From Dendrobates tinctorius (taxonomy: Eukaryota): 64,000 bases of DNA. Positions 1-64,000 of the stretch are shown here, in pieces. The stretch lies in contig NW_027361899.1 in assembly GCF_039654945.1 (NCBI RefSeq), positions 16,740,001-16,804,000 of the forward strand, in the 5' to 3' direction. Position numbers and translations under genes: made by a program. The notes under the pieces were generated by a model that saw nothing but the letters and a program-made list of their open reading frames with translations, had not been told where the DNA came from and made no database searches. Positions within the stretch are counted from its first letter, which is position 1. Each line of letters opens with the position of its first letter.

Positions 1-1110
1 AACCTCCCTCATAACAGGTCAGTATTATTACCACAGAGCCAATGATACATACGTGAGCTGGTCATATAAACGGTATAGTGTTGGGAAAGACTCTGGCACA
101 TAGAGAAGAGAAGCCGCTTTACAGGAAAGGCCAACTGTGCTCAAAACCTGCAGCTTCATAAGCAAGCGGGATAGAGAGAAAGGTGTTGAAAAAAAGAAAG
201 CAATGCAAAAAGCTGGCAATGGCACAATAGCATACTGCAAGATTAAAAAAAGTAGTTTAGGAAAGCTTCTGTCTGCTGATCCCGGCTGATACGGATGTTG
301 GGAGCCCCTGTGATCGCTCCTTCATCAGTGGAGCTACCTATGAACAGTACCTGGCGGCACATTACCAACTGCAGGGAAGGTTTTGGGGATTTCTCTACCA
401 TTGTAATAGAAAAGTAACAAAAATAAAAGCACGGGAGAGCAGATCTCAGGATAACGAGGTAATTAAAACGGAGTTTAAAAAAACCCAAGAACCTGGCAGC
501 CGGCGAGATGCTAAAGAGAGGGAGAAATAGATTTGTTCCCATCATCCATGCCTGGGGGAGCGGCGTTATGAGGATAAATGTCTCCCGCTGTCAGGGACAT
601 TTGGCCATCATTAATTACCAGTAATAAACACAGCTGTCTAATAAAGCCGTCTCGCTGGGCACCTGACGTCGGCGTCACGGGGCTGATGATCGTTTATGTG
701 GAAACTTTGTAGATGTTTTAGATCATCATTCTAACTAATAAAAGAGCATTTTCCTTAAAATACTGTATCAGAATGCCCCTTATATACATCAGGTCTACTG
801 TCGGGGAAGATGAATGACGACAAATATGTCGTAGGTGGCACTTAGTGAGAATCCAGTAACTTTAGAGGTCTTGCCATTTATCATAATCCCACAGCCCATC
901 ACAGTGCAATGGCCCCCACAACTCTCCACTCATCATGATGGTCCCCACAGCGCACCACTCAGCATAAGAATGAGGACCCCCACAGTACCCAACTCAGTAT
1001 AGGGTCCTTCACTGCCCCACACACTGTATTATGGTTCCCACAGCCCCCCGTTCAGTAAGATCTGCCTCCATCAGCCAATCATTCAATATGACCAGACTGC
1101 CATCAACTCC

Positions 1111-1865
1111 CCATTCAGTATGACTGGCCCACACCAGCTCTCCATTCAGTATGACTGGCCCACACCAGCTCCTCATTCAGTATGACTGGCCCACACCAGC
1201 TCCTCATTCAGTATGACTGGCCCACACCAGCCCCTCATTCAGTATGACTGGCCCACACCAGCCCCTCATTCAGTATGACTGGCCCACACCAGCCCCTCAT
1301 TCAGTATGACTGGCCCACACCAGCCCCTCATTCAGTATGACTGGCCCACACTAGCCCCTCAGTCAGTATGACTGGCCCACACCAGCCCCTCATTCAGTAT
1401 GACTAGCCCACACCAGCCCCTCATTCAGTATGACTGGCCCACACCAGCCCCTCATTCAGTATGACAGGCCCACCCCAGCCACTCATTCAGTATGACTGGC
1501 CCACACCAGCTCTCCATTCAGTATGACTGGCCCACACCAGCCCCTCATTCAGTATGACTGGCCCACACCAGCCCCTCATTCAGTATGACTGGCCCACACC
1601 AGCCCCTCATTCAGTATGATTGGCCCACACCAGCCCCTCATTCAGTATGACTGGCCCACACCAGCTCTCCATTCACTATAACTGGCCCACACCAGCTCTC
1701 CATTCACTATGACTGGCCCACACCAGCTCTCCATTCACTATGACTGGACCACACCAGCTCTCCATTAAGTATGACTGGCCCACCCCAGCCCCTCATTCAG
1801 TATGACTGGCCCACAACAGCTCTCCATTCAGTGCGACTAGCCCCATCAGTCCCCTATTCAGTAAA
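1111..1865. repeat. 31-bp minisatellite (cattcagtatgactggcccacaccagcccct)
   Basis: About 24 tandem units. Confidence 0.95.
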
Positions 1866-3327
1866 ATTGGCCCCCACAATTATTGACATTTAAGAAAATA
1901 ATACTCACCTCGCCCAGATCCTCCGACATGCTTCTCTGGTCTGTACAATTTGCGTACTATGGCTCCAGCACTGCAGGCGCGATGTAGGCCATTGGCTCCC
2001 TGATTCACCATTGTACTCAACGGAATCGGCGTCCTGAGGTTGCGTAACCTGCTGAAATCGCAATGACATGGAGAGGAGAGGGGGTCCAGCGCAGAGCAGA
2101 CCCGGCCACCCCCCCATGATTCATGGGCCCTATAGTGTCTGCATGGTCTGCTGCTATAGACGGAGATTACAGACCCAGGCTTTCAATGTTGATTGCATGT
2201 TTAATGCCTTAGAGGCTTCCGTAAATGGGAGCTGTAGCACCTAAGGGGTTTTACACTTACAGAGCTCCCTTGATAACCCATTGGTGATGACCACTATGCA
2301 ATGGCATGCTATTAATGGGATGCCATTGCAGTTGGTGTCCGGCTGTGCCAGTTGTTAGGGCTGTTCCTAAACCTGGAGCCGAGAGACCAACTTTCCATGT
2401 TCGGTGACACTAAAAAAAATATTTAAAAGGAAAAAAGTGATGTACCTTGGCAAAAAGTCTTCATCACAAAGATGTCTCAAAAAAAAAAAAAAAAAAATCT
2501 AAAAAAAAGAAAAATAAAATTGCTTCCCAGTTATTCCCTACATCTTTCTTACTTGGTGACAGCATATCGAGAAGGGACAGATTGAATAGAGTACGACAGG
2601 ATCAGACTACGCAGAGAACGCTTGTAGTCTGTAACCATGGAGACGTATAAATCTGCAGAGGAGCTGAAAACACAAAACTAGAACAGATTTTGAGTCAAGA
2701 ATACTTGCAAAATTTCCTTTTCTTCATTTTAGATACAGCAGTGGAATGAAAACAAATTGGTTTTGGAAGGTCGAAATAGATAGACACGTTCTACCCACCA
2801 GACGTAAACCTCGCCCCACAATCCACCACCCTCTGCAGAATGCCTGTATCTGTATGTACCAGGAGCCGACGCTTTCCTCCCCGGTCCAGCTCTCAGCTAA
2901 AGGCTTATTATATAACGATTTTCACAAAACAGAAATGGTAACTGACTTTTTTTTGTTCAGCAGCTCTATTTACAGAGAAAACAAGAAAATGGCGACAAAT
3001 CCTTTTACTCCGGACACGTCATTTACTGACGGAAAAAGAAAACAGCAAAATCGGAACATGAAAAGACTCATTTTGTAACAAAGGCGAAATTGCAGAATAG
3101 CTCGATGTGGAGGGGGCAGACTTCTCCGATAATAAATGTTCCATTTTACAGCAGATCCCAACATAAAAGAATAGAACGAGTCAGCAACGTAGAGGAGGAA
3201 TGGAAATGTTGGCATTTAAAGTTCCTTGTTGAAAAAACTGACAGATCAGCTACAGAAATGAGCACAATAGTAGAAAAGTTATACTTTATGTAAATGAAGT
3301 GTTTAAATGCATAATGTACTAATAAAT

Positions 3328-6300
3328 TACTACTATAATACTGCCCCATGTACAAGAATATAACTACTATAATACTGCCCCCTATGTACAAGAATATAAC
3401 TACTATAATACTGCCCCTATATACAAGAATATAACTACTATAATACTGCCTCTATGTACAAGAATATAACTACTATAATACTGCCCCTATGTACAAGAAT
3501 ATAACTACTATAATACTGCCTCCTATGTACAAGAATATAACTACTATAATACTGCCCCTATATACAAGAATATAACTACTATAATACTGCTCCTATGTAC
3601 AAGAATACAACTACTATAATACTGTCCCCTATGTACAAGAATATAACTACTATAATACTGTCCCCTATGTACAAGAATATAACTACTATAATACTGCCCC
3701 TATGTACAAGAATATAAGTACTATAATACTGCTCCTATATACAAGAATATAACTACTATAATACTGCTCCTATATACAAGAATATAACTACTATAATACT
3801 GCTCCTAAATACAAGAATATAACTGCTATAATACTGCCCCTATATACAAGAATATAACTACTATAATACTGTCCCCTATGTACAAGAATATAACTACTAT
3901 AATACTGCCCCTATGTACAAGAATATAACTACAAGTTTTGTAGCCAAATCATAACTTGGAGAGAGGGATGATGGACTTCTCCAGACCGCCCATTTTGTGA
4001 TGTCACAGACCCTAGGCTATTAGGTACTCCCTACCATATCCCAGTCAGTTCAGCTGGAGTCCTCCTGCCAGAGAGACGTGCCGATGAGTGGGGACATTTG
4101 GTTAAGCGCCTCTCCCCCAGTCACATGGTCTGCCTAATACCAACTACGCGCATGTGTTACTTTCTGTTCTTTCATCCACTTTGTTTTATATTTGTATTTG
4201 TACATATGTAATGTCTCAACTTTATAGCAACTTTTATCTATGTAATCACTGCCCGCATTCTCTAGGAAACTAACTATGCGCCTTTTTAAGATAATCGCTA
4301 CTAATTTGGGGTTTGTCACGGACCTTCTTAATTAACACTTTGATTAAGTAAAGCGTGGCTGGTGGCAGCATGGTGTGCGCGGCTGGCGAGGCTAGCTGGC
4401 AGTACAGAAGGTTCTTATATTGCTGAGTGAGTGGTTGAGGCCACAGCATTGATAATTCCCATACTGCAGTAGTCTAATTGCCCGTGCACAACAAGCAGCC
4501 CGTCCGGCGACTAATTATCCTAGGTGCAGTTCCCTGACTGACCTGAGGGTAAGGGGGGCGCCGGAGAGCTGCGAGTTCCAAAGTGGAACTGAGAAAGTGG
4601 GATATACATAAATCCTCGCAGTACTTGGAAGGTTGTTAGCAGTGGTGGGGCAGCCAAAATACCCCCCCTGCGATAAACTGTTAGAGCAAGATTAGCTTGC
4701 TGTGTTTTTGTCACATGGTGCCAGTGGTGGGATAACTAAGATAAGCCCCCATTGTGCCTGTAATAGCCGTGTGCCGGCAGTGCGTCACGTCCCTCCGTCC
4801 GCTGACAAACCCGTGTCGGTGGTGGGATCGTCACTTATTGGTGGCACAGTGTACGCTGTCCGTCACAATTTAGCGACAGCGGTCCACCGTTCCTTCACAC
4901 CGCATGTACAAGAATATAACTACTATAATACTGCCCCCTATATACAAGAATATAACTACTATAATAATGCTGCTTCTATGTACAAGAATATAACTACTAT
5001 AATACTGCCCCCATGTACAAGAATATAACACTGTAATACTGCTCCTATGTACAAGAATATAACTACTATAATACTGCCCCCTATGTACAAGAATATAACT
5101 ACTATAATACTGCCCCTATGTACAAGAGTATAACTACTATAATACTGCCCCTATGTACAAGAGTATAACTACTATAATACTGCTCCTATGTACAAGAATA
5201 TAACTACTATAATACTGCCTCCTATGTACAAGAATATAACTACTATAATACTGCACCCTATGAACAAGAATATAACTACTATAATACTGCCCCTATGTAC
5301 AAGAATATAACTACTATAATACTGCACCCTATGAACAAGAATATAACTACTATAATACTGCCCCTATGTACGGGAATATAACTACTATAATACTGCCCCT
5401 ATGTACAAGAATATAACTACTATAATACTGCCCCTATGTACAAGAATATAACTACTATAATACTGCCCCTATGTACAAGAATATAACTACTATAATACTG
5501 CCCCTATATACAAGAATATAACTACTATAATACTGCCCCTATGTACAAGAATATAACTACTATAATACTGCCCCTATGTACAAGAATATAACTACTATAA
5601 TACTGCCCCTATATACAAGAATATAACTACTATAATACTGCCCCTATGTACAAGAATATAACTACTATAATACTGCCCCTATGTACAAGAATATAACTAC
5701 TATAATACTGCCCCTATATACAAGAATATAACTACTATAATACTGCCCCTATATACAAGAATATAACTACTATAATACTGCCCCTATGTACAAGAATATA
5801 ACTACTATAATACTGCCCCCTATGTACAAGAATATAACTACTATAATACTGCCCCTATGTACAAGAATATAACTACTATAATACTGCCCCTATGTACGGG
5901 AATATAACTACTATAATACTGCCCCTATGTACGGGAATATAACTACTATAATACTGCCTCCTATGTACAAGAATATAACTACTATAATACTGCTCCTATG
6001 TACAAGAATATAACTACTATAATACTGCCTCCTATGTATAAGAATATAACTACTATAATACTGCCCCATGTACAAGAATATAACTACCATAATACTGCCT
6101 CCTATGTACAAGAATATAACTACTATAATACTGCCCCTATGTACAAGAATATAACTACTATAATACTGCCCCTATATACAAGAATATAACTACTATAATA
6201 CTGCCCCTATCTACAAGAATATAACTACTATAATACTGCCCCTATATACAAGAATATAACTACTATAATACTGCCCCTATGTACAAGAATATAACTACTA

Positions 6301-6970
6301 TAATACTGCCCCTATGTACAAGAATATAACTACTATAATACTGCCCCTATGTACAAGAATATAACTACTATAATACTGCCCCTATATACAAGAATATAAC
6401 TACTATAATACTGCCCCTATATACAAGAATATAACCACTATAATACTGCCCCTATGTACAAGAATATAACTACTATAATACTGCCCCTATGTACAAGAAT
6501 ATAACTACTATAATACTGCCCCTATATACAAGAATATAACTACTATAATACTGCCCCTATGTACAAGAATATAACTACTATAATACTGCTCCTATGTACA
6601 AGAATATAACTACTATAATACTGCCCCTATGTACAAGAATATAACTACTATAATACTGCCCCTATGTACGGGAATATAACTACTATAATACTGCCCCTAT
6701 GTACGGGAATATAACTACTATAATACTGCCTCCTATGTACAAGAATATAACTACTATAATACTGCTCCTATGTACAAGAATATAACTACTATAATACTGC
6801 CTCTATGTACAAGAATATAACTACCATAATACTGCCCCTATGTACAAGAATATAACTACTATAATTCTGCCCCCTATGTACAAGAATATAACTACTATAA
6901 TACTGCCCCTATGTACAAGAATATAACTACTATAATACTGCCCTTATATACAAGAATATAACTACTATAT
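3328..6970 (+). repeat. 35-bp minisatellite (tgtacaagaatataactactataatactgccccta), split by an insertion at 3933-4904
   Basis: Tandem arrays at 3328-3932 and 4905-6970. Confidence 0.97.
3933..4904. mobile_element. Unclassified interspersed repeat (LTR-like) interrupting the 35-bp minisatellite
   Basis: 4290-4775 is colinear with 8270-8765 (taggtgcagtt...ctgactgacctgagggtaagggggg...gagttccaaagtggaact). Class is uncertain. Confidence 0.5.
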
Positions 6971-8269
6971 ACCTCTGCACACATGTAGAGACTACACAGT
7001 AACATTGGATGGACTATTCCTCTCGGTCAGTAATATGTTTCTTTACCTTTCTGACCTCAGGTTGCGTTTCGTGTCCACGGATTATGGTAATTAGATTGTG
7101 TAATGGCTTCTCGTTAGCCGTCCGGCACTCGCAGTGTGCAGGTTCCTCCGCCACGTTGAGCATTATGCAGTGTTTAGCACCTCACAGAATGGAGTGCACT
7201 TAATCCAACAATGACCGCTTTCTTCCCGCTGAATTGTACGGGGAGCGCAGTGAAGGATTCGCATTCAGTGCATACTTGATCTCAAGCTCCATACTTGTGA
7301 GTGGCTTAACAATAAAAGGTGTCGAGATAAGAGACGTCTGCAGCTCCTAATGATTTCCTTCATTGCCATCATCTTCACAGACGTATTGAAAGAAGGATTA
7401 AAGCTTTTTATATTGATTTAAAAAAAAAAAATGAAATGTTTTATAAAAAGTCTCAGGAGTCCAGTGAGGAGGAGGAATCGGCAACTTTAAATTACATTTC
7501 TTACGAAGAATTAAAAAAAAAAAAATAGCCAATGAACATTCATTTCTAAGGAGTCATCTTCGGAGGAGTTTTTTGAAATTGTATTCAGTTAATTTTATTT
7601 AATATCTGCTTTTGGAAAATCATGACAACATCCAATATGGCTACTAACAGTCCCACAAGGGCTCTCATTAGCAAATCTGCTTCTTAAAGGGCTAATAAAA
7701 AAAATATCTGCTTTTCCTAGGGGACGATACTAGCTTTTCGGCTGCCTGAGTTGGGAATTGACCTAGCTATCTACCTCCCCACTAAAAAAAAAAAATCATT
7801 AGTAAGAAAGCTACACAAAATCTAAAACTGTCCTTCTATAGCTTGAGTTGAATATCGATGTGCAACAAAGCAGGTCTTGAGGGATGATGTGTGAATCAAC
7901 GAAGACCAGGCCAGCAGAGTATTGATTGATAGCAGAAATGTAACAGAGAAGTAAATGTAGTCTAGTATCTTCCAGCAAGGTAATGGTCAATAGCAGGAAA
8001 GCAATAAATTAAAGGTAAAATGGAGACTTGCTTGAAGAGTTGCGTTACCTTGATTGCATAGACCAGGTGTGAACAGGAGCGGATAGAGTTGAGAGAAGCT
8101 GGTAACTTGTTGAGAGGTTTGTGTGGACAGCACTAAGCAGCGAGCTTGGAAATAATGCTGGCTGCAGCACGGAAGTCAGAAGTAATTGAGGAAAACATAG
8201 GTTGGAATCAAGTGAAGTAGACAAAATGTCCTGACAAACTTAAGGCTACTGAAACCATGCTACTTAAAG

Positions 8270-8765
8270 TAATTACGCTACTAATTTGGGTTTGCTTCGT
8301 ACCCCTTCATTAATTTTAAATATTAATAGAGAAATCGGAAGCTGGTGGCAGCGAAGTGTGTTTTGGCTAGGTGGGTAGCGCTGGCAGTGACGGAGCGGGT
8401 TTTATAAGCTGATTGTGTGGCTGCGGCCAAAGCATTTATAATTCCCTCGCTGCAGCGTGCCTAATAGCCCGTGCACATCACGTGGCCTGTCCGGAGACTA
8501 ATTATCTTAGGTGCAGTTCTCTGACTGACCTGAGGGTAAGGGGGGGCGCCGGAGAGCTGTGAGTTCCAAAGTGGAACTAAAAAGTGGGATATACATAAAT
8601 CCATGCAATTCGTGATATAGTGTGGCAGCAGTGGATAACCAAAATAAGCCTCTGCGGTAAATTAGGATTAGGTTAGGGCAAGACTAGCTTGCTGTTTTTT
8701 CATCACAGTGTGGCAGCGGTGGGATAACTAAGATAAGCCCCCTGCACATGTGATAGCCATGTGCA
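8270..8765. repeat. Diverged second copy of the repeat at 4290-4775
   Basis: Direct similarity seen by eye. Confidence 0.7.
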
Positions 8766-9747
8766 GCCAAAGATCAAAAGACCCCTATCCCTGACGCTGT
8801 GGTCTGAACCTCAACAATTGTCAGGTTTTCACCGATCATGTGGGTGATCACTTGCGAATTTGGGACAACCCTATTCAAAAACCCATTTTGTCCAGTGGTC
8901 CACAAAAAAGAGAAACCCTTGTCTTATATAGGGGTAGTGTCTTAGAAAGCTAGGTGGCAACTATTACAGAACCGGTAATGGCCTCCGTATTTGATATTGG
9001 GATGCTTTTCTTCCAAATATCTTTGGTAGTCCCATAGAAAATAAATCAAGCAGTGGTGCACATGTGGAGCTACCATCCTAAAAGGGCGTTTTAGAGTCAT
9101 GCTCTACGGCTTTTATCCAAGCTGAATACCTAGACCACAGACACAAAGGAGTATCCGGGGAGGCGAACATTGTCTATCTGCTCCACCAGAGTTTATTCTA
9201 GGATACTAGAAGCAACCACTGGAAACTTTTAATGATTATTAGAGAAGACAAACTCTACTAACCCTTCACACTCACGTCAAGTGCAAAAAAATGTATCACC
9301 AGCGGAATAAATGGAAGAATCTGCAGGATCCAACGATTATATATTCCTGACCTGAACAAGTCAGATTCTGCACATTTCAGTGTGGGGGTGGTGGTACATT
9401 AGAAAACAGAAAAAATCCAAAAGGAGACTTCGACTTTGCAAAAGAAAAGTAAAAATCTTTGGTGAAATTGTTATGGTCTTAAAATAAAAATTACCGTAAA
9501 TCAAAATGTGCTATGACGTCAATGTAAGCGAGAAGTTCTGATCATCACAGTGAGATCTCAGCGCAGGAGCAAAATTATATAACCTTTATATCACAGTAAT
9601 CGTATCAACACATAGAATAAAAAATAAAAAAAAGAACATGAGAAAAAAAAATTAAAGAAAAAAAAGTTGGCCATCGATTTTTAGAAATTTTATACAAAAC
9701 ATTACATGTACCTTAAAATCATGAGAGTAGCAAAATGGGTTTTCAGT

Positions 9748-9780
<33 letters not shown>

Positions 9781-9785
9781 AGGAT

Positions 9786-9831
<46 letters not shown>

Positions 9832-10445
9832 CAAGCCATGCGGCTGAACGGCTGGAGAGCAGGATTGCAGAGGAAAAGTGCAGGATGCGGGTGAAGTGTG
9901 GCGCTGTGAGGGAGAGAGCGGGACACAAATGGAGAATGGGACAGTGTGGGGATAGAGCGGGATGGCGCGTGAAGAGCGGGCCTGTGGAGGGAGAGAGCGG
10001 ACCTGTGGAGGGAGAGAGCGGGCCTGTGGAGGGAGAGAGCGGGCCTGTGGAGGGAGAGAGCGGGCCTGTGGAGGGAGAGAGCGGGCCTGTGGAGGGAGAG
10101 AGCGGGCCTGTGGAGGGAGAGAGCGGGCCTGTGGAGGGAGAGAGCGGGGCAGAGGAGGGAGTGAGCGGGGCAGAGGAGGGAGTGAGCGGGGCAGAGGAGG
10201 GAGTGAGCGGGGCAGAGGAGGGAGTGAGCGGGGCAGAGGAGGGAGAGAGCGGGGCAGAGGAGGGAGAGAGCGGGGCAGAGGAGGGAGAGAGCGGGGCAGA
10301 GGAGGGAGAGAGCGGGGCAGAGGAGGGAGAGAGCGGGGCAGAGGAGGGAGAGAGCACGATTGCGGGTGGAAAGCGGGGCTGTTAAAGGAGAGAATTGGAC
10401 CCACAGTTAGTTACTCTGCCCGGCAACGCTGGGCTCTTCAGCTAG
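9748..10445 (+). mobile_element. Helitron-like element with (TA)n/(TG)n head and 21-bp GA-rich tandem array
   Basis: 3' end cacagttagttactct-GCCCGGC-aac-GCTGGGC-tcttcagCTAG|T closely matches 63641-63686; array at 9975-10355. Confidence 0.7.
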
Positions 10446-10513
10446 TAGAAAATAAAATGAAGTTTTGTCGTTCGGATGAGCTGGTCATAGGTTGGGAAAA
10501 TGTTTGAAAGAAT

Positions 10514-11028
10514 ATAGTTAGCAAGGCTGAAAAAAGACATTTGTCCATCCAGTTCAGCCTATATTTCGACAGAATAAATCCCCAGATCTACGTCCTTCTA
10601 AAGAACCTAATCACTGTAAGATACAATATTGTTGCGCACCAGGAAGACATCCAGGCCTCTCTTGAACCCCTCGACTGAGTTCGCCATCACCACCTCCTCA
10701 GGCAGGGAATTCCAGATTCTCACTGCCCTAACAGTAAAGAATCCTCTTCTATGTTGGTGGAAAAACCTTCTCTCCTCCAGACGCAGAGAATGCCCCCTTG
10801 TAACCGTCACCTTCCTTGGTATAAACAGATCCTCAGAGAGATATTTGTATTGTCCCCTTATATACTTATACATGGTTATTAGATTGCCCCTCAGTCGTCT
10901 TTTTTCTAGACTAAATAATCCTAATTTTGCTAATCTCTGGGTATTGTATTTCCCTCATCCCCTTTATTAATTTTGTTGCCCTCCTTTGTTCTCGCTCTAG
11001 TTCCTTTATATCCTTCCTGAGCACCAGT
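10514..11028 (-). mobile_element. CR1 LINE 3' fragment
   Basis: TRGHSLRLEERRF...FFTVRAVRIWNSLPEEVV is the typical CR1 ORF2 C-terminus. Confidence 0.9.
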
Positions 11029-14000
11029 TCTCATCATTAATTAACTTACCTTACTTAGTGCAGTAAATTTGTAGAATGGATCACATATTAGCAGGTCAGT
11101 CAGTCCCAAGTTCAGCCTTTAAACAAAAATTCCAGTATTTCTAGAGATTTTGGAAAAAATTACTCTACAGGTTGTAGTGCAGCGGGGTTGGTGCAGTGTA
11201 ACAGATAGGCAGGGACCACAGGAAAGTTCACAGCAAACCTGTTAAATGTCCAAAAACTCACAGTGCACAGCATACGGTATCCTCTGGATTGAAGCCGGGG
11301 GCCTCACAACAGTCCATACATGAGACTGGTTGCCGAGGGCGACTGTACCACCGTATCACACTGCGGGGTGCCAGGCATTCACTGCTCTGAGCTCTGCGTT
11401 ACCTCACAGAGGCTGGACGCTGCAGAGCCACCTGCTCTGCTACTTGTAACCAAACACCGAAACACCCAAACTCTTCCTGCTGGGTTTTTCTAAACTAGAA
11501 TCTGTGGCCATGGCCACTTGCAAGGTAGGGCCTGGAGAAAACGGACCGGTCCCACTACCTTCCTGCAGTCCGTTTAAAAAATAAAAGCCCTTACTGGGTT
11601 TTCCTGAACAATACCCAGGCCAAATAGCTTGACCAGGTCCATGCTTACTTTTATTTTGCTTTGTGACTCACAGGCATCCTACTGTGACCACAAGGCAGTC
11701 CAGCGGGTCTAATTTTTCAATTAAAAGACTTTATTCTTGGTGTCTGCGTTTTCATACAATGTGACTATGTGGTTAGTAATGGGGGTGTCTTATAGACACC
11801 TCTCCATTACTAACCTTGTGGCTTGATGTCAGCTGACAATACAAAGCTGACATCAACCCCCCCCCCCCAACTATCACCCTACTTGCCACCGGTACAGGGC
11901 AAGTGGGAAGAGCAGGGCAAAGCGCCAGAATTGGCGCATCTAATAGTTGTGCCTTTTCTGGACAGCTGTGGGTTGCTATTTTTAGGCTGGGGGGTCCGAT
12001 ATCCATGACCCAGCCTGACAATACCGGCCCCCAGCTGTCTGCTTAAGCAAGAATCGCTGTCAAAAATGGGGGGGGGGGACCCCATGCCATTTTTTTTTAA
12101 ATTTAAATAATTTCAGTAAAAAATATGGCGTGGGGACCCCTCTATTCTTGATAACCAGCCTTGCTGAAGCTGACAGCTGTGAGTTTTGCCTGGCTGGTTA
12201 ACAAAAAATAATACAGGGGAACCCACACCGTATTTTTTTTTTTTTTTTTTAATTATTTACACCGCAGGAGCGGCTGATGAATACTCCCATCCGCAGCTCC
12301 TGCTCTCACTGTTATTAGCGGTAGCAGGTGTCGGATGATGGGAGCAGTAGTCCCATCAGCTGACACCAGTGACTGGAATTAAACTTTATACCTCTGATCA
12401 CAGCTGAGCGCTCATGCTGACTTTTGACAAGCGGCTCTCTGACGGGTGAGGATGATTTTACCGCCAATCAGAAGCTATGTTTGCCGCGCTGTCATGCACA
12501 ATACAGAGCAGCAAACACTGGATGTACGGGCCCCCCATTCATGTGAATGGGGTCTGGGTTCGGGTACTGTTTTGGTACCTGAACCCAAACTTTTTTAACT
12601 GTTCAGCCGGACCCAAACATCCAGGTGTCTGCCCATCTCAAACTACAGGTCATTCTCATGTGGTATAAGGAATGTGGTGAGAATGACCTGCAGTAAGTTG
12701 GACTTTTTATGATATGGGTAAATGGGAAGTGAATATTGTGGTTAGGGAAGGTCTGGGGGTTATAACGAGTCATTGTCACGTTATATAAGCAGGCTGAGGA
12801 TAACTTAAAAGTGACTGTACGCTTGTCATAATGGCAGATGTATGAGAATGTCTCAGGGGGCGCCACGTCATTCTCAGTGCAGTTTTTCTGTGCAGCTCCA
12901 CATCAGTCATACCTCCCAAGAAAGGAACACGTCGGGGCCACGCTTGTTGTTGTGACACAGAACATATGTATCTGAAATGTAAACCAATCCGAACATTTCT
13001 CTATGCGGCCGGGTTTTAATCTTCTAGATGCCAATTGTTCATATCCCCTCAGCGCCCGTAATACAGGAACCAATAAAAAGGACTAGTTATTGTTGTTCTT
13101 TCCTCGATACAATCCGATAATATCAGACAGAAGAACACAGAAAATGACTCATATAATAAATGTCAAATCCAAACAGTAAAAACCAACTAACAAGAAAAAA
13201 AAGAAAGAAAAACAAATTGAGAAACTGCAAAACGCGTGAAGTCAACAACAGCATGATAAATCCGGGTATTATAATCACCGACCCCGTGAACGACCTACAG
13301 GCAGCGACAGACATGGTGGGGTGCTGGGGACGGAGCCGCTTGTTTTTCCCCAATCACAAGATGATATTATGGCGGCGTTAATGGACGAGATTGAATTGGT
13401 AATTGCTGCATTAATGAAATGCCGCCTGCATCTGTTTGCCTCTTATACACACATTAATAAATAACGGATTTGCCAAAGGATAAACTGAAAATTATAACGA
13501 AGGATAATTACAGATTGGGTAGCAATAGTCTGTAGCACCTGGGAAAAAGGCATCTAATAGCGGGAGATAAAAGTTGATTCTGAGACTGATTTCTATGACT
13601 CTTTAAAAAACAAAAAGTACAAAAGACAAATGTGGCAATAATGTAACAATGCAATAAAATACAGCAAAACGCCAGAAGATAATTTTTTTTATTATGCGAG
13701 TCAAACTTCACGAAGATATTTTTTTTACACTTCCAGCATTGGTACATTTTATCCAATGGTGCAGATGTCAGTCCTGCTACTACAAGTAATTCCACTAGCG
13801 ATCACTTCCAACAATACAGCCACGAGTCACCCTGAAACAAAAAATTAGACGGTGCAGAATTTTGGGAGATTTTTTTTAATATATAAAAAAAAAAAAAAAT
13901 TTCAAAACACATGGCACTCTAGCTTCTATCTGACCATGGGTTTCACTTTATGGCTTCTTCTTGGGCTTTTCCCCCAGACAAACATGCAAAGCATGAAAGT

Positions 14001-14667
14001 ATATTTTTTATTTAAAAAAAAAAAAAAAAAACCTCTTGGCAACGAATCGCCTGGTAGTGCTGCTCTACGACCAGTTGTACTTTAAGGGAAATTTGTGACA
14101 ATATTCTTGGAGGTGATCACTTCTGGAACTAACACTGGATGAAGTGAACGAGAAATCGGATTCAGGATAATGTGAATTCTGCTCTAACGATCGTAGATGC
14201 AGTAAAGTCATATCGACTGTTCTTTTTTTATTGAGCACGTTTCTCTGATCCGCATAGATTGGAGAAGCGCATGCGCTTGGACATTGATGTGCTTCCCCAT
14301 AAGAAACGAGGAAATATAGATAATCAATGTGTCAATGGATATCAGGAAAATTGTCAGCACTTATTATCGGTTTTGTGTCTCTGGTAACAAAAGACCGGGA
14401 TCGTTATAATGCACTGAACATAACGGACATCATCTCCATGTAAATAATGTAACAGGGCCCGGACTGCACAGAATTCTAAACCGGTCTGGGATCATTCTTG
14501 ATGGCTTCAGGCCGTTCGTATCCTGAGGAGCTGTCCGTCTGTCCTATCTACTGTAACAAATGCGGTAATAAAGAATGTGCGGAGTACAATCACCAATGGC
14601 GACATACATAGTGAGCTAAAATTCAAAGGAAAGTACTAAACTTGATACAGTGTCCCATATGTGCATC

Positions 14668-17288
14668 CAGGCATTACGGCCCTGACTGGCGCATGGGGCC
14701 CGGTGGGCAGAGGGGGCCCAGTCTTTTCTGCTCACCGGGCCCCTACCCGCAGGTAAACCGGGCCCTTAGTGCAGTGCTGCGGGAGGCAGCTAAACGCTAT
14801 CGACATGCGGGCCCACCGGCCCGCACATCAATAGCTAACAGCCGCCAGCCAATCGGAGGCTGGCAGCTGACGTCAACCGTAGCACGCACCTCGCCAGCGT
14901 CTGATGTCAGTGTCAGTCGCCGGCTAGAGCGCGCTTCAGCAGCTTGGAGGGACAGATCCTCGCAAGCCGCTGGAGCGCGGCCAGATAAGAATAACTTGTT
15001 TGTTGCTTTTTTTTTTACAGCGGCGATACGAGGGGCCGGGGGCAGAATGCTGGAGACTGGGGCAGAATGCTGGAGACTGGGGCAGAATGCTGGAGACTGG
15101 GGCAGAATGCTGGAGACTGGGGCAGAATGCTGAACATGCAGCAGAATGCTGGAGACTGGAGCAGAATGCTGGACAACGGGGGCAGAATGCTGGACAACGG
15201 GGGCAGAATGCTGGACAACGGGGGCAGAATGCTGGACAACGGGGGCAGAATGCTGGACAACGGGGGCAGAATGCTGGACAACGGGGGCAGAATGCTGGAC
15301 AACGGGGGCAGAATGCAGATTGTTATGAATGAGTCACCGTAGGAGGCAAAAACAGAAATGCTAGCTAAGTCCAGAAAACCAGAGAAGTTGGTAGCTATCG
15401 GATTGCAGACCCCTGAACCTATCAACACAACTAGCAGTAGCCGTGGGGGGTTCCTACGATGCTCTAGACCCCTCGATCACAGCCGGAGGACTATATAGCC
15501 TAAAGACAGAAAGGGAAATCTAAACTGCCCCAGAGCAGACTCCAAAGCAAAAGGCAGCCCCCAACATATAATGACGGTGAAGCAAGAAGAAAGAACACTA
15601 ACACAGACAGAAAGATAGACTGAGCAAAGACGGGGCCCAAGCTAACTAGATAGGAAAGGACAGGAAGGCTGCTGTCTGAAATCCGTGAAAAACCCTATGA
15701 AAAAAAGAGCCAACAGACTGACAGTGAAAAAGGCCTTGAAGACGCTAGGCTTCAAAAAGACTATGTCAGTATTCAGGAATATTCTGAAGACAGAGCAACA
15801 GGCAAAAGGAGATTCAGCTCACCCCAGCAGGGAATGGCAGAATCCAGAAAAGCAAGGCAAACAAAAACAAAACACAAATGCTAAAAGGCAAAGCAGAAAA
15901 CTTAGCTTTAGAGGAGCAGGAATCAGACTGGTCTCCTAGAAGTCCACACAGAAATCACCCGCAGGGCAGAAGGGCGTCGGCAGCCTTGTATCCAGTCCGT
16001 GACTCCACTCAGCCAGTCATCATCATTAGGCTCAGGTGCCTGATAATCAGGCTCATTACCTTCCTTTACCAGAATAGGGAGTTCACCAGACCTCAGTGAC
16101 GAAGGGGAAAATGAACTCACAACAGGAGATTTCGGGAATGATTGGAGACAAATGGGGCAGGGTTGGATACAGATGGGGCAGGGTTGGAGACAGATAGCAC
16201 AGGATCATGGGGCAGGATGGTTATGATGGAGATCATATGGGGAAGAAAGGATACTCATGAGGGCGGGATGGGAGAACATATGGCTAAAGCCAGGAATGAG
16301 ACGGATGGGGGATATTATTACCCCCAGGGGCTAAATAAGGGATATTATTACCGCAGTGATGTATTTAATTTTTTGAGGCTACTGTTTTAAATGGGGGGGC
16401 CGTCCTGTTACTGTGCACAGGGACACTATGTCGCCTTTTTTTCTTCATGTGGTGTAATGTAGAAGCTGGGAAAAAATAAGTAATGTGTTCTGCAAGCGGA
16501 GCTCTAGGTAACTGTGTTATTTCCTGCAGAGATGAGCCCTGGCTGGAAGAAGTGATGGCGGTCTGTGCTGGATGAATGAAAAGCAAGGATGAATGACTTC
16601 ACCTAGAGACATCACTGGTGAGTTAGTGTGTTACCTATACACTGACACTATGCATTGTATACTATATACAGAGGTCCTGTGTATAATGTCACTAGTGATC
16701 ACTGTTTTACCTATACATTATATACAGAGCTCCTGTGTATAATGTCATTGATCACTGTATTACCTGTACACAGACACTGCATACTAAATACAAATCTCTT
16801 GTGTATAATGCCACTTACAGTGATAGTAAGTTTTTTTTTTATTAATGATCAGCATTGCAGTATTCAGTCACCATGTGGTGGTAATATGTGGTCTGGGCAT
16901 GGTGCGGTGGTATTTGTTCCTTGTATGTGATATTATTCGGACACTATGGTAGTAATATGTGGTCTGGTCTTGGTGTAGCGGTATTTGTTTCTTGTATGTG
17001 ATATCATTGGTCATTTTAAAAATTGAAAAATAAAAAATATACCTAAAGTGTATTGCATATTTTAACAAATATTTAATAGGTTACAGTAGAGTAGAGCCCG
17101 GCTTAAAAAAATTCTTTTGTCCAAAGCAAAAGCTGCCGGCTATATGTGTGATCTGGTGATGGGAACTGTTAATGTGTGATAGGGGACTGTGGACAGTTTG
17201 AGGGGTGGAGGCGGGGCTGGGTGGAGTCTCAAGGGGGCCCCAAACATTTTGCCAGTATGGGGCCCCAAAATTCCTAGTAGCAGCCCTG
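14668..17288 (+). mobile_element. Non-autonomous hAT-type element, left arm of the composite (5' TIR partly deleted)
   Basis: Colinear with 25638-27984. Ends ...tagtagcagccctg. Contains a 20/21-bp tandem array (15040-15317) and a solo LTR. Confidence 0.8.
15321..16124. mobile_element. Solo LTR inserted in the left arm
   Basis: Termini TGTTATGA...TCACAACA; flanks GCAGAT/GGAGAT. The empty site gcagaatGGAGATaagggg is visible in the right arm at about 26045-26063. Confidence 0.75.
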
Positions 17289-19880
17289 GCTCAGCTTCTC
17301 CAGAGCCATTGTTCCAGTCTGTATAAGGTCTGTGCTAAGTCTATTCCACATATGGTCTTCAGTGTATCCTCATCACATTCCAAGGATTCCAGGGCATAGT
17401 TCCAGCATATAGACGCCATCTTGCCACACCACGTCTGAACTAGCTTATGTTAGGTTAATAATTGATTTCATTAGCCATTCTCTCCTTCACAGTACAGCAA
17501 TAAGTTGTAATGTCAAGTCAGGCCCATATACATTTGGACCTCATGAACCAACAACTCCCAATATGTCTTAAACAATGATAAGGAGATGCTGGGAGTGGTT
17601 GTTATCAGTCATTATCAGACTGTGGACCATGCAGCAACCACAATACTGATGAAACGCAGGAAGTATCATATGTAAACGTTTACATCCAGGTACCTAATAG
17701 GAGACATCTTCTCCGAGTGGTTTCTTTCTTCTTATTTCCATCTTGACCAGATGCCATGATGACTTTTCACATCCACAGCTGTTCCCTGCAGACTTATCTC
17801 TTCTCCAATCTTCTGGAGCACATCCCCACATGGTGCCCTTAAAAATCAAAGTGTTACTAGAGTGCCTTCTGCATAAAAAATATCTGTCCATACTATGTCC
17901 TAAATACTGTAAGCCCCCTATGGTGTATGGCCTCTACACTGTCTGCCTTACTAATCCACAACCACATTACTGTCTGCCATTATCAGCTACAGTATAACTG
18001 CCACAATGTCCGTCATTAGGAACCACGGCCTATACCATGGCTGTCCTCTCTGTGTTCCCTTTTACTCTCTATATCTCCATACCGTCCCCGCTATGCTAAC
18101 CTTTCTCCATACTATGCACCCATTTCACGCTGTCCCCATTCCATATCCATTTTGTGCCCTCTCTTCACACTATGCCATCATACTGCCCACCATTTTGTCC
18201 TCTCCAAACTACACAGCATGATGGTCACCACAGCCACCAACAGTCTATACATAAAAGATTCCAAATATACACTATGATGTCAACCACAGCCTCCTATGCA
18301 GTACAATATAGACCACAGCCCCCGTTATATAGTATAGTCACCAGCACAGCCCTTAAAATACAGCATAATGCCCCCAACAGCCTCCCATATAATATGATGT
18401 CCCCACAGCCCCTCTTGTTATGTCCCCACAGCCCCTCTTGTAATGTCCCCACAAGCAACCCATCATAATGTCCTCACAGCCAGGACCTCATAATATCAAC
18501 AAATCCACAGTATAAGTCACCGCCTCATAGTTTTCCATATAGTATAATGCACCCAATAGTCCTCCATGTAATATAATGGATCCCATAGTCCTACATACAG
18601 TATAATGCACTGCCTATAGTCGTCCATATAGTATAATGCACCCCTGTAGTTCTCCATACAGTATTCTGGCCACCATAAAGTTCTCACTGATTAAAAAAAT
18701 AAATAAATACTAATTTCTCCTCCTCATTCGCCCACTGCTGTGGTCTCTGCAGTGAACTCTCTTTTAATCAATACAATCAGACCAGACTTATTATTATCAG
18801 ACTTAATATTATTCCAAGATCAGTATATCTTGGAATAATAATAAGTTCTAGAATTGGATGCATTTAAAAAAAAAACTCCCTGTGCTGAGATAATCTTATA
18901 AATGTGCCCCTGCTGTGTACTGTGTAATAGCTGTGTCTGTGTGCAGGAACATGGTCTGATCACACCACAGCTCCTGGGCAGAGGAGGAAGTAAAAGAGTA
19001 TACAGACAGTACAGCACAGGATCACAGCTGATTCTGTGAGATAAAGCATTTCCCTGCCTATCAAAGAAAAAATTTGCGATCCAGGGCGGCGCCATTTTGG
19101 TGGAGGACATTTTTTTCTTCTCTAGCAAGATGACGCCACCTGCGCAACAGTAGCTATTGGATCTCTATACAAACCGATAGCTGCTACTGCGCAGGCACCC
19201 CGGGCGCCATTTTCAAAATGGCTTTCTTTTTTTTTCCCTCGCTCAAGTATATCTGTAAAAGGGATTAAGTTCACAGTAACCATGCGATTATGCTGCAGCT
19301 CATTCATTATGCAAACTAGGGGGCAGGGCAGTGAGAGATCAGTGAGGGGGTCTGTAGTCTGCATTATGATCATCTAATCGGAGCACCGCATACAAGAACC
19401 CCGCCTTAGGGCACGAGAATCTCATTAATACGAAACTGAAAATAAAGATTAAGAAAAAGCCACAAGACGGATTTCATCAACCAAAGTATCATCTTATTCA
19501 GTATAACAGCACCGACCTGACATTGCCTGTAGGTCACTATGCACAATCCTGCTGACAGGTTCTCTTTAGGTGGGCGGCTTTATATAACAAGAGCGGATTT
19601 CGTTAGGAAATGGATAAGGAAAAAACAGAGTATTACAGAATAGAAGAAATTACTAACGAGAGTTATAAAATATGACGGTGTGGTTTTGCTCCTCAGAGAA
19701 TTTTGAAAATTGTGGAAACAATTGGGAATAAAATGTAGTGGAAGAACATTAAAACTCGGGGGAGCGATAATCAACAGCTTAAACATTACTGGGGGTCTCT
19801 ATTTTTAAATGTTTGTTTATGTGGGGGTTTTTATTATTTTTTTCTGAAAAATTTAAAAAAGGTTGGGAGTGAAGGAATTA

Positions 19881-20059
19881 GGCCGGGGTCACGCGCGAGT
19901 CTCTCGCCTCAATACCCGGCACTGCCGCCGGCGGCTCGGAGCAGAGAGTTCAGTTGCAAAGAAATACATGCAGCCGCACACTCCGGTCCCGAGTGCCAGC
20001 AGTATTGCCTTGCAGTGAGGCGAGTTTCTCGCATTGCACTCACAAGTGTGACCCCGGCC
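19881..20059. mobile_element. Short PIF/Harbinger-type MITE about 230 bp upstream of the GCNA-like ATG
   Basis: TTA-GGCCGGGGTCAC...GTGACCCCGGCC-TTA. Confidence 0.85.
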
Positions 20060-20285
20060 TTAGGAAGATTGTTGTTTTTAATTGATTTCCTCTTTATGTA
20101 TTGGTACTGTATGTTTTGTACAATTAAATAAAGTTGTAAAATTCAAAAAATGAGCAAACAATTACAGCATTCTAATGATGTCAGAATGGGCTGGAGGCTA
20201 TAGAATGCCGCGTCACCCAGGGTTCCGTTGAGGGTTTTAGTAGGCGTTTGTGGAGAGAGGAGTGTTGTGAGCGACTTGTGCAAAT

Positions 20286-23200
20286 ATGATGCCAAGAAAG
20301 CGATTTAAGAGTATTATAGTTCTCTGTGATACCGAGGACAGCAGTGATAATGACGATTTACATCAGGTGAGCATCATTTTATATTCTTAAATAAATAAAA
20401 TATATTTCGGATAAAGGTTCAAGAAAAAGATGGTGGGACAGAAAATATAGCTCCAAGTAGATGAGGAGATAACTCGGATCATGTCTGCAGAGTAAAGACT
20501 GCCCTCACTTGTAATATTTGTGACAATATGTCCATGTACTGGATGCATAATATTCTATGAAGACACAAATGTCACCACCGCCCCTATCCATATCCCAACC
20601 ATATGTGCCCCATACCCCCGTTATACTCTGTACGTGGAATAAGCACAATGGAGACCACACTCATATCGCTGCCCACCTGTAATCAGTGGAATATGGAGTA
20701 AGATTATAGATTGGAGATGTTCATGGTTATAGATTCTGATGTGTTTGTCATTTTTTTCAGTCTCATCGAAGAAAGAGGCCAATTCAGAGGTCTTCAGGCC
20801 AAGATAACACCACTGGCTTCAATTCGGGCCCGACTCCGAATTTACCAGGTACTGTAACCCTAATCTAGTAAAGACTCTGATGTATTAATAAGCCATTGTA
20901 GTCACCGGGTGCAGATCACGTGCACATTGTGGTCAGGGCTTGGATTTATCTTTATTATTCGTCTGTGGTAGAGTTTATATCAAACATTTCTGTTCAGCAT
21001 TTGGTCAGGAATATTCATGCAGGCGTTATATAGTCAGAACAGACATGGGATTTGGGGATTGCTTCTCATGGTGGCCATGTACAGGGCAGATTACTTTTGA
21101 TATTGAGCCTCAGTCTTTGCTATTACAATAGTCTAATAAGATATTTATGTTGTGTTGCCCCCACAGATCTGATTTTACCAACTTCAGATGATCCGGACAG
21201 TTCCAACTGGTAAGACTTACATCTCCTCCATTACTACAGTAGATACATGATGGGGATTAATGGCTAATGATGGCTCATAGTCTGTTACATTCATTTCACA
21301 GCTCCGATGACATCATTATTGATGATGACGATTCCAATAGAGCAGCAACTTCCATGTATAATAGTAAGTTATCATTTCTAGACAATCAAGGTTTATGTTA
21401 TTGTAGAAATAACAATGAATTTTCTGTACTGTCATGGGTCAGTTTCCAAATATAACAATTACAAGGGCGCTGATCAGGAGTTGGAACAGCGAGCCACCTG
21501 GGAAATGTGCTGTAAATGCCACTGTCAGAGAATGACAGCAGCATTTAACAGGTTAACAGAAGCAGGCAGCGCTCCAATCCACTCTCGGCTGTCAGAGGCA
21601 GATGATGACTGAATGACACGACCATCATCTGCCAAGAAAGAGGCGGGCTCAACTCCTGACCTCTCCCTTTATTCTCTACTGATAAGTGTCATACATGGTT
21701 GTTAAGGGGTTAAATTAAAGATACCTTACAGAGGTAATCCTATTTTACGCATGCTTGAGTTGTGTGGATCCTGTGTCTCGGATATTTCCACATTGGGAGA
21801 ACAAGTCACCGCCATGTTGACTTATGGCCATTGTTGTCCCTAGAGAATTTATTACAGATGTGCAACACATTTGCTTGTGTCTTTTCGGAAATCCAACAGA
21901 CATCAATGGACAAAGCCCTGCAGCAAGGAATCCCACATCTCCATTAAAACCAATGGAGGCTACCATGAATCAGCAAATGAGGTGATAGGACCTCTAGTCT
22001 TATTTTATATGAAGCCCTCGGAGAATGGACCCCTACCATTTGAGAGTCCACCCTCCGGCCATTGAGGACATGTTCACTTCTGATCTTGTACTGAGCACAT
22101 ACAACATTAATAAGGATAGATTAGCTGAGCAACAGGTGGGATACACATCTGGGAAAGTTTATGGACCCTGTTGTTGCTGAACCCCATTATAATTTCAGAT
22201 CCTGATCCCAATGGAAGATCCTGTGGATTTCTGGTGGTCTGGTCAACTATGTGTTCTGCTCTGGTCGGATCCCATATTCATAGTTTTATTAGTCCTCTAC
22301 ACTCTATATTTATAGACCCCTCTCTAGTACGGGCCTGCATACTAACATGTCTGATTTGAGCCTTATAAAAAGTATTTTCACTCTTTCATATTTCTGTACA
22401 GATAATTTACCGTCTGATAGCGAGGAGAGCTCCGCTACAGAGGAGAGGTAAGTTAGGCCAGATCCATCTAACTCTATATAAAGCCATGAACTAGGCAGGA
22501 TGTTTCCTGTGGATTTATATATGATTCCCTATCTTTTCCAGGACACCACGATGTAACATCCCCGGCTGTCTCCTGGAAGAAATTATTTCTCCTACTTCCA
22601 TCTATGTTACCCACTTCCAGGAAAATAAGGAGGAGCTGGTGGAGCGACTGTACAACTGGTACAACCGGACAGTCTTCGACAATAAGGTATCACATCTTAT
22701 CATGGGTTTCTGGGTGATACATGACTTCTCCATTATCTCCCCTTTAAACAATAAATTCCAAGAAAAATGGCTCTATCTTTCTGAAAGGCAGATTCCTAAC
22801 CCCATTGTCATGTTTCTGTAATATAGTTATTGAACATCTCAGGTAAAACTCACTTAGTTTGGTAAATGCCGTCACCCTCTTCCTATCTGTGGGACAAGAG
22901 GAAACCTTAGATGATCCACCATTGCAGAGACAAAAAAGATTAGCAACTTTTGGCTTGAAGTTCAAAGGATTTTTACATTTATTTATAAAAAACATTTAGT
23001 TGATATTTGGACATTTTAGAATAAGTTTATTTTTATTTTTGTTCTCACATCTTGGACTTCTCGGTAGACCCCATGCCCCATACAAGTAGGCCAGTGCTGT
23101 AAATCACACATAAGAGTTGGGCACTTTGTAAGATCGGGGTCAAAGAGTTTCTAGATGTAACGGAATTTGTTTTCTTTATTTTAGCTCCCTTTGAAAATGG

Positions 23201-24443
23201 CCATTTTGTGGAACAAGAGGCTGAGAAAAACATCCGGCCGATGCTGGAATAACTTGTACAAAAACCGCCGTTTCTCATATATTGAGCTTTCCGAAAAAGT
23301 CTGCGATTCTGCCGGTAGGTTTCACATCACATCCATCCTACAGCTTCATAAGACAACCTGTATACAGGGCAAAAAAACTGCTACTTGTTATGTAGAACAT
23401 CTTATAAACTCATTGTACATACTGTCATAAGAAAAACTAAGTACACCCTCTTTGAATTCTAATATTTTACATATTAGGAGAAAATTAAAAAAAAAAGTAT
23501 CAGCTCCATAGAAAGTCCTAAAAGTAGGGAAATACAATCTCAGAAAACATGAAAAAATAAAATATTGCATCATTATTTAACAAAAAGTAGGCCAAAAGGC
23601 AAAAACGGTGTGTGATTAAGTACACCATTGATGCAACTTCAAGTTATTGCTGCTAAAGAGGTTTCTAAAAGCTATTGATTCATGGGGTGTACTTATTTTT
23701 CCACTCTCTGCTTCTGCATTTTGAAGTAGTATTCAGTAAATAAATAACGGCGCGGTTGACTTGTCACGTGTTGTTCATCTCCAGAAGTAGTTTGTATTTT
23801 GTCCTGCTATGTAAAACCCAATAGTTCAATCAGGGTGTACTCAGATTTTCTCATAACTGTATAAACTCTTGTTTTAGAGCGAGTAAGATCCGCACTTGCG
23901 CACGAGCTGTGCCATGCCGCCTGTTGGCTAATCGCCGGTGAACAAAGAGACAACCATGGCCCGTTATGGCAGGCTGTCACAAGAAGGGTAAATCTTATCC
24001 ATCACGAGCTGCCAAAAGTGACACGATATCACAAATATACCATCAACTACAACTACAAGTACAAATGCGACCTGTGTGGTGAAGAGTAAGTGGATTTTAT
24101 ATGACTCATCTCCTCCGTACACACAATCACTGCGGAGAGACGTCTGTGCGGTTCTGTTGGTGGAATGCTTTCATACTTTACTACTATCAGAGCGGACTGA
24201 CGTCTGGGGGCTGTAGGGTTTAGGATGCTACGTGTTATATTTTCTGTGCTGGGCCAGTTCTTAATATATTGATTTCAATTTGTTCTTTTTAATATAATCC
24301 ATGGTATTAATGAACGTTCATTCCAGTCCAGTAACCAATATCCCTCTTATCTTTGCAGAATTGGGCGATTTAGACCAATACCTGACAATAAACGTAAATG
24401 CCGCCGGTGCAGAGGTCGAATGCGTCAACTACCCATCAGCTAA
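20286..24443 (+). CDS. gcna-like: GCNA/ACRC-like SprT-family zinc metalloprotease, 295 aa, 9 coding exons, nested antisense in galnt14 intron 1
   Basis: Exons 20286-20366, 20761-20848, 21167-21209, 21302-21363, 22402-22447, 22542-22686, 23185-23314, 23878-24085 and 24359-24443. All introns are GT-AG and phases are consistent (888 nt, no internal stop). Protein: MMPRKRFKSIIVLCDTEDSSDNDDLHQSHRRKRPIQRSSGQDNTTGFNSGPTPNLPDLILPTSDDPDSSNCSDDIIIDDDDSNRAATSMYNNNLPSDSEESSATEERTPRCNIPGCLLEEIISPTSIYVTHFQENKEELVERLYNWYNRTVFDNKLPLKMAILWNKRLRKTSGRCWNNLYKNRRFSYIELSEKVCDSAERVRSALAHELCHAACWLIAGEQRDNHGPLWQAVTRRVNLIHHELPKVTRYHKYTINYNYKYKCDLCGEEIGRFRPIPDNKRKCRRCRGRMRQLPIS. CxIPGC, WNxR, IELSxKVCDSA, HExxH...HG and CxxC...CxxC are GCNA SprT hallmarks. 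The five small N-terminal exons are less certain than the domain exons. Confidence 0.88.
22542..22686 (+). CDS. GCNA-like exon 6 (start of the SprT region)
   Basis: ttttccag acceptor, gtatc donor; encodes TPRCNIPGCLLEE...NKEELVERLYNWYNRTVFDNK. Confidence 0.9.
23185..23314 (+). CDS. GCNA-like exon 7
   Basis: ttttag acceptor, gtagg donor; encodes LPLKMAILWNKRLRKTSGRC...IELSEKVCDSA. Confidence 0.9.
23422..23859. mobile_element. Old non-autonomous Tc1-like element in GCNA-like intron 7
   Basis: Inverted termini TA-CTGTCATAAGAAAAACTAAGTACACCC / GGGTGTACTCAGATTTTCTCATAACTG-TA. Confidence 0.65.
23878..24085 (+). CDS. GCNA-like exon 8 with the catalytic HExxH (HELCH at 23901-23915)
   Basis: gttttag acceptor, gtaag donor; encodes RVRSALAHELCHAACW...NHGPLW...YKCDLC. 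Confidence 0.92.
24359..24443 (+). CDS. GCNA-like last coding exon (second CxxC, stop TAA at 24441-24443)
   Basis: ctttgcag acceptor; encodes IGRFRPIPDNKRKCRRCRGRMRQLPIS*. Confidence 0.85.
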
Positions 24444-24743
24444 ACATGTAACTATTCTTCAGAATATTTAGCCTCTAATTTGGTTTCTTTAGAATGTAAA
24501 GTCGAGACACTTTTCTATATTTTCCCCTGAGTAACGAGACAATGGATATCTGTGTCCATCACCAGCAATTAGCAGCAAAGATCCAGAATCCGTCCTCATA
24601 GGTCACCAGATAAACCCTGGCTACATTTCCCAGAACTTGCTGGCTATGGAATGATTGACAATTCCCAGCAATTATAGAAGAAATGCAATATAGTTTTTAT
24701 TACTGTATTTATTTGTTCTAATGATTATTTTTTCTTGCTGCAG

Positions 24744-25333
24744 AATTTTTTAAATTCTGGTTGAGAATGATGAAAGTTATCAGCCTACTGCTGCGGAAGA
24801 ATCGCCAACACACAATCTGACGGGCGAGATGAGTCCCTCTGACATTACATGCCGTATAGATCTATTGTGAGTGCTCTCACCATAGCCGTCTGGTTCATGT
24901 CGCATTTTTCTAACATTGCACTATTATTGGCAACGTCCTATTTTCAATTTCCATATTGGCCTTCCTTGTAGACAATATATAATGCAATATTTCACGTCTA
25001 TTTCAACTTCAGCCGATGACCAGAAATATAATGCTGAAGTTGCCTTCTCTGAGTTGGTTTCTTTTGATCACCAGTATATTTTGTCAAGCTTTTTAAAAAC
25101 ATCTTTCAATTGTTTTCAGGTTAATGAGAAAGGCGACTTATCGCTTCTATACAGGCATGACCCATCTTGGAAGAAAAAGCTGAATACCTGCACCGACCTG
25201 CGCTGAGAACATGATCAGATGCAGTTTCCAAGACCTGGAGAATCTCTACAAGTGCTGGACATTTCAACTTCAATAGTCATAAAGAGTTTTTTTTTTTTCT
25301 AATTTTTCTAAGTTAGATATAAATACCAATAAA
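24744..25333 (+). other. Putative 3' UTR exons of the GCNA-like gene (24744-24866 and 25120 to about 25350) with polyA signal
   Basis: Donor gtaact 4 nt after the stop; acceptor tttttcttgctgcag; donor gtgagt at 24867; acceptor tgttttcag at 25119; AATAAA at 25328-25333. Confidence 0.55.
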
Positions 25334-25637
25334 AATGAATATATTAATTCTTTCTAATTTTGGATTTTTGTTCTGCAAAACGATGGCTGTTGATAAACTT
25401 ATTACAATCAATGAAACACAGAGAAACACAGTACAACAAACGTGCAAAAAATACTCTGTTGTAAAATAATAGATATATCAGTAAACAGCAAGTGCTAGTA
25501 AAGAGATGACAAGAAAAAAGGGCATTTAGTTGATACGTTTTTTGCAAAAAATGTATACTAAGTCGCTCTACCAAACGTCAAGCTATAGCCATCAGAGCAG
25601 TCCCTAACCTGATGTATTTAAAACCTGACCATGTGAA

Positions 25638-27984
25638 CAGGGCCACCATCAGGGCATTACTGCCCTGACTGGCGTATGGAGCCCGGTGGGCAGAGGGGGC
25701 TCGCATCAGGCCCTGTCCCTTCTGCTCACCGGGCCCATACCGGCAGGTGAACCGGGCCCTCAGAGATGCGGGAGCAGCTAAACACTATTGACATGCGGGC
25801 CTGCCGGCCTGCACGTCAATAGTTAACAGCCGCCAGCCAATCGGAGGCTGGCAGCTGACGTCAGCCGCAGCGCGCACCTCGCCGGCGTCTGACGTCAGTG
25901 TCAGTCGCCGGCTAGAATGCGCTGCAGTGTGGAGGGACGGAGCTTCGCCCGCCGCTGGAGCGCGGACCAGGTAAGAAGAAATTGTTTTTGTTTTTTGACA
26001 GCGGCGATCCGGGGGGCCCGGGGGCAGAATGCTGGACGCTGGGGGCAGAATGGAGATAAGGGGCATGATTGGAGACAGACTGCACAGTATCATGGGGCAG
26101 GATGGATACGATGGAGATCATATGGGGAAGAATGGATACTCATGAGGGCAGGATGGGAGAACATATGGCTAAAGCCAGGAATGAGACACATGGGGGTCAG
26201 GATGGGGGATATTATTACCACAGGGGCTAATTAAGGGATATTAATTACTGCAGTGATGTATTTCATTTTTTGAGGATACTGATTAAATGGGGGAGCAGTC
26301 CTGTTATTGTGCAGAGCGACACTATCGCCTCTTTTTCTTCATGTGGTGTAATGTAGAAGTTGGGAAAGAATAAGTAATGTGTTCTGCAAGCGAAGCTCTA
26401 GATAACTGCAGAGACGAGTCCTGGCTGGAAGACGTGATGGCGATCTGTGCTGGATGATTAAAAAGCAAGGATGAAGTACTTTACCTAGAGACGTCACTGG
26501 TGAGTCAGTGTGTTACCTGTACACTGACACTATACACTGTACACTATATACAGAGGTCTTGTGCATAATGTCACCAGTGACCACTGTGTTACCTGTACAT
26601 TATATACAGAGCTCCTGTGTATAATGTCATTGATCAATATATTACCTGTACACAGACACTGCATACAAAATACAGATCTCCTGTGTATAATGCCACTTAC
26701 AGTGATAGTATTATGTTTTTTTATTAATGATCAGTATAGTAGTATTCAGCCACCATGTGGTGGTAATATGTGGTCTGGACATGGTGTGGTGGTATTTGTC
26801 CTGTTATGAATGGGAAACCGAGGAGGAAAAAAAAGACAACAAGCTAAGTCTCAGAAAACCAGAGAAGTTGGTAACTACGCAGATTGCAGATCCCTGAACT
26901 TACCCGCACAACTAGCAGCAGTCGTTGAGCGTTCCTACGTTGGTCCTAGATGCCTCGTCACAACTGGAGGACTACATAAGCCTAAAGCAGGAAAAGAGGA
27001 AAACTAACTGCCCCAGAGCAGACCCCAAAGAAAAGAAAGCCCCCCACATGTATTGACGGTGAAACAAGATGAAAATACAAACAAAGGCAAGAAAATAGGC
27101 TGAGCAAACGATGGGGCCCGGCTAACTAAAAAGGCCAGAAAGGAAAGACACTGTCTACAATCTGCCAATAAAAACCTACAAAAATATTGTCCAACACTTC
27201 TGATAGCAAAATTAACCCTGAAGTCACTAGACTTCTAAACCTATATGAGCACTCTGAAATATTCTGAGACAGAGCAAAAAAGAGGCCAATCTAATAAGGG
27301 ACAAAGAGCAGATTGGCAAATACTGATTAATAGGAGTGGAATTTCAGCATAGCCCCAGCAGGGGCAGGCTGATTACACAAAAACCTGAATTGACAACAAG
27401 CGCAAGTGTGAACATTAGCAAAAAAACAAACTTAACTTGAGAAGACTGGAAGAGAGCTGAAGTCCAGGACCTGAGAAGCAGACTGAATCACCAGCACATG
27501 GATAGGGTGTCGGCTGTCTTATATCCAGTCTGATACTCCAGAGATCCAATCGTTATCTTCCTCATCAGGTGGCAGATCACTACCACTTAAACCACAACCG
27601 CACTACCTCCTGTCACCACCAGAGGGATATGGTAGTAATATGTGGTCTGGTCCTGGTGTGGCGATATTTGTTCCTTGTATGTGATATTATTGGTCATTTT
27701 AAAAATTGAAAAATAAATAAAAATATACCTAAAGTGTATTGCATATTTTAACAAATATTTAATAGGTTACAGTAGAGTAGAGCCCGGCTTAAAAAAATTA
27801 TTTTGTCCAAAGCAAAAGCTGCCGGCTATATGTGTGATCTGGTGATGGGAACTGTTAATGTGTGATAGGGGACTGTGGACAGTTTGAGGGGTGGAGGCGG
27901 GGCTGGGTGGAGCCTGGGCGGAGTCTCAAGGGGGCCCCGAAAATTTTGCCAGTATGTGGCCCAAAATTCCTAGTGGCAGCCCTG
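25638..27984 (+). mobile_element. Non-autonomous hAT-type element, right arm of the composite
   Basis: Imperfect TIRs CAGGGCCACCA... / ...TGGCAGCCCTG; colinear with the left arm. Confidence 0.8.
26802..27627. mobile_element. Related solo LTR, truncated at its right end, inserted in the right arm
   Basis: Begins TGTTATGAATG and is colinear with, but diverged from, 15321-16124 (shared agaaaaccagagaagttggt, aactgccccagagcagac). The insertion point differs from that of the left-arm LTR. Confidence 0.7.
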
Positions 27985-28177
27985 TGTGCATCTCAGAATT
28001 TCGGAGAGAACTGGCGATGATGTTGGTTTAACTGGTCCAAAAAAACCGATTTACAACGGTCCTACATACAATACAACCATGGAGATCGCATGGCATTATC
28101 CCATAACCGCCATCATACATAGGCTCTAGTGAGGGCTGCATATTTCACAAAAGAGTAACCATCCCAGAAACCTATAA

Positions 28178-28525
28178 GGCTAAGTGCACACGTACTTTTT
28201 TGCCCTGCGGATTTTTCCGCGCAGAATTGAAGAAATCCGCAGGTCAAATGACCTGCATTTTTCCTGCGGATTTCTTCCTTTTTTCTTGCGGTTTTCCCCT
28301 GCGGATTTGGAGAATGGAGCAGGTGGAAAACCGCACAAAAGAAGTGACATGCTGCATATTTTGAACCACAACAAAACCGCACGGAAAAATCCGCAGCGTC
28401 TGCACAGCGTTTTTTTTTTCTATTGATTAACATGCTACTGTACATCACAATGCGGATATGCAGCGTTTCTGCGCGGTAAAATCTGCTGCGGATCCGCTGG
28501 AAATCTGCATTGTGTGCACATGGCC
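28178..28525. mobile_element. PIF/Harbinger-type MITE
   Basis: TAA-GGCTAAGTGCACAC...GTGTGCACATGGCC-TAA with internal tgcgga/tccgca palindromic repeats. Confidence 0.8.
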
Positions 28526-28988
28526 TAAAGATTCAGGAACTGGAAGAAAAAAACTATTTGTATAGAAAGGTAATAAATGCAAACGATGGAAGATGGAAAC
28601 TACAACCTGCTAATCCTCCCTTCTAAATTTGACAGAGGTTGATTTTATCTGCAAAACCCTTCACAGTCTGCGTTACTGACCCCGATCACGAGGACGCCGA
28701 TCTGACTGACAGATGCTTCTATAATTGATTCCTAAGGAGCTTCTCACATGATCAGCTCATCCATAGCAAATACTTGTAAAAAACAATAGGGTGAAGGCAA
28801 ATCCACGTGAGTCAGCCATTCCTGCAATGCTTCCTGCACCCAGGTCTCTCATCATTTTACCTTTCCATTGGAATAAAGACGACATATTTGATTATTAGTA
28901 AAACGTCTAGCACTATCATGGCAAATCACAGAGTTCTCACAGTGTCACATTCAGCAAACCTCCAATATACTGATAACGAATATTCTAG

Positions 28989-29368
28989 TACACAGGGGCA
29001 GTATTATAGTAGTTATATTCTTGTACATAGGGGCAGTATTCTAGTAGTTATATTCTTGTACATCGGGGGCAGTATTATAGTAGTTATATTCTTGTACATA
29101 GGGGCAGTATTATAGTAGTTATATTCTTGTACATAGGGGGCAGTATTATAGTAGTTATATTCTTGTACATAGGGGGTAGTATTATAGTAGTTATATTCTT
29201 GTACATAGGAGCAGTATTATAGTAGTTATATTCTTGTACATCGGGGGTAGTATTATAGTAGTTATATTCTTGTACATAGGAGCAGTATTATAGTAGTTAT
29301 ATTCTTGTACATAGGAGCAGTATTATAGTAGTTATATTCTTGTACATAGGAGCAGTATTATAGTAGTT
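28989..29368 (-). repeat. Same 35-bp minisatellite, reverse orientation, left part
   Basis: ggggcagtattatagtagttatattcttgtacata units. Confidence 0.95.
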
Positions 29369-30162
29369 GTTACTGTTACGCTGCGGACGCAGGTGACGAG
29401 AGTGGACCCACTGGGCCGTGACGCCGAGCCCTCCCCGAGCGAGCGCACCAATGGACCGACCCCTATACAGGGACCGTTAGGGAACAGACTCGGGAAGTTC
29501 TAGCGCCACGGCAGCCAGGACCAGGGGTCGGCTCAGGAGGGTGAACAGATGATGAGGAACAGAGGAAGATCCGGAGAGGAACCAGGATGACCAGGGTCCA
29601 AAGGCTGAGGAAGAAGGAGAAGGACGGAGGAGGATGGCGGGGGTCCAGGAAGAGGCGAACTGAAAAGGGAAGGAGACACAGGGGTTAGCAGGAGGCACGG
29701 ACCGGAGAGTCAGAGGAACACTGGGGACACAGGCGGAAGACACAGGGGTTAGCAGGAGGCACAAGACACAAGGGGTTAACTAGTGCGCAGCTTGCAAGGG
29801 ACTAGCAGCAGAGAGCGCGGCCTAGACAACCGAGAGGTAACTCAATAGTCAGGCGCCTCCACTAAGGGAGGGCGGCCTGAAATACCTGGTGGTGGCCTCT
29901 GATAGGTCGGGAGGCCGGTCCGGGTCAGGTCACGCCAGACAGGTGGCTGCCGGCAGAGGCGTGCGGCTTATCCCTCCGGCGCGTGCGCAGAGGCACAGTG
30001 CGCGCGGCCGAGGGAAGTGGAGGAGAGCGTCGGGACGCCGGCCGCCGGAAAGCGAGGGGAGCGGAGGCGCGCGTGCAGGACGCGTCAGAGGAGCGAATCG
30101 GGGCAGAAGCAGGAGCGGTGAGTATGGCAGCGGGAGCGGCGAAACGGGGAGGGGTGCTAACA

Positions 30163-33100
30163 GTACCCCCTCTCTTACACTCCCCTCCACTGCGTCTGGC
30201 TAAAAACCTCTTAAGAATGCGTGGGGCACTGATATTCTCCTGCGGCTCCCAAGATCTCTCCTCGGGACCAAAACCTTTCCAGTCGACCAAAAAAAAGGTT
30301 TTACCTCTAACTTTTTTCGAGGCCAGAATGTCTTTTACTTCGAACACGTCATCAGACGTGACAGGAAGAGGAGAAAGGTTCGGGGCCGGGTGAAACCGAT
30401 TCAGGACAACCGGTTTAAGGAGAGAGACGTGGAAGGAGTTGGGAACCCGAAGCGACGCAGGCAACTCCAGTTTGTAAGATACGTTGTTAAGACGTTTGAG
30501 AATCTTGAAAGGCCCAATGTAGTGCGGTCCCAGCTTGTAAGAAGGGAGCTTTAGCCTAATGTACTTGGCCGACAACCAAACTTGTTGACCTGGGAGGTAG
30601 GTTGGAGCATCCAAGCGTCTTTTGTCAGCGTGCCTCTTCATGCGCTCCCCAGACCTCCGGAGGGCCTCCTTAGTTTCGGACCAGATCCTAGAGAACTCTT
30701 GGGTCAGAGAATCGGCTGCAGGCACACCGGAGGAACCGGACAAAGGTAGAGGGACACCAGGGTGCATGCCAAAGACCACGAAAAATGGAGACTTGGCTGA
30801 TGACTCGCTGGGATGGTTATTGTAGGAGAATTCTGCCCAGGGAAGTAGATGGACCCAGTTATCTTGATGAGCGTTAGAGAACTGCCGTAAGTAGGACGCT
30901 AGTACCTGTTTAACGTGTTCAACCTGACCATTGGACTGGGGATGGTACGCGGATGAAAAGTCCAGTCTTATCTCTAGAAGTTTACACAAGGCCCTCCAAA
31001 AATCGAGAGGTGAACTGTACACCTCGATCGGAAACAATATGCTGTGGAAAGCCGTGGAGGCGGAAGATGTGCTGGATAAAAATCTTCGCCAACTCTGGAG
31101 CGGTGGGCAGCGCAAGTAGAGGAACAAAATGGGCCATCTTGGAGAAGCGGTCGACCGCTACCAGGATAGTCGTAGATCCGGAAGATTTAGGCAGATCCGT
31201 GATGAAATCCAAACCTATATGTTGCCATGGAACCGAGGGAATCAGGAGAGGAAGCAGAAGGCCGGCGGGTGGTCGCCTAGGAATCTTGACCTTGGCGCAA
31301 GAGGGACAGGAGGCCGTGAAGTCTGTCACATCCTGGCGGAGTGAGGGCCACCAATAAAAACGAGCGATGAGCTCAAATGTCTTCTTGACTCCGACATGTC
31401 CGGAAATTTTAGAGGAATGTCCCCAATGCAGTACCTTTTTTCTTTCTGAGTCAGGGACGTAGGTCTTGCCGGGGGGAGGAGTAATCAGTCTCACCGGGGC
31501 CACAGTGATGATCTTAGCGGGATCGATAATGTGAGTTGGTTCCTCCATCAGATCAGGGGACTGCAGAGACCGGGACAATGCGTCCGCCTTGATGTTCTTT
31601 GGCCCGGGACGGAAACGCAATTCAAAATCGAACCGACCAAAGAAGAGGGACCATCTGGCCTGCCGAGGGTTAAGTCTCTGAGCTGACTGGAGATATGCAA
31701 GGTTTTTGTGGTCGGTAAAGATGGTAAACGGATGGACCGACCCTTCAAGAAGGTAACGCCACTCCTCCAGTGCCAACTTTATGGCCAACAGCTCGCGATC
31801 CCCGATGGCGCAGTTACACTCAGCCGGCGAGAAGGCCTTTGAAAAGAACCCGCAGGTAATCAGTCGGCCGGACGGGGACCTCTGTGAGAGCACTGCACCT
31901 GCTCCAGTGGAAGAGGCGTCTACCTCCAGGATGAATGGCTTATTAGCCTCGGGTCGGTGTAGGACAGGTGCAGTCGCGAAGGCTTGCTTCAGGCAGGAAA
32001 AGGCCTCTTCAGCCTCCGGGGGCCAGGACGAGGAGTTGACGCTCTTGCGAGAGAGACTGGAGATGGGTTTGATGATGGACGAAAAATGTGGCACAAATTG
32101 ACGGTAATAGTTGGCGAAGCCGAGGAACCTTTGAATCGCCTTGACCCCCACTGGGCGGGGCCATCGAAGAATAGCCGACAGTTTCTCAGGATCCATCTCC
32201 AGCCCAGAATCTGAAACGATGTAGCCCAAGAAAGGCAAGGAAGACTGCTCAAAGAGACACTTCTCAAGCTTCGCGTAGAGGCGATTCTCCCGCAGACGTT
32301 GTAGGACCAGACGAACACTCCTCCTATGGGACGCCAGATCCGGGGAAAAAATAAGGATGTCGTCCAGATACACCACCACGCAGGAGTATAACAAGTCTCG
32401 GAAGATATCATTGATGAACTCCTGAAAGACCGCGGGAGCGTTGCAGAGACAGAAGGGCATAACCAGGTATTCGTAATGCCCGTCCCGGGTGTTAAAGGCG
32501 GTCTTCCATTCGTCACCAGGGCGAATGCGGATGAGGTTGTAAGTTCCGCGTAGATCCAACTTCGAGAAGATGCGGGCTCCCCGCAACCGGTCAAAGAGTT
32601 CAGGAATGAGAGGCAACGGATACTTGTTCTTCACAGTAATGTCGTTCAGGCCCCGGAAATCAATACAAGGACGGAGAGAACCGTCTTCTTTACAAAGAAA
32701 AACCCGGCTCCGGCCGGGGAGGAAGATTTCCGTATGAACCCTCGAGCTAAATTCTCACGAATATACTCGGACATGGCCGTAGTCTCTGCAGGGGACAAGG
32801 GATAAATTCGCCCTCGGGGCGGAGTGGTCCCGGGTCGCAGGTCAATAGGGCAGTCATACGGGCGATGCGGGGGAAGAACCTCTGCCTCCTTCTTATCAAA
32901 TATGTCAGAGAATGCCCAGTATGCGGCTGGTAGAGCCTCGGGACCCGAGGAGGCTGGTGGGGGTTTGGCCGGGCGGACAGACCCCAGGCACTTCTCTTGG
33001 CAGGGATGCCCCCAGCGGAGGACCTCACCGGAACGCCAATCCAAGACAGGTTCATGTGTCCTAAGCCATGGAAGACCTAGCAGCACAGCATGGGAAAGGT

Positions 33101-33428
33101 TGGGAAGGACGTAGAAAGCGATCCGCTCCTGGTGCAAGGCCCCAATTTGCAGACACACCTCCTCCGTTACCAGGAACACAGATTCTCGTAGGGGTCTTCC
33201 ATCTACTAAGGTGATGACACGTGGAGTCTTCAGGGAGATCACGGGAATCTGATACTTCTTCACCTCCTTCAACCTAATGAAGTTCCCTGCCGCGCCCGAG
33301 TCCACATAGGCCACCTCCGAACCACGTCTCTGACCCACAACCAACTGAACCGAAAGGGTAAGGGGGTGAGAGGAGTGAGACACACCTAGATCGGCCTCTC
33401 TTACCTGCCCTAGGTGGAGGAGTTTCCC
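30163..33428 (-). pseudogene. Gypsy pol (PR-RT-RH-IN-chromodomain), broken by two frameshifts (about 32685 and about 30998)
   Basis: ORFs 32646-33383, 30982-32634 and 29925-31127 join across VKK/DGSL and FTSRF/WRAL. Confidence 0.9.
33368..33428 (-). promoter_or_regulatory. -1 ribosomal frameshift signal (G GGA AAC plus predicted H-type pseudoknot) at the gag/pol junction
   Basis: Slippery heptamer at 33428-33422; stem CACCTAG/CTAGGTG; loop GAGAGG can pair with downstream CCTCTC; pol is in the -1 frame. Confidence 0.8.
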
Positions 33429-33589
33429 GGTCTCTCAGGACAGGAGCGTAGGAAGCGAGACGCGCTGCCGCAATACAGGCACAGACCCTCCATCAGTCTC
33501 TCCTTACGACGTTGTTCTGCCAACTTGACCCGATCCACCTGCATTGGCTCAGGCGCCGGACTGGAGGATGCCCAGGGGGACGTGGGCTG

Positions 33590-36046
33590 GACAATGTCAG
33601 GATACAGAGGAATCGCTTGTTGCACTGTTATTTTTGATGAACGGTCAAATTTCTCAATTTCTTTTAGTGCACATGAAAAATTCTGCTGAAATGTACTGGC
33701 TGTGTTCCTTGATGGGGATGACTCTTCTTCTATGCGGTAACGCTTTGCACGGTCCTTGTGATCCAAATATTTTTCGAAATTAAATTCTTCATCAGTTGAT
33801 GATGAGGGTGAAGATGTGGCAGGACGACCAAATTCTTCTTGTTCCTCCTGACTGTTCTGCAACCCTTTCATCCTTACTGCTATTTCAAACAGAGCTTCTT
33901 TTCCTTTACTTAGCTGTTGATCATCTAGAAGAATCCGATGCATTGGGTCTACATAAACAGCTGCCAAAAGAATGTTATTTTGTAATAGTAGCTCCTCTCT
34001 CCGTTTCATTGATGTAGCAATGCCACTTGCAATTAACCCTCCTCTTTGGGACAGGCGAAACATCAGGTTCTTCCACTCCTTTAAGAAAATACCTGGAGTT
34101 AAGTCCTCTGCTTGTCATTTTTTAGTCACTGTAAATGGGTGCTCTAGCAATTTTTCCAGCTCAGTCACCTGATTCCACTGACTTTCATTTAGCGTCAGTT
34201 GAGGGTTAGCCATGTCTACAAGAAAGGTTTTCAGTTCAACCAAGCGCTGAATCATTAAGTAAGTACTGCCCCATCGTGTGGCTTGATCAATTGCCCCTTT
34301 TCCAGCACGTCTCTTCAAAATTGAGTCAACTTTAGGGGTTCTGGCAACAGTAGCCAATTTTCTCACCTTGCAGCAGCATGTCCTTCTTACAGACTGTCTC
34401 TTATAGCCAGCTGTAGCGTATGCACAACACAGTGCATGTGATGAATGAAAGAACATATTGACACAGTTTCAACAAGATCATCTAAACTATCATGTTGCTG
34501 TTCATCTGAAGCAACTTCAGTTTGCTCCTCAGTTACAATACTGTGGTTCCTCTATTTCAAACATTTCTGTGTCTGTGGACCCAGAATGTTCTTCTAGCTG
34601 CTGGTCACCATCATTACGCTCATTCATTAGCTTAATAGTACTTATCATATTTGAAGCATTGTCAGTTACGACAGAAAGAACTTGCTCTTTTTTAAGTTCA
34701 TAGTCTTGCAGAACCTTTTCCACCAAGACCTGGAGAAACTCACTGGTGTGATGAGCTTTGGTGTCTTTTACTGCCAATGTCTTGGTAACTATTTCATTTT
34801 TGTCACAAACAAATCGGACATTGATGGCAAAATAGTTCACTCTGTGACGTGTGCAGGCATCCATTTTAAGAAACAGAAAGCGTCCCTTGAGAGTTTTTTT
34901 AAGTTCTTCCTTTTGTTTAAAAGCTTCTTCGATTACTAATTTTCTAATACTCTCTCTCTCTCCAGAGAAACACCAAGCTTGCGGGCCATTTCCCCATTCA
35001 GACACATAAAAGCTGGTCGTGAAAATAATGAAATAGACACACTATCCTTTACAACAAGCTCTATGATCTGTTTTTTAAATGTATCTACTGTCATTGTCAC
35101 AGTAACTTTGTTACTGACAAAATATCTTGCAACTGATGGCTGCAAAGTTCTCTGCTCCTTTGTTTGGCTGGAAGAGCTAGGCACTGGTTCATTGGTTTGG
35201 ATGTAGTCTTTCTCATCCACTGCTTTCAGTACTTCTGGATGAAAGTGCTGTAAATGTCTCTTTAGATTAGAAGCTCTGGTAGGAGCATTTTTATCTTTGC
35301 CTGAATATGCACTCATCTTGGCTTCACAGCATTTGTTTTCGTCTGGATCATTTGTCATACACTGACAGACATAATGTTTTCTATCTTGAGTGATGGTAAA
35401 ATGTTCAAATACAGCTGATTTAATGTGATGCTTCTTTGACAGTCTCAGGTTTTTAATTATGCATTCACAATCCAAATGACAATTGTTTTTCCTAAAAACA
35501 ATTGTACAAAATTATTGCCAGGTCGTACAACTGATATAGTGGTCAGTAATACTGTTATTATTCCTCATGTACTCACAGTTAACTGATGCAAAGTTTGTTG
35601 AAAGGATAATACTTCTTACAGTCTTCCTCTTCTGAGTAGCAGGCAGCTGTGAGATGCTTGGAAGACGCACACCTAGTATGATCTAGTCTAGAGGAGGAGC
35701 TTTACTACTAAGAATTTGCAACACATTTTCAATTTCAGTTTCATACATTGTAAGTAGGGGGGTTGGGGCAGCATGAGGTTAACCAAGTATAAGATTAGAT
35801 AAGGGCAGTGGAGAACAGTGACACACAAGAAGTAAGAAATGTCTCTATCTCCAGCAGAACTGCTTATCACTGTTGTTCATAGTTTGATAGAACATATATA
35901 TTTGAGTAACATTTATAAAATTCATATGAAAGTTCAATTATGAAATATTAATACATTTTTTTTTTAAAGCTGGAGTCGGAGTCGGTACATTTCTACCGAC
36001 TCAGACTCCGACTCCAACCAAAACTAACTCCGACTCCACAGCCCTG
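33590..36046 (-). mobile_element. Degenerate autonomous-type hAT (Ac/ZBED-like) transposon, one end missing
   Basis: BED finger (VFEHF...C...C...SNLKRHLQHFH), MDACT, VTDNASNM and TRWGSTYLMIQRL in frameshifted ORFs 33590-35475. Terminus CAGGGCTGTGGAGTCGG with GAGTCG subterminal repeats at 35972-36046. Confidence 0.9.
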
Positions 36047-36825
36047 TTTATATTCTTCTACATAGGAGCAGTATTATAGTAGCTATATTCTTGTACAAAG
36101 GAGCAGTATTATAGTAGTTATATTCTTGTACATAGGGGCAGTATTATGGTAGTTATATTCTTGTACATAGGAGCAGTATTATAGTAGTTATATTCTTGTA
36201 CATAGGAGCAGTATTATAGTAGTTATATTCTTGTACAAAGGAGCAGTATTATAGTAGTCATATTCTTGTACATAGGAGCAGTATTATAGTAGTTATATTC
36301 TTGTACATAGGAGGCAGTATTATAGTAGTTATATTCTTGTACATGGGGGCAGTATTATTAGTTATATTCTTGTACATAGGGGCAGTATTATAGTAGTTAT
36401 ATTCTTGTACATAGGGGCAGTATTATAGTAGTTATATTCTTGTACATAGGGGCAGTATTATAGCAGTTATATTTCTGCATAAAGGGGCAGTATTATAGCA
36501 GTTATAATCTTGTATATAGGGGCAGTATTATAGTAGTTATATTCTTGTACATAAGGAGCACTATTATAGTAGTTATATTCTTGTATATTGCGGCAGTATT
36601 ATAGTAGTTATATTCTTGTATATAGGGGCAGTACTATAGTAGTTATATTCTTGTATATAGGGGCAGAATTATAGCAGTTATATTCCTGTACATAGGGAGC
36701 ACTATTATAGTAGCTATATTCTTGTATATAGGAGGCAGTATTATAGTAGTTATATTCTTATACATAGGGGCAGTATTAAAGTACTTATATTGTTGTACAT
36801 AGGGGGCAGTATTATAGTAGTTGTA
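36047..36825 (-). repeat. Same 35-bp minisatellite, reverse orientation, right part
   Basis: Resumes immediately after the hAT terminus. Confidence 0.95.
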
Positions 36826-38920
36826 TGCTACTGCTGCTATGTTATATTATAGTAGTAATATTCTTGTACATAGGGTTATATTTACAGTTTTGTGTATATT
36901 ATTAAAAACAAATGAGACATGAGCAAAAAGTGAACAAGTCGGTAGGACAGTGTTCACACCACCCCAAGACTGAAACACAAAAAAACACAGTATAACAAAC
37001 GTGCAAAAATACTCTGTTGTAAAAAACAAAAAAAAAAATATATATCATTAAACAGCAAGTGCTAGTAAAAAAAGATGATAACAAAAACAGGGTATTTAGT
37101 TGATACGATTTTTGCAAAAATGTATAGTAAGCCACTCCACCAACGTCACGGTATACCCATCTCGGAGCATTCCTATCTAATATATTTGAAACCTGATCAT
37201 GTGAACAGTACCTATATGAGCAGGATTCCGAAAGGCACTGCCCGATGTGGACACGCTGTGCAAGGCGGCTTTTTATGTGCATGTCTCACAAGAGACTGTG
37301 GGTTTCTTTGCGTATACTATGTAGATAGTCCTTTGATCTGGAGATTCTACACAGTCTTGATTTTAATCGATAGTGTGTAATGCTTCTTTTTTCCTTAGGG
37401 GGCACTGAAGAGGAATTAATCTCCCCGAGTGACATCTGATCAGTGGGGTCTTTGTTATCTGCTTATTGTATGGAGACTTTTCCATAAATCAGAGACTGAA
37501 GTCAGTGTAACTGTGCACATTACAAGTCTACGACTGTCTTCTTTTTTCCGCACAACCTGTCCTTTAGTCATCACAAAGTGATGCTCTCAGCTTTTTCTCG
37601 TACTTCAGGTGTCAGAAATCGCATGAAGAAGACGACAAGCCGGGAAAGGCTGAGCGGAGTCCCTGTGTTCTCCAGTACATGTTTGGATAGCACTTGACAA
37701 CATAATAGTGTTCTCCGGAGCGGAGGGTCCCCGGATGGCTCATTCTTCACTTATACGTGAACTTTGTATTTACCAAATCTATTTAAAAATAGCGAGACGA
37801 GCAATAGAAGCCGCCGCCATCACGGGAAGCTAAAAATACGCAGCTTCAAAGCCGATCTGAGACATCTTCCTTCCACCGCTGAAGGTTTGTAGAAATGTTT
37901 TACTGGGAAATGTCTCTTCTTTATCCTAAAGAGTCACAATACGGGACAAACTGTATCCTAAACACATGGGACGCGTAAAGGGTTTATCTCACATGGACAA
38001 GTAACCACATATCTACCGGGACCCCCCACAAATCGGGCTCTGGAATTCCCTATAAGAACAGAGAGATTGTGCGCATGCGCAAACCCCAACTGTCCCATAG
38101 ACCGTGAATGGAGCATACGCGGCCACGGGTCTCTTCCATTTCAGAACCACGTGGTCAGGATCTGAGGGGTCTGATTATTAGGCAGCAAGTGTGAATAAGT
38201 GATAACTTGCCTAATTGGTACAACCCTTTTAAAAAAGCACAAATTGAAAACTGGTTGGAATTTTTCTAACTTATTGTGTTGCTCCGTATTGCCATCTCGT
38301 AATGTATCATCATGGTCAGGTCTGGAGTGACCTTATTGGTTTGTAATGTCTATTCAAAAAAAAAAATGATCCCAATGATCAATCAATCAGGAGCGGGAAT
38401 AATTAAACTTGCTGAGTCGTCCTGAGATTAGAAGTTTTTATCCTGGTGCCCAACTTTTTTGAGTTGTTTTCTATGGCGGTCTATGAAGTTTCCTATCGAC
38501 TTGCATGTCGTGGTCCTTCTGGTTCAAAAGTCTATGCTGAAAAAAAAAACCTACTATATATCAGACAATCAGGACAGGACTCATTTTTCAAGCCAGAAAG
38601 CCAATGAAATTGGAGATTTGCTTTCGTGCCTAAACTTTTTGGGTCGCTCGCCACTATTACGAGTCGTGGTCTACACGAAACATGGAGACCGATGAGACTA
38701 AAAATTGATACCGGTGACTAATTTTGGGGGTGTTCTCTATTGCTGTTTATTGATTTTCCTATTGCCAGGCCATTACCAAGGGGAAAATGACCGCAAACAT
38801 CGATCATTCAGGACTGCATCGATTGTATAAGTCAGGAAGCCAATGTGGCTCGAAAGTGAAATGGTGCCCAACTTTTTGGACTGTTCTCTGGAGGATACTA
38901 GCAGGTCTTTCAGTACCTAA

Positions 38921-39304
38921 AGAGGATCTGTCACCAGGTCAAACACAGACAGTTTGTGTGCTTTTATTATATTCCCGCTGATCCCCCCCGAGTACTCCAT
39001 TTTTTGTTTTTTGAATATCCGCCATACGGTTCCAGATATATGAGCATTTTTAATTGGCGTAAATTCTTACTGTCCTTATTAAGGGGGTGTGGCTCACAGG
39101 GTAATGTAAGAGAGCAACCTTAAGACACGCCCCAGAGGATCTTGTGAGTCACGCCCCTTAGTAAAGACCGTAAAAATTAGCACTGGAAAAAAAAAAAAGA
39201 CCATATCTCTGGAACCGTATGGCAGATTTTAAAAAATCAAAAATTGGAATACTCGAGGGATCAGTGGGAATAAAATAACCATTTGATCTAGTGAGAGATC
39301 CTCT
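38921..39304. mobile_element. TTAA-flanked (T2/Kolobok-type) palindromic MITE
   Basis: CTAA-AGAGGATCTGTCAC...GTGAGAGATCCTCT-TTAA with internal inverted arms (ccatacggttccaga / tctggaaccgtatgg). Confidence 0.75.
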
Positions 39305-41370
39305 TTAAACGCATCTCTATAGCGTTAATACCTTAAAGGTAATACCACTGGCCAATCATGACATCTAGAATTTAACAATATCACTTACACAAATAGACAT
39401 ATATGAAGACAGAGGTAAGAGAACATCACTCAGAGGATACGGAAATCACACTCAGGAACACAACCTTGTAATATCAATGAAATGCAGGACACTTAAAGTG
39501 AACCTGCTGGCTGCCTCATGCTACTCATCCGCCCCCGCGGTCTGATTGAGGAAGACAACGAGTTGCAATGGCTGTCATCATACTACTGCTAATATGCCCT
39601 GCCTAAGGTGTGTGTAATAGAAAGTCGGTCAGTGTTTTGCTGATAGATCTAACACACTGCAATACAGAAGTAGTGCGGGGCATTATATGAGCCATCCGGC
39701 TGACTGAAGTTCAAGTTTACTAGTGAGACAAAAAAAATGTAAAAAAAAAAATGTTTAAAAATATAAAGAAAAAAACAAATTATTAAATTCTTCAAAAACT
39801 TTTTTTTGTTTCAATAATTTTTATTAAAAGGGAAATTTTGGGATAAAATCTCATATACCAAAAAAATTTGACACAGAAACTACAATTTGTTCAGGCAAAC
39901 GGAAGCCCTCACTTAAGTCTGAATACAGAAAAATTAAAATGTTACGGGTCTTTGAAACCAGTTAATAAAAAAAATTCCCCTTCCCAAAAAATGTAATAAG
40001 AAGCGATCAAATCTTCATCTATACACAAAAAATTAAGGGGAAAACTACCGTAACCAATATGTACCAATCGGGACTGGACTAACGTAACTAAAAATGCCTG
40101 AATGGGACTAGAAATTTGCCACCAACGCCTAATTTTTGGGTCCAATTAATTATTGCGTTTTTTAAGCCTATTCTATTTCTTTTGGTCTTTGGTATTCGCA
40201 GATGTTTTTGCACCAAATTCTTCAAAAGTTTATGATTTTTGCGCAAACTCAAAAATGCTCTTTATTATTGTTATTTTTTTTTTTCTGACTAAAAAAAAAA
40301 AAAAAATAAAAAAAAAGGGAAATGCATAAAAAAAAGACTTTTTAATTAGAAGTAAAACAAGAGGCAAATGAAAAACAGCAAAAACTTGACAAAAAAAAAG
40401 AGGAGCAAATGAGTGGGGGCCGTTTGTGTGGTCTATATGAGCTCCAGGTCATTAAATAAGTCGGACTTGTTACTGAAGAGACCTCACAAGTTCTACCAAG
40501 CACTCATTAGTCCCAGTCCTGCAGCCCTGGAGGAGAGGAAGAGTCCCAGAAAAGTAAGTGCACTGTCACTGAGCATTATGCCACGATCAATACTTCTATA
40601 AATCACACAAAACGTTGGACGGTTGATAAATATCTGGTGCGTTGTGTTTTTGATTCATGCTCCTATATCAAAACTTTTGTTTTTCCAGCTGAATTTCATA
40701 AACATGAATTTATTATTTTTTTTATTCGCTATTGATTTTATTTCACCAGAGAGATGCAATTATGCTGCGAGTGGCAGAACATTACGTAACGCGTGATAAG
40801 ACGTCTGCGGAATAGCAGATAAAGTGCCGCGCGGATGTGATTTTCCAGGTGGGAACAACATGAAAGAGACAAGAGATCACATGGAGAAGTGATGCTTTCG
40901 TTTCGCTCCTTTTTCATTCTCGGTTCTGTAAGTGCAGAATATAATAATTTCCAAACCTAAAAGCAAAACTATCCCCTGAAATGAGTCTCTCTTCTTATTT
41001 TATTTTTATTTTTGGCTATTCGGAATATTTCCTTTGCATAAAAGCAGCTATAAATGGGAAACTGAAAATGAATTAGTTAGCAATACTTCCACTTATTTTA
41101 TAAATATACAGTAAAACAAGACAAAGTAATAAATTCCGTCTCTGTATCGTTTTGGAAATTTCTTAGAGAAAAAATAAATAGAAAAAAAAAATGATTTACA
41201 TAATGGAGACCAGAAAAATTAGACTCCGGTGCTAAACTGAACCTAACTGGTGCTCATCTGAAAAAGCAGATCTAGGACTGGCAAGTCTATGGTGCCATAA
41301 CGAAGACATTCTTACAGAACTGGTGACAGATTAATAAAGTCCTATAACAGAAATGATTATCAGTATTTAA

Positions 41371-42199
41371 AGAGTGTTTGTCACAAGATTAAAAGTCACC
41401 AGTTTTTGCTGTCGTTTTATTCCTGCCACTTCCCTGAGCATATCGCTTTTTGTTTTTTTCAAATCCGCCATATAGTTCCAAAAATATGGGCCTTTTTTAT
41501 TTATGGATAGTTTTATGGCGCTTCCTAAAAAGGGCGTGGCTTGCAGAGAACAAAAAGGATACGCCCCAGAGGAACCTGTGAGCCACGCCTCCTTGCTAAG
41601 GACCATAAGAATCAGAACTAAACTTTCAACCTTGGCTGATATTCGGGATGCAGGCCTCTAATATGATGAGAGGTTGGAAAAGTTGGGCTTCTTTAGCTTA
41701 GAAAAAAAATACACATCAGAGTGGATCTCATTTATATACTGTATGTGGTCAGTATAGAGGACGGCACAGGACTCATTCCTTCCAAAGACCATACTGAGGA
41801 CTAGGGGGCAGTCATTACAGGGGGAAGAAAGGCGATTCCGGTAGCTACATAGGAAAGGATTCTTTACAGTTAGAGCAGTAAGACTGTGGAATTCCGACCA
41901 CAAGAGGTAGCAATGGCCGACACTATGACAACTTTTATACAAGGGCTGAATGATTTCCTCACTACACAACACTGTGGATTATACATAATTTAGTGACAAA
42001 AAAAGTATAATTGGTGGAGAAAGGTTGAGCTTGATGGACAGAGGTCCTTTTTCAACCTGTGTAACTGTGTAAATAGAAAGGCTCCTATCTCTGGAACCGT
42101 ACAGTGGATTTGAAAAAACAAAAAGTGATATACTCATGGGAGCAACAGGTATTAAATAATAGCAAAAACTGGACACTTGACTTTTGTGACAAATCCCCT
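41371..42199. mobile_element. TTAA-flanked (T2/Kolobok-type) palindromic MITE
   Basis: TTAA-AGAGTGTTTGTCAC...GTGACAAATCCCCT-TTAA; related to 38921-39304. Confidence 0.7.
41625..42072 (+). mobile_element. Degraded CR1 LINE 3' fragment nested in a TTAA-type MITE
   Basis: YDERLEKLGFFSLEK...GFFTVRAVRLWNS in degraded frames; similar to the reverse complement of 10514-11028. Confidence 0.75.
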
Positions 42200-42963
42200 T
42201 TAAATACCACTAAATAATATTACCATTTTTGTAAGTACAGTTGTGGCCAAAAGTATTGACACCCCTGCAATTCTGTCAGATAATACTCAGTTTCTTTCAG
42301 AAAATGATTGCAAACACAAATTCTTTGGTATTATTATCTTCATTTAATTTGTCTCAAATGAAAAAACACAAAAAGAATTGTCCTAAAGCCAAACTGGATA
42401 TAATTCCACATCAAACATAAAAAAGAGGGTGGACAAAAGTATTGTCACTGTTCGAAAAATCATGTGATGCTTCTCTAATTTGTGTAACTAACAGCACCTG
42501 TAACTTACCTGTGGCACCTAACAGGTGTTGGCAATAACTAAATCACACTTGCAGTCAGTTGACATGGATTAAAGTTGACTCAACCTCTGTCCTGTGTCCT
42601 TGTGTGTACCACATTGAGCATGGAGAAAAGAAAGAAGACCAAAGAACTGTCTGAGGACTTGAGAAACCAAATTGTGAGGAAGCATGAGCAATCTCAAGGC
42701 TACAAGTCCATCTCCAAAGACCTGAATGTTCCTGTGTCTACCGTGCACAGTGTCATCAAGCAGTTTAAACCCCATGGCACTGTGGCTAACCTCCCTAGAT
42801 GTGGACGGAAAAGAAAAATTGACAAGAGATTTCAATGCAAGATTGTGCGGATGTCGGATAAAGAACCTCGACTAACATCCAAACAAGTTCAAGCTGCCCT
42901 GCAGTTCTCTGGTCAGATGAGACAAAAGTAGAGCTTTTTGGGCAAAGACATCAACAGAGTTTA

Positions 42964-44516
<1,553 letters not shown>

Positions 44517-45599
44517 TAGAAAATGGTTTGAGAGAAAGCACTGGAAACTTTTAAGGTGGCCAGCAATGAGTCCAGACCTGAATCCCATAGAACACCTGTG
44601 GAGAGATCTAAAAATGGCAGTTTGGAGAAGGCACCCTTCTAATATCAGGGACCTGGAGCAGTTTGCCAAAGAAGAATGGTCTAAAATTCCAGCAGAGCAT
44701 TGTAAGAAACTCATTGATGGTTACCGGAAGCGGTTGGTCGCAGTTATTTTGGCTAAAGGTTGTGCAACCAAGTATTAGGCTGAGGGTGCCAATACTTTTG
44801 TCTGGCCCATTTTGGAGTTTTGTGTGAAATGATCAATGTTTTGCTTTTTGCTTCATTCTCTTTTGTGTTTTTTCATTTAAGACAAATTAAATGAAGATAA
44901 TAATACCAAAGAATTTGTGTTTGCAGTCATTTTCAGGAAGAAACTGAGTATTATCTGACAGAATTGCAGGGGTGTCAATACTTTTGGCCACAACTGTATC
45001 TCCTTATTACACTCGGCGCCAGAGATGGCCACTCCTAGGATCTATTTTTTTTGGATGAGCACCAGATACATTCAGTTTGGCACCAGAATCTAATTTTTTC
45101 TGGTATCCATTATGTTAATCATTTTTTGTTCTAAACAAAAAAAAAGAGTCTCATAAATTTTCAAAGCAACGCAGACACGGAATAAACTAATAAAGTCGAA
45201 TTAACTATTTGTGTGTGTTTTATTGTATATTTATAAAATAAATGGAAACGCTACTAAATAATTCATTTCCGTTTTTCCATTTATAGCTGCTTTTATGCAA
45301 TGCAATTATTGATGAAAAATAGACGGGAAAAAAAAGAGAAAAATCATTTTGGAGGAATAGTCTTTCATTTAGCTGAATGAGGTCTGATGATTGCCAGAAC
45401 TGAATGATGAGGCAAACTCCAAAGCTCACGATAACTGAACACAAAGCTTAGTGAAGACTCAGATACACACCTGCCTTAAAAGGTTTAGGGCGATGATGTG
45501 ACAGAAGGTTCCCCGGGCTATCTAAAAAAAAACACAGCACAAGGCGATGGAAACAGTGGAAGGGGTCAAAGCCCGGCCCTGGAGCCGAGACAGGAGAGT

Positions 45600-46260
45600 A
45601 ACACCTTGGATATCTAAGGTCGAGTCCAGATTAAAGATCATATCTGGAACCAAGACTAATGATGAAATCTTAGATATTGAGTCAAGCTTCATGAAGAAAC
45701 CTGCTACATCTGGTGCCGAGTCTATTTTGAAGACCATATTTAAAGCCAAGCCCAACTATGAAATCCTTAGACATTGAATGATGAAACCAATATAGCTGGT
45801 GCCAAATGAAAGCCTTGAATATTTGGTGTCAAGTCTAAGTTGAAGATCATATATGGTACCAAGCCTAATGACGAAATCCTTAGATATTGAGTCGAGCTTA
45901 GTGATGAAACCCATTATAACTCGTCACAAGCCTAACAATGAAATCCTTAGATATTGAGTCGAGCTTAGTGATGAAACCCATTATAACTCGTCACAAGCCT
46001 AACAATGAAATCCTTAGATATTGAATGTAGAGTCTAATAATTAAACCTAATATAGCTGGTACCATGTCTACAAATGAAAGCCTTGCATATTTAGTGTCAA
46101 GTCCAAATTGAAGATCATATCTGGTACCAAGTCCAAAGAAGAAATCCTTAGATATTGAGTCAACATTAATGATGAAATCACGAGATATTGAGTAGAGCTT
46201 AATGATGAAACCCACCATGTCTGGTGCCAAGTCTAATTTGAAGACCAAATCTGACACCAA
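45600..46260. repeat. Degenerate tandem repeats (gaaatccttagatattgagtc core)
   Basis: Recurring core, including one near-exact 70-bp duplication within about 45873-46025. Confidence 0.7.
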
Positions 46261-46272
46261 GCAGAAGGGTTA

Positions 46273-46533
46273 ATAATCTTTATTTTTTATATAGCGCTAA
46301 CATATTCCGCAGCGCTTTCCAGTTTGCACACATTATCATCACTGTCCCCGATGGGGCTCACAATCTAAATTCCCTATCAGTCTGTCTTTAGAATGTGGGA
46401 GGAAACCGGAGTACCCGGAGGAAACTCACGCAAACACGGGGAGAACATACAAACTCCTTGCAGATGTTGTCCTTGGTGGGATTCGAACCCAGGACCCCAG
46501 CGCAGCGCTAACCACTGAGCCACCGTGCTGCCC
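46273..46533 (-). mobile_element. tRNA-derived V-SINE with L2-type 3' tail
   Basis: Minus strand begins GGGCAGCACGGTGGCTCAGTGG (A box) and has GGTTCGAATCC (B box) and a V domain (gtttgcgtgagtttcctccgggtactccggtttcctccc). TSD AAGGGTTA at 46265-46272 and 46536-46543. Confidence 0.9.
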
Positions 46534-48184
46534 ATAAGGGTTATGGCAGCAAGGTGATACCTAAAGCCCGGCTCATAATTAGAACCAAATCTGGTCCAAA
46601 CTCAAAATGAGGACCTCACTGTCCAACACTTGTGATGATGTAACAGGCGCCAAGTTTTCATTAAATATCCATATGGACATTACGAGAGATTTACACAGGT
46701 GCCGAGGACCAGATAGATATCTGGAGAAGAGATGATTCATAGATTGGTGCCAGGATTGATGATCTCATGGATTAATGATCTGCTGATGCGGACCTCAGGT
46801 GAGTCAGGTGGGCTGCCATCTCTCACAGGATACATTGTAACTGGATGAGCTTTACACCATTGTTACTGGAGGACGCTCACTGGTCGGAGATTGGGCATCA
46901 CTCATCATCTTGGCAGCACTTCCCTCTCGTCCTCTTAACGTTGAGTAACTGCCCACGCTCGCTAATCACTGACGATGCCAAATCAGAGGGAGGGAGCCGG
47001 CAGATAATGAGAGTTACCCTTCTGCTATCAGACAACGGCCCCCACTGCCGCCTTCCCCCCGATCACATCCCGCGCTCTGATCGCGGGCAACCTGCAAAAC
47101 ACTTTCACTGGGCGAGCGCGATCGTCTGGTGTTGGCTTAATAAACCTCCTAATTATATCGCAGAGCTGGGGAAGAGGCGGCTTCGGCTTCCATGAGCAAT
47201 TTCAGGGGACCCGGCCAAATGTACATTATTCATCAATCCTGAACCTGCATCCAAGATCTGTCGCTGTTAACTCCCGTGTAGCCCTGAGCCGAGAGCACGA
47301 ATGGGTGCTGAGGCATATAAAGCGGGGGTCCACGACCCAAAAAAAACGGGATTACTGTCAGCTCGGGTCACTGCCACCATGACGGCACCACGGCAGCAGA
47401 AAAGTAACGGATCCAACTGAAAGTGACACTTTCTCAAGGTTTTAAAAGGCAGAATGCATAAGAAAAAGTATAAATTCACAATTTCCCTAAAACCGGAAAG
47501 CACAACTCGAATACAATATCATCCAAACAAATGTTCATTCCATGAAGAACAGGAAAAATTTGAGCTTTTAATGCTTAAAATATCAATTAAATTAAACATT
47601 TAAAATACTAATCAGAGCATAGTACTACAAGAACACAGGGTACAAATCCATATAGTAAAAAAGCGCAAGATTAACAATAAATGTTATAATCATTTTCATA
47701 CAGTATTTATATATGAAATACAAAATGCAAAAATGCTGAAACAGCAGAAATTTTTTTGTCACCAATATTAGGGCGCCCCATCATTAGACTCTGGGCAGGA
47801 CAAACGCATTTCACCAGGTGACATTCTGATGGCGGAGACATAACATGTGCAGGGATCGATCAGAGGGAGAAAATAGGATATGAAATGCACCAACTGATCC
47901 CTATGTACTGTGAGGAGAGAAGATCAACAAACCCATCATGCACTGTAAATCATGGGATCCTCGCAGGAGGACGCGGACCGCGGGGATCCCGCAGGAGGAC
48001 GCGGACCGCGGGGATCCCGCAGGAGGACGCGGCTCATTGTGTAACACAGACAAGAGCAGAGCAGAATTTATACATATATGCTAAATCAGAACACACAGCT
48101 GACACCCCCCGACCATTATACACAATCTCCTCATTGTCTACCAGGCAGCAACATTTGTGACCAACCACACAAAAGCCCATTATC

Positions 48185-51100
48185 ACTTGGGTGCAGGAGA
48201 ATGACGCCGACACTCGGGGTGCAGGAGAATGACACCCGGGGAGCAGGAGAATGACCCCCCCCCCAACACTCGGGGAGCAGGAGAATGACCCCGACACTCG
48301 GGGTGCAGGAGAATGACACCCGGGGAGCAGGAGAATGACCCCGACACTCGGGGTGCAGGAGAATGACACCCGGGGAGCAGGAGAATGACCCCCCCCCCCG
48401 ACACTCGGGGTACAGGAGAAAGACCCCCCCCGACACTCGGGGTACAGGAGAACGACCCCCCCGACACTCGGGGAGCAGGAGAATGACCCCGACACTCGGG
48501 GTGCAGGAGAATGACACCCGGGGAGCAGGAGAATGACCCCGACACTCGGGGTGCAGGAGAATGACACCCAGGGAGCAGGAGAATGACCCCCCCCGACACT
48601 CGGGGTACAGGAGAAAGACCCCCCCGACACTCGGGGTACAGGAGAACAACCCCCCCCGACACTCGGGGAGCAGGAGAATGACACCCGGGGAGCAGGAGAA
48701 TGACACCCGGGGAGCAGGAGAATGACACCCGGGGAGCAGGAGAATGACCCCCCCCCGACACTCGGGGTACAGGAGAAAGACCCCCCCCGACACTCGGGGT
48801 ACAGGAGAAAGACCCCCCCCCCCCGACACTCGGGGTACAGGAGAATGACCCCCCCCGACACTCGGGGTACAGGAGAATGACCCCCCCCCCCGACACTCGG
48901 GGTACAGGAGAATGACACCCGGGGAGCAGGAGAATGACACCCGGGGAGCAGGAGAATGACCCCCCCCCCCCCCCGACACTCGGGGTACAGGAGAAAGACC
49001 CCCCCCAACACTCGGGGTACAGGAGAATGACCCCCCCCCCCGACACTCGGGGTACAGGAGAATGACGCTGACACTCGGGGTACAGGACGATGACGCTGAC
49101 ACTCGGGGTACAGGACGCTGACACTCGGGGTACAGGACGCTGACACTCGGGGTACAGGACGCTGACACTCGGGGTACAGGACGCTGACACTCGGGGTACA
49201 GGACGCTGACACTCGGGGTACAGGACGCTGACACTCGGGGTACAGGACGCTGACACTCGGGGTACAGGACGATGACGCTGACACTCGGGGTACAGGACGA
49301 TGACGCTGACACTCGGGGTACAGGACGATGACGCTGACACTCGGGGTACAGGACGATGACGCTGACACTCGGGGTACAGGACGATGACGCTGACACTCGG
49401 GGTACAGGACGATGACGCTGACACTCGGGGTACAGGACGATGACGCTGACACTCGGGGTACAGGACGATGACGCTGACACTCGGGGTACAGGACGATGAC
49501 GCTGACACTCGGGGTACAGGACGATGACGCTGACACTCGGGGTACAGGACGATGACGCTGACACTCGGGGTACAGGACGATGACGCTGACACTCGGGGTA
49601 CAGGACGATGACGCTGACACTCGGGGTACAGGACGATGACGCTGACACTCGGGGTACAGGACGATGACGCTGACACTCGGGGTACAGGACGATGACGCTG
49701 ACACTCGGGGTACAGGACGATGACGCTGACACTCGGGGTACAGGACGATGACGCTGACACTCGGGGTACAGGACGATGACGCTGACACTCGGGGTACAGG
49801 ACGATGACGCTGACACTCGGGGTACAGGACGATGACGCTGACACTCGGGGTACAGGACGATGACGCTGACACTCGGGGTACAGGACGATGACGCTGACAC
49901 TCGGGGTACAGGACGATGACGCTGACACTCGGGGTACAGGACGATGACGCTGACACTCGGGGTACAGGACGATGACGCTGACACTCGGGGTACAGGACGA
50001 TGACGCTGACACTCGGGGTACAGGACGATGACGCTGACACTCGGGGTACAGGACGATGACGCTGACACTCGGGGTACAGGACGATGACGCTGACACTCGG
50101 GGTACAGGACGATGACGCTGACACTCGGGGTACAGGACGATGACGCTGACACTCGGGGTACAGGACGATGACGCTGACACTCGGGGTACAGGATGATGAC
50201 GCTGACACTCGGGGTACAGGATGATGACGCTGACACTCGGGATACAGGATGATGACGCTGACACTCGGGATACAGGATGATGACGCTGACACTCGGGATA
50301 CAGGATGATGACGCTGACACTCGGGGTACAGGATGATGACACTGACACTCGGGGTACAGGATGATGACGCTGACACTCGGGGTACAGGATAATGACGCTG
50401 ACACTCGGGGTACAGGACAATGACACTAACACTCGGGGTACAGGACAATGACACTAACACTCGGGGTACAGGACGATGACGCTGACACTCGGGGTACAGG
50501 ATGATGACGCTGACACTCGGGGTACAGGATGATGACGCTGACACTCGGGGGTACAGGATGATGACACTGACACTCGGGGTACAGGACGATGACACTGACA
50601 CTCGGGGTACAGGACGATGACACTGACACTCGGGGTACAGGATAATGACACTGACACTCGGGGTACAGGATAATGACACTGACACTCGGGGTACAGGATA
50701 ATGACACTGACACTCGGGGTACAGGATAATGACACTGACACTCGGGGTACAGGATAATGACACTGACACTCGGGGTACAGGATGATGACACTGACACTCG
50801 GGGTACAGGATAATGACACTGACACTCGGGGTACAGGATAATGACACTGACACTCGGGGTACAGGATAATGACACTGACACTCGTGGTACAGGAGGACGA
50901 CGCTGACACTCGGGGTACAGGAGGACGACGCTGACACCCGGGGTACAGGAGGACGACGCTGACACTCGGGGTACAGGATGATGACGCTGACACTCGGGGT
51001 ACAGGATGATGACACTGACACTCGGGGTACAGGATGATGACACTGACACTCGGGGTACAGGAAAATAACACTGACACTGGGGGTACAGGATAATGACACT

Positions 51101-52048
51101 GACACTCGGGGTACAGGAGGACGACGCTGACACTCGGGGTACAGGAGGACGACGCTGACACTTGGGGTACAGGATGACGACGCTGACACTCGGGGTACAG
51201 GATGACGACGCTGACACTCGGGGTACAGGATGATGACGCTAACACTCGGGGTACAGGATAATGACGCTGACACTCGGGGTACAGGATAATGACGCTGACA
51301 CTCGGGGTACAGGATGATGACGCTGACACTCGGGGTACAGGATGATGACGCTGACACTCGGGGTACAGGATGATGACGCTGACACTCGGGGTACAGGATG
51401 ATGACACTGACACTCGGGGTACAGGATGATGACACTGACACTCGGGGTACAGGATGATGACGCTGACACTCGGGGTACAGGATGATGACACTGACACTCG
51501 GGGTACAGGATGACGCTGACACTCGGGGTACAGGATGATGACACTGACACTCGGGGTACAGGATGATGACACTGACACTCGGGGTACAGGAGGATGACGC
51601 TGACACTCGGGGTACAGGAGGATGACGCTGACACTCGGGGTACAGGAGGATGACGCTGACACTCGGGGTACAGGAGGATGACGCTGACACTCGGGGTACA
51701 GGATGATGACGCTAACACTCGGGGTACAGGATAATGACGCTGACACTCGGGGTACAGGATAATGACGCTGACACTCGGGGTACAGGATGATGACGCTGAC
51801 ACTCGGGGTACAGGATGACGCTGACACTCGGGGTACAGGATGATGACACTGACACTCGGGGTACAGGATGATGACACTGACACTCGGGGTACAGGATGAT
51901 GACGCTGACACTCGGGGTACAGGATGATGACACTGACACTCGGGGTACAGGATGATGACGCTGACACTCGGGGTACAGGATGATGACACTGACACTCGGG
52001 GTACAGGATGATGACACTGACACTCGGGGTACAGGAGGATGACGCTGA
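48185..52048. repeat. 3.9-kb CpG-rich minisatellite (28-bp unit gacgctgacactcggggtacaggacgat and variants) just inside galnt14 intron 1
   Basis: Tandem array with 22-, 25- and 28-bp variants and a poly-C variant block. Confidence 0.97.
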
Positions 52049-52049
52049 C

Positions 52050-52800
52050 ACACATCGGGGTCCCTGTCTCTCGCACGTGCTGCTCGGTCGCTGCAGGAAC
52101 TTTCCCGGTGTTTCCCGGTCTCCGGTGCCGGCTGGGGATGTGACGGTATCGGGGGTCGCGGCGGGTGCAGCCCCCGGACTCTCTGGGGTCGGCTCTTACC
52201 TTCGTCTGCTCCCCCTCGGCTTCGTCTTCTCCCTGTAACTTCCGTCTGCCCCCCAGGAGGAAGATGAGGATGGCGATCCACACCAGTCCGGTGAGAGTCA
52301 GGAGCAGCCTGCGCGCCGTGCGCCTCATCGTCTGGGGGGTCATAGGAGCTGCTGCAGCCGCTGCCCCGGAGCCACAGTCCTCCGCATGTGTCCTGTGCAC
52401 TGCCCGCCGCGCTCTGCGATGTCTCCACCGGCGGAGCCCGGACACCGGAGCAGCAGCGAGGCGAGCACCGGAGAACAGCGGCGGCGGAGGGAGAGGAGCA
52501 GCGCGCCCCCTGCTGCCCGACACCTGCCGCTGCAGGACGCGGCCGGCCCGCTGTACACCTGCCCAGGTGAGCGCCGACCGGAGAGAGCGGGAGACCGGGG
52601 AGACTCCGACATGGGAGACACAGACGCGTCTCCGTGAATGTGCGGGAAAATGAGGGGACGACACCAAGTAATTGCTTTTAAAATGTTCAGAAACTTGTAA
52701 AAAAAAATTAAATTCTCTTTCTGTCGCCATTACCGGAGAGCCGGGACGTGTCCCTCCGGCGCCGTGTGAGGCGGGTTCTCTGTATCGCTGCGGGGCAGAT
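52050..52800. promoter_or_regulatory. CpG island / promoter and 5' UTR of galnt14
   Basis: Very GC- and CpG-rich non-repetitive segment spanning the first exon, with an AT-rich border after about 52800. Confidence 0.75.
52200..52328 (-). CDS. galnt14: First coding exon of polypeptide N-acetylgalactosaminyltransferase 14 (cytoplasmic tail, signal anchor and start of stem)
   Basis: Translates to MRRTARRLLLTLTGLVWIAILIFLLGGRRKLQGEDEAEGEQTK followed by GTAAGA. This is 43 codons with a phase-0 donor and aligns without gaps to the human GALNT14 N-terminus as I recall it ([43 protein letters not shown]). An in-frame upstream ATG lies at 52343. The exon sits in a CpG island. Confidence 0.85.
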
Positions 52801-53194
52801 GCGTTTTACTTTATTATGGAATTTTTTTCTGCGATCACTAAAAAAAACCCCTAAATTCTGGTGTCTGGATTGTTTTCTCTATTATACAGCGTTTACTGAT
52901 TGGGTGAATTAATTTTATATTTTGATAAATTAAACATTTATGGATGCCGATACTGTGATTAATGTTTTTCTTATTTTTTGTCTATTATTTCTATACTCAA
53001 AGGAGGCGAGTTACATTATTATCATTTATTAATTGTGTTATTTATTAATTTTACTATTTCAATGTTTAATTTTACGTTTTATTTTTTATTCACTTTTTTC
53101 CTAGAGCCTTTACAGGACTTGAGCCTGGAATAATGCAACTGCGCCTTCTATATACAGCGATACCATCGTGCCATTGTACATAGGAAAAATGAAC

Positions 53195-53440
53195 GGTGCC
53201 CGGCTTGTCGCTGCTCCGGTGCCCGGTTGGACACTGCTCAGTTTGTCGCTGCTCCGGTGCCCGGTTGGACACTGCTCAGTTTGTCGCTGCTCCGGTGCCC
53301 GGTTGGTCGCTGCTCCGGTGCCCGGTTGGACACTGCTCAGTTTGTCGCTGCTTCGGTGCCCGGTTGGACACTGCTCAGTTTGTCGCTGCTCCGGTGCCCG
53401 GTTGGACACTGCTCAGTTTGTCGCTGCTCCGGTGCCCAGT
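53195..53440. repeat. 38-bp tandem repeat (gtcgctgctccggtgcccggttggacactgctcagttt)
   Basis: About 6 units. Confidence 0.9.
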
Positions 53441-53814
53441 TGGTCTCTGGGCGTCGCTGGACAAATCACAATCTATGGTAGCGGTGATCGCTGTTGTTAA
53501 AGGCGGATGTCATTTCTGTAGTACAGCCCTCACCTGCCCCGTGTAGAGAAGCTCCTGAGCCCGCGCCAAATACCATGACATGCTGCATGACATAATAGTA
53601 CATCATGGTGGATTAAAGGGTTGTTTGCGGAATCATCAAGATCCCCTGCTGGCAGCTCCTGTGTAATCACCCACCAATGATGTCATCAATGTGCGCAGTC
53701 GGAGACACTGCAGCCATGGTGGTACATTCAGGCCATGCAGGCTGCTCACAGAAGCATCAGAAATATGCGGCCTGGCACTCGCTGCTTTACTGAGACCATC
53801 CCCCACTTCCCACC

Positions 53815-54920
53815 CACTGCAGAACTGAGACCCCCACCTGCTGCAGTACTGAGACCACCACTCTCAGCAGTACTGAGACCGCCACCCTCTGCAGTAGAGA
53901 CCACCACCCACTGCAGTTGGGAGACCACCACCCGCTGCAGGCCTGAGGCCACCACCTAGTGCAGTACTAAGACCATCACCCTCTGCAGTAGAGACCACTA
54001 CCCGCTGCAGTACTGAGACTACCACCTAGTGCAGTACTAAGACCACCACCCTCTGCAGTAGAGACCACTACGCATTGCAGTAGAGACCACGACCTGCTGG
54101 AGTACTGAGACCACCACCTAGTGCAGTACTGAGACCACCACCCTCTGCAGTAGAGACCACCACCTAGTGCAGTACTAAGACCACCACCCTCTGCAGTAGC
54201 GACCACTGCTGTGCAGTAGAGACCACCACCCGCTGCAGTAGAGACCACTACGCATTGCAGTACAGAGACCACGACCCGCTGCAGTACTGAGACCACCACC
54301 TAGTGCAGTACTGAGACCACCACCCTCTGCAGTAGAGACCACTACGCATTGCAGTAGAGACCACGACCTGCTGGAGTACTGAGACCACCACCTAGTGCAG
54401 TACTGAGACCACCACCCTCTGCAGTAGAGACCACCACCTAGTGCAGTAGCGACCACTGCTGTGCAGTAGAGACCACCACCTAGTGCAGTACTAAGACCAC
54501 CACCCTGTGCAGTACTAAGACCACCACCCTCTGCAGTAGCGACCACTGCTGTGCAGTAGACCACCACCCGCTGCAGTAGAGACCACTACGCATTGCAGTA
54601 GAGACCACGACCCGCTGCAGTACTGAGACCACCACCTAGTGCAGTACTGAGACCACCACCCTCTGCAGTAGAGACCACTACGCATTGCAGTAGAGACCAC
54701 GACCCGCTGCAGTACTGAGACCACCACCTAGTGCAGTGCTGAGACCACCACCTAGTGCAGTGCTGAGACCACCACCCGCTGCAGTACTGAGACCACCACC
54801 CTCTGCAGTAGAGACCACTACGCATTGCAGTAGAGACCACCACCCGCTGCAGTACTGAGACCACCACCTAGTGCAGTGCTGAGACCATTACTTATGGAGT
54901 ACTAGGACCACCACCCGCTG
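53815..54920. repeat. 23-26-bp tandem repeat (tgcagtactgagaccaccacc...) with higher-order structure
   Basis: Seen directly. Confidence 0.9.
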
Positions 54921-55298
54921 GGGTGAGGGGTCATTAGGTGACATCCTGGCTGTCAGAGAGGTGACTGATGTCTTTAATCATGTCTGAGACGTGTAGTGCG
55001 GGGAGAGGATTTATAGCTCCCACATCAGTGATTCTTGGGATTACAGAGAATATATTTAAGCCAGAGATGATTAGATCTGAAGAGCGGACATGTCCGCCGC
55101 CTTCCCTGCATTCACCGACAGACCCCATCACGGTGCAGGAGGAAGAGCGCGATAAACCGTACAATGTAGCAGAGCTGAGATTCTTCATCAGTTCTTCATG
55201 TAGCGATCTCTGGGGTCGACTCATTACTGCACATGAAGTGCACACATTTTTTTAATTTAGTTTTTGGTGTTTTTTTTCGTGTTTTTCATTTGTGCAAA

Positions 55299-56089
55299 TG
55301 TAGGGTCGGTCGGCCGAGCTGGGGGGGGGTCCCTCTACTTACCGCGCAGAGATAAAAACAGAGACACGATGGAGGCAGATTCTGGGTGCAACAGGTCCAA
55401 GCTTTATTCTCTGGCCGTCCGTCTGACGGCCTCCACAGTACACCGCACTCCAAAGCAATACACTTTACTTCGCTCCCCTTGTCGGCCCTCTGTTTCCAGA
55501 GCCGCTTCTCACACCGTACTTTATACTAGGGACATGTCTGCACACACCGTCCCCTCCTCACTCATCGACGCTCATGACAGGTCCGTCACTGTCGCCGCCT
55601 TAGGCCCGTACACCAACAGCGCTTCCACTGATCAGTCGTCGTGTCGAATACGGTGTCTCACACCCACTGCCTCGTCCCTTCTGCGGTTCTTCCTGTCAGG
55701 ACCACCCCCCTGACGTTCTCTCTCCTCAGTCCCCCTGGTTTAGATTCTTCTCACAGCGCACAGACTGTCGCAGTCCTCCTGTCACTGGAGCTCCCCCTGG
55801 GGACTGGAACCTTCTGGAACCCTCCCTCAGTGTTTATAGCTCACCCGGTCCCCTGTCACTGTAACCCCGCCCCCCATGACCAACGGTTTCTAAAGCCCTA
55901 AGCTGTTGTCAAGTCCTTTGCTCACACTCCTCCCTGCCATCTAATGGTCAACCCAAGGTACTGCACGTCCACTACACTTTCCTAGCTGTTTTCCCACTGT
56001 AATGACTGACACCTACCTACACTGTGCAAACCTTTCCTTCTTCACTCTGACTAGTCCGTCCGTCCGTCCGTCAGGTCACCTTCCCTACA
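55299..56089 (-). mobile_element. Solo LTR
   Basis: Inverted termini TGTAGGG...CCCTACA; flanks CAAA/CAGA; AATAAA on the minus strand near 55404. Confidence 0.6.
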
Positions 56090-56186
56090 CAGACTTATTT
56101 TTTAGGTCTTTTTAGTGTTTGTTGTATTTTTCTGTTCACCATTATGGGCACAGTTTTATCTCTATCCTGGACCATGCATAGCCCAT

Positions 56187-57665
56187 CCTTGGATGGGGAT
56201 GAGGGGGCCATGAATACCAAGGATGGGGATGAGGGGGCCATGAATACCAAGGATGGGGATGAGGGGGCCATGAATACCAAGGATGGGGATGAGGGGGCCA
56301 TGAATACCAAGGAGGGGGATGAGGGGGCCATGCATACCAGGATGGGGATGAAGGGGCCATGCATACCAAGGAGGGGGATGAGGTGGCCATGCATACCAAG
56401 GATGGGGATGAAGGGGCCATGCATACCAAGGAGGGGGATGAGGTGGCCATGCATACCAAGGAGGGGGATGAGGGGGCCATGCATACCAAGGATGGGGATG
56501 AAGGGGCCATGCATACCAAGGAGGGGGATGAGGTGGCCATGCATACCAAGGAGGGGGATGAAGGGGCCATGCATACCAAGGAGGGGGATGAGGTGGCCAT
56601 GCATACCAAGGAGGGGGATGAAGGGGCCATGCATACCAAGGATGGGGATGAGGTGGCCATGCATACCAAGGAGGGGGATGAGGGGGCCATGCATACCAAG
56701 GAGGGGGATGAAGGGGCCATGCATACCAAGGATGGGGATGAGGTGGCCATGCATACCAAGGAGGGGGATGAGGGGGCCATGCATACCAAGGATGGGGATG
56801 AAGGGGCCATGCATACCAAGGATGGGGATGAAAGGGCCATGCATACCAAGGAGGGGGATGAGGTGGCCATGCATACCAAGGAGGGGGATGAGGTGGCCAT
56901 GCATACCAAGGAGGGGGATGAAGGGGCCATGCATACCAAGGATGGGGATGAGGTGGCCATGCATACCAAGGAGGGGGATGAGGGGGCCATGCATACCAAG
57001 GATGGGGATGAAGGGGCCATGCATACCAAGGATGGGGATGAAAGGGCCATGCATACCAAGGAGGGGGATGAGGTGGCCATGCATACCAAGGATGGGGATG
57101 AAGGGGCCATGCATACCAAGGAGGGGGATGAGGTGGCCATGCATACCAAGGATGGGGATGAAGGGGCCATGCATACCAAGGATGGGGATGAAGGGGCCAT
57201 GCATACCAAGGATGGGGATGAAGGGGCCATGCATACCAAGGAGGGGGATGAGGTGGCCATGCATACCAAGGATGGGGATGAAGGGGCCATGCATACCAAG
57301 GAGCGGGATGAGGGGGCCATGCATACCAAGGAGGGGGATGAGGGAGCCATGCATATAAGGATAGGGATGAGGGGGCCATGTAGACAAGGGTAGGTATGAC
57401 GCCATGCATACCAAGGATGGGGGTAAGGGGGCCATGCATACCAAGGATGGGGATTAGGGGGCCATGCAGACAAGGATAGGGATGACGCCATGCATAACAG
57501 GATAAGGATGAGGGGGCCATGCATACGAAGATAGGGATGAGGGGTCATGAATACCAGTATAGGGATGAGGATCCATGTGTATCAGGATGGGGATGAAGGG
57601 ACCATACATACCAGGATATGGATGAGCAGTCCATGCATACCAGGATGGGGATGAGGGGACCATGT
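56187..57665. repeat. 30-bp G-rich minisatellite (gatggggatgaaggggccatgcataccaag)
   Basis: Units are in register across lines and decay toward the right end. Confidence 0.97.
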
Positions 57666-57689
57666 ATACCTGGTTTGGGGAGATATATA

Positions 57690-58588
57690 CACTCACTGGC
57701 CACTTTATTAGGTACACCTGTCCAACTGTGTGTTAAGACTTAATTTCTAATCAGCCAATCACATGGCGGCAACTCAGTGCATTTAGGCATGTAGACATGG
57801 TCAAGACAATCTCCTGCAGTTCAAACCGAGCATCAGTATGGGGAAGAAAGGTGATTTGAGTGCCTTTGAACGTGGCATGATTGTTGGTGCCAGAAGGGCT
57901 GGTCTGAGTATTTCAGAAACTACTGATCTACTGGGATTTTCACGCACAACCATCTCTAGGGTTTACAGAGAATGGTCCGAAAAAGAAAAAAAATCCAGTG
58001 AGCGGCAGTTCTGTGGCCGGAAATGCCTTGTTGATGCCAGAGGTCAGAGGAGAATGGGCAGACTGGTTCGAGCTGATAGAAAGGCAACAGTGACTCAAAT
58101 TGCCACCCGTTACAACCAAGGTAGGCAGAAGAGCATCTCTGAACGCACAGTGCGTCGAACTTTGAGGCAGATGGGCTACAGCAGCAGAAGACCACACTGG
58201 GTACCACTCCGCTCAGCTAAGAACAGGCATCTGATGGCTACTTTCAGCAGGATAATGCGCCATGTCATAAAGCTCGAATCATCTCAGATTGGTTTCTTGA
58301 ACATGACAATGAGTTCACTGTACTCAAATGGCCTCCTCAGTCACCAGATCTCAATCCAATAGAGCATCTTTGGGATGTGGTGGAACGGGAGATTCGCATC
58401 AGGGATGTGCAGCCGACAAATCTGCGCCAACTGTGTGATGCCATCATGTCAATATGGTCCAAAATCTCTGAGGAATGCTTCCAGCACCTTGTTGAATCTC
58501 TGCCACGAAGAATTGAGGCAGTTCTGAAGGCAAAAGGGGGTCCAACCCGTTACTAGCATGGTGTACCTAATAAAGTGGCCAGTGAGTG
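57690..58588 (+). mobile_element. Internally deleted Tc1 element with TA TSD
   Basis: Perfect TIR CACTCACTGGCCACTTTATTAGGTACACC. The MGKKGDLSAFERGMIVGARRAG N-terminus jumps directly to FQQDNAPCH and SPDLNPIEHLW. Confidence 0.95.
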
Positions 58589-58816
58589 TATATCAGGATA
58601 GGGGATATTAGTACAGAACTGACCATAGTTTTTGCTTCAATTTTTTTCTAATTTCCTCCTCTAAAACCTAGGTGTGTTTTATGGTCCAGTGCGTCTAATA
58701 GGCCGAAAAATGTGGTAAATGTTTCAGATCACCAAAGAAATGCAAATTTTAGACAACGATAACACAAGTAACCACAAAATGCAATTTTTAAATTAAGGTC
58801 TTTAGTATTAAATAAT

Positions 58817-59632
58817 TCTGCTGATAATCTGAGGGTAGCATCCTCAATAATCAGAACCTCCCACTCCCCTGTCCAATCTGTCTTGAATGCTGCAGCCAGG
58901 ATCATATTCCTCACCAATCGTTACACCGATGCCTCTACCTTGTGCCAGTCATTACACTGGCTACCCATCCACTCCAGAATTCAGTATAAACTTATTGCCC
59001 TCACCCACAAAGCCCTCCATGGCTCAGCACCATCCTACATCTCCTCCCTTGTTTCAGTATACCACCCTACCCGCGCCCTCCGTTCTGCTGATGACCTGAG
59101 GTTAGCATCCTCAATAAACAGAACCTCCCGTCTCCAAGACTTTACACGTGCTGCGCCAATTCTTTGGAATGCACTTCCCAGGTCAATACGATTGGTCCCC
59201 AATCTCCACAATTTTAAGCGTGCCCTGAAAACGCATTTATTCAGACTGGCCTATCGCCTCAACACATTAACCTAATCTATCCCTGTGTGGCACAGCCAAA
59301 AGTTTTACCATAACCAGGTTCCCCGCATCATGTTCCCACATGCTTTATGCATCCATTAGCCCTCTGTGTCTGTACTGTTACAGACTTAACATTATGGCTG
59401 GTCCATACAATCAGGGCAACTGTTACCACCCACCTTTCGCGTCTTCCCTCTTTCCTCATAGACTGTAAGCTTGCGAGCAGGGCCCTCACTCCTCTTGGCA
59501 TCTGTTATGATCTATGTGATTATTGTTATGCTGTAATGTCTATCGTCTGTACAAATCCCCTCTGAAATGTAAAGTGCTGCGGAATATGTCGGCGCTATAG
59601 AAATAAAATGTATTATTATTATTTATTATTAT
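58817..59632 (+). mobile_element. 5'-truncated L2-clade LINE (ORF2 C-terminus, 3' UTR and (TAT)n tail)
   Basis: NAAARII...LHWLPIHSRIQYKL...LWNALP...FKRALKTHLF; tail aaagtgctgcggaatatgtcggcgctatagaaataaa followed by tattattatt. Confidence 0.9.
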
Positions 59633-60066
59633 TAAGGGAAAAAAGAAATCCAAACCTACAAGGCCCTGTGTGAAAAAAGTGATTGCCCCTAAACCTGATA
59701 ACTGGTTGGACCACCATTAGCATAAACAACTTAAATCAAGCGTTTGCGATAACTGGCAATGAGTCTCTTACAACACTCTGGAGGAATTTTGACCACTCAT
59801 CTTTTCAGATTTGTTGTAATTCAGTCACATTGGAGGGTTACCGAGCATGAATCACCTTTTTAAGGTCATGCCACAGCATCTCAAGCAGATTAAGGTCAGG
59901 ACTTTGAGTAGGTCATTCTAAAGAATTAATTTTGTCTTTCTTAAGCCTTTCAGTGGTGGACTTGCTGGTGTATTTTGGATCATTGTCCTGCTGCATAACC
60001 CAAGTGCGCTTCAGCTTGAGGTCACAAACAGATGACCGGACAGTCTCCTTCAGGATTTTTTTGGTA
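59633..60066 (-). mobile_element. Fragment of another Tc1 (C-terminal catalytic region); flank continues at about 58730-58812 across the L2 insertion
   Basis: Reverse strand reads WVMQQDNDPK...QSPDLN...LIASYRKRLI. Confidence 0.75.
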
Positions 60067-61913
60067 GTGTGGTGTAATGACCACTGTGTCCGCTAGGGGG
60101 CGCTGTGTGGATGTCCCGAGAGAGAGGATAAGTAGCAGAATATGGAAGGACCGTTGTGTATCTCAAGGTGGGTGGCCTTGAGATGGAGACTGATACGTGT
60201 GTTGAGCAGCAGTGATATTGCTGAGGTGCTGTGTCAATGTGTCAGGGAGAAGTCTCCAGGTAACTAGGGAGATGGGAGGGCCTAGTTACCCACAAATGAG
60301 AGTGTGAAGGACCTGTGATGAGGTCATAGCCATGTGATCCGGTGGGCGTGGCTACGGACCATATATGTTGGCCAGGGTAGGTCACATGTGGTAAATACAG
60401 GGACCTGGTTGGTCCAGTGTGGAAGGTCCTGCTAGAAGATGTGTCTCCTGGCTCACAGCATGTGAAGTGGCTGTGAGCAATGGCGACGTGTGCCTGATAG
60501 TTCCCTGGAGGGAATGAACGTGTGCAGGATGGTGAAGCAGCATGAGGAAACCCTGACAGGGTGAGATAACTTGGGGCTAGGAAGCCTGCGCATTGAACAG
60601 TGCATAACTTATATGACTACAGGATAACAGAGGGAAACTCTGTGATGGACGCTGTGCGGAGTATATGCTGTGTTCTGTTGCTGTGATGGTTTATGATGCT
60701 GAATAAACCGAAGGGACTATGATTGTTTTATGGAAAACCCGTGCCCAGGGGCGTAACTAGAACTGATTGGACACACCCCCTCAAAGACACACCCCCTTCA
60801 AGACATTCCCAGAGGTCCATGCGGCAGGCAGCTCTGCAGAGAGCTAATAGACAGCGAGGGCTCAGGGAAGGGGCGGGACTGAACTAGTCTGAAGCATTAC
60901 ACTCTGTGATTGGCTGCAGGCAGGGAGGCGGGCCCAATATGTGCTTCGCTCCGCACAGCAGGCACAGAAATGCAGCGTAGGCTGCGAAATCATAGTGTAC
61001 ATTTTTTTCCGCCGGGGCCCCGGATCCCCTACACGGGCGTTTCTTCTGCCTCTGCCTCACCACTCCTCACGCCACCTTTACTGGTTACTGGACCAGGGTT
61101 TTTCTTACCAGCATTATTTTGCTCCTAACAGGTTGTATAGAGGGGGCCATTTGCAATTGGGACCCTTGATCATTGGCCTGTTTATATTGCAGCAGTAGCA
61201 TAATACCTTTATTAACCCCTATGCTTTTATTTGGGATTGAGCACTTTCTATATGCCAGGGGCAATTTGACAACCAGGACTTATGCATCTTTGAATAGTTT
61301 GCTTGTTCTAACATTTTGTTAGACTTATCAGGTATTTTGCATTCATTATCGTATTAGTTGGAAGGTGGAGTGTATGGTTTTTTCATTATTTGTTGACAGA
61401 CTGTATATTTTTATACCAGGTGTATTGTAAGCACATTTGTAATACATAGAATTATGAAGGGTTTGTGCAGAGGTTATTACCCCCTTTGATTGGGTATGTA
61501 AAATGAACGCAATTGTGCGGTTTTAATTGTTTTTATATTTGCACTGTATGTTGTTTGTTTTGGATGATTAATAAAAGGTTTATTATCTTGTATCTCATTA
61601 TTCTTTATTGGTGATCCCTCCTTTTTACATGCCTCTTTTCTGGTTTATGATGTTGGTCTACAGCATGTAATTGGTGATCCCATACAGTGGTGCCCTCCAC
61701 AATTTTTGAGGATCCCCTACACTACACGCACCGGGCCAGTGGGCCCCCAAGACAGCGTTGGCCACAGCACCCGCCAGAGCGCCGCAGTAATGTACTTAAT
61801 TAAATTGCACTACCGAGTAGCGCAGGGGCGGACACTGACAGCTCGGGGCCCCTGTGCAAGAAATGTGTCTGGGCCCCCCTCCTTTTATGGCGTCAAATAT
61901 ATACATATATATA

Positions 61914-63684
61914 TCTAATATATATAAAGCTCAAAGTGTGCATGTGTGTGTGTGTATGTATGTTTGTATGTCCGGGATAGGCATCCGCACCGTCGCAGCT
62001 ACAGCCACAAAATTTGGCACAGTCACACGTCTGGACCCCGAGAGCGTCCTAAGCTATGTTGTGAGGCAAAATTTTAACTCCGCGCGTTCCAATTCACCAA
62101 ACAATTTTGCCCCTATCTACATACTGGGGAAAAAGTGTGTGTGCGTCAAGCCCCGCCCCTCATTATGATGTCATAATGCCCCATTTGCATACTGGGGAAA
62201 ATGTATTACGGGTATATGGGCACGGGCCTATGGGATGGTGGATATGTATGATGGGTATATGGGCACGGGCCTATGGGATGGTGGATATGTATGATGGGTA
62301 TATGGGCATGGGACTATGGGATGGAGGATATGTATGATGGGTATATGGGCACGGGACTATGGGATGGCGGATATGTATGATGGGTATATGGGCACGGGAC
62401 TATGAGATGGTGGATATGTATGATGGGTATATGGGCATGGGACTATGGGATGGAGGATATGTATGATGGGTATATGGGCACGGGACTATGGGATGGCGGA
62501 TATGTATGATGGGTATATGGACACTCGACTATGGGATGGAGGATGTGTATGATGGGTATATGGGCACGGGACTATGGGATGGAGAATGTGTATGATGGGT
62601 ATATGGACACTCGACTATGGGATGGAGGATATGTATGATGGGTATATGGGCACGAGACTATGGGATGGAGGATATGTATGATGGGTATATGGGCACGGGA
62701 CTATGGGATGGAGGATATGTATGATGGGTATATGGACACTCGACTATGGGATGGAGGATATGTATGATGGGTATATGGGCACTCGACTATGGGATGGAGG
62801 ATATGTATGATGGGTATATGGGCACGGGACTATGGGATGGAGAATATGTATGACGGGTATATGGGCACGGGACTATGGGATGGAGGATATGTATGATGGG
62901 TATATGGACACTCGACTATGGGATGGAGGATATGTATGATGGGTATATGGGCACTCGACTATGGGATGGAGGATATGTATGACGGGTATATGGGCACGGG
63001 ACTATGGGATGGAGTATATGTATGATGGGTATATGGACACTCGACTATGGGATGGAGGATATGTATGATGGGTATATGGGCACAGGACTATGGGATGGAG
63101 GATATGTATGATGGGTATATGGGCACTCGACTATGGGATGGAGGATATGTATGATGGGTATATGGGCACGGGACTATGGGATGGAGTATATGTATGATGG
63201 GTATATGGACACTCGACTATGGGATGGAGGATGTGTATGATGGGTATATGGGCACTGGACTATGGGATGGAGAATATGTGTGATGGGTATATAGGCACGA
63301 GACTATGGGATGGAGGATATGTATGATGGGTATATGGGCACGGGACTATGGGATGGAGTATATGTATGATGGGTATATGGACACTCGACTATGGGATGGA
63401 GGATGTGTATGATGGGTATATGGGCACGAGACTATGGGATGGAGGATGTGTGATGGGTATATAGGCACGAGACTATGGGATGGAGGATATGTATGATGGG
63501 TATATGGACACTCGACTATGGGATGGAGGATGTGTATGATGGGTATATGGGCACTGGACTATGGGATGGAGAATATGTATGATGGGTATATGGGCACGGG
63601 ACTATGGGATGGAGGATAATTATAATTTTCTATAACTAACCACAGTTAGTTACTATGCCCGGGCAGCGCTGGGCACTTCAGCTA

Positions 63685-63685
<1 letters not shown>
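61914..63685 (+). mobile_element. Non-autonomous Helitron-like element carrying a 43-bp minisatellite
   Basis: 5' A|TC start, 3' GC-rich hairpin (63657-63674) then CTAG|T; no TSD. Confidence 0.75.
62210..63618. repeat. 43-bp minisatellite inside the Helitron-like element
   Basis: gatgggtatatgggcacgggactatgggatggaggatatgtat units. Confidence 0.95.
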
Positions 63686-63718
<33 letters not shown>

Positions 63719-64000
63719 CTCAAGTGTGTGTATGTATGTGTGTATGTCTGGGATAGGCATCCGCACCGCCGCAGCTACAGCCACAAAATGTGGCACACTC
63801 ACATGCCTGGACCCCGAGAGCGTCCTAGGCTATGTTGTGAGGCGAAATTTTAACCCCGCGCGTTCCAATTCACCAAACAATTTTGCCCCTATCTACATAA
63901 TGGGGGAAAAGTGTGTGTGTATCAAGCCCCGCCCCTCATTATGATGTCACAATGGTTGACAATGGGATGGAGGATGTATGACGGGTATATGGGCACGTGA
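63686..64000 (+). mobile_element. Second head-to-tail copy of the Helitron-like element (runs off the window)
   Basis: 63712-63950 repeats 61921-62175 (tataaagctc...gggataggcatccgcacc...aagccccgcccctcattatgatgtca). Confidence 0.8.

Follow-up and report, generated by a model that had tools for sequence, protein, structure and literature searches.

A 13.3-kb block (positions 14668-27984) in the 64-kb stretch of frog DNA analyzed here, hereafter the window, may be regarded with moderate confidence as the insertion of a composite (macro)transposon in which two hAT-type arms enclose a complete protease gene. The block was probably inserted as one unit, a movement that is read from one 8-bp duplication. 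This reading builds on direct observations: the arm-gene-arm geometry with a single outer duplication, an arm family that is mobile and has a high copy number, an intact gene and a cargo present in multiple copies.

The arms and the outer duplication

The two arms belong to a non-autonomous family, which we term E and consider hAT-like given the CAGGG motif at its ends and this single 8-bp duplication, the composite case being the one from which an 8-bp duplication length for the family is taken. Arm 1 (14668-17288, plus strand) and arm 2 (25638-27984, plus strand) were delimited by blastn self-comparison and an end-motif search, together with contig loose ends in the case of arm 2. They share three homologous blocks in plus orientation, namely block A (14664-15069 and 25647-26052), block C (16175-16927 and 26060-26808) and block D (16945-17288 and 27628-27984). 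The blocks are 83-93% alike in the blastn alignments with gaps counted, and K2P distances computed without gaps are uneven among them (0.12 for A, 0.09 for C and 0.03 for D), which macrotransposition leaves unexplained and which counts against it. Both arms also contain a nested copy of repeat B, which is unrelated to E, but the sites differ (about 15321-16090 in arm 1 and about 26803-27626 in arm 2), and the two B copies are ~80% alike. In arm 1 there is additionally a tandem array of 21-bp units (15032-15317), and a contig joint leading from 26745 to 27639 represents E-family copies that lack repeat B.

The inverted ends of the family are 16 nt long (CAGGGCYRCCAYYAGG) and start with CAGGG, which agrees with the CAG-starting, hAT-type terminal inverted repeats noted in the preliminary description. 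Arm 2 has both ends (25638-25653 and 27969-27984), where CAGGGCCACCATCAGG (25638) and the reverse complement CAGGGCTGCCACTAGG (27984) form a pair of the kind expected for hAT terminal inverted repeats (5'-YARNG / CAG...). Arm 1 has its right inverted end (17273-17288), while its left, outer end is without the first ~12 nt of the family inverted repeat, so that the unit in its present form has a left outer end short of sequence that a transposase would need, although this end may have been intact when the insertion took place. The 16-nt end is found at three of the four arm ends and, free of mismatches, nowhere else in the window. Thus, of the earlier proposal of two direct copies of one non-autonomous element, the direct copies stand, but a simple structure does not, owing to the nested B repeats, the tandem array and the incomplete end of arm 1.

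Family E is mobile and high-copy, with thousands of copies. At least 10 contigs (run X5) begin exactly at 25638 and have unlike sequences upstream, which marks a sharp family terminus, and arm bins from 25800 on have depths of 2e4 to 8e5 compared with ~10 for single-copy sequence. Searches of a protein collection and for exact ORFs with the ORFs inside the arms yielded no candidate and recorded no exact ORF. Degraded hAT/DUF659-like ORFs lie at 33.4-35.4 kb, and the single end-motif match nearby, at 33001 with three mismatches, is at chance level. Elements of the hAT group account for 3.9% of a dendrobatid genome (PMC11152451).

The window contains two occurrences of TGTGCATC and no more. One (14660-14667) abuts the left edge of arm 1, and the other (27985-27992) abuts the right edge of arm 2. 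The bases next to the two copies are unlike on either side, and the identity is therefore exactly 8 nt, a length typical of target duplications made by CAG-ended hAT elements. The outer contexts read tgtcccata to the left of TGTGCATC and tcagaattt to its right, and the inner flanks are GCTCAGCT at 17289 on the arm 1 side and CATGTGAA at 25630 on the arm 2 side. With shifts of ±4 nt allowed, the flanks of arm 1 match each other at 5 of 8 positions at most and those of arm 2 at 6 of 8 at most, compared with 8 of 8 for the composite. A single duplication consequently surrounds the whole unit and none surrounds either arm, the arms being members of the same family in direct orientation, as in a macrotransposon. 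These results uphold two earlier assertions, that the same 8-mer lies directly outside the left end of arm 1 and the right end of arm 2, and that the 13.3-kb unit has a target-site duplication and neither arm has its own. The 8-mer fits neither nTnnnnAn nor nnnTAnnn, the target preferences of some hAT groups, which is a point against macrotransposition.

An alternative possibility is that two E elements landed independently beside a resident gene, that the end of arm 1 and its duplication were then deleted and the flank of arm 2 rearranged, and that the shared 8-mer is a coincidence. The empirical chance of finding the same 8-mer at two places in the window is 6e-5 to 1.4e-4 per pair, which is somewhat higher than the ~1 in 65,000 given initially; the match is indeed rare, but the exact value does not hold. 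Moreover, at a rate of about 1e-4 for each pair of places, the very many windows read in the scan can be expected to include a few with an 8-mer shared by chance. The incomplete left end of arm 1 would also leave that arm without a duplication in any case, and an ungapped alternative alignment makes the CATC within TGTGCATC homologous to positions 10-13 of the family end. Coincidence nevertheless appears improbable to us, since it needs, jointly, a break in arm 1 that happens to give an 8/8 match, a complete arm 2 with unlike flanks and a missing continuation of the repeat that arm 2 interrupts (see below), and since the identity has exactly the length typical of CAG-ended hAT elements.

The preliminary description placed the block in intron 1 of galnt14. 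Motif scans of the window and an atlas search with a candidate exon 1 gave no usable match by which galnt14 could be identified, and the only trace of a host gene found was a signal-anchor-like exon at 52343 on the minus strand.

The cargo and its protease gene

The cargo (17289-25637, plus strand, 8.35 kb), as defined by self-comparison of the window and by the gene model, consists of an upstream region, a GCNA-like gene, a 3' region and an incomplete repeat R. Judged from its predicted structure, the gene is an intact SprT/GCNA-like paralogue, and the multi-exon GCNA-like gene reported at the outset is thereby confirmed. This SprT metalloprotease gene (20286-24443, plus strand) is predicted to encode 295 aa in nine exons (20286-20366, 20761-20848, 21167-21209, 21302-21363, 22402-22447, 22542-22686, 23185-23314, 23878-24085 and 24359-24443), with an open frame and AG/GT at every intron. 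Exons 1-5 contain acidic runs, and the Pfam SprT-like domain PF10263 is matched in exon 7 (E 2e-4) and exon 8 (E 2e-10). The latter exon carries a HELCH motif, and the arrangement HELCH...NHG provides the HExxH zinc site. The sole AATAAA/ATTAAA between the stop codon and arm 2, at 25328-25333 on the plus strand, is a candidate polyA signal. Contigs of run X15 (marked 'RNA?') keep the introns, and no spliced contig was seen.

The best matches of the predicted protein are dendrobatid 'germ cell nuclear acidic protein-like' proteins (60-81% identity), among them a Dendrobates tinctorius GCNA-like protein at 81%, and its alignments to Ranitomeya paralogues are full-length. It shares with canonical vertebrate GCNA/ACRC a SprT-like domain that combines HExxH and a third His. 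Both also have an N-terminal part that is acidic and includes SIM-like acidic runs rich in I/V, and a C-terminal tail rich in Cys. The predicted protein differs from canonical GCNA in its membership of an expanded 'GCNA-like' clade specific to frogs and in its length of 295 aa compared with about 480-580 aa. In addition, PF17283 is present in canonical GCNA, whereas the Pfam hits precomputed for the closest short relatives of the predicted protein do not include it. Canonical GCNA is separately present in dendrobatids (P0212, P0218 and P0219). The short GCNA-like paralogues are many and dispersed, both in dendrobatids and in other hyloid frogs; in Ranitomeya variabilis, annotated short genes of this kind are located on several chromosomes, and runs of consecutive accession numbers suggest that some form tandem clusters.

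The cargo is multi-copy in two frog species. Contig depths, which cover the right half of the stretch only, sum to about 600-1400 over the cargo at 22400-25399, compared with about 6-12 for single-copy contigs, and in organisms A and B, which are two related frogs, the depth of the cargo, including introns and 3' flank, is higher than that of single-copy sequence by a factor of roughly 50-150. At its right end the cargo runs into the high-copy repeat R (25412-25637, plus strand, depth about 46,000), which is interrupted by the left end of arm 2. A second copy of R, 81% identical, lies at 36971-37205, and when the continuation of this copy was sought to the right of arm 2 no homology was found. 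An insertion of arm 2 in place, with the right flank as the continuation of R, was rejected on this ground. The mismatch between the flanks of arm 2, with R at the left and its continuation absent at the right, favors macrotransposition.

The flank just past arm 2 is matched perfectly by a contig of single-copy depth (12.3). Contigs that run from the end of arm 2 into this flank were found in organism A (27961-28202, 0 differences) and organism B (27960-28174), and they hold only the last 24-25 nt of arm 2, the threshold for bridging being 31 nt. These contigs bear on the possibility that the block is an assembly artefact, in which the assembler threaded from a solo E into a similar E-cargo-E locus and back, or that it is part of an ampliconic or tandem array of arm plus cargo that is unrelated to transposition. 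Arms of 2.3-2.6 kb at very high copy number, together with a multi-copy cargo, are prone to misjoining; no contig reaches the 31 nt needed for bridging at either end of arm 2; and the apparent tandem clusters of GCNA-like genes in R. variabilis would suit an array. However, the arms differ by 3-12% and carry B at different sites, and accurate long reads would separate them. Contigs of both organisms A and B, moreover, start 24-25 nt inside arm 2 and enter the same flank, and a tandem array leaves the 8-bp duplication unexplained. We therefore consider an artefact or array very unlikely.

How the block may have reached its present site

In the macrotransposition that we favor, two members of the E family would have been located in direct orientation on both sides of a short GCNA-like protease gene at a donor locus. 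A hAT transposase supplied in trans would have acted on one end of each element, 5' in the left one and 3' in the right one, such that the whole arm-gene-arm unit was excised or copied and then inserted at the present site, where the insertion would have made the single 8-bp target duplication TGTGCATC. The inner junctions would have kept the flanks of the donor locus, and neither arm would have a duplication of its own for that reason. The outer 12 nt of the inverted end of arm 1 would have been lost after insertion with the duplication left untouched, perhaps through slippage of the CAGGG(C) repeat at position 1 of the family end against that at position 13. The use of the outer ends by a transposase, the donor layout and the later loss at arm 1 are steps that we infer. 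Against macrotransposition are the ~12 nt missing from the outer end of arm 1, together with the CATC that can be aligned to the family end, and the fact that one duplication alone carries both the 8-bp length and the mobility of the unit. The original proposal that a hAT composite had moved a whole gene thus retains its arm-gene-arm geometry and its single outer duplication, but it is weakened by the incomplete outer inverted end of arm 1. A paralogous empty site was looked for inside the 64-kb window, and none was found.

A different origin of the same arrangement is that an earlier solo E made the TGTGCATC duplication and that an arm-plus-cargo segment, either circular or ectopic, later entered this resident element by homologous recombination or gap repair. 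Such a segment could arise by recombination between two E copies that flank the gene elsewhere, and its entry would place E-cargo-E within the old duplication. The expected signature is the one observed, with a duplication at the outer edges but not at the inner junctions and with both arms full. We nonetheless regard this origin as unlikely. Homology-driven integration of circles in the germline is rare in vertebrates, and a later loss of the arm 1 end has to be assumed here too. In addition, the right-flank contig of organism C stops at 27989 and is followed by 52 nt without placement on the stretch (their letters are not readable), whereas a solo E would be expected to align, although this argument is weak. 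Recombination into a resident element does have the advantages that thousands of E copies are available as landing sites, that no competent outer end is needed when the cargo arrives and that animal Pack-TIRs are reported to arise mainly through capture by gap filling and template switching (PMC8277862).

Other types of element were considered and rejected. An LTR retrotransposon does not accord with a cargo that has introns, arms that differ in structure and ends that are inverted CAG...CTG, and a Helitron does not accord with the presence of a target duplication and inverted ends. A separate transposon residing as cargo inside one E was rejected since both arms are complete for A-C-D and the cargo ends without an inverted repeat or duplication.

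Significance and comparison with known systems

It is conceivable, if unlikely, that the short GCNA-like gene owes its amplification to about a hundred copies, and its spread over the chromosomes of poison frogs, to repeated transport by the arm-gene-arm unit. Of the idea, raised earlier, that a SprT-protease family is dispersed in this way, the dispersed family is supported by the multi-copy cargo and by the genes on several R. variabilis chromosomes, and the part of a hAT element as the vehicle is conjectural. If true, the unit would be a vertebrate hAT macrotransposon that shuttles a complete intron-containing germline gene, and the DNA-protein-crosslink protease may be kept for helping the element or the germ line tolerate transposition damage. 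The capture of small gene fragments by vertebrate DNA transposons is well known, but we know of no whole multi-exon genes carried between two elements. If confirmed, the unit would represent a way of duplicating genes that is new for vertebrates, and it would explain in concrete terms how GCNA-like SprT genes underwent their large, dispersed expansion in hyloid frogs. That expansion appears undescribed, no description of it having been found in the literature searched, and it is worth study regardless of the mechanism.

The arrangement resembles the maize Ac/Ds macrotransposons (Huang & Dooner 2008; Zhang 2014; Wang 2022; PMC9910405), in which the ends of separate hAT elements cooperate, host DNA between the elements is the cargo and a single 8-bp duplication surrounds the unit. 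The maize hAT macrotransposons measure 10-28 kb, are flanked by 8-bp duplications and can excise, insert again and multiply (PMC9910405). The frog case differs in that it is found in a vertebrate, its arms are old, non-autonomous and 3-12% diverged, its cargo is a complete intron-containing gene, one of its outer ends is now incomplete and its mobility is deduced from sequence alone. Passenger genes are also carried between two element copies in the bacterial composite transposons Tn5 and Tn10 and in the giant foldback-flanked 'TE' elements of Drosophila. Mobilization of the passengers by the outer ends has been proven directly by genetics in those systems, whereas the frog unit is known from its sequence, and the transposase families and the rules of arm orientation are different.

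The frog unit shares with the animal Pack-TIR and Pack-hAT elements (PMC8277862) a non-autonomous, frog hAT-type element associated with duplicated host sequence. In Xenopus tropicalis, for instance, hAT-N8_XT carries a fragment of the CAPSL 5'UTR, and multi-copy cases of animal Pack-TIRs have distinct 8-bp duplications (PMC8277862). The fragments that Pack-TIRs contain are small (median 224 bp) and lie within a single element, in contrast to the 8.3 kb with a whole gene that lies here between two elements. The GC-rich, promoter-like block A of the arms may itself be a capture of the Pack-TIR type.

A probable outer duplication and the origin of the block

The question here is how the arm-gene-arm block at 14668-27984 came to lie between two copies of the same 8-mer. 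The only two occurrences of TGTGCATC in the 64-kb window are at 14660 and 27985, immediately outside arm 1 (14668-17288) and arm 2 (25638-27984), which are direct copies of the non-autonomous hAT-like family E. The left outer edge reads ...cccata TGTGCATC CAGGCATTACGG... and the right one ...GGCAGCCCTG TGTGCATC tcagaatttcgg..., and since the bases flanking the two copies differ, the identity is exactly 8 nt. The outer flank pair matches at 8/8 positions at shift 0, whereas the arms paired with their own inner flanks (GCTCAGCT after arm 1 and CATGTGAA before arm 2) reach at best 5/8 (arm 1) and 6/8 (arm 2), even with shifts of +-4 nt allowed. The preliminary description had claimed one outer 8-bp repeat and none for either arm, and these comparisons bear it out.

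The best reading of this arrangement, in which our confidence is evenly balanced, is hAT-type macrotransposition of the whole arm-gene-arm unit. A direct precedent for such movement comes from maize, in which Ac macrotransposons 10-28 kb long have 8-bp duplications and undergo excision, reinsertion and multiplication (PMC9910405). An alternative is that the outer 8-mers are identical by chance. Random pairs of places in the window share an 8-mer at a frequency of 6e-5 to 1.4e-4, and this explanation, which we consider unlikely, must combine a truncated arm 1, a complete arm 2 whose flanks are unrelated, and a coincidence of ~1e-4. Another possibility is that an arm-plus-cargo segment entered a resident E element by recombination or gap repair, which would give the same picture as macrotransposition; template-switch capture is the main reported route for animal Pack-TIRs, the frog hAT-N8_XT included (PMC8277862), and we regard entry of this kind as improbable here. 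An artefact or some other cause is very unlikely. Gene-fragment capture by frog hAT elements and macrotransposons in plants have already been published, and our literature search found no vertebrate composite in which two full elements enclose a complete gene of nine exons; if real, the block extends the published phenomena to such a composite.

Termini and internal structure of the arms

The inverted end of arm 2 is 16 nt long, with CAGGGCCACCATCAGG at 25638 and CAGGGCTGCCACTAGG (reverse complement) at 27984. In arm 1 this end is present on the right side only, at 17288, and the left edge is CAGGCATTAC, without the first ~12 nt of the inverted end. This edge can be aligned in two ways: with a 12-nt loss between two CAGGG(C) repeats, which leaves TGTGCATC as pure flank, or ungapped, with the CATC of TGTGCATC paired with positions 10-13 of the family end. 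On any model in which TGTGCATC is a genuine duplication, a precise loss of the outer 12 nt of arm 1 must have followed later.

That the arms belong to a real mobile element is clear from Logan contigs of four sequencing runs placed on 22400-28399. Summed contig depth is 2e4 to 8e5 over the arm bins from 25800 onward, and single-copy contigs with a perfect or near match have depths of about 6-12. Run X5 has ten contigs that start exactly at 25638 with unlike upstream sequences (agreement 0.45); this position is an E-family terminus that abuts many different flanks. The assignment to hAT made in the preliminary description agrees with the CAG-type ends, and rests on those ends together with one 8-bp duplication, that of this composite. 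hAT elements account for 3.9% of the Dendrobates tinctorius assembly (PMC11152451).

Comparison of the arms by blastn and global alignments resolved three common blocks: A (14664-15069 in arm 1 and 25647-26052 in arm 2; K2P 0.12), C (16175-16927 and 26060-26808; K2P 0.09) and D (16945-17288 and 27628-27984; K2P 0.03). Divergence between the arms is uneven, the 3' block D being far closer than A or C, a pattern that gene conversion between the arms could have caused. A further repeat, B, is unrelated to these blocks and lies between A and C in arm 1 (~15321-16090) and between C and D in arm 2 (~26803-27626); its two copies are about 80% alike (K2P 0.23). Contigs of other E-family copies omit 26746-27638, joining 26745 to 27639, which confirms B as an insertion relative to the family. 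Repeat B is itself very high-copy, with depth up to 7.8e5, and starts with TGTTATGAATG. Arm 1 additionally holds a 21-bp tandem array. Within block A, 14786-14980 and 25774-25965 are GC-rich and resemble a promoter and first exon; they contain a CCAAT box and a TGACGTCA site, joined in arm 2 by a GGTAAG donor. The E family may have captured block A from a host 5' region at an earlier time.

The cargo gene and its amplification

The cargo (17289-25637) holds a gene that we modeled as nine exons on the plus strand (20286-24443), with AG/GT at all introns, an open frame of 888 nt (295 aa) and one AATAAA 3' of the gene, at 25328. Exons 7 and 8 match Pfam SprT-like (exon 8, E 2e-10) and carry HELCH, followed by a further His downstream. 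The closest proteins are "germ cell nuclear acidic protein-like" entries, and the model upholds the earlier claim of an intact multi-exon GCNA-like protease gene. Identity to the model is 81% over 204 aa for P0174 of Dendrobates tinctorius, 59-67% in full-length alignments for several proteins of Ranitomeya variabilis, and 58% for P0171 and P0172 of Anomaloglossus baeobatrachus. These matches indicate a dendrobatid-like frog as the source of the window. The same frogs have separate canonical GCNA proteins of 480-570 aa with PF17283. Short GCNA-like paralogues number dozens in R. variabilis, where they are spread over at least four chromosome-size records, and are present too in Rhinoderma, Eleutherodactylus, Engystomops, Pristimantis and Hyla.

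Contig depth points to a recent amplification of the GCNA-like gene unit to the order of 100 copies. Over 22400-25399, an interval that takes in exons, introns and 3' flank of the gene, contig depths add up to 560-1440 in organism A (run X1) and to 700-1550 in organism B (run X7). In these two related species the cargo is covered about 50-150 times as deeply as single-copy sequence, which gives tens to >100 cargo copies, summed contig depth being a guide to the order of magnitude and not equal to copy number. The magnitude of the depth and its evenness across introns point to amplification of the gene segment as a whole. This depth is made up by few contigs with depths in the hundreds and many fixed differences from the window copy; single diverged paralogue contigs have depths of 6-9, and a contig perfectly matching the right flank (27961-28202) has a depth of 12.3. 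These values indicate that the end of the amplified unit falls between 25400 and 27984. The literature search found no account of GCNA-like sequence amplified to roughly a hundred copies in poison frogs.

At the right junction, contigs of organisms A and B begin 24-25 nt inside the end of arm 2 and run into the same flank. A contig of organism C aligns from 27989, and its 52 further letters, at the place of arm 2, match nothing in 22400-28399. These contigs hint that the insertion is common to A and B and perhaps absent in C, in a comparison where no contig of the three bridges the junction by 31 nt and the 52 letters are known by non-alignment only. The cargo ends in 226 nt (25412-25637) of a high-copy repeat, R, whose second copy (36971-37205) runs on into CAGTACCTATATGAG...; this continuation has no counterpart right of arm 2 or beside arm 1, in keeping with separate origins for the two flanks of arm 2, the extent of R being judged from two copies and its natural extension past 25637 uncertain.

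Candidate host-gene setting and neighboring repeats

A signal-anchor-type first exon (MTPQTMRRTARRLLLTLTGLVWIAILIFLL...) lies on the minus strand at 52206-52343, with its start at 52343, and adjoins a CpG island (52000-52700). The block would then lie antisense to the host gene, possibly galnt14, in one of its downstream introns. The candidate exon resembles a GALNT N-terminus, and next to it, at 49.1-52 kb, is a tandem array with about 100 repeats of a 28-bp unit.

The minus strand at 33400-35400 holds degraded hAT-like transposase ORFs that have a BED-finger-like N-terminus and match DUF659 weakly. Next to them lie the second copy of R and a satellite with a 35-bp unit (36048-36875). Blocks of this satellite are found at two other places, 3300-7000 and 28924-29421, and one of the three is inverted. 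LTR-retroelement pol ORFs and Tc1-like transposase ORFs occur at 30700-32500 (minus strand), 42600-44800 and 57800, and an N gap spans 43395-44046.

Follow-up and report, generated by a model that had tools for sequence, protein, structure and literature searches.

Introduction

GCNA is a germline protease implicated in the removal of proteins stuck to DNA. In canonical GCNA/ACRC proteins an acidic, Ser-rich N-terminus precedes a SprT-type zinc metalloprotease, which is followed directly by a C2C2 zinc ribbon and, at the C-terminus, by a two-helix HMG-like box; plants and some protostomes excepted, GCNA has been described as a gene with essentially one copy in each species (Carmell et al. 2016, PMC5098910). 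SprT crosslink-repair proteases that duplicated recurrently, with signs of adaptive protein change, are found in Drosophila, namely the Spartan-family duplicates mh, CG2694 and CG11322 (Brand et al. 2024, PMC11210505) and the amplified Gcna SprT domains of sex-ratio D. obscura (preprint 10.1101/2025.05.14.653954). As for gene movement, maize hAT macrotransposons consist of closely linked Ac/Ds elements in direct orientation, and one at White Cap carries Ccd1 (preprint 10.1101/082677).

The window analysed here is a stretch of 64,000 nucleotides from Dendrobates tinctorius, with a run of N at 43395-44046. It contains a GCNA-like gene inside a host gene, a candidate galnt14. A sequence-only reading had described the GCNA-like gene as a streamlined, fast-evolving GCNA paralog and as transposon cargo, with possible roles in the clearance of germline DNA-protein adducts, to the advantage of host or element, or in genetic conflict. 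We consider it likely that this is an intact GCNA-derived SprT protease gene belonging to a fast-changing, multi-copy subfamily of hyloid frogs, and that this copy was probably moved by hAT macrotransposition.

Gene structure and transcription

The 295-aa frame over nine GT-AG exons, as proposed in the sequence-only reading, was rebuilt exactly: 888 nt spliced at 20286-24443 on the forward strand, TAA included, encode 295 aa, and GT donors and AG acceptors are present at every intron (16/16 splice sites intact; Table 1). The exon structure matches in six annotated homologues from two other poison-frog assemblies, with downstream exons of 46, 145, 130, 208 and 85 nt, and the N-terminus encoded by exon 1 is collinear with the R. 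variabilis homologues. A ten-exon model with an extra exon at 21900-21981 was rejected, the frame being broken and no spliced contig using it.

Spliced contigs from public assemblies gave an exact match to introns 1, 3, 4, 5, 7 and 8, while introns 2 and 6 were compatible with loose contig ends; at the predicted junctions the depth of the spliced contigs was ~300-940 in run X7 and 10-22 in run X11. The junction check suggested by the sequence-only reading was thus answered in part: the predicted junctions do occur in spliced transcripts, but several exon positions of the abundant contigs do not match the window, and these contigs represent sister copies. Members of the family are transcribed and spliced as predicted, and the abundant contigs can be assigned to sister copies, not demonstrably to the window copy.

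Table 1. Features of the GCNA-like gene and of its surroundings in the window.
Feature	Position	Strand	Description	Support
Candidate 8-bp target-site duplication, left copy	14660..14667	.	TGTGCATC	
hAT-type non-autonomous element A	14668..17288	+	left terminal repeat with 13-nt internal deletion (or 10-nt truncation); 21-bp minisatellite inside	
Likely promoter and 5' UTR	19566..20285	+	common to R. variabilis copies; interrupted by palindromic MITE-like insertion at 19882-20060	
Exon 1	20286..20366	+	codons 1-27: start codon, NLS-like PRKRFK, SIM-like SIIVL then acidic/Ser run	contig joint 20366/20761
Exon 2	20761..20848	+	basic RRKRP patch, Ser/Gly/Pro-rich linker	loose contig end at 20848 reads on into first bases of exon 3
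Exon 3	21167..21209	+	encodes LILPTSDDPDSSN	contig joint 21209/21302
Exon 4	21302..21363	+	second SIM-like motif DIIIDDDD	contig joint 21363/22402
Exon 5	22402..22447	+	acidic/Ser linker LPSDSEESSATEE	contig joint 22447/22542 in two runs
Exon 6	22542..22686	+	N-terminal helices of SprT domain; folded part begins	aligns to canonical GCNA; homologue model high pLDDT from ~residue 115
Exon 7	23185..23314	+	beta-sheet part of SprT domain	Pfam PF10263 positions 21-55, E 1.9e-4; contig joint 23314/23878
Exon 8	23878..24085	+	HELCH, third ligand His (NHG), first CxxC of zinc ribbon	Pfam PF10263 positions 61-108, E 2e-10
Exon 9	24359..24443	+	second CxxC (CRRC), TAA stop, without HMG-like tail	contig joint 24085/24359 in three runs
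3' flank	24444..25413	+	common to R. variabilis and D. tinctorius copies	
Repeat X, left part	25412..25637	+	cut by element B; second X copy at 36971-37208	
hAT-type non-autonomous element B	25638..27984	+	same orientation as A; terminal inverted repeats CAGGGCCACCATCAGG / CAGGGCTGCCACTAGG	
Candidate 8-bp target-site duplication, right copy	27985..27992	.	TGTGCATC	

Protein motifs and predicted fold

All the motifs listed by the sequence-only reading (HELCH, NHG, CDLC, CRRC, PRKRFK, RRKRP, SIIVLCDTED and DIIIDDDD) were found in the 295-aa frame, and the stop, said to fall just past the zinc ribbon, lies 13 residues beyond the last Cys. The profile search that it had suggested, with Pfam PF10263, gave collinear matches to exons 7 and 8, exon 8 scoring 40.9 bits against a cut-off of 25.6. 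In an alignment of 36 short and canonical sequences, the H, E, H and third H residues and three of the four zinc-ribbon Cys were invariant, and the fourth Cys was at least 90% conserved. Judged from its residues, the SprT zinc-metalloprotease core of the window protein is complete (HExxH, third His, catalytic Glu), and its zinc ribbon has all four Cys.

When candidate SUMO-interacting motifs (SIM) were defined as a core of 3-4 V/I/L residues with acidic or phosphorylatable flanks, SIIVLCDTEDSSDNDD, DLILPTSDD and DDIIIDDDD fitted the pattern, and they are kept in the R. variabilis copies. For the structure and whole-protein searches, exon pieces and the nine-exon homologue P0170, 67% identical, were used as stand-ins for the window protein. 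In the AlphaFold model of P0170, residues 1-110 have a pLDDT below 50 and residues 115-296 of ~95, and the top PDB match returned by Foldseek was the SprT domain of human SPRTN (6MDX; E 1e-6, probability 1.00), likewise composed of a metalloprotease subdomain and a zinc-binding subdomain. This homologue is thus predicted to have a SprT fold. The N-terminus of the window protein is short and includes two NLS-like basic patches along with two or three hydrophobic-acidic SIM-like motifs; its counterpart in the model is disordered. However, identity to SPRTN is only 22% and by sequence the window protein sides with GCNA; moreover, since it ends right past the zinc ribbon, it is without SPRTN's long C-terminal region. 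Taken together, the motifs suggest that the window protein may be an active protease, bind SUMO and localise to the nucleus.

Comparison with canonical GCNA

Besides the order of protease and zinc ribbon, the window gene shares with canonical GCNA the exon boundaries across the protease region, ~50% identity in the SprT domain, and an acidic/Ser-rich N-terminus with SIM-like motifs of the same style (VMVTDSSDEE and FIVESDDDD in canonical frog proteins, SIIVLCDTED and DIIIDDDD in the window). The sequence changes that the earlier reading had listed were correct, canonical frog, fish, shark and platypus proteins having RDT[LV].HE and [ST]RCH where the window protein has RSALAHE and TRYH. Its picture of a streamlined protein, with a shrunken acidic region and no HMG box, also agrees with our measurements: 99 aa precede the protease, against 230-345 aa in canonical vertebrate GCNAs (about a third), and canonical proteins run ~55 residues further (TPFAKFVKENY...HAEVMRKLS), whereas the window protein does not, no relic of the HMG-like tail being detected by tblastn over the whole window, downstream of the stop included. 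The 99-residue stretch is acidic (19% D+E) and predicted to be disordered in the homologue model, but is much smaller than the large disordered region of canonical GCNA. Overall, the 295-aa window protein contrasts with canonical frog GCNAs, which are 480-600 aa long and slowly evolving. Among precomputed matches, the Pfam zinc-ribbon family PF17283 is recorded for canonical GCNAs and is missing from the short family.

The nearest proteins were 220-400-aa products annotated as "germ cell nuclear acidic protein-like" in hyloid frogs, chiefly poison frogs. The RefSeq models with this name from Ranitomeya variabilis, Dendrobates tinctorius, Anomaloglossus, Rhinoderma, Engystomops, Eleutherodactylus and Hyla sarda belong to the same subfamily as the window protein and have the nine-exon plan and N-terminal motifs of the window gene (poison-frog copies 58-81% identical); in four of the five mapped R. 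variabilis copies, however, the exon 3-4 pair is tandemly duplicated and the proteins are 333-334 aa long. P0167 of R. variabilis is 66% identical to the window protein over its full length, the N-terminal MMPRKRFKSIIVL motif included. The exact window protein was absent from the protein collections, which were probed via two full-length relatives, the best match being P0174 of D. tinctorius (81% identity over 204 aa). In an exhaustive search with the catalytic exon, the top matches that were looked up were all GCNA or GCNA-like, and the placement with GCNA over SPRTN/Wss1 comes from such matches, the tree having taken in GCNA-type proteins.

In this tree, 35 short frog proteins formed one clade (SH-aLRT 99) and the canonical frog GCNAs a separate one (99), and D. 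tinctorius, R. imitator, P. terribilis and Anomaloglossus also have a canonical GCNA of 480-570 aa. The phylogeny advised by the sequence-only reading, run against canonical frog GCNAs, thus placed the window gene outside their clade, as expected of the paralog that it had assumed. The branches of the short family are several-fold longer than those of canonical GCNA: canonical D. tinctorius and R. imitator proteins are ~0.05 apart, and the window protein is 0.25-0.38 from its nearest relatives. Because of the separate clade, and of copies scattered across related genomes, we regard the gene as part of a GCNA-derived paralog subfamily and not as GCNA proper. By its sequence, the 295-aa protein is a member of a multi-copy GCNA/ACRC-derived subfamily, so far seen only in hyloid frogs; in a literature search we found no paper describing it.

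Flanking hAT elements

The gene is located between two hAT-type elements, A and B (Table 1). Element B bears the terminal repeat CAGGGCYRCCAYYAGG at either end, as does a complete copy of the hAT family in locus L003, which is flanked by the 8-bp duplication GTATTATG; the right end of element A is intact, and its left end fits when the 13-nt deletion is allowed for. Because A and B are non-autonomous, their assignment to hAT is drawn from duplication length and terminal repeats alone: in the search for a transposase, the only ORF of at least 150 aa in A or B was a TTG-started one at 14642-15133, outside the Pfam scan, which enters the GC-rich minisatellite of A. Eight other long ORFs of the window, scanned with Pfam, gave Ty3/Gypsy domains or nothing. 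Long ORFs were also present in two other regions, 48-52 kb and 56-57.5 kb, but they are without a Pfam match and consist of minisatellite arrays.

The inner flanks of A and B (GCTCAGCT and CATGTGAA) match nothing, and the outer flanks are both TGTGCATC. The identity of these 8-bp outer flanks, with the gene enclosed by the two hAT-type elements, suggests macrotransposition; the window copy, with ~8 kb of surrounding DNA, most likely came to its present site as a 13.3-kb macrotransposon, the outer ends of the two non-autonomous elements having presumably been used to move the block. The signature consists of a single 8-bp identity and the layout, and the left terminal repeat of A is damaged. 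The D. tinctorius locus L001 is continuous through the junction between repeat X and element B, without element B; the remainder of repeat X was sought past element B in the window and not found. The empty target site of the composite was not present among the fetched loci. The arrangement is that of the maize hAT macrotransposons, in which a direct-orientation pair flanks a host gene with its outer ends and the 8-bp duplication lies outside the pair, none belonging to each element; on the other hand, the window is from a vertebrate, neither element is autonomous, damage is seen in one of the terminal repeats, and the event is deduced from one locus without an empty site.

The transposon-cargo idea of the sequence-only reading is therefore supported structurally at the window locus, by the hAT ends and the matching outer duplication. 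No such signature was seen at the D. tinctorius copy or at five copies in R. variabilis: when L001-L006 were scanned strictly for an inverted repeat with an 8-bp duplication on either side of the gene, nothing credible emerged, and a search for terminal repeats, Helitron-like ends and target duplications where the R. variabilis copies share their boundaries yielded no convincing candidate. Among these copies a left boundary recurs near L002:9180-9190 and adjoins a TA/CA microsatellite; younger copies have more than 12 kb in common, with differing ends.

Copies, divergence and selection

The R. variabilis copies are located on one chromosome at 69.7, 71.3 and 731 Mb, and on another at 102 and 170 Mb. 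The copies are far apart and retain their introns, so the family has dispersed over the chromosomes at the DNA level, introns included. It thus differs from canonical GCNA, with its one gene per species, and from the Drosophila duplicates, which belong to a non-vertebrate lineage and have another parent gene; the frog copies are DNA-level ones with introns and lie widely scattered.

The comparison of dN/dS among copies, also suggested by the earlier reading, gave values of ~1-1.6 for the SprT domain of recent copies (1.16 for window vs L001, 1.63 for L005 vs L006). With CpG sites removed, the exons of recent copies diverge 1.55-1.76 times as much as noncoding (intron) DNA (p 3e-3 to 3e-5), and nonsynonymous difference per site exceeds noncoding difference (p 1e-3 to 1.5e-7), noncoding divergence being taken from BLAST-alignable stretches only and so possibly underestimated. 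In recent copies the protein sequence changes faster than the introns while the active site stays fixed, and the label "fast-evolving" is, together with the long branches, well deserved.

A dN/dS near 1 is also the value that a decaying copy yields. The window gene could be a young, still-intact pseudogene copy, duplicated by chance with transposon activity, functionless in itself and subject to neutral drift, as might be expected from a whole-gene dN/dS of 0.75-1.0 against its nearest relatives, from sister copies that are truncated or broken (L001 is without exons 1-4, P0259 ends in read-through), from abundant transcripts that in the examined runs belong to other copies, and from the MITE-like insertion ~230 bp upstream of the ATG. 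Since some copies are broken or truncated, the family undergoes birth and death; the intact frames of the homologues are partly an ascertainment effect, because these were chosen from protein databases. We nevertheless find such a pseudogene unlikely: although its exons differ by ~9% from those of the nearest copy, frame, all 16 splice sites and every catalytic and zinc-binding residue are intact, no active-site residue varies among 36 sequences, and the exons outpace neutral noncoding DNA instead of equalling it, which drift does not predict.

Discussion

If the gene is functional, its product might still not act as a protease: it could instead bind SUMO or DNA and so be a decoy for, or a regulator of, canonical GCNA or SPRTN, or it could serve its carrier transposon. 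The loss of the HMG-like tail and of most of the disordered region, the rapid change on the surface of the protease domain and the location inside a mobile block would suit such a role, but we judge it quite improbable, as the zinc ligands and catalytic Glu, needless for a pure decoy, are invariant, neither flanking hAT element is autonomous or related to the gene, and other copies are without a transposon boundary. That it is simply the frog's ordinary single gcna orthologue, shorter than in other vertebrates, is suggested by the GCNA names of the best database matches and the SprT-domain identity noted above, but is already contradicted, and hardly credible, because the protein falls outside a canonical clade whose poison-frog members are nearly identical, both kinds of gene occur together in related species, many copies occupy unrelated places on the chromosomes and the window gene is within a block bounded by transposon ends.

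Under the preferred reading, that of an intact protease gene, the short GCNA-like protein would enter the nucleus, where its SIM-like motifs would draw it to SUMO-modified proteins trapped on DNA, which it would then cleave, as reported for GCNA/ACRC. Its rapid change would reflect not decay but shifting targets or regulators, such as repeats, transposon proteins, topoisomerase adducts or drive-like conflict. A bolder proposal, which we advance tentatively and do not hold to be the probable one, is that hyloid frogs, above all poison frogs, harbour an arms race like that of the Drosophila Spartan family, but in a vertebrate: a truncated GCNA-derived crosslink protease was repeatedly recopied to new sites on the chromosomes, at least once by hAT macrotransposition, and positive selection acted on the protease surface through germline conflict with genomic targets that change fast (transposon proteins, satellite-bound adducts, drive elements) in giant, repeat-rich genomes.

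To our knowledge, gene movement by paired cut-and-paste transposons is well documented in maize and seldom in animals; the window locus would be a rare vertebrate case of a complete multi-exon host gene apparently moved by two cooperating elements of this kind. If the reading is true, dozens of short copies within one vertebrate lineage, their active site retained and their sequence outpacing neutral DNA, would form a natural series that could show which parts of a crosslink-repair protease set the choice of target, and what pressure diversifies such repair genes.

Gene Model and Family Membership

The GCNA-like gene of the window is real and intact. Rebuilding the model from the sequence 19800-25000 confirmed the nine-exon, 295-aa frame proposed by a sequence-only reading: the exons (see the table) sum to 888 nt, 295 aa plus TAA, and every motif listed at the time, PRKRFK, SIIVLCDTED, RRKRP, DIIIDDDD, HELCH, NHG, CDLC and CRRC, was found in the protein. 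Adding 21900-21981 as a tenth exon broke the frame, and this candidate was dropped. The SprT-like assignment was likewise confirmed, as the translated exons 7 (E 1.9e-4) and 8 (E 2e-10) matched Pfam PF10263 collinearly.

Searched exhaustively with HMMER, the 68-aa catalytic exon matched 866 proteins at E ≤ 1e-3, the best at 64% identity. The top matches examined, all of hyloid frogs (Ranitomeya variabilis, Rhinoderma darwinii, Hyla sarda, Anomaloglossus and Dendrobates tinctorius), were models of 200-360 aa named "germ cell nuclear acidic protein-like", and among the matches looked up the canonical GCNA/ACRC of other vertebrates ranked after them. With the R. variabilis homologue P0001 as query, a word-based search found many further copies from those frogs and from Engystomops, Eleutherodactylus and Pristimantis, together with canonical GCNAs of 480-583 aa from D. 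tinctorius, R. imitator, Phyllobates terribilis, Anomaloglossus and Dendropsophus. No short-family member from non-hyloid frogs was seen among the protein-database matches. By local BLAST, the closest relative of the 295-aa model was P0174 of D. tinctorius (81% over 204 aa), and the R. variabilis proteins P0167 and P0170 were 66-67% identical over their full length; the alignment to the R. variabilis homologues was collinear throughout, from MMPRKRFK[SR]IIVLSD to RQL[PS][IV]S. This kind of gene is already known, in that the proteins carry automatic RefSeq names; the exact window protein was not found in the protein collections searched.

Features of the window
Feature	Position	Strand	Remarks
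Gene, exons 1-5	20286-20366, 20761-20848, 21167-21209, 21302-21363, 22402-22447	+	AG acceptors, GT donors
Gene, exons 6-9	22542-22686, 23185-23314, 23878-24085, 24359-24443	+	AG acceptors, GT donors
MITE-like insertion	19882-20060		palindromic, ~230 bp upstream of the start codon
Element A	14668-17288		non-autonomous, hAT type
Element B	25638-27984		non-autonomous, hAT type
Candidate outer 8-bp duplication	14660-14667, 27985-27992		TGTGCATC in both; outside A, outside B
480-bp segment of A and B	15321-15798, 26802-27277		77% identical
Repeat X	25412-25637		similar to 36971-37208
~770-bp repeat	58864-59628		94.7% identical to L001 19239-20013
43-bp satellite	62201-63618		also L001 10200-10298, 14137-14368
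Ty3/Gypsy pieces	29925-34063	-	LTR retrotransposon, several broken frames
35-bp satellite	3314-6969	-	unit ATGTACAAGAATATAACTACTATAATACTGCCCCT; 87-95% matches
35-bp satellite	28980-29368, 36048-36875		as above; both orientations among the arrays
28-bp minisatellite	49042-52051		GC-rich, 109 copies, 96% matches
Related arrays	48365-48920
Other minisatellites	1112-1877, 53810-54920, 56191-57670
Run of 652 N	43395-44046		assembly gap or masked

Architecture Lost and Kept

The window protein was aligned to canonical GCNAs of frogs, platypus, shark and a cyprinid. The motif changes given in the sequence-only reading (RDTLxHE to RSALAHE, TRCH to TRYH) turned out to be correct: canonical RLRDT[LV].HE.CHAATW is replaced by RVRSALAHELCHAACW, and [ST]RCH by TRYH. 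Past the zinc ribbon, canonical GCNAs continue for ~55 residues (TPFAKFVKENY...HAEVMRKLSADF), in agreement with the two-helix HMG box described by Carmell et al. 2016 (PMC5098910), and the window protein stops 13 residues past its last Cys; no relic of this tail was found by tblastn in the whole window. The protease is preceded by 99 aa, versus 230-345 aa in canonical GCNAs, so that the earlier description of a streamlined protein holds at both ends. The N-terminal motifs look inherited, since SIM-like motifs in a similar style (VMVTDSSDEE, FIVESDDDD, SIVIK) also occur in the canonical GCNAs of frogs.

Among 36 short and canonical sequences, no variation was seen at the His and Glu of HExxH, at the third His or at three of the Cys, and the fourth Cys was conserved in ≥90% of them. 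For the nine-exon homologue P0170, an AlphaFold model built on the alignment of these sequences had pLDDT < 50 for residues 1-110 and ~95 for residues 115-296, and its only significant PDB matches were the human SPRTN SprT domain structures 6MDX and 6MDW (E 1e-6, probability 1.00).

Phylogeny and Rate of Change

Of the 52 sequences in a maximum-likelihood tree, the 35 short frog proteins all fell in a single clade (SH-aLRT 99). Canonical frog GCNAs formed a separate clade (SH-aLRT 99) in which branches were very short, with ~0.05 changes per column between D. tinctorius and R. imitator. The window protein was the sister of P0174 (SH-aLRT 99) within a ten-member poison-frog subclade, at 0.25-0.38 changes per column from its nearest relatives. 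Because at least three subclades of the short family each span several hyloid families, the subfamily is old within Hyloidea. On this topology the window gene is a paralog, not an orthologue, of canonical frog GCNA.

Nei-Gojobori dN/dS was 0.5-1.5 over whole genes. In the SprT domain it reached 1.16 for the window gene versus the D. tinctorius copy at locus L001, and 1.63 and 1.17 for the R. variabilis copies L005 and L004, respectively, versus L006, decreasing to ~0.45 in the oldest pairs. For the same three comparisons, exon divergence was 0.086, 0.077 and 0.106 versus noncoding divergence of 0.049, 0.047 and 0.062, the latter taken from alignable stretches only and the pairs being not all independent. 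After removal of CpG sites the exon-to-noncoding ratio was 1.55-1.76 (one-sided Fisher p 3e-3 to 3e-5), and nonsynonymous differences per site also exceeded noncoding ones (p 1.2e-3 to 1.5e-7). Exons diverging more than noncoding DNA are not predicted by neutral decay, and the pattern points to diversifying selection. Both the tree and these rates bear out the earlier proposal of a fast-evolving paralog.

Spread of the Copies

DNA was fetched around six homologues, one in D. tinctorius (L001) and five in R. variabilis (L002-L006). The latter lie on CM120275.1 (69.7, 71.3 and 731.5 Mb) and CM120274.1 (102.2 and 170.3 Mb), and exact spliced mapping of the five genes revealed exons on the plan of the window gene, with downstream sizes of 46/145/130/208/85 nt. 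The exon 3-4 pair, which encodes the SIM-like acidic module, is tandemly duplicated in four of the five (L002, L004, L005 and L006), giving proteins of 333-334 aa with an additional SIM-like motif; L003 and the window gene have a single pair. The R. variabilis homologues are without the MITE-like insertion, their sequence being continuous across the site.

DNA similarity to both L002 and L003 spans 19566-25413 of the window. The older R. variabilis copies have ~6.2 kb in common with one another, and the younger ones, 90-94% identical, have >12 kb in common with differing ends. L001 is ~93% identical to window 22096-25640, is without exons 1-4 and carries two insertions of 4-5 kb in its introns. 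Given the similarity of introns and flanking DNA, and the incomplete L001, the family has therefore spread as genomic DNA, introns included, with birth and death of copies. The L001 intron insertions also hold the 43-bp satellite and the ~770-bp repeat of the window; the match of the latter suggests a recently active element.

Transcription

One search of the stretch found 20 public sequencing runs with part of the locus, several at a word share of 0.12-0.19, near the exon fraction of the stretch. Contigs of four runs were compared with window 20100-25000. After the stated cut offsets were applied, contig joints fell exactly at introns 1, 3, 4, 5, 7 and 8, and loose contig ends ran on from exon 2 to exon 3 and from exon 6 to exon 7. 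In run X7 (organism B, probably RNA) depth was in the hundreds to thousands in exon bins versus tens in introns; of these joints, X11 and X9 (organism A) had three, covered at low depth. Most contigs were only 90-99% alike to the window and the abundant spliced ones deviated from it at several exon positions, so the evidence is that the family is transcribed and correctly spliced, and it does not extend to the window copy.

Flanking hAT Elements and an Apparent Macrotransposition

Two direct repeat copies flank the gene (matching at 14664-17288 and 25647-27984), 77-93% identical in blocks and with one internal segment differently placed. This 480-bp segment may be a separate small element, independently inserted. 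A complete copy of the A/B element lies upstream of the GCNA-like copy of L003 (3852-7910, reverse strand). It has CAGGGCYRCCAYYAGG as terminal inverted repeats and is flanked by a perfect duplication of 8 bp, GTATTATG, both being in keeping with the hAT type; a partial copy of the same family is found downstream, at L003 16243-17256.

Element B has both termini and A an intact right terminus. The left end of A reads TGTGCATC, CAGG and CATTAC, which would fit the consensus given a 13-nt deletion between two CAGGG repeats. The inner flanks, GCTCAGCT and CATGTGAA, are without any match. Moreover, repeat X is interrupted by B and its continuation is missing after B; in L001 the continuation is present, without B. 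The outer TGTGCATC pair, the unmatched inner flanks and the half-missing repeat X are as expected if the 13.3-kb block from the left end of A to the right end of B had moved as one unit. Linked hAT elements of maize are known to move by such macrotransposition (preprint 10.1101/082677), and the movement we infer here is of the same type. For the window copy it is apparent from a single locus; the empty target site of the composite was not found among the six fetched loci, and no comparable transposon-end signature was seen around the other copies, L001-L006.

The Ty3/Gypsy pieces lie between two blocks of the 35-bp satellite and include aspartyl protease, reverse transcriptase, RNase H, integrase zinc finger and core, SH3 and chromodomain. 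The 28-bp minisatellite accounts for a set of overlapping ORFs, the longest of 1218 aa, that have no Pfam match.

Significance

It has been reported that Drosophila Spartan-family genes underwent recurrent duplication with positive selection (PMC11210505), and in D. obscura the Gcna SprT domains have been amplified and are a candidate for a sex-ratio driver (10.1101/2025.05.14.653954). A full-text literature search with the gene name and "frog" returned only unrelated work. The hyloid-frog expansion, the truncated architecture and faster-than-neutral change of the short family, and the apparent hAT macrotransposition of one of its copies appear to be undescribed. The function, tissue and activity of the window copy are inferred, and the biology is plausible and testable.
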